Positions 1-17,810 of a stretch of DNA of 17,810 nt are shown here, piece by piece. The translations under genes and the position numbers were made by a program. Below the pieces are notes generated by a model. That model was given only the letters and a program-made list of their open reading frames with translations. It did no database searches and had not been told where the DNA came from. The stretch is from a virus (Duplodnaviria; Heunggongvirae; Uroviricota; Caudoviricetes). The stretch is taken from IMG/VR virus record IMGVR_UViG_2541047874_000006; one strand, given 5' to 3'. Each line of letters begins with the position of its first letter. Within the stretch, counting starts at the first letter, position 1.

Positions 1-348
1 TTACGAATTACTACGGCGCTGTTGCTTTTCCGCATGTACGCGTTTCACTATCTTATAAATCCATTGCAGCGTCAGATTATATTTCTTCGCTAATTCGGCG
101 TAGTTGCGACCATCGCACTCGCTATAGATTTGGTAGTCACGCTCCGACGCCCGTCCGGAGATCCCTTTCGGGAAATAAATGCTTTGCCCACCCCAGTTAC
201 GCATCATTCGGTCGGCAATGGCAAAGCCCACATTTTCCGCCGATGAGCTGTCGAGATTGATGCTCTCAATCAGAACTTGCGATGCATGAAACGCCAGGTC
301 GTTAATGATCTCCGGTGTCCGGGCCATCTCTTTTGATTTTCGTATCAT
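1..348 (-). CDS. Mor/C-family transcriptional activator (phage middle/late gene activator-like)
   Basis: 115-aa ORF; motif block WGGQSIYFPKG...RD..IY...DGRNYAELAKKY..T...IYKIVKR aligns by eye with the conserved core of phage Mu Mor (GGQ.YIP.G...RD..I...F.GRN..EL...Y......YK..RR), recalled from memory. GGAG lies 7 nt upstream of the ATG at 346-348 (minus strand). Confidence 0.75.
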   Translation of the reverse strand: MIRKSKEMARTPEIINDLAFHASQVLIESINLDSSSAENVGFAIADRMMRNWGGQSIYFPKGISGRASERDYQIYSECDGRNYAELAKKYNLTLQWIYKIVKRVHAEKQQRRSNS

Positions 349-560
349 TTTTCATCTCCATATATCTTGCATCCTGTATAAGACCCGATGCGTGTAAAAC
401 CACGGATATACGCTAAGCAGTTGTCATTACTGCTACTCAATACATTCAACAAACAAATAAACAATCACCAAAAATATAAATTTTTAATATTAATGAACGT
501 CATAAATTCACAAAATAAATATATTGTTTGCGTTATGTTTCTTGTCAACTGGAGTATCAT

Positions 561-588
561 TTTACACGATACTGTATGTGCATACAGT
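561..588 (+). promoter_or_regulatory. Possible sigma70 promoter overlapping the LexA box (-35 TTTACA 561-566, -10 TACAGT 583-588, 16-bp spacer)
   Basis: Hexamer matches by eye; the LexA box overlaps the spacer and -10. An alternative leftward promoter (TGTAAAAT on the minus strand at 559-566) is equally plausible, so direction is uncertain. Confidence 0.25.
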
Positions 589-589
589 A
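570..589. promoter_or_regulatory. Candidate LexA (SOS) box TACTGTATGTGCATACAGTA
   Basis: CTGT-N8-ACAG with perfect 8-9 bp palindromic arms (ATACTGTAT / ATACAGTAT); only the central bases differ from the E. coli consensus TACTGTATATATATACAGTA. Sits in the AT-rich divergent intergenic region between the Mor-like gene and the lysis genes. Confidence 0.55.
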
Positions 590-885
590 TTATTTTTACC
601 TGTAGTGTAAAAAGATCGTTTCCCTCACAGTCGCTGACTTTCTTAAACAAACTTTAAAAATCAAATGACTATGGACTATTCCTACGATTCACCGTCCTCT
701 TTTCCCTGCATAATGACGCGCTTATTCTCCAGGACACCTTTTGCTCTTTTATTAATGGGTGGATTTATTAGCAAGCATGTTCATTTATAGAGGATCTATT
801 TTTTAAAGTTATTTATTAAAGCTTTTTTCATTCTTCACTGGAGGGATCTGGCGACACTAAACGCTCACTTATCAGGAGATATCGT

Positions 886-1173
886 ATGAAAAAAGTCACT
901 TTTCCCCGTCTTTCCGGCTGGCTGGTCGCTTCCGTCGCGCTGTTTGTCGCGATCGGCTGGACATCTTCCGCACAGATCCCGGTTGTCATTTATAAACTAA
1001 GTCTGGTTTCGCTCGCCGCTGTGCTGGGATACTGGCTCGATCGCAGTCTGTTTCCCTGGGCGCGGCCTGACTCATTTTGCCCCTGGGAAGAGGCGCGATG
1101 CTGCGCGGCGGCAATGATTCGTCGGGCTATCATCGTTGCAGCCGTCTGCCTTTCCGTCGCGTTAGGACTTTAG
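886..1173 (+). CDS. Small membrane protein with three predicted transmembrane segments, putative holin/pinholin
   Basis: 95 aa with three hydrophobic stretches (GWLVASVALFVAIGW, VVIYKLSLVSLAAVLGYWL, AIIVAAVCLSVALGL); AGGAG 6 nt upstream of the ATG; sits immediately before the endolysin gene. Function inferred from position and topology only. Confidence 0.4.
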   Translation: MKKVTFPRLSGWLVASVALFVAIGWTSSAQIPVVIYKLSLVSLAAVLGYWLDRSLFPWARPDSFCPWEEARCCAAAMIRRAIIVAAVCLSVALGL

Positions 1174-1175
1174 TG

Positions 1176-1781
1176 ATGCAGGTAAAATTTCTCGCGCTAA
1201 TTACTCTGTTCGCGTTCTTCCCGCTTAACGCATCTGAACCGCCGCGAGCATCTCTGGCATGGCGAAACGAACTGATTCGAACTGCACGGGAAGTCTGGGG
1301 ACTGAACGCCCCGGTGGCAGACTTCGCCGGGCAGTTGCACCAGGAATCAGCCTGGCAGCCAATGGCGCGTTCCCCCGTCGGCGCACAGGGTATGGCGCAA
1401 TTTATGCCTGCCACAGCGACATGGATAAGCCAGTTGTATCCACAGCTACGTGAAAACAAGCCCTATAACCCAACCTGGGCGATTCGCGCATTGGTGCAAT
1501 ATGACCAGCATTTGTGGAAAAACATCTCGGCGAAAAATGGCTGCCAGCGTATGGCGTTTACCCTAAGCGCCTATAACGGTGGTCAGGGATGGGTTAATCG
1601 GGATAAAAAACTGGCCGCATCCAAAGGGTTAGATGCCACCATCTGGTTTGGTCATGTTGAGCACGTCAACGCCGGGCGTAGTGCCGCAAACTGGCGAGAA
1701 AATCGTCACTATCCGAAGATGATCCTCTATCAACATGCCGCCCGCTACTTACTCTGGGGGCAGGCAAGCTGTCTTCACTAA
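1176..1781 (+). CDS. Endolysin, lytic transglycosylase (SLT domain) with N-terminal signal or signal-anchor sequence
   Basis: SLT family motifs QESAW (catalytic Glu context), GAQGMAQFMP and AYNGG; hydrophobic N-terminus MQVKFLALITLFAFFPLNA. Start placed at ATG 1176, 2 nt after the upstream gene stop; the longer ORF-track start at 1077 overlaps the previous gene. Confidence 0.8.
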   Translation: MQVKFLALITLFAFFPLNASEPPRASLAWRNELIRTAREVWGLNAPVADFAGQLHQESAWQPMARSPVGAQGMAQFMPATATWISQLYPQLRENKPYNPTWAIRALVQYDQHLWKNISAKNGCQRMAFTLSAYNGGQGWVNRDKKLAASKGLDATIWFGHVEHVNAGRSAANWRENRHYPKMILYQHAARYLLWGQASCLH

Positions 1782-1792
1782 TCAGAGGGCCG

Positions 1793-2107
1793 ATGAAACT
1801 TAGTATCGATTTTTGGGAAGTGATCTCCCTTATGCTTTCCTTCGTTGGATTAATGTTTGCTGCCGGAAAATTGCTGTTAGCGCAAATTGAAAAAAGACTT
1901 AATGAGCGTTTTGAATCTCTGGAAAACGCGCGCCGGGAATCAGAAACAAGCTGGTCGAAACTGGAAAGAGAATTTCTCGAATTTCGTGCCGAGCTTCCGC
2001 TGCATTATGTCCGCAGAGAAGATTATCTTCGTGGCCAGGCAGTATTAGAAGCAAAGCTGGATGCCTTATATAGCAAAATAGAGCTATTACAACGTGGCAG
2101 CTATTAA
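1793..2107 (+). CDS. Membrane-anchored coiled-coil protein, putative i-spanin (Rz-like)
   Basis: 104 aa, N-terminal TM segment (VISLMLSFVGLMFAAGKLLL) followed by a charged heptad-like region; located directly after the endolysin. No embedded o-spanin lipoprotein ORF was found on inspection. Confidence 0.4.
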   Translation: MKLSIDFWEVISLMLSFVGLMFAAGKLLLAQIEKRLNERFESLENARRESETSWSKLEREFLEFRAELPLHYVRREDYLRGQAVLEAKLDALYSKIELLQRGSY

Positions 2108-2111
2108 ATAC

Positions 2112-2145
2112 ATCCCCACCTTTACATAAGTGTGGGGATTTTTTA
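2112..2145 (+). terminator. Intrinsic terminator after the lysis cassette
   Basis: Stem ATCCCCAC (2112-2119) pairs with GTGGGGAT (2132-2139), followed by TTTTTT (2139-2144), immediately after the stop codon at 2105-2107. Confidence 0.6.
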
Positions 2146-2253
2146 TAGCCATTCAATTTTTTCTCTAAATCACATTAAAAGATTCTTCACCTTCACTGCT
2201 TCAGAATACATTTCAACGATAACGAAGTGAGCAGTAATTAAGGAATACCCTAT

Positions 2254-2709
2254 ATGGAAATTTTATCTGTAATTAATTCTGTTGTGACCAGATTACGTGA
2301 ACAGAATCCCGAAATGGACGTATTTATTTCATCGGTTGATGCCAATAAATATATTCCGCAGACGCAGCAAGTTACAGTGATTATTAATTATAGCGGTTCT
2401 CTATTTGCCATGCCTGAAAGCAGTGATGCCCTCGTGCAACAGCAAACGCTCCGTTTAACTGCCACCGTTATTGTTGGCAAAAATTGTGACGCGTTAAACG
2501 CACTGGATCGCATACGCAGCGCATTGGGGGGGATCCAGCTTCCTGATTGCGAGCGTCTTCTTTGGCTTGAAACAGAAATCAATGCAGGCGAGAGCGGTGG
2601 TTTCTGCCGCTACATCCTGGAAATGGCGACCAGCTCGCTGTTTATCGCGAAACGGGAAAGCACGGACCTTACCCTGCTTACTGAAGTTAATTACGAGGAA
2701 ACTGAATGA
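2254..2709 (+). CDS. Phage tail-associated protein (tail completion/terminator-like, Mu gp37 position)
   Basis: 151-aa ORF that opens the tail operon, with AAGGA upstream; stop overlaps the next start (ATGA). Assignment by position relative to the sheath gene. Confidence 0.45.
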   Translation: MEILSVINSVVTRLREQNPEMDVFISSVDANKYIPQTQQVTVIINYSGSLFAMPESSDALVQQQTLRLTATVIVGKNCDALNALDRIRSALGGIQLPDCERLLWLETEINAGESGGFCRYILEMATSSLFIAKRESTDLTLLTEVNYEETE

Positions 2710-2903
2710 AATACATCTACAACGGCCCGGCAAGCGGCGTCACCCTTGCCGACGGACAAGAAATCTTATTGTGGCCGAACAGTGAAATTGATCTGCCAGA
2801 AGAAAACGAGTGGGTTATGACCATGATTGCCCGCAATCACCTGACTCCTGTCATCACTCAGGAAGAACAAAATAACGGAGAGGAAATTGTACATGGCAGC
2901 TAA
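2706..2903 (+). CDS. Small phage protein upstream of the sheath gene (Mu gp38 position)
   Basis: 65-aa ORF translationally coupled to both neighbours; acidic C-terminus. Function not recognisable from sequence alone. Confidence 0.4.
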   Translation: MKYIYNGPASGVTLADGQEILLWPNSEIDLPEENEWVMTMIARNHLTPVITQEEQNNGEEIVHGS

Positions 2904-4317
2904 TTACCTGCACGGTGTAGAAACCATTGAAATTGAAACCGGTCCGCGCCCGGTTAAAGCGGTAAAATCCGCTGTAATCGCTTTAATCGGTAGTGCACCA
3001 TGCGGTCCGGTAAACAAACCAACATTGTGCCTTTCTGAAAGCGATGCCGCGCAGTTTGGCTCGACTCAGGCTAACTTTACTATCCCGCAGGCGCTGAAGG
3101 CGATTTATGACCACGGCGCCGGTACGGTGGTGGTGATTAACGTACTGGATCCGGCAAAACATGGCTCCAGCATCAGCAATGAGAGTATCACTTTTGATTC
3201 CAACAACCAGGCAAAACTGGCTCATCGTGCGGTGCGCAATGTCGTCCTGAAACCCTCTTCAACATCAGCCACTACGTATAGCAGCGCAGCGTTTCATGTT
3301 GATGAACAAACAGGAATAATCACTCGTGCAGAAACTGAGATCCCTGCCGGAGCGAAAGTTTGCGCCTATTACTCATGGGCCGATCCAACAAAAGTTACCG
3401 CAGCCGATATTATTGGCGCCGTTAATACCGCAGGCGATCGCACGGGGATGAAACTGCTACAGGATACCTATAACCTGTATGGTTTCTACGCCAAAATCCT
3501 GCTTGCTCCCGTTTTCTGTACGCAAAAATCGGTCACCACCGAACTGATTGCTCAGGCGGAAAAACTCGGTGCTATCGCCTACATTGACGCCCCAATCGGT
3601 ACTACATTCCAGCAGGTACTGGCTGGTCGCGGCTCGAAAGGCGCAATCAACTTCAACACCAGTTCTGACCGTGCGCGTTTGTGCTATCCGCACGTCAAAG
3701 TTTATGACGGCTCAACCAACCAGGAAGTTCTCGAACCGCTATCTTCACGCGCTGCCGGACTGCGTGCCAAAGTAGACCTGGAGAAAGGTTTCTGGTGGAG
3801 CAACTCAAACCAGGAAATTCAGGGCATTATCGGTATCGAACGTTCACTTTCCGCAATGGTTGATGACCCGCAAAGTGAAGTGAATCAGCTCAACGAAAAC
3901 GGCATTACCACTGTTTTCAATAGTTACGGCTCTGGTCTGCGTTTATGGGGCAACCGCACTGCGGCATGGCCAACCGTGACCCATATGCGTAACTTTGAAA
4001 ACGTTCGCCGCACGGGTGATGTGATTAACGAGTCGATCCGTTATTTCAGCCAGCAGTATATCGATATGCCGATTAATCAGGCACTAATTGATGCCCTGAC
4101 CGAGTCGGTAAATACCTGGGGCCGTAAGCTGATTGCCGACGGCGCACTGCTTGGCTTTGAGTGCTGGTACGATCCGGCGCGAAATTCACCGACCGAACTC
4201 AGTGCCGGGCATTTATTGCTGAGCTATAAATTCACCCCGCCACCGCCGCTGGAACGTCTGACGTTTGAAACTGAAATTACCTCTGAATATTTAGTCTCTC
4301 TGGAGAGCAATAGCTAA
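2893..4317 (+). CDS. Contractile tail sheath protein
   Basis: About 474 aa with the conserved sheath N-terminus (ANYLHGVETIEIETGPRPV...SAVIALIGSAP) and a C-terminal LRLWGNRT-type segment; start taken as ATG 2893 after GGAGAGGA, not the TTG at 2887 used in the ORF track. Confidence 0.9.
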   Translation: MAANYLHGVETIEIETGPRPVKAVKSAVIALIGSAPCGPVNKPTLCLSESDAAQFGSTQANFTIPQALKAIYDHGAGTVVVINVLDPAKHGSSISNESITFDSNNQAKLAHRAVRNVVLKPSSTSATTYSSAAFHVDEQTGIITRAETEIPAGAKVCAYYSWADPTKVTAADIIGAVNTAGDRTGMKLLQDTYNLYGFYAKILLAPVFCTQKSVTTELIAQAEKLGAIAYIDAPIGTTFQQVLAGRGSKGAINFNTSSDRARLCYPHVKVYDGSTNQEVLEPLSSRAAGLRAKVDLEKGFWWSNSNQEIQGIIGIERSLSAMVDDPQSEVNQLNENGITTVFNSYGSGLRLWGNRTAAWPTVTHMRNFENVRRTGDVINESIRYFSQQYIDMPINQALIDALTESVNTWGRKLIADGALLGFECWYDPARNSPTELSAGHLLLSYKFTPPPPLERLTFETEITSEYLVSLESNS

Positions 4318-4841
4318 TGGCTGGAAAAATTCAAATTAACCGTATTACCAATGCCAATATTTATCTCGATGGTAATAACCTTTTAGGTCGTGCAACCGAA
4401 ATTAAATTACCGGATGTCAGTTTAATTATGCAGGAGCATAAAGCACTGGGCATGGTCGGCAAAATCGAACTCCCGGCAGGTTTCGATAAACTGGAAGGGG
4501 AAATTAAATGGAACTCCTTTTATCAAGACGTCATGCGTAAAACGGCAAACCCGTGGCAGGCGGTAGCATTACAGTGCCGCTCCAGTATTGATTGCTATAA
4601 CTCCCAGGGGAAAGCGAATCAATTAGCGTTAGTCACTCATTTGACTGTCATGTTTAAAAAGAATCCATTGGGAACATTTAAACAGAATGAAAACCCGGAA
4701 TTCAGCAGCGCCTTTGGTTGTACCTATATTAAACAGGTGGTCGATGGTGAAACGCTGCTGGAACTGGATTACCTGGCGAATATTTTCCGCGTTAACGGCG
4801 TGGATCAATTAAGTACCTATCGCAATAACATCGGTGGCTAA
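4317..4841 (+). CDS. Tail tube protein
   Basis: 174 aa immediately after the sheath gene with TAATG stop/start overlap; size and position typical of the tube protein of Mu/P2-type contractile tails. Confidence 0.8.
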   Translation: MAGKIQINRITNANIYLDGNNLLGRATEIKLPDVSLIMQEHKALGMVGKIELPAGFDKLEGEIKWNSFYQDVMRKTANPWQAVALQCRSSIDCYNSQGKANQLALVTHLTVMFKKNPLGTFKQNENPEFSSAFGCTYIKQVVDGETLLELDYLANIFRVNGVDQLSTYRNNIGG

Positions 4842-4891
4842 GTTATTCGGGGCTACGGCCCCGATTTCCGCATGACCAATAAGGATACAAA

Positions 4892-5209
4892 ATGAAAGAA
4901 CATTATACCTTACAGTTCCCGTTTACTTCAGCGGCGGGAGACGTAATTAACACTCTGCAATTACGTCGCCTGAAAGTAAAAGATATGCGCAACGCGCGCC
5001 GGATCAGCGAAAAACCAGAAGAATGGGATGAACCGCTAATGGCTGCAATGACCGGACTGGTGCCAGAAGATTTAGCTGAAATGGATTTGCTGGATTACCA
5101 GGCATTGCAGAAACGATTTCAATCCATGCTTAGCGTGGCTACAGAATCCGCCACTGTTATGGCAAGCGATGGCGTTACTGGCGAGATGGTTTCGCTTTCC
5201 GCCCAGTGA
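4892..5209 (+). CDS. Tail assembly chaperone (P2 gpE / Mu gp41 position)
   Basis: 105-aa acidic protein between tube and tape measure; AAGGA 6 nt upstream; an overlapping alternate frame is open to 5297 (see findings). Confidence 0.65.
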   Translation: MKEHYTLQFPFTSAAGDVINTLQLRRLKVKDMRNARRISEKPEEWDEPLMAAMTGLVPEDLAEMDLLDYQALQKRFQSMLSVATESATVMASDGVTGEMVSLSAQ

Positions 5210-5284
5210 GATAGACGCCCTTACCGTCGATGACTTTAGCAACTGGCTGGATGAAGCCAACGCCCAAATAAAAATCGAATATGA

Positions 5285-5307
5285 CTCGCAGACCTGATGT
5301 CTGCGAG
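5285..5307 (+). other. Stable RNA hairpin (perfect 9-bp stem CTCGCAGAC/GTCTGCGAG, 5-nt loop)
   Basis: Perfect inverted repeat read directly from the sequence; overlaps the stop of the alternate-frame extension and is followed by TTT and, further on, a T8 run at 5344-5351. Confidence 0.5.
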
Positions 5308-5398
5308 TTTCCCAAGCCCGTCAGGTTTATTTCTTCCCTGCCCTTTTTTTTAGAAAAATAACCAGCGGGCCATTATCAATATTTAAAGAGAAACAATT

Positions 5399-7759
5399 TT
5401 GGCCAACGATATTATTACCCAGCTTCAGGCGCGTAATGAGACGTTGACGCAGGCAATAGCCCGTTACGGCTCACTCAACGCCAGAACATTGTTAACTCTC
5501 TCTACTCAGCAAGCGACAGTTATCAAACTAACGCAGCGACTTGCCGATTCCGCTCTCCGCCTGGAGGAAAATAGCCGCAGCCGCGCTAATCTGATGGAGA
5601 AAACCCAAACATTTGCCGGGCAATTTAGCAAAGTATTCAATGTTGAAGCCCCCGACTGGAAGTTGCCGTATGAGTTTCAGGACAATATGGTCAATATGGC
5701 GACCAAAGGTGGGATGAGTGATGCCACTCGCGAGACGCTCAGCCTTAATCTGCGCGACTGGAGTATGGATTTTAACCAGCAGCAGACCACGTTACAGTCC
5801 GCCGCTCTGACCTTAGTTGAAGGCAACATATCGTCTTTGCAGGATCTCAACCGCTATATGCCCGAGATCGCCAAAGCCGCCACCGCCACGCGCGACAGCG
5901 CCGAAACATGGGCGAAAGCCGCGCTCGCGACTCATGATCGACTGAATATTGCCCCGGAAAATTTCCACGCTGCGCAAAACATGATGTACAGCGTTACCAA
6001 AAGCGGTGGGCCTGCCATTGCCGAACAAACGCAGTGGATAGAGAAATTTGCAGGTAAAACCGGCGCTCAGGGTCTGGAAGGTATGGCTGAACTGACCGCC
6101 ACCATGCAGATCGCCATGAAAAACGGTGCCAGCGCCAGTGCAGCGGCGGAGAATTTCGACCATTTTCTACAAACCACATTTTCGAAAAAAACCGATAACT
6201 GGTTCGCCAGCCAGGGCGTCGATCTGCAAGGTTCTCTGCTGGAGCATCAGCAAAACGGTATGGGTGTTAGCGAAGCTATGACTCATATCGTGCAAATGCA
6301 GCTTGAGAAGATGAATCCGGCGATCCTCGATACCTTCAAACGCACCATGCAGATTGAAGATTTATCTGCCCGCAGCAATGCGCTGCAATCGATGGTGACG
6401 CAGTTTAATCTGGGCGAAATGTTCGGCGATGCGCAAACGGTGGAATTCCTGGCCCCTATGCTGGCGAACATGGAAGAGTATCGCCAGCTAAAAGCCTCTG
6501 CCATGCAAGCCACCAGCAAGAATCTGATTGATGCCGACTTTTCTGCGCAAATGGCTTCGCCCATTGAACAGACTAAAGCGTTACAACTGGCGTTAAATGA
6601 TTTATGGCTCAGCATTGGCTTGCAGCTTATGCCGGCGATTGGCGAGCTGGCGCAAAGCCTTGCGCCGGTTATTCGCCAGTTCAGCGCCTGGCTACGCGAA
6701 CACCCGGCACTAGTGCAAAACATTGCGAAAATCGTCGGGGCGATTTGGCTGTTTAACGGTGCGCTGAATGTTTTAAAGCTGGGCGCGAACTTCATCGCCT
6801 CGCCGTTTATTCGTCTGGTCGATATCTTCCTGAAAGTCAGGGCAAGTCTGGCGCTCGGAGGCGCAGCGAGTAAGGTGCTATCGGCGGTTAAGTCATTGGG
6901 TGGCGGCGCAAAATGGCTAACGCAACTGCTTGGTCGTGGCCTGAGCGGAGCATTGAAACTGGTTGGTCGGACCGTTCTCTCACTAGGCCGGGTGCTACTG
7001 ATGAATCCCATTGGTCTGGTCATCACTGCGATTGCGGGCGCGGCTTATCTGATTTATCGCAACTGGGAACCTATCACCAGGTTCTTTTCCGCCATCTGGA
7101 AACGTATTACCACGGCCTTTGACGGTGGCATTGCAGGTATTAGCCGGTTGATTCTCGACTGGTCGCCACTGGGGCTGTTCTACAGCGCCTTTTCCGGTGT
7201 GATGAATTGGTTTGGTGTTGAGATGCCTGCGAGTTTTAGCGAGTTCGGCAGCAATATACTGGGTAGCCTGGCCGACGGCATAATGAATGCTTTCCCCGCT
7301 CTGAAAGGCATTATTGATCAGGTCAAAAACGCCATGCCAGACTGGCTAAAAGCCACAATGGGGATCGGCACAGAAGCATCGGCTGCGACTGTTACAGGCA
7401 CGACTAATACCGCATCAGTCTCCCCCGCGACCGTTGTTCCAGGCGTTGCCGGTGCGCTTTTAACGCCGCCTGTGGGCAAACAACTCGCGCCATCCAGCAA
7501 AACGACAACGCCGTCATCGGCGCCAGTGGCAAAACCCGCGTCGGCCTCTTTACCAGGTAAATCCGTAACCAAACCGGCGACGCTACCCCCCCGTTCCCCA
7601 GGAAAAGTCCAGGTGAATTTTTCGCCACAAATTACCGTGCAGGGTAACGGACAAAACACCACTAAAGACATTCAGAACGTGTTGACGATGAGTAAACGCG
7701 AACTGGAAAGAATGATTAACGACGTAATGGCGCAGCAACAGCGCCGGGGGTATGCCTGA
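5399..7759 (+). CDS. Tail tape measure protein
   Basis: 786 aa, coiled-coil N-terminus, hydrophobic central segments, Pro/Ser/Thr-rich C-terminal region; apparent TTG start at 5399 with AAAGAG upstream; located between chaperone and baseplate genes. Confidence 0.85.
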   Translation: MANDIITQLQARNETLTQAIARYGSLNARTLLTLSTQQATVIKLTQRLADSALRLEENSRSRANLMEKTQTFAGQFSKVFNVEAPDWKLPYEFQDNMVNMATKGGMSDATRETLSLNLRDWSMDFNQQQTTLQSAALTLVEGNISSLQDLNRYMPEIAKAATATRDSAETWAKAALATHDRLNIAPENFHAAQNMMYSVTKSGGPAIAEQTQWIEKFAGKTGAQGLEGMAELTATMQIAMKNGASASAAAENFDHFLQTTFSKKTDNWFASQGVDLQGSLLEHQQNGMGVSEAMTHIVQMQLEKMNPAILDTFKRTMQIEDLSARSNALQSMVTQFNLGEMFGDAQTVEFLAPMLANMEEYRQLKASAMQATSKNLIDADFSAQMASPIEQTKALQLALNDLWLSIGLQLMPAIGELAQSLAPVIRQFSAWLREHPALVQNIAKIVGAIWLFNGALNVLKLGANFIASPFIRLVDIFLKVRASLALGGAASKVLSAVKSLGGGAKWLTQLLGRGLSGALKLVGRTVLSLGRVLLMNPIGLVITAIAGAAYLIYRNWEPITRFFSAIWKRITTAFDGGIAGISRLILDWSPLGLFYSAFSGVMNWFGVEMPASFSEFGSNILGSLADGIMNAFPALKGIIDQVKNAMPDWLKATMGIGTEASAATVTGTTNTASVSPATVVPGVAGALLTPPVGKQLAPSSKTTTPSSAPVAKPASASLPGKSVTKPATLPPRSPGKVQVNFSPQITVQGNGQNTTKDIQNVLTMSKRELERMINDVMAQQQRRGYA

Positions 7760-8712
7760 TGTATGCCGTTTTAGGAGAGATTGAATTTAAGGTTGTCACA
7801 TTCTGGGACGGCTTTAAAAGCACAATGGGCGTGGATTACGCCACACATGCCCGTATTGAAGGCAAACCTGGCGTGCAGTTTATTGGCGATAAGCTGGACA
7901 TGCTGGCGCTGGAATTTTCCCTGCACAGCCAGTTTTGCCAACCCACAACAGAGCTGAATCGACTGCGTGAAGCCATGCTTGCCCACAAAGCAATGGCGCT
8001 GGTGTTTGGCAACGGTGATTATCGCGGCTGGTTTGTAATTACAGAGTTAACCGCCACTCACCAGCACACCGATCCCTGGGGCAATGTCATTGCCCAAAGC
8101 GGAACAATGTCGCTCCAGGAGTATACCGGCGATCCGAAAAACCCACTCCTGCCCCCGGCGATTACCACCCAGGAGCCTAATATTGACGAAAAGGCGAGCG
8201 ATTTTCCGGACAAGGTGGAGTCCTGGTTGGATCAGATATTGAACGCCATTGAAGAAGGTATGCGCAAAGCCAAAGAGATGCTCGATGAACTGGCGCAATC
8301 CATTGAAGATATTAAAAAAACAGTGGCAAAGGTTAAAGCACTGATTAAAGAGGCCAAAGCGTTAAAAGAAAAGTGTGAAAAGATAATTACGTCGTTGAAA
8401 AAGACTATCGATGCCATCGAAACCCTGTTTAAACAGCCGATGGATCTGCAAACGCTGGCAGGATTACCAAAAGCGTTGTCGGCGCAGATTAAAGCATTGC
8501 TGGGTAGCCTGCCGGGTATCCGCGACTGCGCCAAAGACGCCGGGACACTGGTTGACCATGCACAAGAACTGTTTGGCAGCATCACCAGCGCCATCGCCGA
8601 AGCAACTTTCGATAAAGCCACAACGTTGGTTGAGCAGGCGCGTACAACGGTACAGCAAACCACTCCCGCAGTGACTCAGCTCGCTGCCGCGACCATTACG
8701 AGGAGCTGGTAA
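7759..8712 (+). CDS. DNA circularization protein N-like tail protein (Mu gpN family)
   Basis: 317 aa; position after the tape measure with ATGA overlap; coiled-coil C-terminal half. Confidence 0.7.
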   Translation: MYAVLGEIEFKVVTFWDGFKSTMGVDYATHARIEGKPGVQFIGDKLDMLALEFSLHSQFCQPTTELNRLREAMLAHKAMALVFGNGDYRGWFVITELTATHQHTDPWGNVIAQSGTMSLQEYTGDPKNPLLPPAITTQEPNIDEKASDFPDKVESWLDQILNAIEEGMRKAKEMLDELAQSIEDIKKTVAKVKALIKEAKALKEKCEKIITSLKKTIDAIETLFKQPMDLQTLAGLPKALSAQIKALLGSLPGIRDCAKDAGTLVDHAQELFGSITSAIAEATFDKATTLVEQARTTVQQTTPAVTQLAAATITRSW

Positions 8713-8921
8713 TGCGATACCTTGAACATATCACCACCGACGGCGAACGCTGGGATAACCTGGCATGGCATTACTACGGTGATGCACTGGCTTATGAACG
8801 CATTATCGCCGCCAATCCACATGTCGCCATTTATCCGGTACTGCCTGCCGGTATTCAGCTCATTATTCCGGTCATTACCGTCAACAAGACCGTATCGGAG
8901 ATCCCACCATGGCTGAGATAA
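8712..8921 (+). CDS. Tail protein X-like (LysM-like small tail protein)
   Basis: 69 aa; pattern D.L....YYGD.....ERIIAANP......LPAG..L.IP resembles the P2 gpX family as recalled; TAATG overlap with the upstream gene. Confidence 0.65.
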   Translation: MRYLEHITTDGERWDNLAWHYYGDALAYERIIAANPHVAIYPVLPAGIQLIIPVITVNKTVSEIPPWLR

Positions 8922-9949
8922 GCGTAACTGGCGGCGTCTTTGCCACGCTCGCGCCCATTTTTACCCTCTGGTATGGGCATAAAGATATCACTTATGACAT
9001 CACGCCTTATGTCACCAGCATCAGTTACCAGGACAGTATTAAAAACGAGTCGGATACCATCGCGATTACACTGGATGACACCGATGGACGCTGGATAAAA
9101 GAGTGGTATCCCGGCAAAGGCGATACGCTGGCGCTGCACATAGGTTATCAGGGGGAAAAACTGCTCGATTGTGGTCAATATATCATTGATAAAATTGACA
9201 TTTCAGCACCACCTTCCACGGTAAATATTGATGGCATCGCCACTTCCGTCAATCAGGCGCTGCGCACCCGTAACAGTCAGGGCTTTGAAGAGACAACGCT
9301 TTCAGCCATCGCCAGCCGTATCGCGCAAACTCACGGCCTGACGCTGGTGGGCAAAATCGAGCCGCTGACGATTGACCGGGTGACACAGTACGGCGAAACC
9401 GATGTCGGATTTCTCAAGCGCCTGGCCAGCGAATATGGCTATGCGGTAAAGGTGACCACCAAAGAACTGATTTTTTCGCATTTACCCACGCTGCGCTGCC
9501 TGGCGCCGGTGAAAAAGATCGACCGCAAAGACGTTTCGCATTTCACCTTCAAAGATACCATTAACCGCATCTACAAAAACGCCACCGTACAGCATCAAAA
9601 TAGTAAGAAAAAAGAACTGGTTATCTACACTCACGACAGCCAGAAAAAGCCGTCTGCCCGTGGAGTCGGCACCAGTGCCGACACGCTGAAACTGAACAGT
9701 CGGGCGCCGGACGTTGGCGCGGCGCAGGCAAAGGCCAACGCCGCGCTCGACAGCCACAACGAATATCAACAAACCGGAACGCTCAGGATGATGGGCTGCC
9801 CGGAACTGACGGCAGGCAATAAAATCGAGCTAACCGATTTTGGTGTACTTTCCGGTCAGTGGCTGATTGATAAATCGACTCACAGTTTTGTGCGCAGCGG
9901 CTATATCACTGAAATCGACATTTCACGCGGGCCAGCAACCAGCCAGTAA
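8909..9949 (+). CDS. Baseplate hub protein (P2 gpD / Mu gpP-like)
   Basis: 346 aa at the position of Mu P / P2 D; overlaps the upstream gene by 13 nt. Confidence 0.75.
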   Translation: MAEISVTGGVFATLAPIFTLWYGHKDITYDITPYVTSISYQDSIKNESDTIAITLDDTDGRWIKEWYPGKGDTLALHIGYQGEKLLDCGQYIIDKIDISAPPSTVNIDGIATSVNQALRTRNSQGFEETTLSAIASRIAQTHGLTLVGKIEPLTIDRVTQYGETDVGFLKRLASEYGYAVKVTTKELIFSHLPTLRCLAPVKKIDRKDVSHFTFKDTINRIYKNATVQHQNSKKKELVIYTHDSQKKPSARGVGTSADTLKLNSRAPDVGAAQAKANAALDSHNEYQQTGTLRMMGCPELTAGNKIELTDFGVLSGQWLIDKSTHSFVRSGYITEIDISRGPATSQ

Positions 9950-9958
9950 GGAGGCAAT

Positions 9959-10660
9959 ATGAAAGGAGTAACCCGGCAAACGGGGATTATCAGCGATATT
10001 GACGAAACCAGCGTTCGGGTGCGGGTCACGCTACCAGAGTGTGACAATCTGAAGAGTAACTGGCTTGCGGTGCTGCAGCGCAATTCTCAGGACAATAAGG
10101 ATTACTGGCTACCGGATATGGGCGAACAGGTGGAAGTTCTGCTGGATGATAACGGTGAAGATGGCGTGGTGCTGGGCGCAGTATATTCAACGGTAGACAC
10201 TGCGCCAGTAGCATCGCGCGACAAACGCTATGTCCAGTTTTCTGATGGCGCAGCGTTTGAATATGACCGCAGCACCCACCAGCTTACGATTAATGGTGGC
10301 ATCGAAAAAATCGTGATTGAGGTTATTGACCGTACCAGCCTGACATCGCCCAACGTTGAGGTTAAAGCCCAACACGTCACCGTGACTTCCGACACTGTTG
10401 ATGTGAAAGCCACCGATGTCAGCATTGAAGCCAGTAAGGTCGATGTTAAAGCGGCAGCAGTGACGGTAGATGCGCCCATGAGCACCTTTACCGGCAACGT
10501 CACGGTGATGAAAAAACTCACCTGGCTTGGTGGCATGGCAGGAAGTGGAGGCATCGGCAACGCCGCCACGATAACCGGCAATGTCAACGTGATTGGTAAC
10601 GTTCAGGCCAGCGGCACATTGCAGGACAGCGGTGGCAACTCCAACCACCATTCACACTGA
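9959..10660 (+). CDS. Baseplate spike/assembly protein V-like (Mu gp45 family)
   Basis: 233 aa; N-terminal region with the GEQVEVLLDDNGEDGVVLGAVY motif typical of gpV-type spikes, then repeated V.VKA..V.V strands suggesting a beta-helix. Confidence 0.75.
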   Translation: MKGVTRQTGIISDIDETSVRVRVTLPECDNLKSNWLAVLQRNSQDNKDYWLPDMGEQVEVLLDDNGEDGVVLGAVYSTVDTAPVASRDKRYVQFSDGAAFEYDRSTHQLTINGGIEKIVIEVIDRTSLTSPNVEVKAQHVTVTSDTVDVKATDVSIEASKVDVKAAAVTVDAPMSTFTGNVTVMKKLTWLGGMAGSGGIGNAATITGNVNVIGNVQASGTLQDSGGNSNHHSH

Positions 10661-10665
10661 CGTTT

Positions 10666-10695
10666 AACCCGCCTGATGGCGGGTTTTCTCTTTTT
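10666..10695 (+). terminator. Intrinsic terminator-like hairpin inside the baseplate gene block
   Basis: AACCCGCC (10666-10673), loop TGAT, GGCGGGTT (10678-10685), then TTCTCTTTTT; lies in the 98-bp gap between the spike gene and the wedge gene. Confidence 0.5.
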
Positions 10696-10758
10696 AATCA
10701 ATCAGTTTTCTAAATCGCTTTAATATCCCCGCCGCCTGTTCAGGGCGAAAATACCCTC

Positions 10759-11118
10759 ATGAACACGAAAACACGCCCCTCTACGCTGCACTGGCAACCC
10801 GCCTTGCAGCGGCCTGAAGAATACGTCTGCGGACTGGATGATATTCACCAGGCAATACACATCATTCTGCGCACACCGCGCGGCAGTGATCCCCACAGAC
10901 CGCTGTTTGGCAGCAACTTGTGGCACTACATCGATTATCCCATCGAGCGGGCGATCCCGCATGTGGTAAGGGAGTCGGTAGAGGCCATCCGCCAGTGGGA
11001 ACCGCGCTGCCGGTTGCTGAAGGTGACACCGGTAATCGACGGGGAACATCTGACGTTACGTGTGCAATGGCGCGCCGCTGACGGCGTAATCAACTCAACG
11101 GAGGTGTTATGGCGATAG
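10759..11118 (+). CDS. Baseplate wedge protein, GPW/gp25 family
   Basis: 119 aa with the conserved segment GLDDIHQAIHIILRTPRGSDPHRPLFGSNLWHYID typical of P2 gpW / T4 gp25-like proteins. Confidence 0.8.
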   Translation: MNTKTRPSTLHWQPALQRPEEYVCGLDDIHQAIHIILRTPRGSDPHRPLFGSNLWHYIDYPIERAIPHVVRESVEAIRQWEPRCRLLKVTPVIDGEHLTLRVQWRAADGVINSTEVLWR

Positions 11119-12224
11119 CCGAACCCGATTTTATTGACCGCGATCCTGCGCAAATTACCAGCGAGATGATTGCGCAGTACGAAGATGCCAGCGGCAAAAA
11201 GCTCTACCCGGCACAGGCCGAGCGGTTGCTGATTGACCTTTTTGCCTATCGTGAAAACCTTGTACGCATCGCCATTCAGGAAGTGGCGAAACAGAATCTG
11301 GTCGCGTATTCCCGCGCGCCAATGCTGGATTATTTAGGTGAGCTGGTGGGCGTTCACCGCTTACCTGCACAACCGGCAAAAACCACGTTGCAGTTTTCGG
11401 TAGCCAGTAAGAATCGAAATAACATTCTAATTCCACAAGGAACACGTGCCAGCGCCTCTGACAGCGTGATGTTTGCTACCGATGAAGATGTTCTGATTCC
11501 GGCGGGAAGTTTGCATATAGCCGTTCCCGCCACCAGTCTGGCAACAGGCGAAGCGGGCAATGGCTGGCAGCCTGCACAGATTAGCGCCCTTGTTGACAGG
11601 ATTGGTTATTACGATATCAGCGTGACCAACCTGACGGCCTCAACCGGCGGCTGCGGTGAAGAGAGCGATGACGCACTACGCCAGCGGATCCAACTGGCGC
11701 CGGAAAGTTTCAGCAATGCGGGCAGCTATGGTGCCTACCGCTTTCATACGCTTTCCGTAAGCCAGTCGATTATTGACGTCGCGGTACTGGGGCCGGACGA
11801 AGGATTGCCAGAAGGCTGCGTGGAGATCTACCCGCTAACGCTGAATGGTCTGCCGGGCGTGGAACTGCTCGCGCAAATTGAACTGGAGGTTAGCAAGGAG
11901 AAAAAACGTCCGCTGACCGACAAAGTAAGTGCGAAATGCGCCGTTAGGGTGCCGTATGAAATCCGTGCGCAGCTCACACTGTTTACCACTGCCGATCAGG
12001 AGACAACGCTGGCTGCGGCGCGTAAAGCGATTAGCCTCTGGACGCAACAGCGGCAGAAACATCTGGGACAGGACATTGTGCCAAACCAGATAATCAAAGT
12101 GTTACAAGTCGATGGTGTCTATGACGTTGCGCTGAATATACCTACAAAACGTATTTTGCAGGCGCATGAGTGGGCGGAATGCACCGCGATAGACGTCACG
12201 ATTGCCGGAGTCAGCGATGGATAA
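11109..12224 (+). CDS. Baseplate J-like protein (Mu gp47 / P2 gpJ family)
   Basis: 371 aa; GGAGG upstream; position and size match baseplate J; overlaps both neighbours. Confidence 0.8.
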   Translation: MAIAEPDFIDRDPAQITSEMIAQYEDASGKKLYPAQAERLLIDLFAYRENLVRIAIQEVAKQNLVAYSRAPMLDYLGELVGVHRLPAQPAKTTLQFSVASKNRNNILIPQGTRASASDSVMFATDEDVLIPAGSLHIAVPATSLATGEAGNGWQPAQISALVDRIGYYDISVTNLTASTGGCGEESDDALRQRIQLAPESFSNAGSYGAYRFHTLSVSQSIIDVAVLGPDEGLPEGCVEIYPLTLNGLPGVELLAQIELEVSKEKKRPLTDKVSAKCAVRVPYEIRAQLTLFTTADQETTLAAARKAISLWTQQRQKHLGQDIVPNQIIKVLQVDGVYDVALNIPTKRILQAHEWAECTAIDVTIAGVSDG

Positions 12225-12582
12225 ATTGCTGCCGCCACCGCCGCTTGCCAGCGATGAGCGTTTTTCAACTCTGGCAAATATCGCTGCCGAGCGTTTTGCC
12301 CAACTCGATCTGACAGCGTTGATGGTTTATCTGGTAGACCTGGTTGATGCTTCGGCATTACCTGCCCTTGCAGAACAATTTCACGTTCAGGGGCTGGAAG
12401 GTTGGTTATTTACCACTGATGAACGGGAGAAGCGCGATTTAATTAAGCAAGCCATTGAGCTGCATAAATATAAAGGAACGATTTGGGCGGTACGGCGGGT
12501 GCTGGAAATACTTTCGCTACCAGGAACTATTTCAGAATGGTTTGAATATGGGGGGAAGGCTTATTTTTTAAGGTTGATATAG
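12202..12582 (+). pseudogene. Tail protein I-like (Mu gp48 / P2 gpI family), N-terminal part; frame discontinuity at a G6 run
   Basis: Probable start ATG 12217 (MDKLLPPPPLA, GGAG upstream). The frame ends at 12582 while the -1 frame is open from 12546 and continues as the next ORF. Possible frameshifted gene or two genes. Confidence 0.5.
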
Positions 12583-12587
12583 AGCTG

Positions 12588-12848
12588 GTGGATAAAGGCA
12601 TGGATGAAAACCTTTTCAATAATCTGGTAGAACTCATTCATGAATATAAAAACACACGTTCAAAACTGGAAGCATTAATTGTCTGGATCATTAACCAAAG
12701 TGCTATTCCTGTTATTGGCTGTGCACTTTATGGTGGTGAACTGACGACGGTTTTACCTTTCCAGATACGGGAAGTACAGCAAAACACATCAATCTATTAC
12801 GGAACAGGGCAATGGAGCCTTGAAATTACATCTATTTACCCGGAGTAA
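12588..12848 (+). CDS. Hypothetical protein, or C-terminal portion of the tail protein I-like gene
   Basis: 86-aa ORF in the -1 frame relative to the preceding gene; lower GC by eye; stop lies inside the RBS-ATG spacer of the tail fiber gene. Confidence 0.4.
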   Translation: MDKGMDENLFNNLVELIHEYKNTRSKLEALIVWIINQSAIPVIGCALYGGELTTVLPFQIREVQQNTSIYYGTGQWSLEITSIYPE

Positions 12849-12850
12849 TT

Positions 12851-14620
12851 ATGGATAATGAGTTTTATACTCTACTCACCGACAGAGGGATGGCAAAAAT
12901 TGCCAATGCTCTGGCGGATAAAAAACAGCTTCATCTACAAAAAATGGCTGTTGGCGACAGCGGAGGGCAATATTATGAACCCACCGTCCGCCAAACTAAA
13001 TTACGTCATGAAGTATGGCGTGGTGATTTAAATACATTAACAGTTGCGCCCAATAATCCTAACTGGTTAATTGCGGAACTTGTACTGCCCGAAAATATCG
13101 GCGGCTGGTATGTACGTGAAGTCGGCGTTTTTGATACTGACGGTGAACTCATTGCTATCGGTAAATTCCCGGAGTCGTATAAACCGCTATTACCCGGCGG
13201 CAGCGGTAAGCAAGTTTGCATTCGTCTCATTATGGAAGTTTCCAATACGACAGCGGTAACACTCACCGTTGACCCCAGTATTGTGCTGGCAACACGGGAT
13301 TATGTTGATTCGCAACTGGATGAACATGAACGTTCGACTAATCACCCTGATGCTACGTTATCGCAAAAAGGCTTTACGCAGTTAAGTAACGCCACTGACA
13401 GTGATGACGAAACCAAAGCGGCTACGCCAAAAGCGGTGAAAGCGGCGATGATTGAGGCACGAAATCATCGTCATACCTGGAGTCAGATTACTGATATTCC
13501 GGATAGTACGCTGACGCAAAAAGGGATTGTGAAGCTTAGTAACGCGATTGATAGCACCAGCACGACAGAGGCGGCAACACCGAGCGCGGTGAAGGCGGCG
13601 TATGACCTGGCGAATAGTAAGGCTGCGGGAAACCATACTCACCCATGGGGACAGATTACGGGTGTTCCAGACGGCACCCTGTCGCAAAAAGGGATTGTGA
13701 AGCTTAATAATGCGACGGATAGCAACAGTACGACGGAGGCGGCTACGCCGAGTGCGGTGAAAGCGGCGTATGACCTGGCAAATGGAAAGGCTGCAGGTAG
13801 TCATACGCACCCCTGGGGGCAGATTACGGGTATTCCGGATGGCACCCTGACGCAAAAAGGGATTGTGAAGCTTAGTAATGCGACGGATAGCAACAGTACG
13901 ACGGAGGCGGCTACGCCAAGTGCGGTGAAGGCGGCGTATGATAAAGCCTGTGAGGCATATAGCAGGATTAACAATTCCTCATTCCGCTTCTATACATCAA
14001 ATGGAACATTTACCGTGCCGACTGGAGTAACAGAAATACTTCTGGAAATGTCAGGCGGTGGTGGGGGCGGTGGTGGTGGGGCAATCGCCGGAGGCTCGAC
14101 AGTGGTACAACCTAAATTTGGACTAGGCGGCGGAGCAGGAAAACCTGGTGAAATTATAATTACTCCTCTCACAGTTAAACCCGGAGATATGTACTCCTTT
14201 ACAGTTGGGGCTGGAGGGGCTGGAGGGGCTGGAGGCACACAGGTAAGACCAGAGAGTGGTTCGACTTGGATTCCCAGAGATGAATTAGGACAAGCAGGTA
14301 TTCCTGGAGCGGCATCATATTTTTCCTCACTTACTGCTTCCGGTGGTGCTGGTGGGGAAGGAGGGAAAATAATAATTATCGACTCCCCGTACGCCAACTC
14401 AGTAGGAGAGGTTCCCAAAACATACTCCAGCAACGGTGAAACTGCAGTAAATACTCCTTATGGAAAAGGGGGATTGGGAGGAGCGAATAGTGATGGCCAA
14501 TCCGGCTCTGGTTATGGTGCGGGAGGTGGGGGAGGGGCTGGTTTAGGATCAACTTCGATAAACCACGCTGCCCGCAATGGCGGTCGTGGCTTGGGTGGTT
14601 ATATAAAAATTTTATGGTGA
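12851..14620 (+). CDS. Tail fiber protein with internal tandem repeats and a glycine-rich C-terminal domain
   Basis: 589 aa; N-terminus (MAVGDSGG...EVWRGDL...LIAELVLPENIGGWYVREVGVFD...FPESYKP) matches the conserved N-terminal domain of Mu S / P2 H / E. coli Stf fibers; four repeats of TL(S/T)QKGIVKLSNATDS..TTEAATPSAVKAAYD; C-terminal 190 aa rich in Gly runs. Confidence 0.85.
   Translation: MDNEFYTLLTDRGMAKIANALADKKQLHLQKMAVGDSGGQYYEPTVRQTKLRHEVWRGDLNTLTVAPNNPNWLIAELVLPENIGGWYVREVGVFDTDGELIAIGKFPESYKPLLPGGSGKQVCIRLIMEVSNTTAVTLTVDPSIVLATRDYVDSQLDEHERSTNHPDATLSQKGFTQLSNATDSDDETKAATPKAVKAAMIEARNHRHTWSQITDIPDSTLTQKGIVKLSNAIDSTSTTEAATPSAVKAAYDLANSKAAGNHTHPWGQITGVPDGTLSQKGIVKLNNATDSNSTTEAATPSAVKAAYDLANGKAAGSHTHPWGQITGIPDGTLTQKGIVKLSNATDSNSTTEAATPSAVKAAYDKACEAYSRINNSSFRFYTSNGTFTVPTGVTEILLEMSGGGGGGGGGAIAGGSTVVQPKFGLGGGAGKPGEIIITPLTVKPGDMYSFTVGAGGAGGAGGTQVRPESGSTWIPRDELGQAGIPGAASYFSSLTASGGAGGEGGKIIIIDSPYANSVGEVPKTYSSNGETAVNTPYGKGGLGGANSDGQSGSGYGAGGGGGAGLGSTSINHAARNGGRGLGGYIKILW
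13340..13960 (+). repeat. Four tandem coding repeats (153-168 bp period) inside the tail fiber gene
   Basis: CGCAAAAAG occurs at 13362, 13515, 13683 and 13851; copies 3 and 4 are nearly identical at the nucleotide level. Confidence 0.7.
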
Positions 14621-14624
14621 ACAG

Positions 14625-15230
14625 ATGACACGATATGCGTATTACCATCCGGTAACCTTTGAGGTTATTGACTGGATAGATGCAGCCTCTTTTACTGTGG
14701 AATTACCTGATTCAGTAATTCCTGTAGATGATGAGCAGTGGCAGTTAAAAGATAAACCATGCTGGATATGTCTTGACCCATTCAAAATTATCACCACACC
14801 ACCGCCGGGTGATTTTTACATCTTAGAGAATGATAAATGGGTATATGACAAAACATTATTTACCATTGCACTTGAGAATACCAAGGCACAGGTTACACAG
14901 GAAATAAAAAATCGACGTGATGAAATAACGGTAGATTACATCATCATCAACAACCATCACTTCCACAGTGATACAAATAGCCGTATCCAACAGCTCTCGC
15001 TCACTAAAATGGGAGCGGAGAAAAAAATCCTTCCAGGTTTAATGTGGAAAACTAAAAATAACGGTCTGATTGAGTTAACCAACGAAATCGCTTCCCAGTT
15101 TGAATCGGTAACAATGGATCACGATATGCGCCTGTTCGCCAACGCCCAGCGCCATATCGCGGCGGTGGAAGCTCTGGACGATATTCAGGCGGTGCTCGAC
15201 TACGACTACTCCACAGGCTGGCAACCATGA
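14625..15230 (+). CDS. Tail fiber assembly protein (Tfa; Mu gpU / P2 gpG family)
   Basis: 201 aa immediately after the tail fiber gene; AT-rich; conserved C-terminal region typical of Tfa chaperones. Confidence 0.75.
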   Translation: MTRYAYYHPVTFEVIDWIDAASFTVELPDSVIPVDDEQWQLKDKPCWICLDPFKIITTPPPGDFYILENDKWVYDKTLFTIALENTKAQVTQEIKNRRDEITVDYIIINNHHFHSDTNSRIQQLSLTKMGAEKKILPGLMWKTKNNGLIELTNEIASQFESVTMDHDMRLFANAQRHIAAVEALDDIQAVLDYDYSTGWQP

Positions 15231-15553
15231 GTAAAACCACTGTCTGGCTCGCTTGTTATAAGGGCCGAACAGAGCACCGTGGTATTGCCCGACTGGCTGA
15301 CTGGCTTACCCGTAAAATCACACGCGGTAGTTATTCCCACTGTGAATTAGCCGTTAAGCATGGTGAAAATAGTTACCTTTGTTACTCTGCATCACTGCGC
15401 GATCGCGGTGTACGCGAAAAGATAATGCCATTGCCAGCGGATAAGTGGGATATGCTGCCGCTCCAGGCCAGCCTTCAGGATGTGGAAACTTTTTTCCGTA
15501 AACATGATGGCAAAAAATATGACTGGCGCGGAGCATTAGGAGAGCCTGTTTAA
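15227..15553 (+). pseudogene. Gene truncated by IS insertion (5' portion; last three codons and stop supplied by the IS end)
   Basis: ATGA overlap with tfa; the ORF runs into the IS terminal repeat, which contributes residues EPV and the stop. The original reading frame resumes after the IS at 16865. Confidence 0.6.
15534..15541. repeat. Target-site duplication CATTAGGA (left copy)
   Basis: Identical 8-mer directly flanks both IS ends (15534-15541 and 16857-16864). Confidence 0.65.
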
Positions 15554-15575
15554 GATTCTGTGTAAATGCCTTTTC

Positions 15576-17810: not shown

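Follow-up and report, generated by a model that had tools for sequence, protein, structure and literature searches.

A predicted LexA operator between the Mor-type activator gene and the lysis genes of a lysC-linked, Mu-type tailocin island

Our results revealed a LexA (SOS) box, TACTGTATGTGCATACAGTA, at positions 570-589 of the window (the whole stretch of DNA analysed here, 17,810 nucleotides), and the quality and the conservation of this sequence make it very probably a functional LexA operator. The box sits in a 537-bp intergenic region (33.5% G+C vs 49.8% in the window) between mor (1-348, minus strand), which encodes a Mor/C-family transcription activator of 115 amino acids, and the holin gene (886-1173, plus strand) that begins a lysis and tail operon. 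It lies 222 bp from the start codon of mor and 297 bp from that of the holin gene. We consider it probable that a full cascade operates at this locus, in which LexA represses mor and Mor activates a late promoter of the lysis and tail genes; LexA binding, the promoter under LexA control and the Mor-dependent promoter are all predicted elements of this scheme. In such a circuit, the tailocin encoded by the island would most likely be fired only after DNA damage.

The cores of the box are CTGT (572-575) and ACAG (584-587), and perfect 9-bp arms, TACTGTATG and CATACAGTA, flank a central TG, exactly in the geometry and at the coordinates that an earlier note on this DNA had given. The CTGT-N8-ACAG pattern was present once in the window, at this very site, vs 0.17 occurrences expected. 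The features by which an SOS box is recognised, a CTGT-N8-ACAG core inside a 20-bp imperfect palindrome with TA-rich arms, were all found at 570-589. The site matched the LexA consensus TACTGTATATATATACAGTA at 17 of 20 positions. When the window was scanned for sites with at most three mismatches from this consensus, only 570-589 was returned, and none of 200 shuffles gave one (0/200), so the earlier description of the site as a near-consensus LexA box was well founded. Furthermore, it differed by a single base from the E. coli recA operator TACTGTATGAGCATACAGTA (19/20), the sequence of which was checked in >5200 complete E. coli genomes. Scoring with a LexA position weight matrix, a check that had been suggested along with the box, gave 23.4 bits, which ranks sixth among the 31 training sites and above recA; this matrix is approximate, as it was built from 31 E. 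coli LexA sites of the literature and is not the published heterology-index table. On the same approximate scale, the score falls in the range of experimentally validated operators. The second-best site in the window reached 10.6 bits and was far from 570-589, and the top score over 200 shuffles of the window was 22.65, so none of them reached 23.4.

The homologous control regions that we compared came from E. coli (several types), the window's own species, Salmonella, Dryocola, Phytobacter and two Superficieibacter species, together with Enterobacter-type contigs and metagenomic lineages. These loci were gathered by a scan of a genome collection (4 loci), by exact-protein look-ups and from a viral collection. 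The box was kept in 37 of the 46 related loci, at an equivalent position some 220-245 bp 5' of the mor start codon, and the loci that bear it span at least five genera (Escherichia, Salmonella, Dryocola, Phytobacter and Superficieibacter). Across genera, the intergenic DNA between mor and the holin gene is about 61% identical overall. In the 22 distinct sequences of the box, CTGT, ACAG and positions 1, 8 and 13 were 100% invariant. Positions 9-12 (578-581) were 54-81% conserved, with GTGC, GTAC, GCAC, ACAC, ACAT, ATAT, AAAT, GCAT and others as central variants. The half-sites are thus conserved and the spacer is variable in orthologous regions, as is the case for SOS boxes, and invariant half-sites around a free centre are the pattern expected of a dimeric LexA operator under selection. 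The site of Salmonella Infantis, TACTGTATATATATACAGTT, matched the LexA consensus at 19 of 20 positions. Among the Salmonella-type control regions that retain the island, all six distinct ones carried the box (6/6); it was absent from the island-deleted loci L014 and L015 and from the degenerate locus L018.

The conservation was not limited to the box itself. A flank, CATTTTACAC (559-568), was 81-100% conserved in the 22 distinct sequences, and it disappeared along with the box in Enterobacter-type loci and in the locus L019. Because the two are conserved together and lost together, box and flank appear to form one promoter-operator unit. In the viral-contig collection, the box-plus-flank module was found in this island type only.

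The genes to the right of the box are those of a phage tail with its lysis functions. The lysis cassette (886-2107, plus strand), which was assigned by Pfam and by the RefSeq annotation of E. coli orthologues, consists of the holin (Pfam Holin_2-3), an SLT lytic transglycosylase (1176-1781; Pfam SLT) and a small membrane protein (1793-2107). The contractile tail module (2254-15230, plus strand), which was assigned by Pfam and by the annotation of E. coli A37, encodes gp37, sheath, tube, chaperone, tape measure, GpU, X, GpD, V and W/gp25, followed by J, I (frameshifted), the fibre and its assembly protein. The contractile-tail set is full and accompanied by a lysis cassette, and genes for head, portal, terminase, packaging, transposase, repressor or replication functions were not found within the island. 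In relatives, lysC borders the island next to mor, and a host gene for a nucleotidyltransferase marks its opposite end. By its gene content, it is a headless tailocin of the Mu/BcepMu type, chromosomally fixed next to lysC. The island was present at about 93% identity in 197 of 5426 complete E. coli genomes (about 3.6%) and also occurs in many Salmonella, where its counterpart is the STM4195-4219 region.

Two peculiarities of the window copy were observed. Near 12563, a T-run has lost 1 nt compared with the intact 238-residue gene of E. coli A37, which splits the gene of tail protein I (Tail_P2_I, 12202-12848) into two frames. The tailocin of the window strain may be defective, or the split may be a sequencing error; with tail protein I frameshifted, the window copy may no longer make particles. 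In addition, a gene for a Mutator/IS256-family transposase (15576-16784, minus strand) separated the tail island from the gene for the nucleotidyltransferase RlaP (17019-17810), and E. coli A37 has no such gene at the corresponding place.

The assignment of mor was made by Pfam (Mor, E = 7e-38), and its product also matched Mor of phage Mu (PDB 1RR7, E = 5e-8) as well as Mu C. The protein is 100% identical to an E. coli protein and 88% identical to the Salmonella protein, and mor is under strong purifying selection. The island thus has what is typical of a tailocin switch, a small dedicated activator gene that adjoins the lysis and tail operon, with mor divergent from the holin gene. A dedicated RecA-cleavable repressor gene linked to the activator was not found, and lysC flanked mor directly in every genus examined. 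In many genomes of Salmonella and E. coli, the mor alleles (P0015, P0016, P0019-P0023 and P0032) were frameshifted or truncated, so that the activator seems to have been inactivated repeatedly.

Published transcript data bear on the question of which gene the box controls. In an RNA-seq study of S. Typhimurium 14028, STM14_5073 was up 4.08-fold with nalidixic acid, from 49 to 204 (PMC8072944, Dataset S1). By its size and position (348 bp, 4451529-4451876), STM14_5073 is the mor orthologue STM4219. The increase was comparable to those of lexA (6.9), umuC (3.9) and sbmC (3.6) in the same table (PMC8072944). However, the 4-fold rise is modest evidence, since about 20% of all genes were up at least 2-fold in this experiment (PMC8072944). 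Because lysC is convergent to mor, read-through cannot explain the rise and the induced mor transcript must start in the intergenic region. Apart from STM14_5073, none of the genes STM14_505x-507x (holin, lysis, tail) was in the list of changed genes (PMC8072944, Dataset S1), of which all but the 167 most strongly down-regulated rows were examined. As the mor orthologue was induced and the holin, lysis and tail genes were unlisted, the evidence favours the activator over the lysis operon as the target. The same lack of late genes among the changed genes leaves the step from Mor to the late operon a predicted one, or one that needs more than Mor. It should be added that the box was read in the Salmonella-type control regions gathered here and that the expression data are from strain 14028, for which the mor locus was absent both from the table of genes with LexA boxes (Table 1) and from the comparison with earlier regulons (Table S1) (PMC8072944). 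The other Salmonella SOS and ciprofloxacin datasets that we examined contained nothing on mor, lysis or tail genes. On the whole, the proposal of the earlier note that the activator gene, the lysis operon or both are under SOS control is supported by the quality of the operator, the conservation of its half-sites and the induction of STM14_5073, with the activator as the favoured target. In a separate microarray study of S. Typhimurium, STM4213, the sheath orthologue of window 2887-4317, was about 6-fold up with indole (PMC3405474), indicating that the late operon can be expressed in Salmonella with a signal other than the SOS one tested.

The box is overlapped by predicted hexamers of both a rightward and a leftward promoter, and such matches were no commoner than chance. 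On the plus strand, the -35-like TTTACA (561-566) lies inside the flank CATTTTACAC, and the -10-like TACAGT (583-588) lies in the right half-site, with N16 between them. This candidate rightward promoter, which had been noticed before, is indeed present in the sequence and is the sole sigma-70-like match within 300-1000, but shuffled sequences gave a mean of 2.1 such matches, so that one match is no more than shuffles give. With 9 of 12 consensus matches, it is by consensus stronger-looking than the leftward one. On the minus strand, the extended -10 that had been suggested for leftward transcription was not borne out: in GTGTAAAAT, TG abuts TAAAAT and the arrangement is not TGnTATAAT. TAAAAT itself (564-559) remains a good plain -10 hexamer, and a candidate -35 element of mor, CTGTAT (582-587, minus strand), is located in the box, 17 bp from TAAAAT. 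This pair scored 6.4, a weak match; CTGTAT has 2 of the 6 bases of the -35 consensus. Salmonella, Phytobacter and Superficieibacter showed the same CTGTAT/TAAAAT arrangement, as did L022 and L040. The conserved bases are shared between the -35 of the rightward promoter (561-566) and the -10 of the leftward one (559-564). In some lineages that keep the box, the rightward -10 was weakened to TACAGC (L022, L040) or TACAGA (L042); of these, L022 and L040 still have the leftward TAAAAT next to a spoiled rightward -10. In L041-L043, neither predicted promoter was good, and the hexamer scores compared over the lineages were ambiguous as to promoter direction.

According to the cascade that we favour, a LexA dimer bound at 570-589 in the undamaged cell would block the overlapping, back-to-back promoter elements, and the main promoter occluded would be the divergent one of mor, with its -10 TAAAAT at 564-559 and its -35 inside the box. 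DNA damage would activate RecA and LexA would cleave itself. After the loss of LexA, mor would be transcribed with a leader of about 200 nt, and Mor would turn on a -35-less late promoter by the holin gene, with its upstream block at 803-821, its -10 at 853-858 and its start near 865. Holin, transglycosylase and tail genes would then be expressed, resulting in lysis and release of tail particles. As there is no repressor gene here and lysC directly adjoins mor, host LexA would fill the role that is played elsewhere by a dedicated cleavable repressor such as Mu c, RdgA or PrtR.

The late promoter in this cascade is a candidate too. An AT-rich conserved block, TTAAAGTTATTTATTAAAG (803-821, plus strand), is the putative Mor-binding site; it was identical or nearly identical in most lineages, and it is present in a single copy, as a second copy was not found elsewhere in the window. 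It is followed by TTTTC.TTCTTC, by a -10 of the pattern xAxAxT and by the ribosome-binding site TTATCAGGAG. In the window, the candidate -10 is GACACT (853-858, plus strand), and xAxAxT was kept in all lineages. The -35 at about 830-836 is poor, and the unit with a -10 and no -35, located 65-85 bp upstream of the holin gene, is conserved. The predicted start near 865 precedes the holin ATG by about 20 nt, and TTAAAGTTATTTATTAAAG stands at about -62 to -44 relative to this start. Mu-type Mor-dependent promoters have a -10, no -35 and an activator site centred around -43. In position and conservation, the -10, the poor -35 and the conserved upstream block resemble a Mor/C-type activated promoter. 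However, the candidate Mor site stands about 10 bp farther upstream of the start than its counterpart in Mu, and its sequence is not like that of Mu Pm. A recognisable resemblance of this site to the sequence of Mu Pm or of Plys was looked for and rejected.

A possible, though rather doubtful, alternative is that the one operator gates both divergent promoters in a coherent feed-forward arrangement, in which Mor acts together with a basal rightward transcript that runs through the late promoter. The overlap of the box with both promoters and the conserved bases shared by the rightward -35 and the leftward -10 would fit this idea, and single LexA boxes that serve divergent genes are known, for example at uvrA/ssb and nlhH/higB-2 (PMC8072944). 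However, whatever is held against a functional rightward promoter holds here as well. It is unlikely that the box mainly or only controls TTTACA-N16-TACAGT, so that SOS would directly turn on the lysis and tail operon in a colicin-like manner, with transcription reading about 290 nt into the holin operon and mor being independent or merely boosting. The rightward promoter is the best sigma-70 match in the region and has its -10 within the box, TTTACA is kept and lost in step with the box, and no terminator separates the box from the holin gene in the window or in E. coli. Nevertheless, in Salmonella it was mor, and not the holin and tail genes, that appeared among the genes changed by nalidixic acid, and a terminator-like hairpin is present there 45 nt downstream. 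Furthermore, the essential final T of the rightward -10 was lost in L022, L040 and L042 though they keep the box, a separate and strongly conserved activator-type promoter adjoins the holin gene, and a single promoter-like match is at chance level.

In colicin promoters, the toxin-lysis operon itself carries a pair of overlapping LexA boxes, placed immediately downstream of the -10. A single box was found in the locus studied here. The parallel to colicins that had been drawn for it is thus a loose one: it holds for SOS gating, but a single box that would act via an activator is different from dual overlapping boxes on toxin and lysis genes.

That the palindrome is a relic, a chance sequence or the operator of another protein, without a present SOS role in this strain, is highly improbable: the island shows local decay (in tail protein I of the window and in mor of many strains) and the box is gone in Enterobacter-type loci and split by an insertion sequence in one E. 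coli, yet such a site arose in none of the 200 shuffles, its half-sites are invariant across genera in surroundings of about 61% identity, only the central base 580 and the last base 589 are polymorphic inside the window's own species, and the match is specific to LexA (19/20 to the recA operator).

Several lineages have departed from the arrangement seen in the window. The Enterobacter-type loci (L016/L017, L048, L050 and L051) and L019 kept mor, the holin gene and most of the late-promoter block and lack the LexA box, indicating that the control has been lost or rewired there. In the boxless Enterobacter-type loci, the left half-site seems to have been deleted (CATTTTA-TAATAAACACT), and L019 has a different perfect palindrome, GCTTTTATAAAAGC, in place of the LexA box. 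In L028 (E. coli isolate 648, NZ_OW967966.1), an ISL3-family element, ISKox3 (about 190-1510), was inserted in the exact centre of the box, with an 8-bp target duplication, ATACATAT, which is window 577-584. The half-sites are separated and mor is placed about 1.3 kb from the holin operon, which amounts to a natural operator knock-out. In L014 and L015 (Salmonella, with a serovar Stanley-type Mor), the whole tail island was deleted. The remnant, mor with about 190 bp of upstream DNA, stands boxless beside lysC, and its new neighbour is a gene for a hexapeptide-repeat protein.

A broader evolutionary reading, which we regard as doubtful, is that an ancient Mu-type tailocin, linked to lysC and inherited vertically, acquired a single host LexA operator in one event, that this operator now gates two overlapping divergent promoters in a coherent feed-forward loop, and that lineages later escaped or rewired it. 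In that loop, the release of LexA would give Mor, and the release of LexA together with Mor would give lysis and tail expression, which could set a damage threshold or a delay for the suicidal release of particles. The escape routes would be half-site deletion (Enterobacter type), palindrome replacement (L019) and IS insertion (E. coli 648).

The LexA-Mor cascade can be compared with known systems. The box has the same 20-bp CTGT-N8-ACAG palindrome as the E. coli recA operator and other gammaproteobacterial SOS boxes, and it is likewise in a promoter region; as at uvrA/ssb, it is common to divergent genes. It is different from chromosomal SOS boxes in that those belong to repair genes, whereas here a phage-derived activator or lysis unit is concerned and the box is farther from the start codons than most. 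In the R/F-pyocins of Pseudomonas aeruginosa, the PrtR/PrtN system has the same order of events, from DNA damage to an activator and on to tailocin and lysis genes. However, the pyocins have a dedicated cleavable repressor, PrtR, and an activator, PrtN, that does not belong to the Mor family, whereas LexA is the proposed repressor here. RdgB of Pectobacterium is probably Mor-like. The Mu-type tailocin carotovoricin of Pectobacterium is under RdgA/RdgB control (Liu, Chatterjee & Chatterjee 1994, cited in PMC13566846), and like the proposed circuit, this control leads from DNA damage to a small activator and then to the lysis and tail genes. Carotovoricin is unlike the present island in having a dedicated repressor, RdgA, with RecA-aided processing, whereas a host LexA box and no repressor gene are found here. 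With a dedicated repressor absent, the island is not a member of the repressor/activator class of tailocins (PrtR/PrtN, RdgA/RdgB).

The Mor-to-C-to-late cascade of phage Mu likewise uses activators of the Mor/C family, with lysis and tail genes downstream and a target promoter that has a -10 without a -35, for which the late promoter here is a candidate. Unlike in Mu, one Mor/C-type gene is present here, mor is divergent from the late genes and there is no c repressor. In Mu, mor is located at the end of the early operon, and Pm and Plys are unlike the AT-rich candidate block of the island. Direct LexA control of phage functions has precedents: the antirepressors of 186 (tum) and Gifsy are LexA-repressed, and GIL01 is LexA-dependent. 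In these phages, as in colicins, a function that is lethal, linked to lysis or derived from a phage is under the direct control of host LexA, as is proposed here. The phage cases work through antirepressors or co-repressors, whereas the proposed target in the island is the activator of the late genes. The LexA boxes of ExPEC endolysin genes (PMC9621596) were considered as the same element and rejected, as the sequences are unrelated.

SOS control is the rule for bacteriocins and tailocins, and the switch described here is of an ordinary type, at a locus where it had not been described. Searches of the literature for the island or for SOS control of it revealed no publication on the box, and the ST131 'tailocin' pangenome paper did not mention LexA. 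The box adds a well-conserved, high-affinity-looking predicted operator to the SOS regulons of Escherichia and Salmonella, one that is absent from Table 1 and Table S1 of the S. Typhimurium study (PMC8072944). It would mean that a domesticated phage-tail weapon has been wired to the DNA-damage repressor of the host through a Mor-type activator, with no phage repressor kept. Quinolones and other SOS-inducing antibiotics could therefore provoke lysis or the release of tail particles in carriers of the island.

The rest of the intergenic region was also analysed. An Rfam scan of 300-950 (E <= 1) gave no match. RNA folding of the putative 296-nt rightward leader revealed no unusual structure (z = -0.14), and the short leaders of the window and of E. 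coli showed no structure either (z > +1). In Salmonella Infantis (L002, 6622-6647, about window 620-640), a terminator-like hairpin, CTCACGATCGCGTGAG, followed by TTTTT was located 45 nt to the right of the box; the other strand has a second hairpin, and two GATC sites are found in the same region. A terminator between the box and the holin gene was rejected as a conserved feature, as it was seen in Salmonella only. Between mor and the box, Superficieibacter electus (L006) carries a 62-bp G+C-rich insertion (TATACACGTCATACTTCAGGTTGCGGGGGTGGTAGC...) in the mor leader, which is absent from all other lineages. Two further conserved blocks, AAAAAGATCGTTTCCCTCAC and TTAAACAAACTTTAAAAATCAA (609-665), were observed between the box and the late promoter. 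They are common to Escherichia, Salmonella, Phytobacter, L022 and L042, and a nucleoid protein or a further regulator could bind there.

Follow-up and report, generated by a model that had tools for sequence, protein, structure and literature searches.

The window analyzed here, by which we mean the whole 17,810-nt stretch of DNA, opens with a minus-strand gene, mor (1..348), encoding a 115-amino-acid transcription activator of the Mor/C family. Its Pfam match to Mor (PF08765, E=7e-38) bears out the first-pass annotation, which had described the product as Mor/C-like. On the plus strand follows a lysis operon (886..2107) composed of a holin gene (886-1173; Holin_2-3, E=1e-27), an SLT transglycosylase gene (1176-1781; SLT, E=2e-15), and a gene for a 104-amino-acid membrane protein (1793-2107), in the order of BcepMu gp21-gp23. 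Immediately 3' of this operon lies an intrinsic terminator (2112..2146, plus strand; hairpin of -15.5 kcal/mol, z=-4.7, then UUUUUU), whose hairpin is conserved in orthologues. From 2254 on, the window carries genes for Gp37, sheath, tube, tape measure, baseplate, and fibre, and Pfam confirms Gp37, sheath, and tube as well as Mor, holin, and SLT. A further intrinsic terminator (10666..10695, plus strand; hairpin of -15.3 kcal/mol, z=-4.6, then a U-rich run) is situated 3' of the baseplate gene V, and the two terminators would separate lysis, tail, and baseplate/fibre units. No known RNA was detected in an Rfam scan of the window. The gene order corresponds to the BcepMu late region minus the early and head genes, and the locus thus appears to descend from a transposable phage of the BcepMu type, in a form that is head-less and resembles a tailocin.

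A chromosomal island with 93% identity to the window is located between lysC and yjbD in E. coli, where 197 (about 4%) of the 5,426 complete genomes carry it, and Salmonella STM4198-4219 is 76% identical to the window. Orthologous lysC-adjacent islands were found in E. albertii, Phytobacter, Superficieibacter, an Enterobacter-like contig (L011), and a metagenome contig (L010). Two further loci, one in a degraded genome (L014) and one in a truncated prophage ending at mor (L015), were uninformative. A profile search of genome contigs with the Gp37 alignment returned one locus only, that of Phytobacter, and a word-based protein search with Gp37 returned Escherichia relatives only. Nothing on regulation emerged from the literature when the Salmonella locus tags or enterobacterial tailocins regulated by Mor were looked for; a paper on an ST131 "tailocin" concerns a different, P2/R2-pyocin-like prophage.

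Mor is 81 to 100% identical among E. coli, E. albertii, Salmonella, and Phytobacter, and its C-terminal helix-turn-helix (HTH) region is invariant in six lineages. It shares 49% identity with BcepMu gp01 and 27 to 34% with Mu Mor and C. The spacer between mor and the holin gene contains a LexA (SOS) box, TACTGTATGTGCATACAGTA (570..589, no strand assigned), which is an exact match to TACTGTAT-N4-ATACAGTA, a pattern for which 0.01 occurrences are expected by chance. It fits TACTG(TA)5CAGTA with the CTGT-N8-ACAG core intact and, together with the flanking CATTTTACAC, is conserved in 7 of 8 lineages. Judging from this match, mor is probably under SOS control, its promoter being the one we infer to be the target. 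The LexA-controlled promoter may fire on either strand, a minus-strand TAAAAT being one candidate for it. The same spacer holds further conserved blocks at 611-630 and 634-660. A 41-codon open reading frame at 665-790 was discarded, as it is not conserved and the region contains frame-breaking indels.

Mor and C bind a 16-bp imperfect dyad in which a G/C-rich spacer of 6 bp separates two inverted repeats of 5 bp each (PMC4390567, PMC2582627, PMC4287176), located at -51 to -36 and centred at -43.5 (PMC4390567, PMC4287176, PMC2582627). Promoters of this family have a -10 but no -35 element, and the alpha-CTD touches A/T-rich DNA just upstream of the dyad (PMC4390567, PMC2582627, PMC4287176). In the Mu genome record, we read the annotated Pm promoter as AGTAA-AGCCGG-TTAAT, followed after 22 nt by TATCCT; this reading, made from the GenBank sequence and the text descriptions in the papers, fits the published 5-6-5 dyad with its G/C-rich spacer at -51 to -36 (PMC4390567, PMC4287176). 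Three sites in the window, which we designate P_lys, P_tail, and P_W, share a comparable element, a 16-bp 5-6-5 dyad (nnTAA-N6-TTAAW) separated by exactly 22 nt from a -10-like hexamer downstream. P_tail and P_W fit the dyad, which is perfect in the Phytobacter version and in that of L012, a Mu-like contig (TTTAA/TTAAA), whereas P_lys has a good left arm only. The 22-nt distance is the same at all three sites as in our reading of Mu Pm, the +1 positions being predicted. Orthologues have the arms and the spacing in common but differ in the 6-nt spacer and in the 22-nt stretch. The -10-like hexamers GACACT, CAGAAT, and GAAAAT have a conserved A2 and T6 in common. A scan for consensus sigma-70 promoters found none at any of the three sites, and the hexamers 16 to 18 nt upstream of the -10s match TTGACA at no more than two positions, leaving no -35 element. 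Each box is preceded by A/T-rich DNA, namely, a T-tract at 2157-2162 (P_tail), a block at 798-814 (P_lys), and AGTTT (P_W), which may serve as contacts for the alpha-CTD. Counted in the window alone, three such sites against 1.09 expected are not significant (P=0.12).

At the tail promoter, the Mor box, TCTAA ATCACA TTAAA followed by AG (2164..2179, plus strand), comes after the T-tract, and 11 of 12 loci each contain the string yTAA-N6-TTAAAAG a single time. With a position weight matrix (PWM) trained on non-Escherichia and phage sites only, P_tail was the top match in the window (45 bits). The -10-like hexamer CAGAAT (2202..2207, plus strand) reads CAAAAT in Salmonella and AATAAT in the metagenome locus L010, and its distance from the box is fixed at 22 nt, with 23 nt in Superficieibacter. 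The conserved part of the tail leader can be written as TTTTyyyTAA-N6-TTAAAAG with the -10-like hexamer 20 nt further on, those 20 nt being variable. Transcription is predicted to start near 2214.

P_W, the third promoter of this type, lies in the gap between V and W, beyond the second terminator. Its box, TCTAA ATCGCT TTAAT followed by AT (10709..10724, plus strand), was the second PWM match at 18.1 bits; in random windows the highest score averaged 7.7 and peaked at 20 overall. The box is conserved in E. coli, Salmonella, Klebsiella phage KP12, and BcepMu. The W start codon (10759) follows the -10-like hexamer GAAAAT (10747..10752, plus strand) by only 7 nt and has no Shine-Dalgarno sequence, and the W mRNA is therefore probably leaderless.

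At P_lys, the Mor box ATTAA AGCTTT TTTCA (815..830, plus strand) has a degenerate right arm. It scored poorly with the PWM built from tail-promoter and phage boxes and was not recovered by it, so that its assignment is based on spacing and position instead of a sequence score. AyTAA-AG...-TTyCr is conserved in all seven lineages. The -10-like hexamer GACACT (853..858, plus strand; GATACT, CATACT, or GAGACT in other genera) retains its A2 and T6, its distance of 22 nt from the box is constant, and transcription is predicted to start near 865. Upstream of and partly overlapping this box is a second box-like element, TTTAA AGTTAT TTATT (802..817, plus strand), within an invariant AT-rich block (798-821). 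This element is identical in 6 of 7 representative lineages (9 of the 10 loci aligned) and is lost in the Enterobacter-like L011. It could possibly act as an auxiliary Mor site or as an alpha-CTD contact. Over the whole lysis leader, the conserved string is ATTTTTTAAAsTTATTTATTAAAG...TTTyCryTCTT, followed by GAyACT. Two Mor-type promoter candidates on the minus strand were rejected: one reading outward from the AT block of P_lys (802-817, -10 CATGCT), whose -10 is not conserved, and one at 633-648 (TTTAA AGTTTG TTTAA, 23 nt, TACACT), whose -10 is not conserved in Salmonella.

The same box recurs in related phages at corresponding places. Scanned with the rule nnTAA-N6-TTAnn, 21 to 23 nt, and a -10-like hexamer, the BcepMu genome (63% G+C) contained 2 sites against 0.09 expected, located just upstream of the holin gene gp21 and the head protease gene gp32, and the KP12 genome contained 10 (0.54 expected), among them sites that precede the holin gene, the head operon, W, and dam. 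In the V-W gap of BcepMu we found TTTAG-CCGGCT-TTAAT, 22 nt, CAACAT. L012, whose Mor is 47% identical, carries TTTAA-AGCGGT-TTAAA, 22 nt, TAGCAT between mor and the holin gene. Distances to the start codon are retained as well: from box to holin ATG they are 56 nt in the window, 56 nt in BcepMu, and 55 nt in KP12, and from box to W ATG they are 35 nt in both the window and KP12, the geometry of the BcepMu V-W gap being alike.

The conservation and geometry of these sequences, together with the presence of the box in related phages, support the view that the locus is an ordinary Mor-controlled, domesticated, head-less BcepMu-type tail cluster, in which P_lys, P_tail, and P_W each have a Mu-type Mor box; we assign this reading a probability of roughly 0.8. 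According to it, DNA damage would relieve LexA repression at the SOS box and allow Mor to be made. By analogy with Mu Pm, a Mor oligomer on a box centred near -43.5 would stand in for the absent -35 contact and bring sigma-70 RNA polymerase to the promoter. Occupation of the three boxes by Mor would then turn on the lysis, tail, and baseplate genes.

The first-pass annotation had likewise proposed that a Mor-family activator serves both the lysis and the tail leader, and both do carry what looks like an activator-dependent promoter of the Mor type. It placed the activator site elsewhere, in a motif shared by the two leaders. The letters and coordinates that it gave for this motif, CATTCTTCACTGG at 829-841 and GATTCTTCACCTTCACTGC at 2181-2199, were found correct on re-reading, as were the start codons at 886 and 2254. 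The two copies share the 9-mer ATTCTTCAC (830-838 and 2182-2190), which occurs nowhere else in the 17.8-kb window in its exact form, and TTCACTG (834-840 and 2192-2198). However, the similar distance from the ATG that had been claimed holds only loosely, as the distance from the start of the 9-mer to the ATG is 56 nt in the lysis leader and 72 nt in the tail leader.

The statistical case for the shared word depends on how it is framed. With one mismatch allowed, ATTCTTCAC had 4 matches in the window against 3.96 expected, and TTCACTG had 4 against 1.97. When the two intergenic regions, which are AT-rich and 537 and 146 nt long, were shuffled with dinucleotides preserved, a shared word of at least 9 nt arose in 44% of shuffles, and on the opposite strand the same two regions have another 9-mer, of equal length, in common. 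Restriction to the last 100 nt of each leader lowered the proportion to 8%, and the most favourable framing, in which the copies had to differ by no more than 16 nt in their distance from the ATG, lowered it to 2.8% (nominal P of about 0.03). A 9-mer common to two AT-rich leaders is thus weak evidence, and its recurrence is not clearly beyond chance. An alternative alignment of the leaders on TTTTTT-N10/11-ATTAAA(A)G was dropped because it leaves the two copies of that pattern 10 to 11 bp out of register with the -10; the alignment of the boxes adopted here results from anchoring on the -10.

Placed on the promoters described above, the motif occupies roughly -35 to -16 as counted from the conserved -10, between the box and the -10. 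The lysis copy (829..841, plus strand) takes in the final two bases of the P_lys box's right arm and continues into the 22-nt stretch, whereas the tail copy (2181..2199, plus strand) lies wholly within the variable stretch between the P_tail box and its -10. ATTCTTCAC begins at the last base of the right arm in P_lys and 3 nt past the right arm in P_tail, which puts the lysis and tail copies out of register by 3 bp, whether measured from the Mor box or from the -10. The conserved element common to the leaders is the box. Since the HTH region of Mor is invariant, its DNA site would be expected to be conserved too. The search for the motif in related elements, which the first-pass annotation had suggested as a check, showed that the copy in the tail leader is not conserved outside Escherichia: it is absent in five lineages (Salmonella, Phytobacter, Superficieibacter, L010, and L011), the counterpart being ACGCCTGATGCCTGATAC in Salmonella and CATTCACCGCGCCATCAC in Phytobacter. 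Even among Escherichia variants, the tail copy has substitutions within the motif, e.g., TTCGCTG and CTCTCAC.

It could be argued that ATTCTTCAC...TTCACTG is itself the common Mor site of the lysis and tail promoters, given that the exact 9-mer is confined to the two leaders, that the nominal P is about 0.03 with the position limit, and that E. coli A37 has the motif as well and E. albertii has part of it. We consider this very improbable. A site for an activator with an invariant HTH region should not be missing from five non-Escherichia tail leaders, nor from P_W and all phage Mor-type promoters compared. Moreover, the motif is not a dyad, its position of about -35 to -16 is not the one published for sites of the family (-51 to -36), and its two copies differ in register by 3 bp. 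Its absence from P_W and the phage promoters, the 3-bp shift, and its position between box and -10 together argue that it is not the activator site. The earlier proposal is thus partly supported, being right about the Mor regulon and wrong about the site that it named.

The same restriction to Escherichia might instead reflect a second, lineage-specific regulator acting on lysis and tail genes on top of Mor. Consistent with such a site, ATTCTTCA occurs in both leaders of E. coli and of E. albertii, and TTCAC is tandemly repeated in the tail leader. Yet no known site matches, the motif is interrupted by the substitutions just mentioned among Escherichia variants, and P_W is without it; as chance is an adequate explanation, there is hardly any likelihood that such a regulator is at work here. 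An RNA structure in the tail leader formed by TTCAC and GAAGTGAG was likewise judged unlikely because the predicted 5' untranslated region is unstructured and the motif lies upstream of the predicted start.

One part of the lysis copy behaves differently. TTCTTC (831-836) is the sole portion kept across genera, with 5 of 7 lineages having it and a sixth coming close, which indicates that it is under some constraint; ACTG is variable and already differs in E. albertii. This is compatible with the motif, or its TTCTTC core, being a sub-element of the promoter, either as the bases adjacent to the dyad on its downstream side or as a contact for sigma region 4 that offsets the weak arm of P_lys. 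In the Mu promoters Pm and Plys, bases immediately downstream of the dyad do matter (PMC2582627). The equivalent positions in P_tail and P_W, however, are unconserved and differ between promoter classes, so that TTCTTC would be peculiar to P_lys instead of forming a shared motif, and coincidence would still have to account for the tail copy. As an account of the shared motif we therefore regard this as unlikely, while the core may contribute to P_lys specifically. The likeness of the two copies is probably due to chance or to similarity specific to the Escherichia lineage, in a stretch that is unconserved in both promoters.

Returning to the reading in which Mor acts through the three boxes, the regulatory map of the locus is corrected to one with three predicted promoters of the Mor-box type, two terminators that would insulate the units, and an SOS box, and it applies to E. 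coli, Salmonella, and other enterics. The bases to mutate are those of the TAA and TTAA arms and not ATTCTTCAC, the motif itself being unimportant. Beyond this locus, the late promoters of BcepMu-type phages and of the tailocins derived from them can be recognized by the rule nnTAA-N6-TTAAW, 22 nt, and a -10. It is tempting, though decidedly tentative, to speculate further that the cluster represents an undescribed rewiring, with mor placed directly under LexA, P_lys weakened to delay lysis, and a leaderless, Mor-dependent baseplate transcript. If so, the degenerate right half-site, the auxiliary upstream site, and TTCTTC would cause lysis to need more Mor than tail synthesis does, and a tuning element specific to P_lys would include the TTCTTC core of the motif in the lysis leader.

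Comparison with Mu reveals both the common plan and the points of departure. As at Mu Pm, there is a Mor-family activator, a 5-6-5 dyad with nnTAA and TTAAT-type arms around a G/C-containing hexanucleotide spacer, a distance of 22 nt from box to -10, no -35 element, and A/T-rich DNA just upstream of the box. Whereas Mu, with Plys, PI, PP, and Pmom as its late promoters that depend on C, proceeds in two steps, from Mor to C, the window apparently uses one regulator for all promoters. Its mor gene is divergent and lies beside a LexA box, while Mu mor stands at the end of the repressor-controlled early operon, and P_lys deviates from the Mu pattern by its degenerate right arm and the extra AT-rich block upstream.

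The BcepMu-like group (BcepMu, KP12, and L012) is closer, with Mor proteins 45 to 49% identical to that of the window, the box placed before the holin gene (55 to 56 nt) and before W (35 nt), and the gene order holin, SLT, spanin-like, gp37, gp38, sheath, and so on to V, then W, J, I, and H. In contrast to these phages, the window has no transposase, early, or head genes and is fixed beside lysC in several enterobacterial genera, and its promoter before gp37 resembles the phage head-operon promoter.

Pseudomonas R-pyocins are SOS-induced R-type tailocins that are governed by PrtR and PrtN, the P-box, and cleavage of the PrtR repressor. Like them, the window encodes a head-less contractile tail cluster with its own lysis cassette and a dedicated positive regulator and is probably induced by DNA damage. 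Unlike them, it employs Mor in place of PrtN and a different site, and its control appears to be exerted directly through a LexA box.

The predicted Mor-box promoter that precedes the tail operon, P_tail (window 2164-2207), carries a box almost matching that of a phage head-operon promoter. The boxes compared with it were TCTAA AGCAGA TTAAA AG in the head-operon promoter of Klebsiella phage KP12 (L017 16635-16650) and TTTAA AGCAGA TTAAA AG in Phytobacter (L003 3896-3911). Because of this likeness, we suggest that in the tailocin a deletion of the head genes joined the head promoter to gp37. Between promoter and gene, the tail leaders outside Escherichia contain a short hairpin (about 20250-20298 in the Salmonella locus L002), whose sequences differ but are each self-complementary; in Salmonella, for example, the arms read GAGAGA...TCTCTC, and those of Phytobacter read CGGAGA...TCTCCG. 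The Escherichia leader has a 15-nt deletion at this place, and its predicted 5'UTR (window 2214-2253) lacks structure. The annotation of gp37 in Salmonella SARB27 is apparently 60 nt (20 codons) short (L002 20299 versus 20359); the upstream ATG aligns with the start in E. coli and in the window.

Upstream of the box of P_lys, the predicted lysis-operon promoter, lies an AT-rich block of 24 nt (window 798-821). It was free of differences in 9 of 10 aligned loci, representing 6 of 7 lineages, and absent from the Enterobacter-like locus L011. A second box-like element is found inside it at 802-817, and the block might tune the timing of lysis, either as an auxiliary site for Mor or as one for the alpha-CTD.

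The spacer between mor and the holin gene also contains a perfect predicted LexA (SOS) box, TACTGTATGTGCATACAGTA (window 570-589), which together with the flanking CATTTTACAC is kept in 7 of 8 lineages. This box overlaps a plus-strand promoter-like site, TTTACA-16-TACAGT, and is situated directly upstream of a candidate minus-strand -10 (TAAAAT) for mor. Two further conserved blocks, AAAGATCGTTTCCCTCACAG (window 611-630) and TTAAACAAACTTTAAAAATCAA (window 634-660), are present in this spacer. The latter resembles a minus-strand Mor box (TTTAA AGTTTG TTTAA), a similarity that could be a sign of Mor autoregulation; no conserved -10 was found after this Mor-like box. In E. coli of the IAI39/CE10 type, a 1.9-kb insertion consisting of a ClbS/DfsB-family gene and an ISEc53 transposase is located within the same regulatory spacer (L018 982-2739), and it may uncouple the lysis promoter from mor or from the LexA box.

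Downstream of the fibre genes, the window encodes a Mutator-family (IS256-like) transposase (15576-16784) and an RlaP nucleotidyltransferase (17019-17810), both on the minus strand. In E. coli A37 their place is taken by a gene of the slipin family together with a nucleotidyltransferase.

Between the baseplate genes V and W (window 10666-10761), a third predicted Mor-box promoter, P_W, follows a strong terminator. The W start codon lies 7 nt past the -10 hexamer and lacks a Shine-Dalgarno sequence, which suggests that the W mRNA is leaderless. In Salmonella, a gtrABC O-antigen glucosylation operon is inserted into the tail cluster (L002 28737-31993), with the end of V on one side and the P_W promoter on the other. 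The V-W promoter geometry of the window is the same in KP12 and in Burkholderia phage BcepMu. KP12 additionally carries a Mor-type box, AGTAA ATCGCG TTAAT (L017 24958-24973), upstream of its DNA adenine methylase gene, an arrangement reminiscent of the C-dependent mom promoter of Mu.

Follow-up and report, generated by a model that had tools for sequence, protein, structure and literature searches.

A conserved UUU_C tetranucleotide as the candidate site of a probable programmed +1 frameshift in the gene for the tail assembly chaperone in a P2-family tail cluster

The tail assembly chaperone gene in the window, by which we mean the whole 17,810-nt stretch of viral DNA that was analysed, likely uses a programmed +1 frameshift on the sequence CGA_UUU_CAA (5114-5122) to make an E+E' chaperone in addition to its short product. 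The initial annotation had proposed a Mu-type (-2/+1) programmed shift close to the end of this gene. The target frame (+1, equivalent to -2) stands, and a programmed shift is still the best explanation of the locus. The Mu mechanism does not fit, as the window has no G run and allows no -2 re-pairing. The elements of the locus are listed below, with F denoting the first base of the Phe76 codon.

4317..4841, + strand: tail tube gene (PF04985, E = 4.8e-56)
4892..5209, + strand: gpE-like tail assembly chaperone ORF, frame 0 (PF10109 Phage_TAC_7, E = 6.8e-19, residues 5-80)
4892..5119, + strand: N-terminal part common to both predicted products, Met1-Phe76, TAC_7 domain (frame-0 pN/pS 0.39 vs 0.94 in the +1 frame)
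5073..5075, + strand: TAG closing the +1 frame upstream (read in the sequence)
5114..5122, + strand: proposed shift site CGA_UUU_CAA (TTTC in 195/195 loci; stop-codon bounds F-8 to F+24)
5120..5209, + strand: frame-0 tail of the short product, 29 codons and stop (frame-0 pN/pS 0.9-2.0)
5121..5297, + strand: putative E' segment, +1 frame, 58 codons, NPCLAWLQNPPLLWQAMALLARWFRFPPSEIDALTVDDFSNWLDEANAQIKIEYDSQT, then TGA 5295-5297 (+1-frame pN/pS, PF06528, BLASTP to P2 E')
5399..7759, + strand: tape measure gene (PF10145)

The chaperone gene sits between the tube gene and the tape measure gene, the latter labelled 'phage tail tape measure protein' by RefSeq in E. coli A37. In frame 0 the ORF runs from the ATG at 4892 to the TGA at 5207-5209 and encodes 105 amino acids, which match TAC_7 with 68.1 bits (gathering score 25). 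The +1 frame opens at 5076, directly after the TAG at 5073-5075, and runs to the TGA at 5295-5297. It overlaps frame 0 by 44 codons and extends a further 29 codons once frame 0 has stopped; the peptide read from these 29 codons is the one quoted in the initial annotation. All of the frame coordinates given there hold, including the TAG at 5212-5214 that closes the -1 frame and excludes a canonical -1 shift. Among 222 open +1-frame stretches within the genes of the window, the mean length is 18 codons and only two reach at least 73 codons. The length of the open frame is thus unusual, and by itself not decisive. A comparison with related loci, 195 of which keep the +1-frame peptide, and the pN/pS values described below raise the open frame above what chance would be expected to produce.

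The related loci were taken from phage records, from a set of one genome per species and from IMG/VR; a scan of genome contigs gave five close loci. The E' peptide was found in the +1 frame of the chaperone gene in 195 loci with 121 distinct sequences, so the alternate frame that the initial annotation had expected homologs to conserve is indeed open in them. By their N-terminal domains, these loci fall into 12 lineages less than 70% identical to each other, or eight lineages at less than 50%, and they belong to phages or prophages of enterobacteria (Salmonella also), Burkholderia, Pseudomonas and Ralstonia. The +1-frame peptide of the window matches PF06528 (Phage_P2_GpE) with 19.4-20.6 bits (E = 3e-4), below the gathering score of 23, and 11 of 15 aligned E' peptides of the family match the same model (E <= 0.01). 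A BLASTP comparison with P2 E' gave E = 6e-4, with MALLARWFRFPPSEIDALTVDDFSNWLDEA aligned to MADVAVIFHWPPSELYPMSLTELITWREKA. In the predicted fusion of 134 residues, Pfam places TAC_7 at 5-78 and GpE at 93-127. These comparisons support the view that the +1 frame codes for a genuine and conserved extension of the tail chaperone, and by homology this extension appears to be the counterpart of P2 E'. Searches of NCBIfam and of PDB sequences gave no match. No protein with the Phe-Asn junction was present in the protein database searched, where all named entries are the 105-residue 'phage tail assembly protein'. The E' peptide matches three small PHROGs of 'unknown function' (phrog_8286, phrog_10636 and phrog_28973), suggesting that annotation pipelines call the frameshift segment as an orphan ORF.

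Rare versions of the gene carry E and E' in a single ORF (loci L197 and L063, proteins P0001 and P0002). Each of them stems from a different 1-nt homopolymer deletion that lies 7-25 codons past the TTT, such as in C runs within Pro-Pro codons, and the version in L197 keeps TTT_C. They may reflect sequencing errors, or mutants in which the long form is the sole product.

To locate the change of frame, pN/pS was calculated from Nei-Gojobori counts for both frames in 95 ungapped distinct sequences.

180 nt before Phe76: pN/pS 0.39 in frame 0, 0.94 in the +1 frame
F+3 to F+36: 0.90 in frame 0, 0.55 in the +1 frame
F+36 to F+72: 1.69 in frame 0, 0.37 in the +1 frame
F+72 to F+108: 1.96 in frame 0, 0.19 in the +1 frame

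Along the E' segment, the +1-frame values are 0.55, 0.37, 0.19 and 0.29. With a sliding window of five codons, the crossover of selection falls at codons 0 to +2 from Phe76 (TTT, 5117-5119), at a resolution that does not distinguish Phe76 from sites up to about 4 codons downstream. The enterobacterial nucleotide alignment agrees: past ~5133, substitutions are silent in the +1 frame and replacements in frame 0, and one +1-frame Leu codon varies among TTA, CTG, CTA and CTC. Stop codons bound the site from both sides. In ten loci (L011, L012, L115-119, L184, L198, L199), the +1 frame opens just 8 nt before the TTT. In the other direction, the frame-0 stop lies as early as F+24 (L111) or F+27 (L043/44, L181 and L195/6), and many homologs stop frame 0 within 8-10 codons past the Phe codon. 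As the frame-0 stop wanders between F+24 and F+108 among the homologs, the frame-0 tail of the short product is apparently unconstrained. Taken together, the selection crossover and the stop-codon bounds place the shift about 30 codons upstream of the frame-0 stop, giving a predicted +1-frame part of 58 residues (5121-5294). The extension of about 29 residues from a shift near the stop, as originally suggested, is half as long as the segment that selection delimits. The +1 frame contains no ATG, GTG or TTG from 5076 to the ATG at 5169. Since the stretch 5076-5169 is under +1-frame selection and has no start codon, it would be reachable only from frame 0.

Within the stop-codon bounds, TTT followed by C is the sole universal feature (195 of 195 loci). 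The Phe76 column is TTT in all of 120 distinct sequences and is the only one of 15 conserved columns of the N-terminal domain with a single codon. Each of the other 14 uses two or more codons, and in the four conserved Asp columns the minor codon accounts for 28-46%. Seven lineages from loci with 58-66% GC keep TTT, although it makes up only 11-25% of the Phe codons there. The codon after TTT varies (CAA, CAG, CGC, CGT, CGG, CGA, CTG or CTT, for Gln, Arg or Leu), and its first base is always C. The rare CGA, at 5114-5116 in the window, precedes TTT in 98 of the 121 distinct sequences and is nearly invariant in the enterobacterial and Ralstonia lineages; a second conserved Arg column has CGA in only 1 of 120. 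This CGA may act from the E site on +1 slippage. Synonymous change is depressed over AAA CGA TTT CA. The flanks of TTT_C differ by lineage, with UCC/GCC_UUU_CGC, GUG_UUU_CGG and GCA_UUU_CAA in other lineages. The frame-0 A-site codons are not notably rare, and the first +1-frame codon is the rare AGG in some relatives.

No RNA structure downstream of the site was conserved between it and the WFRF motif in an alifold analysis of 18 diverse sequences. A candidate hairpin at 5123-5137 is paired in only 68% of cells, and the single-sequence fold has an unremarkable minimum free energy (z = -0.66). Upstream of the site there is no Shine-Dalgarno-like sequence, Rfam gave no match, and no homopolymer longer than 3 nt occurs in 5076-5209. 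The tetranucleotide itself has precedents. UUU_C is the +1 P-site slippery sequence of influenza PA-X, where tRNA-Phe prefers UUC over UUU, and a UUU_C class of sites has been predicted (PMC3498833). In a cell-free system from E. coli, TTT_C likewise ranks with the efficient +1 tetramers (bioRxiv 10.1101/2025.10.02.679949).

From the frames, the homology, the switch of the selected frame at Phe76 and the invariant UUU_C, all of them seen in the sequences, we infer the ribosomal slip, its efficiency and the roles of the two proteins as follows. The gene at 4892-5209 would correspond to P2 gene E, which encodes the tail assembly chaperone and lies ahead of the tape measure gene. The majority of ribosomes would stay in frame 0 and make the 105-residue protein, consisting of the TAC_7 domain and the unconstrained tail. 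In a minority, with the Phe76 codon UUU (5117-5119) in the P site, tRNA-Phe (anticodon GAA) would re-pair on UUC (5118-5120), and the ribosome would next read AAU (5121-5123) and go on in the +1 frame to the TGA at 5295-5297. A -2 move is implausible here because the codon two bases back is GAU. The predicted long product, E+E', has 134 residues, 76 shared with the short form and 58 from E'. A +1 slip at UUU_C would give the junction peptide ...QALQKRF-NPCLAWLQNPPLLWQAMALLAR..., that is ...LQKRF-NPCLAW.... If the pairs lambda G/GT and P2 E/E+E' are a guide, the tape measure protein would be a binding partner of both forms, and the E' end would serve to bring in tube subunits while the tail is assembled. 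The long form is needed in small amounts in lambda and Mu (PMC5009743; PMC3498833), and the Mu frameshift occurs at about 2% in vivo (PMC3498833). A low level of unstimulated slippage would fit such small amounts of the long form.

Several other explanations were weighed against a +1 slip at UUU_C. The closest in position is a +1 slip four codons further on, at CUU_AGC (5129-5134), where tRNA-Leu would move from CUU to UUA as in Ty1, or at another site in codons +1 to +8. CUU_A belongs to the classical +1 motifs, both the stop-codon bounds and the resolution of the selection crossover allow for this site, and the slip codon of P2 aligns there by Pfam coordinates. The Ty1-like site was rejected for its lack of conservation: relatives have CTT ACC, CTT AAC, CTT GGG, CTC GGT, ACG GGG, ACT GGG, ATC GGA, GTT GAG, GTG GGT and others at this position, and there is no alternative slippery motif common to the lineages. 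We regard a slip in this stretch as unlikely. A little less likely again is that E' is a separate small protein of 42 residues, translated from its own start at the ATG at 5169 in the +1 frame. That ATG is present, P2 and several lineages retain Met at this position, and it is where the Pfam GpE model begins; the PHROGs and BcepMu gp42 are annotated as stand-alone ORFs, and gene callers treat the segment likewise. Against this, many lineages have no Met at the position (QAQGLLARW, AGEKLLARW, RASGLLARW), selection on the +1 frame acts already over 5121-5168, a stretch that offers no start codon, and the invariance of TTT_C would be left unexplained. Moreover, E+E' figures in the P2 record as a fusion made by frameshifting and as a tail protein that is essential.

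A Mu-type -2 shift, or any shift near the frame-0 stop that adds only about 29 residues, now appears very improbable. Such a shift would also lead into the +1/-2 frame, like that of Mu. PhiKM-type relatives carry a G5 run (GCC GGG GGA GAT TGA) close to the stop, and a 1-nt deletion at this run fuses the frames in L063. However, the window has no G run in 5076-5209 and no longer homopolymer of any kind there than 3 nt, and the +1 frame is under purifying selection from about 30 codons upstream of the stop, as the interchange of the Leu codons TTA, CTG, CTA and CTC illustrates. The conserved LLARWFRFPPSE core of E' also precedes the frame-0 stop. The G5 run itself was rejected as the slip site in the PhiKM-type genes, since at least 20 loci (for example GTT TAG ATT; L043/44, L067/69) stop frame 0 upstream of its position. 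It is just as improbable that the two frames are a relic, in which one ancestral ORF was disrupted by an indel, leaving a pseudogene, or is split by an error of sequencing. The window does have a 1-nt deletion in gene I, and in-frame versions exist in L197, P0001 and P0002. Yet these versions are single cases, each with a different 1-nt homopolymer deletion, whereas the two-frame layout is found in 195 loci of 12 lineages, including the cultured, plaque-forming phages BcepMu, phiE255 and PhiKM, and both parts are under purifying selection. Finally, RNA polymerase rather than the ribosome might change the frame, as is known for some recoded genes (PMC5009743). Transcriptional slippage needs a long homopolymer, but the longest run in the overlap is 3 nt and the conserved element is T3, and we consider this explanation extremely unlikely.

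A +1 slip at UUU_C would make the window gene a homolog of P2 E/E+E' that is recoded in a different way. Both systems have the Pfam domain TAC_7 followed by GpE, the latter below the gathering score in the window, and both lie between the tube and tape measure genes. The P2 E+E' protein has 142 residues, with TAC_7 at 7-85 and GpE at 104-139, compared with 134 residues, 5-78 and 93-127 for the window fusion; E' has 57 residues in P2 and 58 in the window, with 33% identity over 30 residues. The annotated slip site of P2, T_TTT_TTG (NC_001895), aligns three codons after Phe76 by Pfam coordinates. The two slips thus appear to occur at the same domain boundary, the C-terminal end of TAC_7, and not demonstrably at the same codon. 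P2 uses a -1 shift on an X_XXY_YYZ heptamer, and its frame-0 tail after the site has six codons. In contrast, the window has the UUU_C site for a +1 shift and a frame-0 tail of 29 codons. Since its -1 frame is closed and it has no heptamer, its mode of recoding probably differs from that of P2. All of 80 P2-type loci have GGTTTTTTG, a weak control as they are all near-identical copies of P2. In Pasteurella phage AFS-2018a (L014), E' lies in the -1 frame, with a canonical A_AAG_GGA heptamer two codons before the stop and TTA in place of TTT at the Phe position. This layout indicates that the direction of the shift has switched within the family.

Mu gp41 undergoes a -2 frameshift on CGG_GGG_CGA according to the passages of two articles that cite Xu et al. 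2004 for it (PMC5009743; PMC3498833), and we read this site in the Mu sequence (L004). Its extension is also in the +1/-2 frame and its gene has the same genomic position; a Trp-Leu/Val motif follows just past the junction in both (GGEWLR in Mu, LAWLQ in the window). In Mu, the G5 run lies 38 nt before the stop and -2 re-pairing is possible, whereas the window gene lacks both a G run and any -2 pairing. The shared slip site that an alignment with Mu gp41 was meant to reveal is therefore not there: the Mu G run has no counterpart in the window. In addition, the Mu extension has no Pfam GpE match, and the other tail genes of Mu are not P2-like. The resemblance of the whole cluster to Mu, on which the earlier reading leaned, comes down to the Mor activator; the tail genes are P2-family by Pfam and the nearest phages are BcepMu-type.

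Influenza A PA-X (UCC_UUU_CGU, PMC3498833) shares with the window the UUU_C, the P-site tRNA-Phe (proposed for the window), the lack of an obvious RNA structure and, perhaps, conserved neighbouring codons. BcepMu-type relatives have UCC_UUU_CGC, which is nearly the PA-X site. Unlike the window gene, PA-X is an unrelated gene translated by a eukaryotic ribosome, and the enterobacterial flanks are CGA and CAR. The true homologs are BcepMu gp41/gp42 and the corresponding genes of phiE255, PhiKM and KP12, with chaperone identities of 42-49%, an identical two-frame layout and TTT_C. These relatives are complete phages of 35-40 kb, whereas the window holds a headless tail cluster.

In the RefSeq record of BcepMu (NC_005882; L002, 24602-25363), gp42 is called 'G-pre-tape measure frameshift protein' and gp43 its slippage-made C-terminus; the record sets 'ribosomal slippage' between gp42 and gp43 instead of at the gp41/gp42 junction. 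Homology identifies gp42 as the E' segment, which lies in the +1 frame of gp41 (UCC_UUU_CGC), and the slippage has probably been annotated in the wrong place.

Depending on the phage, tail chaperone genes shift by -1, -2 or +1 (PMC5009743), and many +1 cases have been annotated in actinobacteriophages (PMC10274946). Frameshifting in tail chaperones, +1 included, is thus already known. In the literature we found no description of the UUU_C signal of this BcepMu-type and enterobacterial lineage; an earlier mention is possible, for example in Xu et al. 2004.

Frameshifting in tail chaperone genes is a textbook case of a conserved recoding event. For phages of Gram-negative bacteria, to our knowledge, the forward (+1) variety has been poorly characterised. 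The UUU_C site would be a compact, widely conserved candidate signal that is directly testable in E. coli. We put forward more tentatively, as a possibility we do not yet favour, that a P2-family clade comprising the BcepMu-type phages and the enterobacterial headless clusters swapped the -1 heptamer for a minimal, structure-independent +1 signal, which in enterobacteria would be CGA_UUU_C with the rare, I:A-decoded CGA in the E site as a stimulator. If so, the UUU_C class that influenza PA-X led to predict would gain a natural representative in bacteria, and homologous genes would arrive at one product ratio through slips of opposite direction at a shared domain boundary. Annotation is affected as well: RefSeq models only the 105-residue protein, the PHROGs list E' as of unknown function, and in BcepMu slippage has been placed elsewhere. 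A correct E+E' gene model would matter for the engineering of tailocins and phages built on this P2-family tail module.

By Pfam, the tail genes of the window are P2-family (FI, FII, E, T, U, X, D, V, W, J and I), and the module thus appears to encode a P2-family contractile tail. The genes around the chaperone locus are as follows.

1-348, - strand: Mor activator
886-1173: holin
1077-1781: SLT transglycosylase
2254-2709: Gp37
2887-4317: sheath gene (Pfam)
further tail genes: gpU, X, D, V, W (gp25), J and I (Pfam)
12851-14620: tail fibre
14625-15230: fibre-assembly gene
15576-16784, - strand: IS256/Mutator-family transposase
17019-17810, - strand: RlaP gene

The divergent Mor activator and the lysis genes lie upstream of the tail module, and no head genes are found among the genes of the window (1-17810). 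The closest phage relatives of the chaperone are BcepMu-type (PhiKM, KP12, BcepMu and phiE255), together with prophage-like Salmonella loci. IMG/VR contigs of the window's cluster type are 13-18 kb long, compared with 35-40 kb for the whole PhiKM and BcepMu relatives. The window looks like a tailocin-type element. In E. coli A37 (L010) the cluster adjoins lysC. Of 5426 complete E. coli genomes, 195 carry the locus, with identities of 90-97.5%, and there the RefSeq gene model is only the 105-residue 'phage tail assembly protein'.

Tail gene I is split in the window into 12202-12582 (126 residues, PF09684) and a -1-frame continuation at 12588-12848. E. coli A10 has a single 210-residue 'phage tail protein I' CDS at this place, with T7 where the window has T6 (12564-12569), pointing to a 1-nt deletion or a homopolymer read error as the cause of the break. 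Because of at least this one disabling indel, the window copy of the cluster may not be fully functional. The remaining T_TTT_TTA in gene I is a canonical -1 heptamer, and slippage there would restore the full-length protein.

A 10-bp hairpin, CTCGCAGAC-CTGAT-GTCTGCGAG, surrounds the E' stop codon at ~5289-5315. It is not a canonical terminator, as no T run follows it. Six enterobacterial homologs retain the hairpin, in which one pair is compensated.

Follow-up and report, generated by a model that had tools for sequence, protein, structure and literature searches.

A predicted terminator and Mor-type promoter between the spike and wedge genes of a headless BcepMu-like tail cluster

The contractile-tail genes of a headless, phage-derived element very likely form two transcription units under a single activator, separated by an intrinsic terminator and a Mor-type promoter that are located between the spike gene (V) and the wedge gene (W). 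We analyzed IMG/VR record IMGVR_UViG_2541047874_000006, a stretch of 17,810 nucleotides (hereafter, the window), and conclude that the V-W gap probably holds a functional terminator-promoter pair. A division of the tail cluster into two transcription units at this point had been proposed in a sequence-only reading of the window, and the comparison with homologous clusters, in which the promoter module and, among the enterobacterial elements, the terminator are conserved, favors that proposal. Very probably, this is a two-operon tail layout of the kind known from phage Mu, an ordinary design except that the second message would start at the start codon.

In the scheme that we propose, the late region is built from modules that each begin with a Mor-type activator-dependent promoter and, in this lineage, end with an intrinsic terminator. 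Transcripts from the promoter of the Gp37 gene would end at the hairpin and U tract after V. The activator would bind the dyad that follows, occupying the place of the missing -35 element, and recruit sigma-70 RNA polymerase to a weak -10 hexamer, GAAAAT. Transcription would then start at 10759, yielding a leaderless mRNA for the wedge, J, I, fiber, and fiber-assembly genes. We infer the activator binding, the action of the terminator, and the exact 5' end in this scheme. The coordinates of the features are collected in Table 1.

Table 1. Genes and predicted regulatory features of the window, with the Mu Pm promoter for comparison
Feature	Position	Strand	Details
Mor-family activator gene	1-348	minus	PF08765
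Further dyad in the holin leader	803-816	plus	TTAA-N6-TTAT
Possible third promoter, holin	815-858	plus	ATTAA-AGCTTT-TTTCA (815-830), 22 nt, GACACT (853-858)
Holin, SLT transglycosylase, membrane protein	886-2107	plus	
Terminator-like hairpin and T6 closing the lysis cassette	2112-2145	plus	directly before the Gp37 promoter
Predicted Gp37 (tail operon 1) promoter	2164-2207	plus	TCTAA-ATCACA-TTAAA (2164-2179), 22 nt, CAGAAT (2202-2207)
Gp37	2254-2709	plus	
Sheath, tube, chaperone, tape measure, gpU-like, X, gpD hub, gpV spike	2887-10660	plus	
gpV spike gene (V)	9959-10660	plus	
V-W gap	10661-10758		98 nt
Putative intrinsic terminator after V	10666-10695	plus	8-bp stem, 4-nt loop, then TTCTCTTTTT
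A/T-rich upstream element	10696-10708	plus	AATCAATCAGTTT; TCAA at about -61 to -58
Predicted Mor-family binding site	10709-10724	plus	dyad TCTAA-ATCGCT-TTAAT, 5+6+5 layout; 22 nt to the hexamer
-10-like hexamer	10747-10752	plus	GAAAAT; consensus match 4/6, including A2 and T6
GPW/gp25 wedge gene (W), heading the predicted tail operon 2	10759-11118	plus	PF04965
GPW/gp25 wedge, J, I, fiber, fiber-assembly genes	10759-15553	plus	
IS transposase	15576-16784	minus	
Mu Pm			AGTAA-AGCCGG-TTAAT, 22 nt, TATCCT

The element and its activator

Judging by its genes, the window derives from a BcepMu-like transposable phage and is headless, with a lysis cassette and a contractile tail and without head or replication genes; the Mor-family late activator of the phage is retained. 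The contractile-tail cluster was recognized by Pfam scans combined with comparison to annotated genomes. The homologous locus of E. coli (95% identity), present in 197 of the 5426 complete genomes (about 3.6%), is located between lysC and yjbD and consists only of the Mor gene, the holin, SLT, and membrane protein genes, and tail genes; genes for head, packaging, and replication are missing, and the Pfam matches in the window fit this composition. LT2-type strains of Salmonella also carry the element. A chromosomal location and the combination of tail, lysis, and regulator genes without those for head, packaging, and replication are typical of R-type tailocins; given this gene content, the window element appears to be tailocin-like. 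In the literature searched, we found no description of the E. coli/Salmonella element as a tailocin; the 'tailocin' of ST131 is a prophage with an R2-pyocin-related tail, and that report contains nothing on promoters or on the lysC locus (PMC9205054).

The complete relatives are BcepMu-like transposable phages, namely, BcepMu itself and a full prophage in E. coli OkiPb01694 that carries a transposase, a MuB-like ATPase, Com, and Mom. The copy of the element in this particular window may no longer be functional because gene I is frameshifted and the last open reading frame is interrupted and truncated by an IS element.

The minus-strand gene at the beginning of the window encodes a protein of 115 amino acids that matches the Mor family over its full length (E = 7e-38). 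This protein is 55% identical to the single Mor-family protein of the complete BcepMu-like E. coli prophage, 49% identical to the 'late transcriptional activator' gp01 of BcepMu, and 30-34% identical to Mu Mor and Mu C. The recognition-helix region LQWIYK is common to the window, prophage, and BcepMu proteins (NLTLQWIYK in the first two and GVSLQWIYK in BcepMu). BcepMu and the E. coli prophage each possess one close homologue of the activator, and in both, the holin, head-protease, chaperone, and wedge genes are preceded by the dyad found in the window. For Pandoraea and Chromobacterium, the available 10-kb flanks ended short of any Mor homologue, and the beta-proteobacterial BcepMu served instead. 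From this co-occurrence and the analogy with Mu, the product of this gene is the presumed activator of the window promoters. A LexA box at 570-589 adjoins the regulator gene, where it may repress one of two overlapping promoters, and the activator is probably under SOS control.

Terminator and promoter in the spike-wedge gap

The V-W gap had been described as the only sizeable intergenic gap inside the tail block, which holds for true gaps: the interval 5209-5399 is not counted because, in the annotation of a relative, the tail chaperone extends into it by frameshift. Also borne out is the GC-rich 8-bp stem followed by a T-rich run, the only strong terminator-like site in the window. The hairpin, AACCCGCC-TGAT-GGCGGGTT (10666-10685), begins 6 nt past the V stop codon; its stem contains 6 GC pairs, and TTCTCTTTTT comes directly after GGGTT. 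The fold has a dG of -15.3 kcal/mol (z = -4.6), and none of 200 shuffles was equally stable. This is the best plus-strand terminator candidate in the window and, under strict criteria (a perfect stem of at least 7 bp with at least 5 GC pairs, and at least 7 T in the next 11 nt), the sole site on either strand; any site of this kind occurs in only 4% of Markov-random windows. On the minus strand, no T run follows the hairpin. A stable GC-rich stem-loop with a U-rich tract 3' of it, placed after a stop codon, is the signature of an intrinsic terminator, and we infer such a function for 10666-10695.

In the enterobacterial lineages, the hairpin core CCCGCC/GGCGGG and the T run are kept, both inside a gap of 50-53 nt, whereas the loops and inner pairs vary (CCCGCCG-CAA-CGGCGGG, CCCGCCG-TCA-CGGCGGG, and others). 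In some E. coli, the terminator is weaker (dG -11.1). It is confined to the enterobacterial headless elements: in the phage relatives, V and W are not separated by a terminator, and the dyad either overlaps the V stop codon or is within 16 nt of it (-2 to 16 nt). From this distribution, the promoter is ancestral, and the chromosomal elements acquired the terminator later. Given that the phages lack the hairpin and some E. coli have a weaker version, it may stop only part of the transcripts, with read-through being likely.

The hairpin and its T tract are followed by the A/T-rich element, the 16-bp dyad and, 22 nt downstream of the latter, the hexamer GAAAAT. There is no -35 element: TATCCC at the expected place matches the consensus in only 2 of 6 positions. 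No sigma-70 consensus promoter was detected on the plus strand of the gap, as expected for an activator-dependent promoter. The TCAA and T tract before the dyad are kept in the enterobacterial and Chromobacterium wedge promoters as well as in the Gp37 leaders; the element is placed where the alpha-CTD footprint of Mu Pm lies and may have the same role.

The sequence-only reading had pointed to short elements shared with the leader of the first tail operon. One of these, TTTTCTAAATC, is indeed found at 10706-10716, where it comprises the T tract, the left half-site, and the beginning of the spacer; its counterpart TTTTCTCTAAATC occupies 2159-2171 rather than 2158-2171. The other, AATACCCT, was said to stand directly before both start codons; in fact, 1 nt and 2 nt intervene (10750-10757 and 2244-2251, respectively, the only copies within the window). 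At 10750-10757, it consists of the end of the hexamer and the discriminator; in the Gp37 leader, CAGAATAC (2202-2209) takes the corresponding position. Outside E. coli, no relative shares the copy at 2244-2251, and AATACCCT was rejected as a functional element before both ATGs. Within the window, neither element is significantly enriched: TTTTCTAAATC with up to 2 mismatches occurs 6 times versus 6.2 expected, and AATACCCT twice versus 0.34 expected, a count reached by 13 of 200 shuffles. The case for TTTTCTAAATC is made not by these counts but by the conserved module in the relatives.

We retrieved 18 related genome loci (Phytobacter, Dryocola, Superficieibacter, Pandoraea, and Chromobacterium) along with 80 IMG/VR loci. 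The shared wedge module consists of (T/C)CTAA-N6-TTAA(T/A), 22 nt of variable, GC-rich sequence, xAxxAT, 6 (rarely 7) nt, and the ATG. It is present in every natural relative examined that had enough upstream DNA. These relatives, which belong to Enterobacteriaceae, Pandoraea, and Chromobacterium and include Burkholderia phage BcepMu, amount to about 60 distinct sequences, so that the module extends from gamma- to beta-proteobacteria, with the intervening spacer sequence varying. Among the distinct IMG/VR upstream sequences, 40 of 41 contain the module, the single exception being a pET cloning/expression construct. A regular-expression search for TAA-N6-TTAA-N22-24-xAxxAT on both strands of about 390 kb (the window and 19 related loci) returned 32 matches versus 0.3 in shuffles, and all but one of these (31 of 32) share the strand of the tail genes and precede late genes, among them those for the wedge, Gp37, and the chaperone. 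A position weight matrix trained on the related loci scores 60.7 at 10711, a value inflated by the near-identical enterobacterial wedge promoters in the training set, and 28.3 at 2166, compared with a maximum of 0.4 in shuffled windows.

The dyad and hexamer of the Gp37 leader are equally spaced in 7 enterobacterial relatives although the spacer varies, and the relatives' module precedes a 40-100 nt UTR with a Shine-Dalgarno sequence. In the window, the Gp37 promoter is predicted to start near 2214-2215, which would leave a UTR of about 40 nt with the Shine-Dalgarno sequence AAGGA. The hairpin at 2112-2139, which closes the lysis cassette just upstream, folds with a dG of -15.5 kcal/mol (z = -4.2; 0 of 200 shuffles equally stable). 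Analogous hairpins with T runs, judged by eye rather than folded, are present in Phytobacter, Superficieibacter, and Salmonella, and the hairpin is deleted in E. coli KK19. The site before the holin gene keeps the exact register of the other window sites and of Mu Pm. Superficieibacter shares it, and the holin promoters of BcepMu and the E. coli prophage contain the full dyad; its matrix score is the third in the window and no higher than the shuffle maximum. This site is a possible third promoter, a weaker form of the same module. The dyad and hexamer also precede the chaperone gene in Pandoraea and Chromobacterium; a chaperone-gene promoter like those of BcepMu, Pandoraea, and the E. coli prophage was not found in the window with the matrix.

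The target of Mor and C in phage Mu is an imperfect dyad of 16 bp, in which 6 bp of GC-rich spacer separate two 5-bp repeats; it is centered at -43.5 (-51 to -36 in Pm), in promoters that have a -10 but no -35 element (PMC4390567, PMC2582627, PMC4287176). In Pm open complexes, the bottom-strand T at -12, -4, -1, +1, +3, and +4 is permanganate-reactive (PMC4390567, PMC4287176), and alpha-CTD contacts A/T-rich DNA at -59 to -61 (PMC4287176). When the published Pm coordinates were placed on the Mu sequence, fixing +1, the three window sites and the BcepMu sites aligned with Pm column for column. The elements, their conservation, and their spacing are directly visible in these alignments, and the geometry is identical to that of Mu Pm. 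The center of the wedge dyad is at -42.5 if +1 is 10759 and at -43.5 if +1 is 10760. Like the promoters of the Pm class, the window combines a 16-bp dyad, a -10 hexamer without a -35 element, and a Mor/C protein encoded in the same element. Given the Pm geometry, the co-occurrence of the activator, and the lack of a sigma-70 promoter, 10709-10752 is likely a Mor-type activator-dependent promoter, with binding and activation presumed by analogy. The second promoter suspected here in the sequence-only reading is related to the Gp37 leader through the conserved module, as had been suggested; it would be of the Mor/C activator-dependent type, not a free-standing sigma-70 promoter.

Sequence comparison further indicates that the V-W junction is a module boundary. 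In the LT2-type loci of Salmonella, gtrABC (3.3 kb) is located exactly between the V stop codon and an intact wedge promoter. At other loci, 0.3-2.9 kb, in some cases 2.2-2.9 kb, is inserted between the V stop codon and the dyad; Phytobacter has a REP-like insert at the junction and Dryocola an ERIC-like one. The wedge promoter is intact in each cargo-bearing locus. The breaks in megablast homology at 10661 and 10697 mirror these insertions.

The wedge start and alternative readings

On balance, we predict that the wedge mRNA is leaderless and starts with the A of the ATG at 10759, because the hexamer ends 6 nt before the ATG, with C at -1 and A at +1 and with the canonical spacing of 7 nt. 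Canonically, transcription starts 7 nt after the hexamer, with a pyrimidine at -1 and a purine at +1. When upstream sequences were extracted from the ATG position alone, xAxxAT was found at -12 to -7 in 37 of the 40 distinct natural IMG/VR sequences, and one nt further upstream in the other three; the hexamer is also present in all genome loci examined. Across about 60 sequences, whose proteins have diverged to about 50% identity, the distance between the hexamer and the ATG is 6 (rarely 7) nt. The wedge start codon is ATG in every relative examined, and the preceding base is C in nearly all. There is no Shine-Dalgarno sequence before the wedge ATG in the window and none consistently placed in the relatives, and from the TAA at 10711 up to 10759, the window sequence contains no alternative start in frame; conservation of the wedge protein sets in at its N terminus, with the ATG at 10759. 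The wedge gene thus shows the sequence features of a leaderless message, that is, an ATG, no Shine-Dalgarno sequence, and a -10 element 6-8 nt upstream, whereas the promoters of the same type before other genes are followed by variable UTRs of 20-100 nt with a Shine-Dalgarno sequence. Strict analogy with Pm, where +1 is the eighth nucleotide after the hexamer, would place +1 at 10760, the T of the ATG.

The predicted 5' end at 10759 lies just beyond the interval 10696-10758, in which the sequence-only reading expected a 5' end; transcript mapping confined to that interval could therefore be falsely negative.

We lean slightly towards the view that, in BcepMu-like phages and their tailocin-like derivatives, a leaderless wedge mRNA, with its 5' AUG set by a Mor-type activator-dependent promoter, is fixed across gamma- and beta-proteobacteria. 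If so, the synthesis of the wedge and fiber proteins would require promoter-initiated transcripts, and read-through would be translationally silent for the first gene; the V-W junction would also be a preferred landing site for cargo such as the O-antigen modification operon gtrABC of Salmonella.

It seems unlikely that the -10 element is instead TAATAT (10721-10726) within the dyad block, with the mRNA running from near 10733 and starting with a 25-nt leader that contains a small GC hairpin, followed by a start codon without a Shine-Dalgarno sequence. In favor of this reading, TAATAT agrees with the -10 consensus at 4 of 6 positions (A2 and T6 among them), the enterobacterial, Pandoraea, and BcepMu wedge promoters all keep it, and a hairpin at 10733-10747 does appear in the fold. 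However, at the same position, the Chromobacterium wedge promoter and all Gp37, holin, and chaperone promoters have TTAAAAG or TTAAC, without the essential A2 and T6, and in the alignment with Mu Pm, the conserved block falls on the mapped Mor site rather than on the -10. Furthermore, the downstream xAxxAT is found at the fixed distance even where no ATG follows, and is therefore a promoter element. The hairpins in the spacer are no more stable than those of shuffles and are out of register between lineages, and the invariant 6-nt distance to the ATG would be left unexplained.

More improbable still is the possibility that only the hairpin is functional, as a terminator, attenuator, or mRNA stabilizer, with W expressed through read-through from the Gp37 promoter and the conserved block acting as a translational or RNA signal. 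In the phage relatives, where the V stop codon overlaps or abuts the block and the V-W terminator is missing, read-through transcripts certainly cover the block, and in Phytobacter and Salmonella, REP-like elements are found where the window has its hairpin. The block itself, however, is a DNA-type dyad with helical-phase spacing to the -10 hexamer. It precedes unrelated genes, those for the holin, head protease, and chaperone, and it survives 2-3 kb of foreign cargo, with a 3' hairpin of its own, that separates it from V. Moreover, W lacks a Shine-Dalgarno sequence and translational coupling, starting 45-98 nt after the V stop codon, and neither a conserved RNA structure nor an Rfam match was found in the gap. 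Chance similarity of the leaders in AT-rich intergenic DNA, with the gap carrying only a terminator, accords with the within-window counts of TTTTCTAAATC and AATACCCT and the unconserved copy of the latter, and is refuted by the excess of pattern matches, the IMG/VR module count, and the matrix scores.

An RNA element was also considered for the V-W gap as a separate candidate and was rejected: Rfam at gathering thresholds gave no match anywhere in the whole window, and the GC-rich spacer hairpins do not exceed shuffles in stability and do not keep register.

The terminator followed by a Mor-type promoter would yield a concrete regulatory map, with one Mor-family activator, two or three promoters with the operator TAA-N6-TTAA, and insulating terminators. 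With the operator consensus, the late promoters of tailocins and BcepMu-like phages can be annotated. For tailocin engineering, the map would place the fiber genes in the second unit, in need of the activator and an intact 5' AUG. The terminator-promoter junction would also explain why foreign cargo such as gtrABC is located exactly there. That a structural operon appears leaderless over so broad a phylogenetic range is a minor point but a genuinely odd one.

Relation to known systems

Among the closest known systems are BcepMu and the BcepMu-like prophages. They share with the window the gene order, homologous Gp37, V, W, J, and I genes, a single Mor-family 'late transcriptional activator', and a wedge ATG located 6 nt after the hexamer; unlike the window element, they are complete transposable phages and lack the V-W terminator. 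We found no description of the BcepMu late promoters in the literature searched, and no transcription start sites for the Salmonella homologue (STM4203 to STM4219) in the start-site tables and literature searched.

The element also resembles the R-pyocins of Pseudomonas, which are likewise chromosomal, headless contractile tails with their own lysis cassette and a dedicated positive regulator. R-pyocins, however, are controlled by PrtN and PrtR and have P2-like ancestry, whereas the window has a Mor/C activator and BcepMu-like ancestry, with a direct LexA box in place of a PrtR-type repressor.

The predicted leaderless start has a precedent in phage lambda. The cI mRNA from PRM is leaderless, with the -10 element about 7 nt before the ATG that is also +1, no Shine-Dalgarno sequence, and dependence on an activator. 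The window gene differs from cI in being a structural baseplate gene at the head of a long operon, and the arrangement, with a 5' end that is a prediction, is conserved across two proteobacterial classes.

The late region of Mu, like that proposed for the window, is organized in several activator-dependent morphogenetic units, one of which, from PP, starts inside the tail/baseplate block, and the Mu record has predicted terminators directly before Pm, Plys, and PI. The details differ. The C sites of Mu are of the CATAAyCCC type, unlike the TAA-N6-TTAA of the window. PP is internal to gene N and precedes the hub gene P, whereas the predicted window promoter is at the spike/wedge junction; in Mu, the genes at that junction (gp45/gp46) overlap, with no gap and no promoter annotated in the record.

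A close parallel is Mu Pm. Pm and the predicted wedge promoter have in common the 5+6+5 dyad with near-identical half-sites (AGTAA/TTAAT versus TCTAA/TTAAT), an A/T-rich stretch just upstream, 22 nt to a weak -10 element, and no -35 element. Both are accompanied by an activator of the same Pfam family, although the window protein has 115 amino acids versus 129 in Mor and is only 30% identical to it, and by a terminator-like hairpin at or before the promoter. What is expressed from Pm is the late activator gene C, via a UTR of about 24 nt, as calculated from the annotated Mu coordinates; the wedge promoter, unlike Pm, would drive structural genes directly, with an apparent start at the ATG.

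LexA box between the activator and holin genes

The sequence TACTGTATGTGCATACAGTA at 570-589, a near-consensus LexA box and the only occurrence of CTGT-N8-ACAG in the window, is located between the holin gene and the Mor-family gene that encodes the presumed activator of the Mor-type promoters. The box is retained at the homologous locus of E. coli KK19, with CTGT and ACAG unchanged and two changes in the N8 centre (ATGTGCAT in the window, ATGCACAT in KK19). Because the box overlaps the -10 elements of both a rightward promoter-like sequence and its leftward mirror that faces the activator gene (see table), its position suggests that the entire cascade is under SOS control.

Coordinates of promoter-like sequences, dyads and inserted elements
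Feature	Position	Remarks
Rightward promoter-like sequence, TTTACA-16-TACAGT	561-588	-10 overlapped by LexA box
Leftward mirror, TTTACA-16-TACTGT	611-584	Directed toward activator gene; -10 overlapped by LexA box
Holin leader dyad 1, TTAA-N6-TTAT	803-816	
Holin leader dyad 2, TTAA-N6-TTTC	816-829	Adjoins dyad 1
IS element	15541-16800	Region holding the insertion; Mutator-family transposase at 15576-16784, minus strand
gtrABC region, Salmonella Infantis SARB27 (L024)	8737-12063	LT2 tags STM4203-4207

Predicted Mor-type promoters and their spacing

The holin leader contains two dyads, the second of which, together with GACACT (853-858), is in exactly the register of the phage Mu middle promoter, Pm. 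The stretch 803-858 may be a third promoter of the Mor type, weaker or differently regulated.

A hexamer followed after 6 nt by ATG occurs at additional genes in the Chromobacterium loci L011 (17065), L012 (17166) and L017 (19354). In phage BcepMu (L023, 18813-18870), the head protease gene gp32 is annotated to start at an ATGATG that shares bases with the predicted -10 hexamer GATGAT, and a third ATG lies 7 nt past the hexamer. This third ATG looks like the real start, in which case the gp32 mRNA, like that predicted for the wedge gene, would be leaderless. In wedge-type promoters, the spacer of 22-23 nt (10724-10746 in the window, and homologues) is GC-rich in most lineages (GC fraction 0.48-0.91), including the enterobacterial leaders, which are otherwise AT-rich (0.57-0.74 in the spacer); the Gp37-type spacers of the same enterobacterial elements are, for the most part, AT-rich.

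Disrupted reading frames and probable contaminant sequences

In the P2 gpI-like baseplate gene (12217-12849), a run of T at about 12564-12570 has lost 1 nt (T6 compared to T7 in E. coli KK19), resulting in a frameshift and a premature stop; either the gene is a pseudogene or the missing base is a homopolymer sequencing error. An IS element interrupts the ORF that ends the tail cluster, leaving 108 aa compared to 151 aa in KK19.

In the 'viral contig' L047 (IMGVR_UViG_3300050189_000002), a pET-type T7 promoter, lac operator and RBS (GGGGAATTGTGAGCGGATAACAATTCCCCTCTAGAAATAATTTTGTTTAACTTTAAGAAGGAGATATACCATG) are fused to the wedge gene; this is a cloning construct contaminating the collection. 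The tail genes on contig L002 (JAEZCC010000043.1; 6.6 kb, labelled 'MAG: Bacillota bacterium') are enterobacterial: identity to the window is 94-100% for V, W, J and I and 64-75% for the fibre and fibre-assembly genes, and the gap sequence is almost identical. The contig is probably a binning contaminant.

Cargo at the spike-wedge junction

The junction between the spike (V) and wedge (W) genes accommodates cargo of 2.2-2.9 kb in three relatives (L079, L080 and L082). In the homologous Salmonella element, exactly this gap is occupied by gtrABC (STM4204-4206), a characterised O-antigen glucosylation operon that is followed by a REP-like hairpin, with the wedge promoter intact downstream.

Follow-up and report, generated by a model that had tools for sequence, protein, structure and literature searches.

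The protein I locus and its tail island

In the window, by which we mean the whole 17,810-nucleotide stretch that was analysed, the open reading frame (ORF) that begins at ATG 12217 was read directly as 121 codons ending in TAG at 12580-12582. The frame at -1 to it is closed by a TGA at 12543-12545 and then stays open from 12546 to the TAA at 12846-12848, where it can be called either as an 86-aa ORF (from GTG 12588) or, as gene callers have it, as an 82-aa ORF (from ATG 12600); the two frames overlap by 37 nt. The ORF ends, the overlap, and the position of a run of six G (G6) were all re-read in the sequence, and the frame break described in the original prediction is real. A run of six T (T6; TTTTTT, 12564-12569) sits nine bases past G6. 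The broken gene occupies the position of a tail protein I gene, directly after the gene for baseplate protein J, whose 3' end overlaps its start by 8 nt, and directly before a tail fibre gene. Baseplate_J domains (Pfam) are recorded for the called genes. The order W/gp25, J, I, and tail fibre is shared with the systems of P2 gpI, Mu gp48, and pyocin R2 Tri2, from which the window differs in that its gene is interrupted by a 1-nt deletion. The features are as follows, with A10 standing for Escherichia coli A10 and L numbers for individual loci.

12217..12848, plus strand: whole tail protein I/Tri2-like baseplate wedge gene, predicted to be disrupted; 632 nt, with 633 nt and 210 aa in intact relatives
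12217..12582, plus strand: 5' fragment ORF; by translation, 117 native residues and 4 out-of-frame residues (LRLI), then TAG
12564..12569, plus strand: T6 tract, the lesion; by alignment, one T short of the intact T7
12564..12570, plus strand: in-frame heptamer T_TTT_TTA, a potential -1 slippery site, read from sequence and frame
12550..12555, plus strand: G6 run, not the lesion; the same GGGGGG in the intact A10, L012, L038, and L039-L041
12567..12848, plus strand: 3' fragment in the -1 frame; native residues 118-210 and stop
11109..12224, plus strand: intact baseplate J gene (gp47/Tri1-like), the upstream partner; 371 of 371 residues align to the A10 protein
12851..14620, plus strand: intact tail fibre gene, downstream; 589 of 589 residues align; Pfam Phage_tail_fib and Phage_fiber_2

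In E. coli A10, a tail-only island between lysC and yjbD (L011, 3894-19534) covers the whole window (1-17810). It encodes a Mor-family activator, a holin, a lytic transglycosylase, and a membrane protein, together with Gp37, sheath, tube, tail assembly chaperone, and tape measure proteins; next come a U-like protein, X, D, V, W/gp25, J, and I, and the island ends with a tail fibre, a DUF4376 protein, and a 151-aa protein. Because the A10 copy carries tail and lysis genes with no head, integrase, or replication genes annotated, the island looks like an uncharacterized R-type tailocin-like element. It shares the Mor gene, the lysis cassette, and a full contractile tail module with R-type tailocins derived from P2- or Mu-like tails, such as the R pyocins and the R-syringacin of Pseudomonas syringae (PMC4542187). 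The Salmonella counterpart is the STM4199-STM4203 region. In the literature collection searched, no relevant paper turned up on STM4201 or on this island in the role of a tailocin of E. coli.

Compared with A10, the genes of the window are full length except for I and the last, 151-aa gene. The latter is split by an IS256-family element (15542-16856, 1,315 bp), which encodes a 402-aa Mutator-family transposase on the minus strand and shows terminal inverted repeats (GAGCCTGT.../...ACAGGCTC) and an 8-bp target duplication (CATTAGGA). Since this element is missing from L004, a metagenome contig that carries the T6 allele, the frameshift occurs without the insertion, which is an additional event in the window strain. 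Elsewhere in the cluster, in the region 4892-5297, the gene for the tail assembly chaperone (Phage_TAC_7, 4892-5209) shares sequence with a second ORF, which lies in the +1/-2 frame and is open between 5076 and 5294; the ORF list gives this second ORF no start codon. Such a layout would be expected where long-tailed phages encode their conserved, frameshift-extended chaperone, and the offset of the frames points to a shift of -2 or +1, not of -1. Within the tail fibre gene there are direct repeats at 13476-13941, with a period of about 168 nt and copies that are 86 to 87% identical (self-offset BLAST matches), and several short-read contigs break at these repeats.

A single tail protein I gene with a lesion in a T run

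A chance pattern of ORFs was ruled out, since both fragments match a single 210-aa protein (tblastn E value, 1e-118). Residues 1-120 of the A10 protein align to 12217-12576, and residues 113-210 align to 12552-12845 in the other frame. In the intact protein, the Pfam domain Tail_P2_I (PF09684) spans residues 9-148 and covers the full profile (117.6 bits; E value, 4.9e-34), and the break at 117/118 falls inside it. The 5' fragment scored 91.3 bits (E value, 6.4e-26) over profile positions 2-109 of 139 only. By profile, the 5' fragment, the repaired protein, and the A10 protein all belong to the family, with scores above the curated cut-off of 20.6 bits, but no single frame of the window holds the full-length domain. 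Because the domain is cut at position 109 of 139 and its remainder lies in the -1 frame, the protein I locus is, judged by its sequence, a disrupted member of Tail_P2_I and a predicted pseudogene.

The only solved relative, Tri2 of pyocin R2 (PA0619; PDB 6u5b and 6u5k), was matched with an E value of 1.9e-7 in an alignment that runs across the break (residues 44-153). The protein also matched phrog_48, annotated as "tail protein" (E value, 6e-76), and the 3' fragment matched positions 123-241 of the same family. Another family, phrog_17282 (82 positions, "unknown function"), corresponds exactly to the 82-aa fragment at 12600-12848, that is, residues 129-210 (E value, 2e-56). From this exact match, phrog_17282 appears to have been built from frameshifted protein I fragments and not from a real independent gene.

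The homologs that reach the site come partly from JGI metagenomes and partly from genomes that represent species of Superficieibacter, Dryocola, Phytobacter, and Lelliottia. All but one of the 23 are single ORFs of 209 to 239 aa that read EWFEYGG[KR]AYFFKV across the site; the exception (L025), on a contig with 3x coverage, has an in-frame stop. An intact single ORF of 633 nt and 210 aa is likewise present in E. coli A10 and S10 and in Salmonella Infantis SARB27, where it is the STM4201 homolog. With positions 12150-12900 as the megablast query, the protein I region was found in 195 of 5,426 complete E. coli genomes, always on the chromosome, once per genome, and labelled "phage tail protein I." The best 30 of these 195 matches were 95 to 96% identical and spanned 752 nt against the 751 nt of the query, and among the matches listed, no complete genome exceeded 96% identity to the window allele over 751 nt. 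In the phage collection, only two Salmonella records were recovered, at about 81% identity. The intact alleles lie in the same chromosomal island as the window allele and have the same neighbouring genes; the nucleotide identities to the window are 96% for WP_039720182.1 (A10), 95% for WP_001755399.1 (S10), 99.5% for EFN7881604.1, and 81% for EHB39178.1 (the Salmonella STM4201 homolog). They carry T7 (TTTCTTC in Salmonella) and encode one 210-aa protein, whereas the window carries T6 and encodes products of 121 aa and 82 to 86 aa.

The original prediction had allowed for two genuinely separate genes, and this option is discarded on account of the homolog lengths, the span of the domain, and the PA0619 alignment. 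The homologs run past 12582, and the 86-aa ORF is not an independent gene. Rather, the region is one gene, that of a tail protein I or Tri2-type baseplate wedge protein.

When the window DNA was aligned to its intact relatives, the single gap fell in the T run. The tract reads TTATTTTTTAAGG in the window, TTATTTTTTTAAGG in A10 and S10, and TTATTTCTTCAAAG in Salmonella. TTTTTTT is found in A10, S10, L012, L038, and L039-L041 where the window has TTTTTT, and in the intact gene the tract is read as TAT TTT TTT AAG, encoding Y116, F117, F118, and K119. The G6 run had been proposed as the site of the discontinuity. It was rejected as the lesion because GGGGGG is unchanged in the intact genes, A10 included, and the gap aligns to the T run at 12564-12569. 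One extra G does join the two frames on paper, as had been pointed out, but the resulting fusion (...GGEGLFFKV...) was absent from a 15-billion-protein collection by exact look-up, whereas the T-repaired 210-aa protein (...GGKAYFFKV...) matched EFN7881604.1, "phage tail protein I [Escherichia coli]," exactly. From the alignment, the discontinuity is read as a 1-nt deletion in a T7 tract.

Origin of the T6 allele

The best explanation, and in our judgment a very probable one, is that the gene was split by a genuine, recent, lineage-specific deletion of 1 nt from T7. Replication slippage would have removed one T from the tract in a single E. coli lineage. Past F117, translation would then leave the native frame, add LRLI, and stop at 12580-12582, and the last 93 native residues would be left in the -1 frame. 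Intact alleles that are nearly identical to the window allele exist. In one of them (L038; Logan SRR8145540), which is the DNA of EFN7881604.1, the gene differs by the extra T and two synonymous substitutions; an IMG/VR contig (L039), 99.3% identical to the window, has G6 and T7, as do L040 and L041. The T6 carriers are identical over kilobases, and the 3' fragment shows no extra decay. Given the near-identical T7 alleles, the deletion is taken from these comparisons to be recent and restricted to one clone. The frameshift mutation (pseudogene) that was among the options of the original prediction is supported by the 1-nt T deletion and by the intact single-ORF relatives. The process would be ordinary pseudogenization at a slippage-prone tract, that is, textbook homopolymer slippage with no new mechanism, and the fragment products are already deposited in GenBank.

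It is unlikely, in our assessment, that the gene remains functional, perhaps at a reduced dose, through leaky or programmed recoding, either by a -1 shift on U_UUU_UUA or by RNA polymerase stuttering on T6. A slippery heptamer of the form X_XXY_YYZ is present in the zero frame (T_TTT_TTA, in register with ATG 12217), and the predicted product of a -1 slip (...KAYF(L/F)KVDIEL..., 210 aa) would be almost identical to the intact protein, with F118L or no change. U_UUU_UUA is the shift site of HIV-1 gag-pol, at which E. coli ribosomes can shift at a low rate. The T6 lineage has also been sampled repeatedly, with its other tail genes intact. Nonetheless, the heptamer was itself generated by the deletion, and an intact, near-identical allele exists. 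The two-frame arrangement is not conserved: metagenomes, Salmonella, four further genera, and those complete E. coli genomes that were examined all have the gene as a single ORF. T6 of the same allele occurs at the homologous position only in the 100%-identical clone, and synonymous changes break the tract in many lineages (TTCTTC, TTCTTT, TTTTTC, and TAC-TTTTTT are among the variants). No stimulatory structure was found downstream; the 90 nt at 12571-12660 fold at -13.1 kcal/mol, no better than shuffled sequence (mean, -13.26 kcal/mol; z = 0.06). Moreover, efficient transcriptional slippage usually takes roughly eight to nine or more T, and the tract has six. The window junction resembles the programmed -1 sites of dnaX (A_AAA_AAG), HIV-1 (U_UUU_UUA), and the tail assembly chaperones (G/GT) in that an in-frame heptamer is present and a -1 shift joins the fragments. 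It differs from them in that the site is unconserved, has no downstream structure, and would have been born of a recent deletion from an unshifted gene; programmed frameshift sites are conserved, and both of their products are needed. The programmed slippage that had been offered as one option fails on these grounds. We consider it very unlikely that the T6 allele is kept alive by a -1 shift in a small fraction of translation events, with the cluster tuned down, and that the tract, taken together with the recurrent ±1 alleles described below, roughly sets the dose of a self-lytic, tailocin-like element or turns it on and off.

A sequencing or assembly error in the homopolymer, with T7 as the true state of the genome, had also been put forward. 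Homopolymers are classic sites of error, and the difference is exactly one base in the T run; even so, this reading is highly improbable. The 121-aa product is deposited as EQV89837.1 from E. coli KOEGE 71 (186a) and was found on 18 contigs by exact look-up, and the 82-aa product is deposited as EQV89838.1 ("hypothetical protein") and was found on 19 contigs. The encoding contigs, 21 in all, come from an ENA metagenome assembly, from several Logan runs belonging to different accession series and studies, and from NCBI. Because the identical T6 recurs on contigs from separate runs and projects, random homopolymer error is excluded. Seven of these loci were compared with the window; each has T6 and, over as much as 6.3 kb, is 100% identical. 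T7 was recovered by the same pipelines in other backgrounds, as on the 541 contigs that carry the A10 allele, and in the sequence background of T6 itself, the frameshifted allele is on 18 to 21 contigs and the intact allele is on 1 or 2.

The preferred reading, a deletion at a slippage-prone tract, is accompanied by signs that similar changes recur. Truncated products of ±1 changes in the G and T runs were generated in three allele backgrounds and looked up exactly; the tract lengths listed below are inferred from protein matches only.

A10-type background, T7 to T6: EHP67015.1, E. coli 4_1_47FAA
A10-type background, G6 to G5: one Logan contig
S10-type background, T7 to T6: 11 Logan contigs
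238-aa-type background, T6 to T5: 11 contigs, NCBI and Logan
238-aa-type background, T6 to T7: 6 contigs

Five further hypothetical ±1 variants were absent on exact protein look-up. Two related observations were made in the same data. In the first, a 99-aa ORF (MGEGLFFKVDIEL...) of the A10 type, found on four Logan contigs (P0019), uses the -1 frame in the interval that separates the G run from the T run; it has ATG where the window has TGG and, from the protein, implies a double deletion to G5 and T6. In the second, the 238-aa-type protein I gene on a metagenome contig (L024, 1501-2213; OLPX01000002.1) has an intact T tract and a different frameshift, located toward the 3' end past roughly residue 196, and the protein I gene is hence also broken elsewhere in other strains.

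It is hardly credible that the T tract works as a contingency (phase-variable) site by which tail production is turned off and on: exact ±1 truncated products do occur in the A10-type (EHP67015.1), S10-type, and 238-aa-type backgrounds, but the tract is short (6 to 7 nt) and lacks conservation at the nucleotide level across lineages, and read errors could account for some of the alleles known from Logan only. Neither the shifted S10-type tract nor the shifted 238-aa-type tract had an exact match in complete RefSeq E. coli genomes, where the best matches were 99.3% identical and one base longer, and the 30 complete-genome matches listed for the window allele are likewise all one base longer. 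The coding genes of the tail cluster hold six more 7-nt homopolymers, among them G7 at 2526, A7 at 6185, C7 at 7586, A7 at 8314, and A7 at 15021, which argues that the tract is not special. A contingency locus would have a tract under selection with both lengths common; what draft and Logan sequences showed here was rare ±1 alleles. Indels are to be expected at a homopolymer of 6 to 7 nt, and the T tract is a minor recurrent site of them; we read the recurrence as ordinary mutational bias, perhaps with weak or negative selection on a self-lytic element, and not as phase variation.

Consequences for the tail cluster

In R pyocin structures and P2 genetics, the fibres are borne by a wedge triplex composed of gpI/Tri2 and gpJ/Tri1. 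By homology to PA0619, the intact protein I would putatively form such a triplex with J/Tri1 in the baseplate. The product of the T6 allele would be missing the last quarter of the conserved Tail_P2_I domain along with the entire C-terminal part, and by analogy with P2 gpI and pyocin Tri2, it should not support baseplate assembly. Because this truncated product, which keeps 117 of 210 native residues, should fail to assemble, the lineage probably makes no functional tail particles. Two observations count against inactivation: T_TTT_TTA could still allow some full-length protein to be made, and T6 has been sampled more often than the intact allele, a pattern also expected of a tolerated or favoured allele.

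For annotation, both ORFs should be merged into a single pseudogene entry, a frameshifted "phage tail protein I"; the 82- to 86-aa ORF is wrongly given as "hypothetical protein" in GenBank (EQV89838.1 and EHP67016.1). For the biology of the element, the tail cluster of the T6 E. coli lineage is predicted to be probably unable to build baseplates even with its other tail genes intact, and this is relevant to any trial of the lysC-adjacent tail island as a tailocin.

What the first reader, a model, noticed from the sequence alone, without database searches (positions are those of the whole stretch)
12546..15230. Low-GC host-range cassette with a compositional junction inside the I-like gene
By eye the sequence switches from the fairly GC-balanced composition of the sheath-to-J genes to AT-rich composition at about 12546, through the 86-aa ORF, the fiber N-terminus and the tfa gene. 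The tandem-repeat part of the fiber is GC-richer again. This points to a mosaic host-range module acquired by recombination, with its left junction where the reading frame breaks.
Basis: inference. Interest (0 to 1): 0.4.

Follow-up and report, generated by a model that had tools for sequence, protein, structure and literature searches.

The report
Swappable tail-fibre specificity cassette, AT-rich
The AT-rich stretch is the exchangeable target-recognition module (end of baseplate protein I, the tail fibre, first half of its chaperone) of a headless phage-tail gene cluster, a familiar kind of mosaicism, and the broken reading frame beside it is a separate one-base deletion.

Summary
The compositional shift is real, but it is neither sharp nor located at 12546. 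Total GC falls from 0.55 to 0.43 with the best step near 12400. GC at third codon positions (GC3) falls from 0.60 to 0.38 at the start of gene I, near 12261, and returns at about 14939, inside the chaperone gene rather than at 15230. The glycine-rich fibre tip looks GC-normal but has GC3 of 0.34. The fibre repeats and the chaperone's C-terminal half match the backbone.

Comparative data show a genuine exchangeable cassette. Two E. coli copies with 96–100% identical backbones collapse to 25–70% identity from window-equivalent 12577–12581 to about 14903–14934.

The AT-richness is shared by both cassette types and by most genera sampled. The window shows no divergence step there against its nearest relative, and no donor phage was found. 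This is old allelic exchange within one island family, not a recent foreign acquisition.

The frame break is a T7→T6 deletion. It is real, appearing on at least 22 contigs from independent runs, and is unrelated to the recombination. The whole is an ordinary mosaic specificity module in an apparently undescribed tailocin-like island.

The parts
12217..12848 (+). Gene I (P2 gpI / gp7-like single-copy baseplate 'triplex' subunit). It is split here into a 121-aa ORF (ATG 12217 to TAG 12582) and the out-of-frame remainder (12567-12848, of which the 82/86-aa ORF is the C-terminal part).
   Evidence: The intact 210-aa homologue in E. coli A10 hits Pfam Tail_P2_I (E 5e-34, residues 9-148) and TIGR01634. 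It also matches R2-pyocin Tri2 PA0619, PDB 6u5b, at E 2.4e-7. Alignment A1 shows the split.
12550..12570 (+). Homopolymer pair G6 (12550-12555) and T6 (12564-12569). The T6 run is one base shorter than the T7 of all intact relatives and causes the frame break. It creates T_TTT_TTA (12564-12570) in the zero frame.
   Evidence: Alignment A1 and the sequence itself. The same T6 allele is in KOEGE 71 and in metagenome contigs that lack the IS, on at least 22 contigs in all. G5+T7 variants also exist.
12577..12581 (+). Left crossover point of the exchangeable cassette, as seen between relatives that share a backbone. It falls at residues 121/122 of protein I.
   Evidence: PSJ-42 vs strain 20 mismatch positions, alignment A1, protein identities, and the same position in the Superficieibacter pair.
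12581..12848 (+). C-terminal part of I (type A allele). It is AT-rich (GC 0.39, GC3 0.35) and always co-inherited with the matching fibre N-terminus. Inferred to be the fibre-docking part.
   Evidence: Every listed row of both allele searches starts at this segment and runs into the fibre gene. The docking role is inferred from diffocin and phage E217 structures.
12851..13330 (+). Tail fibre, N-terminal tail-collar domain (residues 1-150 by Pfam), GC3 0.39.
   Evidence: Pfam Phage_tail_fib PF12571, E 5e-61. GC3.
13331..13945 (+). Tail fibre shaft with Phage_fiber_2 repeats (tandem 168-nt unit x 2.7 copies at 13484-13941). Composition matches the backbone (GC 0.537, GC3 0.53). Nested left junctions used by other relatives fall here (about 13450, 13770, 13940).
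   Evidence: Pfam PF03406, E 7e-72, 4 stretches. TRF. Composition. Junctions.
13946..14620 (+). Tail fibre C-terminal glycine-rich domain, the presumed receptor-binding tip. Total GC is 0.50 but GC3 is 0.335. It is the most variable part among relatives.
   Evidence: Sub-threshold Pfam Gly_rich_2 match (E 0.0027, 18.2 bits against a cut-off of 24.3). GC3. Identity to relatives is 0.3-0.5 except in the A10 type. The allele is in only 6 (+1 diverged) of 5426 E. coli genomes.
14625..14933 (+). Variable N-terminal half (residues 1-103) of the DUF4376 tail-fibre chaperone gene. AT-rich (GC 0.39, GC3 0.33) and swapped together with the fibre tip.
   Evidence: The right junction is at 14898-14934 in six of the eight relatives that resume homology. 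The GC3 step is at 14939.
14934..15230 (+). Conserved C-terminal half of the chaperone (most of the DUF4376 domain), with backbone-like composition. It serves as the right-hand homology anchor of the cassette.
   Evidence: Pfam DUF4376, E 7e-13, residues 87-193. It is 99% identical in protein between cassette types and near-invariant across genera. GC3 is 0.59 and codon usage matches the backbone.
15227..15553 (+). Next island ORF, 151 aa when intact, truncated here to 108 aa by IS1414. It lies outside the cassette.
   Evidence: Metagenome contigs of the same clone have the intact 151-aa ORF.

Best explanation
The window carries the tail module of a head-less, Mor-regulated phage-tail island that looks like a tailocin. 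Coordinates 12581 to about 14933 are its exchangeable specificity cassette. The cassette consists of the C-terminal third of baseplate protein I, the whole tail fibre, and the first ~103 codons of a DUF4376 fibre chaperone.

How it works:
- Two conserved sequence blocks act as homology anchors for allelic replacement by homologous recombination.
- The left anchor is the EWFEYGGKAYFFKVDI-coding block of gene I, ending at about 12580.
- The right anchor is the DUF4376-domain half of the chaperone gene, from about 14934.
- Shorter nested replacements use the fibre shaft repeats as an alternative left anchor and swap only the receptor-binding tip plus the chaperone N-domain.
- Because the chaperone's variable half directly abuts the fibre tip, one contiguous DNA segment carries all co-adapted parts: the I docking part, the fibre, and the chaperone specificity domain.

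Composition: the cassette is AT-rich at synonymous sites. This is an old, family-wide property of the cassette pool, shared by alternative alleles and by most genera sampled. It is not a mark of recent import into this strain.

Frame break: it is an independent 1-nt deletion (T7 to T6) in a homopolymer that happens to lie in the left anchor block. It most likely inactivates gene I in this clone.

Shown here: the composition, the junction positions, the allelic replacement between near-identical backbones, and the reality of the frameshift. Inferred: the docking role of the I C-terminus, the recombination mechanism, and the tailocin function.
For: Composition:
- GC and GC3 steps and codon-usage deviation are confined to I through chaperone residue ~103, excluding the repeats.

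Replacement:
- PSJ-42 and strain 20 backbones are 96-100% identical in 120-nt windows. Identity collapses between window-equivalent 12577-12581 and about 14903-14934.
- Strain 20's cassette is collinear with that of Superficieibacter electus at backbone-level identity, so both allele classes are old.
- A Superficieibacter pair changes at the same place in gene I.
- The right junction recurs at 14898-14934 in six of the eight relatives that resume homology.
- Nested left junctions lie at about 13450, 13770, 13940 and 14067.
- 197 of 5426 complete E. coli genomes carry the island, one copy each, and 149 have the other cassette class.

Old composition:
- GC3 falls within gene I, and the fibre tip and chaperone N-half have low GC3, in E. 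coli of both types, Superficieibacter and Dryocola.

Protein identities:
- Tail_P2_I, tail-collar fibre with Phage_fiber_2 repeats, and DUF4376.
- I is homologous to pyocin Tri2 PA0619.
- The single-copy gp7-like triplex subunit links to the fibre in diffocin and phage E217 (PMC10996793; PMC10329688).
- DUF4376 proteins are experimentally supported fibre chaperones in Alteromonas phages V22 and A5 (PMC7289586 and PMC10579305).

Frameshift:
- T7 in all intact relatives and T6 here.
- The identical allele is in independent assemblies that lack the IS.
- The intact 210-aa protein I dominates, on thousands of contigs.
Against: - The compositional boundary on the left (12219-12528) does not coincide with the comparative junction (12577-12581). 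The N-terminal two thirds of I are already GC3-poor although they are not exchanged in the E. coli pair. Composition and exchangeability are therefore not strictly the same thing.
- The A-versus-B divergence boundary in gene I could partly reflect different functional constraint on the two halves of the protein, not only recombination.
- Lelliottia shows no GC3 drop.
- The fibre-docking role of the I C-terminus is inferred from other systems. In phage E217 the attachment loop is not C-terminal.
- No particle production or killing has been shown for this island.
- Which of the two cassette classes is ancestral on the E. coli backbone is unknown.
Confidence: 0.75

Rival explanations
1. One reading: the block 12546-15230 was recently imported into this lineage from an AT-richer phage or prophage. 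The frame break is the scar of the left recombination junction.
For: The synonymous-site composition and codon usage of the cassette are clearly unlike the backbone. Cassette replacement does occur in the family, with a junction about 10 nt from the frame break.
Against: - The same AT-rich pattern is present in both cassette classes and in most genera sampled.
- The window vs A10 has no divergence step at 12546-12580.
- The phage collection holds only 80%-identical Salmonella copies of the same island.
- The receptor-binding allele occurs only within this island in E. coli.
- The frame break is a homopolymer deletion within sequence otherwise identical to intact relatives.
- The composition returns to backbone at about 14939, not 15230.
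Confidence: 0.1
2. There is no horizontal exchange signal in the composition. The AT-richness reflects protein-level or expression constraints, or relaxed codon selection, on late baseplate and fibre genes. Examples are AT-rich amino-acid usage in I and the chaperone, or low expression.
For: The decline is gradual across I and begins in the non-exchanged N-terminal part. It is conserved across genera. GC at codon positions 1 and 2 is also lower in the I C-terminus and the chaperone N-half. The tube gene is also AT-rich.
Against: GC3 and synonymous codon usage deviate strongly. The right-hand compositional step (14939) coincides with the recombination junction (14903-14934) inside a single gene. 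Near-identical backbones carry cassettes that are only 15-64% identical in protein.
Confidence: 0.1
3. The frame break is functional. The T6 allele creates a T_TTT_TTA heptamer on which -1 ribosomal slippage (or transcriptional slippage) restores full-length I. Alternatively, the G6/T7 pair acts as a phase-variable on/off switch for particle assembly.
For: - T_TTT_TTA sits in the correct zero-frame register, and a -1 slip yields ...YF(L/F)KVDIE..., essentially the wild-type protein.
- The allele persists on at least 22 contigs, with all other tail genes intact in the metagenome copies.
- Independent 1-nt deletions occur in the T run on a 93.5%-identical backbone and in the adjacent G run.
Against: - There is no downstream stimulatory structure (z +1.4 and -0.8).
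- Intact relatives have T7 and a continuous ORF, on thousands of contigs, so the split is not the conserved state.
- Strain 4_1_47FAA also has a broken fibre gene, and KOEGE 71 has an IS in the next ORF. Both are consistent with decay.
- Runs of 6-7 are short for phase variation.
- Some Logan assemblies may carry homopolymer errors.
Confidence: 0.05

Closest known systems
Localized recombination of receptor-binding protein plus chaperone in R-type syringacins of Pseudomonas syringae (Baltrus et al. 2019, PMC6331570; reviewed in PMC12090994)
   Same: Both are chromosomal, head-less, phage-tail-derived clusters. Closely related backbones carry cleanly switched fibre and chaperone alleles, and a conserved upstream sequence acts as one recombination anchor.
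   Different: - In syringacins the fixed anchor is the fibre N-terminus and the downstream breakpoint varies. Here the fixed anchor is downstream, inside the chaperone gene at the start of the conserved half.
- Here the upstream breakpoints are nested, and the outermost lies inside baseplate gene I, so the fibre N-terminus and the I C-terminus are exchanged too.
- The chaperone is a DUF4376 protein.
- No killing data exist here.
Mosaic tail-fibre genes H and G of phage P2 and relatives (Haggard-Ljungquist et al. 1992, J Bacteriol 174:1462; cited from my own knowledge, not retrieved here)
   Same: The gene order J-I-fibre-assembly protein is the same. The fibre C-terminus and assembly gene are shared horizontally among unrelated phages and are compositionally distinct from the rest of the tail operon.
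   Different: As far as I recall, P2 gene I is not part of the mosaic block. P2 G is a classical Tfa, whereas here the chaperone is DUF4376 with a variable N-half and a conserved C-half.
R-type pyocin triplex subunit Tri2 (PA0619), fibre PA0620 and chaperone PA0621 (PDB 6u5b/6u5k)
   Same: Protein I is a sequence homologue of PA0619 (E 2.4e-7). The baseplate-fibre-chaperone gene order is the same.
   Different: From my own knowledge, pyocin R1-R5 subtypes differ in the fibre C-terminus and chaperone only. Here one allele class boundary lies in the Tri2 homologue itself.
DUF4376 tail-fibre chaperones of Alteromonas phages V22 (gp27) and A5 (gp9) (PMC7289586, PMC10579305)
   Same: Both have a C-terminal DUF4376 domain, are encoded immediately downstream of the fibre gene, and move horizontally together with the fibre.
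   Different: There is no detectable sequence relationship beyond the domain. The function of the enterobacterial protein is untested.
Invertible host-range segments (Mu G, P1 C, e14 P)
   Same: They also alternate a fibre C-terminus and its assembly protein.
   Different: There is no invertase gene and no oppositely oriented alternative fibre or chaperone ORFs. Only weak inverted repeats are present, the longest being 28 nt at 71% complementarity. Variation here is between genomes, not within one.

Membership tests
P2 gpI / Tail_P2_I (gp7-like single-copy baseplate wedge subunit) | Sequence match to the family models above the curated threshold | tested here: met
   PF09684: 117.6 bits against a cut-off of 20.6. 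TIGR01634: 54.1 bits against 30.05. Both were run on the intact A10 orthologue. The window's 121-aa ORF carries the PF09684 match.
P2 gpI / Tail_P2_I (gp7-like single-copy baseplate wedge subunit) | Position between the baseplate J gene and the tail-fibre gene | tested here: met
   J 11109-12224 (PF04865), I 12217-12848, fibre 12851-14620.
P2 gpI / Tail_P2_I (gp7-like single-copy baseplate wedge subunit) | Homology to a structurally characterised triplex subunit | tested here: met
   PA0619 Tri2, PDB 6u5b, E 2.4e-7, residues 44-154.
P2 gpI / Tail_P2_I (gp7-like single-copy baseplate wedge subunit) | Continuous open reading frame | tested here: not met
   T6 in place of T7 at 12564-12569 gives a stop at 12580-12582. 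The gene in this window is a frameshifted copy.
Tail-collar fibre with Phage_fiber_2 repeats | N-terminal PF12571 domain followed by PF03406 repeats | tested here: met
   PF12571 E 5e-61 (residues 1-150). PF03406 E 7e-72, 4 stretches.
DUF4376 tail-fibre chaperone | C-terminal DUF4376 domain above threshold | tested here: met
   PF14301: 49.5 bits against a cut-off of 25, residues 87-193.
DUF4376 tail-fibre chaperone | Encoded immediately downstream of the fibre gene | tested here: met
   Fibre stop at 14620, chaperone start at 14625.
DUF4376 tail-fibre chaperone | Required for fibre folding or activity | not testable with these tools
   Shown only for Alteromonas V22 gp27 (PMC7289586).
Classical tail-fibre assembly protein (lambda Tfa / P2 G / Mu U, Pfam Caudo_TAP) | Match to the Caudo_TAP model | tested here: not met
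   The Pfam scan at E <= 0.01 returned only DUF4376. 'tfa' is therefore a functional label here, not family membership.
R-type tailocin (domesticated head-less contractile tail cluster) | Complete tail and baseplate gene set plus a lysis cassette, without head, replication or integration genes, at a fixed chromosomal site | tested here: met
   Annotated E. coli copies run lysC | Mor, holin, transglycosylase, sheath ... J, I, fibre, DUF4376, hyp | RlaP nucleotidyltransferase, slipin. There is one copy per genome in 197 genomes.
R-type tailocin (domesticated head-less contractile tail cluster) | All structural genes intact in this window | tested here: not met
   Gene I is frameshifted and the adjacent ORF is cut by IS1414.
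R-type tailocin (domesticated head-less contractile tail cluster) | Production of bactericidal particles | not testable with these tools
   No paper on this island was found in the literature searches.
Localized-recombination specificity cassette (syringacin-like) | Abrupt loss of identity confined to the fibre and chaperone between otherwise near-identical clusters | tested here: met
   PSJ-42 vs strain 20.
Localized-recombination specificity cassette (syringacin-like) | Change of killing or host spectrum with the cassette | not testable with these tools
   Needs experiments.
Invertible host-range segment (Mu G-like) | Adjacent Din-family invertase, flanking inverted repeats, and an oppositely oriented alternative fibre end | tested here: not met
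   No such ORFs. The longest inverted repeat is 28 nt at 71% complementarity.
Programmed -1 ribosomal frameshift site | Slippery heptamer X_XXY_YYZ in the zero frame | tested here: met
   T_TTT_TTA at 12564-12570, with codons TAT TTT TTA.
Programmed -1 ribosomal frameshift site | Downstream stimulatory structure | tested here: not met
   Folds of 12571-12630 and 12571-12670 are no better than shuffles.
Programmed -1 ribosomal frameshift site | Two-frame architecture conserved among relatives | tested here: not met
   Relatives have T7 and a continuous 210-aa ORF.

The most novel reading that the evidence does not exclude
This is a previously uncharacterised enterobacterial R-type tailocin family, found in Escherichia, Salmonella, Citrobacter, Superficieibacter, Dryocola and Phytobacter.
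- Its killing specificity is exchanged as a three-part co-adapted module: the baseplate-adaptor C-terminus, the fibre, and the chaperone N-domain.
- The module is bounded by two dedicated conserved anchors, so the unit of exchange reaches into the baseplate itself.
- The G6/T7 homopolymer pair in the left anchor acts as a recurrent on/off (or slippage-rescued) switch for particle assembly.
Probability: 0.07. Interest if true: 0.6.

Novelty: new member of a known kind. Interest (0 to 1): 0.3.

Why it matters
Practical value: the work gives base-level boundaries (12581 and about 14933) for a natural plug-in specificity module. It also suggests that retargeting such a tail may require moving the C-terminus of the baseplate adaptor I together with the fibre N-terminus. 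That would matter for engineering tailocins against Enterobacteriaceae.

Evolutionary interest: a chaperone built as a variable N-half plus an invariant C-half gives the cassette a fixed right-hand recombination anchor. This is the mirror image of what is described for syringacins.

Method lessons:
- Total GC can hide a compositionally deviant segment. The glycine-rich fibre tip has normal GC but low GC3.
- A compositional boundary need not coincide with the recombination junction.

Otherwise this is a familiar kind of phage-tail mosaicism, sitting in a copy that has probably been inactivated.

Tried and rejected
- Whole-window binary segmentation of GC found change points only left of 2407 and none near 12546, because a trough is poorly captured by single splits. 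I replaced it with local step fits and window-distribution tests.
- Megablast of 12546-15230 against the phage collection gave only 80%-identical Salmonella copies of the same island.
- tblastn of the fibre tip gave no match, possibly because of the low-complexity filter.
- tblastn of the chaperone gave the same Salmonella records plus distant matches to the DUF4376 (C-terminal) part in Moraxella and Acidovorax phages and one uncultured phage. No donor lineage emerged.
- The scan of species-representative genomes did not contain the source. The source was identified by exact protein look-up as E. coli KOEGE 71 (186a), GCA_000459855.1.
- Sequencing error as the cause of the frame break is rejected. 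The same allele is in one isolate and in independent metagenome and SRA assemblies.
- A divergence step between the window and A10 at the I junction was not found. A window vs PSJ-42 step was not significant (log-likelihood ratio 3.9).
- A frameshift-stimulating RNA structure was not found.
- An invertible segment is rejected.
- Literature on this island in E. coli was not found.
- One paper search failed on a too-short term.

Full report
**Context.** The window is the tail half of a head-less phage-tail island.
- Its genes run in this order: a Mor-family activator, holin, transglycosylase, sheath, tube, tape measure, baseplate genes (D, V, W, J), gene I, a tail fibre, a DUF4376 protein and a small ORF. 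After these come an IS and a chromosomal nucleotidyltransferase gene.
- In annotated E. coli genomes the same island sits between lysC and the nucleotidyltransferase/slipin genes. It has no head, replication or integration genes.
- 197 of 5426 complete E. coli genomes carry it, one copy each.
- Relatives occur in other Escherichia species, Salmonella, Citrobacter, Superficieibacter, Dryocola, Phytobacter and Lelliottia.
- The window is 100% identical to E. coli KOEGE 71 (186a), assembly GCA_000459855.1.
- It is only about 92-93% identical to the copies in complete E. coli genomes.

**The observation.**
- Sheath-to-J has GC 0.516.
- GC falls to 0.38-0.42 around 12450-13050 and to 0.37-0.39 around 14600-15100. 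In between it is 0.54 in the fibre repeats and 0.50 in the fibre C-terminal domain.
- No 300-, 500- or 800-nt window in sheath..J is as AT-rich as these troughs.
- A single-step fit over 10759-13340 gives 0.548 to 0.427, with a log-likelihood ratio of 17.7. The 95% value from shuffles of the whole window is 5.3. The best position is near 12400, with a 2-unit support interval of 12055-12528.
- At third codon positions the picture is cleaner. The values are: backbone 0.565; I codons 1-61 0.46; I codons 62-116 0.40; I C-terminal part 0.35; fibre N-domain 0.39; fibre repeats 0.53; glycine-rich fibre C-domain 0.335; chaperone codons 1-103 0.33; chaperone codons 104-201 0.59.
- In the glycine-rich domain, a GC of 0.59 at codon positions 1 and 2 masks the low GC3.
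- The best GC3 step is at 12261 on the left (support 12219-12360) and at 14939 on the right (support 14876-14951).
- Synonymous codon usage of the cassette without the repeats differs from the backbone: G = 158 against 51 +/- 12, with 0 of 500 backbone blocks reaching it. The chaperone C-half does not differ: 34 against 31 +/- 9.
- So the shift exists and is significant. It begins at the start of gene I rather than at 12546, is graded, is interrupted by the repeats, and ends inside the chaperone gene rather than at 15230.
- Other AT-rich stretches exist in the window: 326-903 and 2066-2406 at GC 0.33, and the tube gene at 0.427.

**The frame break.**
- An alignment with three E. coli copies shows that the window has T6 (12564-12569) where all intact relatives have T7. 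The sequence around it is otherwise the same.
- Intact I is 210 aa and matches Tail_P2_I and TIGR01634.
- The 86-aa ORF is simply the out-of-frame C-terminus of I.
- The deletion is not a sequencing error. Two metagenome contigs are 100% identical to the window wherever they overlap it (island and right flank), lack the IS, and carry the same T6.
- The exact 82-aa product is on at least 22 contigs from independent runs.
- A different backbone, E. coli 4_1_47FAA at 93.5% identity, also has T6. Two assemblies have G5+T7, a deletion in the neighbouring G run.
- Intact 210-aa proteins dominate by far, on thousands of contigs.
- The T6 allele creates T_TTT_TTA in the zero frame, and a -1 slip there would restore I. 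However, there is no downstream structure, and related copies show further decay: a broken fibre gene in 4_1_47FAA and IS1414 in the next ORF here.
- I regard the break as a recurrent homopolymer lesion and most probably a pseudogene.

**Mosaicism.**
- E. coli PSJ-42 and strain 20 have backbones that are 96-100% identical in 120-nt windows.
- Their mismatches are sparse up to window-equivalent 12576 and dense from 12581-12582. Homology resumes at 14903-14934.
- In protein terms: J 99.5%, I residues 1-121 98.3%, I residues 122-end 42.7%, fibre 1-150 64%, shaft 57%, fibre tip 18%, chaperone N-part 15%, chaperone last 100 residues 99%, next ORF 95%.
- This is an allelic replacement of I C-terminus, fibre and chaperone N-half.
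- Strain 20's allele class (I of 238 aa, chaperone of 235 aa) is collinear with Superficieibacter electus at backbone-level identity.
- A Superficieibacter pair carrying the two classes changes at the same I position. Both classes are therefore old.
- In E. coli, 149 of the 197 islands have the strain-20 class. The window has the other class.
- Other relatives show nested left junctions at about 13450, 13770, 13940 and 14067. The right junction is at 14898-14934 in six of the eight relatives that resume homology. Phytobacter resumes at 15201 and Dryocola does not resume.
- In every listed row of both allele searches, the I C-terminus and the matching fibre N-terminus are found together.

**What the comparison does not show.**
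- The window against its nearest relative A10 has no divergence step at 12546-12580. The steps are at 11357-11645 (a 20%-divergent patch in J) and at 13498-14390.
- The AT-rich pattern is present in both classes and in Superficieibacter and Dryocola, but not in Lelliottia.
- The phage collection holds only 80%-identical Salmonella copies of the same island.
- The window's fibre-tip and chaperone allele is found in 6 (+1 diverged) of 5426 E. coli genomes, always inside this island.
- The composition therefore reflects an old property of the cassette pool, not a recent import. The exchange partners appear to be other copies of the same island family.

**Mechanism (inferred).**
- Protein I is homologous to Tri2 (PA0619) of the R2 pyocin.
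- In contractile systems, the single-copy gp7-like triplex subunit links the fibre to the baseplate. In diffocin its C-terminal region connects to the fibre (PMC10996793). In phage E217, gp45 holds the fibre N-terminus (PMC10329688).
- Co-exchange of the I C-terminus with the fibre N-terminus fits a docking pair that must stay matched.
- DUF4376 proteins are fibre chaperones in Alteromonas phages (PMC7289586, PMC10579305).
- Here the chaperone's variable half abuts the fibre tip, and its invariant half provides the right-hand homology anchor.
- The left anchor is the conserved block encoding EWFEYGGKAYFFKVDI. It contains the G6 and T7 runs.
- This explains why the frame break and the junction lie 12 nt apart without being causally linked. 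Both are properties of the last conserved block before the variable part.

**Comparison with known systems.**
- The closest described case is localized recombination of the fibre and chaperone in R-type syringacins (PMC6331570). There the fixed anchor is the fibre N-terminus and the downstream breakpoint varies. Here the polarity is reversed and the outermost breakpoint reaches into the baseplate gene.
- Mosaic, compositionally distinct fibre and assembly genes are classical for P2-like phages (my own knowledge).
- An invertible segment is excluded.
- The chaperone is not a classical Tfa.

**Verdict.**
- The feature is an ordinary but cleanly delimited specificity cassette in a tailocin-like island for which I found no literature.
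- In this strain the island is probably disabled by a homopolymer frameshift and an IS.

Noticed in passing
window 1-15553 (and L001-L003): The whole cluster is a tail-only island: Mor activator, holin, transglycosylase and a complete contractile tail and baseplate, with no head, replication or integrase genes. It sits at a fixed site next to lysC in 197 of 5426 complete E. coli genomes and also occurs in Salmonella, Citrobacter, Superficieibacter, Dryocola and Phytobacter. It looks like an R-type tailocin, and I found no paper describing it.
   Followed up: partly
window 15542-16856: An IS1414 (IS256 family) copy with about 30-nt imperfect terminal inverted repeats. It is inserted in the 151-aa ORF downstream of the chaperone gene and truncates it to 108 aa. 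Metagenome contigs of the same clone lack it, so the insertion is younger than the gene I frameshift.
   Followed up: yes
window 12550-12569; L076, L077, L084: Independent 1-nt deletions hit this homopolymer pair. T7 to T6 is seen on two backbones that are only 93.5% identical to each other. G6 to G5 is seen in two further assemblies. This is either a mutational hot spot or, for some SRA-derived assemblies, homopolymer sequencing error.
   Followed up: partly
window 11357-11645 (gene J): A 289-nt patch in baseplate gene J is about 20% divergent from all E. coli copies, against about 6% for the flanks. It has lower GC here (0.48 against 0.56-0.59 in relatives). It is a separate small mosaic tract.
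   Followed up: no
window 2108-2234 and 3165-3381: These are very divergent patches relative to E. coli A10. The first is 27-72% divergent and lies in an AT-rich intergenic stretch before the gp37-family gene. The second is 46% divergent and lies inside the sheath gene. Mosaicism is therefore not confined to the fibre region.
   Followed up: no
window 14934-15230: The C-terminal half of the DUF4376 chaperone is more conserved than the backbone. It is 99% identical in protein between cassette classes and near-invariant across genera, which suggests a constraint beyond fibre specificity. One possibility is interaction with a conserved partner.
   Followed up: partly
window 12369-12850 and 14391-15541: Against E. 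coli A10 these segments are only about 1-4% divergent, while the island average is about 6-7%. The flanking yjbD/rluF region of the same clone (L074) is only 85% identical to A10. This hints at recent gene-conversion tracts between otherwise diverged lineages.
   Followed up: partly
window 13946-14620: The fibre C-terminal domain is extremely glycine-rich (runs such as GGGGGGGG and GAGGAGGAGG) and has a sub-threshold Gly_rich_2 match. tblastn against the phage collection found nothing, possibly because of low-complexity masking. Its fold and receptor are unknown.
   Followed up: no
window 326-903: The divergent region between the Mor gene and the holin gene is the most AT-rich part of the window (GC 0.33). 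It is presumably the regulatory and promoter region of the late operon.
   Followed up: no
window 12235-12262 / 15141-15168 and 14303-14320 / 15450-15467: Two imperfect inverted repeats: 28 nt at 71% complementarity and 18 nt at 94%. The first pair brackets the cassette. With no invertase gene nearby they are probably chance matches.
   Followed up: no

Follow-up and report, generated by a model that had tools for sequence, protein, structure and literature searches.

In the fibres that carry the phage tail fibre repeat PF03406 (gpH/K of phages P2 and 186, gpS of Mu, S of P1 and the lambdoid side tail fibres), the core of the repeat belongs to the proximal region or the shaft, as it does in the fibre studied here. 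A tblastn search detected this core in 288 phage records, among them phages 186, P1, fiAA91-ss, Stx phages and Yersinia phages. The only solved relative that could be found by sequence is Mu gpS, which has a single core (aa 107-153) without an HxH motif, whereas in our fibre and its homologues the core is iterated together with an HxH-containing linker as a strict 56-aa super-repeat of three to five units. One Yersinia phage fibre has such a linker (NHTHSWEQIT), but it occurs there once and is repeated here.

Some likeness is also found in gp37 of the T-even phages, where conserved short motifs with His residues are repeated and act as sites of recombination, through which segments are duplicated and the specificity of the adhesin is exchanged. 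This His-box-mediated process was reportedly described by Tetart, Krisch and co-workers (J Mol Biol 1996 and 1998). On the other hand, the gp37 case concerns virulent T4-type phages and experimentally selected duplications, while our evidence is comparative and the repeat family is different.

With regard to the HxH motif, R1/R2 pyocin fibres, T4 gp37 and P2 gpV have octahedral Fe sites made of six His residues (PMC6116203). Three HxH pairs create an Fe site on the fibre axis, which is thought to be a folding reference point or a stiffener (PMC6116203). An H-x-H in a homotrimeric fibre is a feature common to the T4 gp37 tip, the R1/R2 pyocin shaft, the P2 gpV apex and the fibre studied here, though our linker has no detectable sequence homology to these proteins, its metal binding is putative, and its HxH pairs follow a fixed 56-aa period, in contrast to the irregular spacing in the known iron-site fibres.

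The initial annotation of our locus reported four tandem repeats in a tail fibre. This finding is correct but ordinary, because the repeats are copies of the well-known tail fibre repeat; the array is of a known kind and not a new kind of element. It consists of four PF03406 copies, of which units 1-3 are extended by an HxH-W-Q-I linker, and probably represents a recombining modular shaft of a trimeric fibre with putatively metal-binding HxH pairs.

Fibre gene and repeat array

The window, that is, the whole stretch of 17,810 nt that was analysed, has a tail fibre gene after the baseplate genes J and I (Baseplate_J, Tail_P2_I) and before a DUF4376 gene:

12851..14620, + strand: tail fibre gene, 589 aa (ORF list, translation, Pfam, PHROG)
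12851..13300, + strand: N-terminal baseplate-docking domain, aa 1-150 (PF12571 Phage_tail_fib, E 4.9e-61, profile 1-150/150)
13943..14620, + strand: C-terminal glycine-rich domain, presumed receptor-binding (weak PF21722 Gly_rich_2 match)
14625..15230, + strand: DUF4376 protein, 201 aa, likely a fibre assembly or accessory protein (PF14301, E 6.8e-13; PHROG tail families, E 1e-43)

Pfam thus read the fibre as PF12571, four stretches of PF03406 and weak Gly_rich_2. The fibre also matched PHROG tail and tail fibre families (best E 3.6e-187), and its E. coli homologues are annotated as 'tail fiber protein'. The earlier label of the array as a shaft is right, because the array lies between the PF12571 N-domain and the glycine-rich C-domain; judging from this domain order and the gene position, the array is evidently the fibre shaft. 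An AF2 monomer model built on a 24-sequence alignment was confident only in the C-domain (pLDDT mostly 63-96 over aa 370-589, with dips), for which Foldseek matched the Bxb1 tail tip, the Pam3 fibre (7ypx) and the glycine-rich domains of ALK/LTK. Since pLDDT was below 50 over the array and the N-domain, only the C-domain of the model is usable and it allows no structural conclusion on the repeats; the sole recurrent feature of the low-confidence array was a helix over PSAVKAAYDLA in every unit.

The array was confirmed as four in-frame coding units, all of which lie within the range 13340-13960 that had been proposed and which start at nt 13355, 13508, 13676 and 13844 (aa 169, 220, 276 and 332). 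Translation and motif location gave exactly the periods of 153, 168 and 168 nt noted before. The core of the unit is 33 aa (TLxQKGIVKLxNAxDSxSTTEAATPSAVKAAYD), and the linker is 23 aa, but 18 aa in unit 1:

13355..13507, + strand: unit 1, 51 aa, diverged core TLSQKGFTQLSNATDSDDETKAATPKAVKAAMI (63-65% DNA identity to the other cores) and short linker EARNHRHTWSQITDIPDS
13508..13675, + strand: unit 2, 56 aa, core and linker LANSKAAGNHTHPWGQITGVPDG
13676..13843, + strand: unit 3, 56 aa, core and linker LANGKAAGSHTHPWGQITGIPDG
13844..13942, + strand: unit 4, core only, 33 aa (99 nt), without HxH linker; the C-terminal domain joins on at its end

Each of the four 33-aa cores aligns with the PF03406 profile from end to end, and the fibre scores 237.1 bits (E 7.4e-72, 4 stretches, best at aa 220-259 against profile positions 1-40 of 42), exceeding the curated gathering threshold of 22 bits. 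Four copies of a unit with HTH, W and Q had been described. The linker is indeed present in copies 1-3, though as HRH in copy 1, which is diverged and nearly invariant across homologues, but copy 4 has none. Similarly, the near identity claimed for the last two copies holds for their cores (94 of 99 nt identical, longest exact run 42 nt), copy 4 being the 99-nt core only.

The periodicity is clear by several means. Tandem Repeats Finder gave an array of period 168 that covers 13484-13941 with 2.7 copies, 87% matches and a score of 685, and a second repeat search gave 3 x 168 nt and a four-copy family at 153/168/168 spacing. In the self-comparison of 13340-13960, which had been proposed as a check, identity was 0.689 at lag 168 and 0.568 at lag 336, against a mean of 0.258 and a maximum of 0.344 at other lags, while the best in-frame lag never exceeded 0.450 in 500 codon shuffles. 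Full units 2 and 3 share 84.5% identity over 168 nt; 19 of their 26 differences are at third codon positions, a pattern that clearly indicates strong purifying selection on the units.

Several steps would be combined in the favoured reading. The PF03406 core and the HxH-W-Q-I linker would form a 56-aa super-unit, and super-units would build the modular shaft of a homotrimeric fibre on a Mu/P2-type contractile tail. Unequal crossing-over or gene conversion between full-size units of 84-95% identity would add, remove and homogenise units, and the gain or loss of units would lengthen or shorten the shaft. The conserved last core would supply the homology at which the receptor-binding domain is swapped along with its chaperone. 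In the trimer, three copies of each HxH pair would coordinate a buried metal, probably Fe, on the axis with one site per unit, and this site would act as a folding register or stiffener.

Exchange of the presumed receptor-binding domain

The sequence on the right of the array differs sharply among related loci, and an exchangeable cassette was delimited by comparison with E. coli EC9 (L002):

13951..14938, + strand: exchangeable cassette, fibre C-domain and first half of the downstream DUF4376 gene (identity to EC9)

Per 100 nt, identity to EC9 is 94-97% up to 13450, 83-92% over 13451-13950, 23-57% over 13951-14937 and 96% from 14938; beyond 13951 it falls from 86% to 57% or less. In 40 E. coli genomes, the megablast match breaks off at ORF nt 1085-1097, or window positions 13935-13947. 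Moreover, the last core is followed by different C-domains in three further loci or proteins (L004, L006, P0072), and homologues have at least four unrelated C-terminal sequences. These comparisons clearly mark the end of the last unit as the apparent left junction of a swapped receptor-domain and chaperone cassette.

This raises the possibility that the array is mainly a conserved homology anchor for such cassette swaps, with copy number and length incidental. The identity drop exactly after the last core and its recovery in the middle of the DUF4376 gene, the common end of the 40 genome matches, the unrelated C-terminal sequences and the presence of the PF03406 core in fibres of otherwise unrelated phages all speak for such a role. 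However, one core would suffice for it, and three to five units with an invariant HxH linker under purifying selection are left unexplained. We regard it as a real chance, though not the expected outcome, that anchoring is the main role; the anchor role itself is compatible with the modular shaft and does not exclude it.

Fibre diversification by a DGR or by an invertase (Gin/Cin/Min shufflon) was rejected since such genes are absent beside the fibre gene. The fibre is followed by DUF4376, a truncated 108-aa ORF, an IS256/Mutator-family transposase and RlaP, and Pfam detected no invertase or reverse transcriptase among these downstream genes. For engineering of fibres or tailocins with new specificity, the junction at about window position 13943 offers a natural splice point.

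Copy number and recombination of the units

Repeat number was compared among relatives, as had been suggested, and it does vary. Among 121 proteins, 93 have four units, 21 have five and seven have three, and the spacing is always 56 aa. Variation occurs within species, E. coli having three (P0058) or four (P0003) and Salmonella three, four or five, and the E. fergusonii protein P0031 equals E. coli P0003 minus exactly one unit. A scan of genome contigs with the fibre returned six loci, including three-unit examples. On the other hand, of 47 complete E. coli genomes, 46 can be aligned without gaps across the four units, and in the 47th the match begins only at query nt 367. Copy-number differences were seen only between diverged alleles or species; the 46 four-unit genomes therefore point to slow evolutionary turnover by rare events. 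A hypervariable or phase-variable (contingency-type) locus was rejected because closely related isolates keep four copies.

Traces of exchange were also found inside the array. The linker of unit 2 is identical over 69/69 nt to linker 3 of the E. coli alleles L001/L002 but matches their linker 2 at only 60/69, and core 3 is closest to core 4 of L001 (93/99, vs 88/99 in register). The alleles that show this one-unit register shift are otherwise only 91-92% identical. Against the 98%-identical allele L011, 19 of the 62 differences are within 13609-13747, a patch of about 140 nt that looks conversion-like. Identity between units is 0.917 within a protein, vs 0.759 for the same position between lineages, whereas the N-domain is 0.90 between lineages, and no protein among 114 mixes linker types. 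As these comparisons make plain, the internal units are homogenised within lineages, though part of this may be due to a single unit having been amplified independently and not to continuing conversion. We infer recombination at the array, in line with the earlier suggestion that the repeats are substrates for a change of fibre length: the 56-aa steps between three-, four- and five-unit forms, the register shift, the patch and the homogenisation all agree with it. Such a fibre would evolve in a textbook manner, with a shaft changing by whole units and a conserved repeat marking the exchange point of the receptor-binding domain and chaperone.

Alternatively, the units may be static structural modules, and the copy differences the result of a few ancient duplications or deletions, with no recombination on a relevant time scale. 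The ungapped four-unit array of 46 of the 47 complete E. coli genomes fits this well. Moreover, units 2 and 3, with 26/168 mostly synonymous differences, are no recent duplicates, and the longest exact matches between copies are 24-42 nt. But static modules do not account for the 69-nt linker at another position in alleles that are 91-92% identical elsewhere, the clustered 19-difference patch between 98%-identical alleles, the three-, four- and five-unit forms inside a single species, or the linker types homogenised within lineages, so we consider this alternative improbable.

Copy number in the window or its relatives could also be an assembly artefact, a collapsed or expanded repeat, since the 168-nt period is near short-read length and several three-unit variants come from draft contigs only; in the initial annotation, the repeats were even predicted to collapse in short-read assemblies. 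This prediction was not supported. The same four-copy sequence is present in an isolate assembly and in a metagenome scaffold of independent origin, with no differences in 4.1 kb, and copies differ at least every 42 nt, the longest inter-copy match. Four units are kept in 46 complete E. coli genomes, three are on a 5.0-Mb Dryocola contig and five on chromosome-size Salmonella contigs of 4.7-5.05 Mb. Furthermore, of 18 truncated database proteins, 17 are cut at the C-terminus by contig ends, all past the whole array with breaks in the glycine-rich C-domain, and the remaining one (P0023) misses only its first 31 residues. An artefact is thus very improbable, and the weak point of assembly at this locus is the glycine-rich C-domain and not the 168-nt repeats. 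Finally, we give virtually no credence to periodicity arising from a gene on the opposite strand, where a 157-aa ORF (13382-13855) overlaps the array, or from a non-coding repeat element, because the antisense ORF has no Pfam match, the window has no Rfam match, and the plus-strand frame both concentrates the unit differences at third positions and is a high-scoring Pfam repeat.

A tail-only gene cluster

In E. coli, the homologous locus, between lysC and rluF/yjbD, is a tail-only cluster. A Mor-type activator gene is accompanied there by lysis genes (holin, transglycosylase) and by genes for the sheath, the tube, the tape measure, the baseplate, the fibre and the chaperone; genes for a capsid, a terminase, an integrase or replication were not found in it. 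In E. coli CH4796, the Mor end of the cluster directly adjoins lysC, and the fibre module at the opposite end is followed by RlaP, slipin, yjbD and rluF. Gene order is the same in the window, where Mor is at 1-348 and RlaP at 17019-17810. A megablast search of the phage collection returned only one unverified 6-kb Salmonella fragment, and no close complete phage there. The homologue of gpI in the window has a frameshift, and an IS insertion is located next to the fibre module. The locus resembles a decaying tail-only cluster of a tailocin-like kind and not an obvious complete phage. The cluster copy in this strain may be non-functional, and owing to the frameshift and the IS insertion the array here may no longer be under selection.

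R-type tailocins such as R2 pyocin likewise have genes for a contractile tail, lysis and regulation but none for a capsid, packaging, replication or integration, and this is the gene content of the present cluster. In contrast to R2 pyocin, the components are Mu/P2-like and not pyocin orthologues, and the copy here is damaged. A 'tailocin' has also been described from E. coli ST131, as a pyocin R2-like tail structure inside a conserved ST131 prophage (PMC9205054).

HxH linkers and shaft length

The three linkers each have one HxH motif:

13466..13474, + strand: motif 1, HRH, aa 206-208 (H206 and H208 invariant in the 24-sequence alignment)
13634..13642, + strand: motif 2, HTH, aa 262-264 (motif location)
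13802..13810, + strand: motif 3, HTH, aa 318-320 (motif location)

Outside that alignment, the homologue P0053 is an exception in unit 1, with Q in the first position (NQTHTW). From unit 2 onwards, H43, H45, W47 and Q49 are invariant among 60 distinct 56-aa units. A phmmer search with linker-core-linker against PDB sequences hit only the PF03406 core of Mu gpS, the HxH segment being without a solved homologue. By analogy with the known iron-site fibres, the HxH pairs of three chains probably bind metal on the trimer axis, and the buried ion is probably Fe.

A further, rather doubtful idea is that the 56-aa super-unit is a metal-clamped shaft module with one axial Fe/Zn site and a fixed length step each, so that gain or loss of units would act as a ruler matching the reach of chromosomal E. 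coli/Salmonella tailocin fibres to the depth of the target O-antigen or capsule. The natural series of three, four and five units provides a ready test of fibre length against target range. In the shaft of R2 pyocin, 70 residues span about 93 Å (PMC6116203); if the idea is true and the rise per residue is R2-pyocin-like, the step would be about 7 nm per 56-aa unit.

Repeat array in the fibre shaft

The fibre gene contains four in-frame units within aa 169-364 of its product, and their starts agree exactly with the four tandem coding repeats and periods of the initial annotation.

12851-14620, + strand: tail fibre ORF, 589 aa (ORF list and translation)
13355, 13508, 13676 and 13844, + strand: starts of units 1 to 4, located by motif (periods 153, 168 and 168 nt)

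Every unit opens with a 33-aa core (TLxQKGIVKLxNAxDSxSTTEAATPSAVKAAYD), followed in units 1-3 by a linker (18 aa long in unit 1, 23 aa in the next two) that contains H-x-H-x-W-x-Q-I-T, with PDG/S at the end; unit 4 is a core without linker and ends at 13942. Tandem Repeats Finder gave a period-168 array at 13484-13941 (score 685), and a second repeat search gave a 168-nt family and a four-copy family at 153/168/168 spacing. The periodicity was also evident in a self-comparison of 13340-13960, where identity at lag 168 was 0.689 versus a mean of 0.258 at other lags, and none of 500 codon shuffles exceeded 0.450. The description of the last two copies as nearly identical holds for the cores of copies 3 and 4 (94/99 nt) but for no other scope: cores 2 and 3 share 86/99 nt, core 1 shares 62-64/99 nt with the other cores, and units 2 and 3 are 84.5% identical in DNA at full length. 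The coding frame of the array is the + frame, in which third codon positions hold 19 of the 26 differences between units 2 and 3. A family search with the antisense ORF overlapping the array gave no match, and an Rfam search of the window found nothing.

In Pfam, the cores match PF03406, 'phage tail fibre repeat' (237 bits, four stretches), aa 1-150 match PF12571, an N-terminal fibre/collar domain, and aa 382-580 weakly match the glycine-rich domain PF21722. The gene lies 3' of Baseplate_J and Tail_P2_I homologues and 5' of a DUF4376 gene, whose product matches PHROG tail families. Because the array is flanked by a baseplate-docking domain and a distal domain, it is the shaft; its earlier placement there is thus supported by domains and neighbouring genes alike. 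The repeat family is already known and the fibre is annotated as such in databases: the PF03406 core occurs in 288 phage records, with fibres of 186, P1, fiAA91-ss, Stx phages and Yersinia phages, and the HxH linker is present once in one Yersinia phage fibre, as NHTHSWEQIT. The only solved relative by sequence, phage Mu fibre gpS, has a single core (aa 107-153), whereas the window's fibre has four.

Copy number and probable recombination between units

Among 120 close homologues from the database search plus the window, three units were found in 7 proteins, four in 93 and five in 21, with an invariable spacing of 51, 56, 56(, 56) aa. P0031 of E. fergusonii (533 aa) equals P0003 of E. coli (589 aa) minus exactly one unit, and Salmonella 641-aa forms equal the 581-aa form plus one unit, save small differences in the glycine-rich C-domain. 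Superficieibacter and a Dryocola contig of 5.0 Mb also have three-unit arrays, and five-unit forms are found on chromosome-sized Salmonella contigs (4.7-5.05 Mb). The comparison of repeat number among relatives proposed initially has two sides: the number varies from three to five across homologues but is stable at four in 46 of 47 complete E. coli genomes, which align ungapped across all four units, so that unit turnover is slow. Slippage is also seen on a smaller scale in the array: in the fibre of Dryocola sp. BD626, within aa 169-283, 7 aa are duplicated in tandem inside one unit (AAYDKAN AAYDKAN), which is thereby 63 aa long.

Apart from a shift in register, two E. coli alleles, L001 and L002, are 91-92% identical to the window overall: the window's linker 2 agrees with their linker 3 at 69/69 nt but with their linker 2 at only 60/69, and its core 3 best matches their core 4 (93/99, versus 88/99 in register). 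Unit variants have thus moved by one position with the total still four. Moreover, the allele L011, which lies at the same chromosomal locus, encodes a fibre protein 98% identical to the window's. Over 4.1 kb the two sequences show 62 differences, 19 of them clustered in 13609-13747 within the array, a patch that appears conversion-like. Mean unit identity is 0.917 inside one protein and 0.759 for same-position units between the two linker lineages (0.90 for the non-repeated N-domain), and none of 114 proteins mixed both linker types. The copy-number series, register shift, conversion-like patch and homogenisation within lineages support, at the sequence level, homologous recombination between units, by unequal exchange, gene conversion or both. 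The prediction that the repeats are recombination substrates altering fibre length was borne out by these comparisons.

On the other hand, the prediction that the array will collapse in short-read assemblies was not supported. The four-unit sequence is identical in the isolate assembly GCA_000459855.1 and an independent metagenome scaffold (0 differences in 4.1 kb), four units are present in complete genomes, and the longest exact match between copies is 42 nt. Of 18 truncated entries checked, 17 are cut at the C-terminus, and all of these span the array and end within the glycine-rich C-domain (aa 408 or 524-605); the other, P0023, lacks only its first 31 residues.

The C-domain has short DNA repeats of its own (14053-14079 and 14207-14235; a GGT/GGC run, and GGGGCTGGA x3.2), which vary in copy number between alleles (9-nt indel versus L011); the lengths of homologues are 586, 589 or 592 aa. 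Where draft contigs of database homologues break, they do so in this domain, at its Gly-run or its Gly-rich C-terminal end, and not within the 168-nt array. AF2 modelled the domain (13943-14620, aa 365-589) with confidence, and in Foldseek the model resembles the fibre of cyanophage Pam3 (7ypx), tail-tip proteins of mycobacteriophage Bxb1 and the TNF-like, glycine-rich domain of the human receptors ALK/LTK.

The last core as a junction

Identity to the E. coli allele EC9, per 100 nt, is 94-97% up to 13450, 83-92% over the remainder of the array (13451-13950) and 23-57% from 13951 to about 14937, and returns to 96% from 14938 on; the diverged stretch comprises the fibre C-domain and the first half of the DUF4376 gene. 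In forty E. coli genomes the megablast match ends at ORF nt 1085-1097 (window 13935-13947), and C-terminal sequences beyond the last core are unrelated in Phytobacter, Dryocola and the homologue P0072. These results mark the last core as the left breakpoint of a receptor-domain/chaperone cassette exchange.

Proposed model of the shaft

The family, position, unit constraint, quantised copy number, register shift, homogenisation and junction are established here. The units would stack as segments of a homotrimeric shaft, whose length would change in fixed steps when full-size units, 84-95% identical, recombine. The conserved core may supply the homology by which domains are swapped.

Across 60 distinct full-size units, the HxH pair is invariant, and so are the W and Q that follow it at a distance of two and four residues. 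HxH pairs also occur in R1/R2 pyocin fibres, T4 gp37 and P2 gpV, where three of them together bind iron in an octahedral six-His site on the trimer axis; a role as stiffener or as reference point in folding has been proposed for this site (PMC6116203). By analogy, we give about even chances that the pairs of the array form a like iron site, one per unit. The AF2 monomer model has pLDDT < 50 throughout the array, and a PDB sequence search found no solved homologue of the linker. In the R-pyocin shaft, 70 residues span about 93 A (PMC6116203); with a similar rise per residue, each unit would add roughly 7 nm.

Tailocin-like gene cluster

The window lies within E. coli GCA_000459855.1, and the fibre gene is housed in a tail-only cluster of about 15-17 kb.

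1-348, - strand: Mor, at one window limit
15542-16856: IS256/Mutator-family element, 1315 bp (transposase 15576-16784, - strand)
17019-17810, - strand: RlaP, at the other window limit

At the homologous locus of E. coli CH4796 (L001/L012), a Mor-family activator directly adjoins lysC and is followed by holin, SLT transglycosylase, lipoprotein, Gp37-family protein, sheath, tube, tape measure, baseplate genes, fibre, DUF4376 and one further gene, with RlaP/slipin/yjbD/rluF at the other edge. This cluster contains no head/capsid, terminase/packaging, integrase or replication genes, a tail-only gene set shared with R-type tailocins; its architecture is R-type tailocin-like, not that of a complete prophage. 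Two features are mildly novel: a super-unit that bears HxH and is strictly periodic, and, at a chromosomal tailocin-like locus, a natural series of three, four and five units.

The gpI homologue (Tail_P2_I, 12202-12848) is frameshifted by a T6 run at 12564-12569, versus T7 in L011, and is split into ORFs of 126 and 86 aa (intact 210 aa in L011). The frameshift is also present in L010, the independent metagenome scaffold, and the short run is likely an inactivating mutation, or a slippery run. The IS256/Mutator-family element has terminal inverted repeats (GAGCCTGT...) and is flanked by a duplicated 8-bp target (CATTAGGA at 15534-15541 and 16857-16864); it cuts the gene after DUF4376 from 151 to 108 aa and is absent from L010, L011 and L001. 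Because of the frameshift and this truncation, the cluster may be decaying in the window's strain.

At the protein level, Salmonella, Citrobacter and related genera have abundant homologues of the fibre. The 581-aa Salmonella homologues P0064, P0084 and P0092 come from serovars Typhimurium, Derby and Goldcoast, which coincide with those positive for the qPCR marker STM4200, 'putative phage tail fiber' (PMC6201931). From the coinciding serovars, this diagnostic target may be the orthologous fibre.
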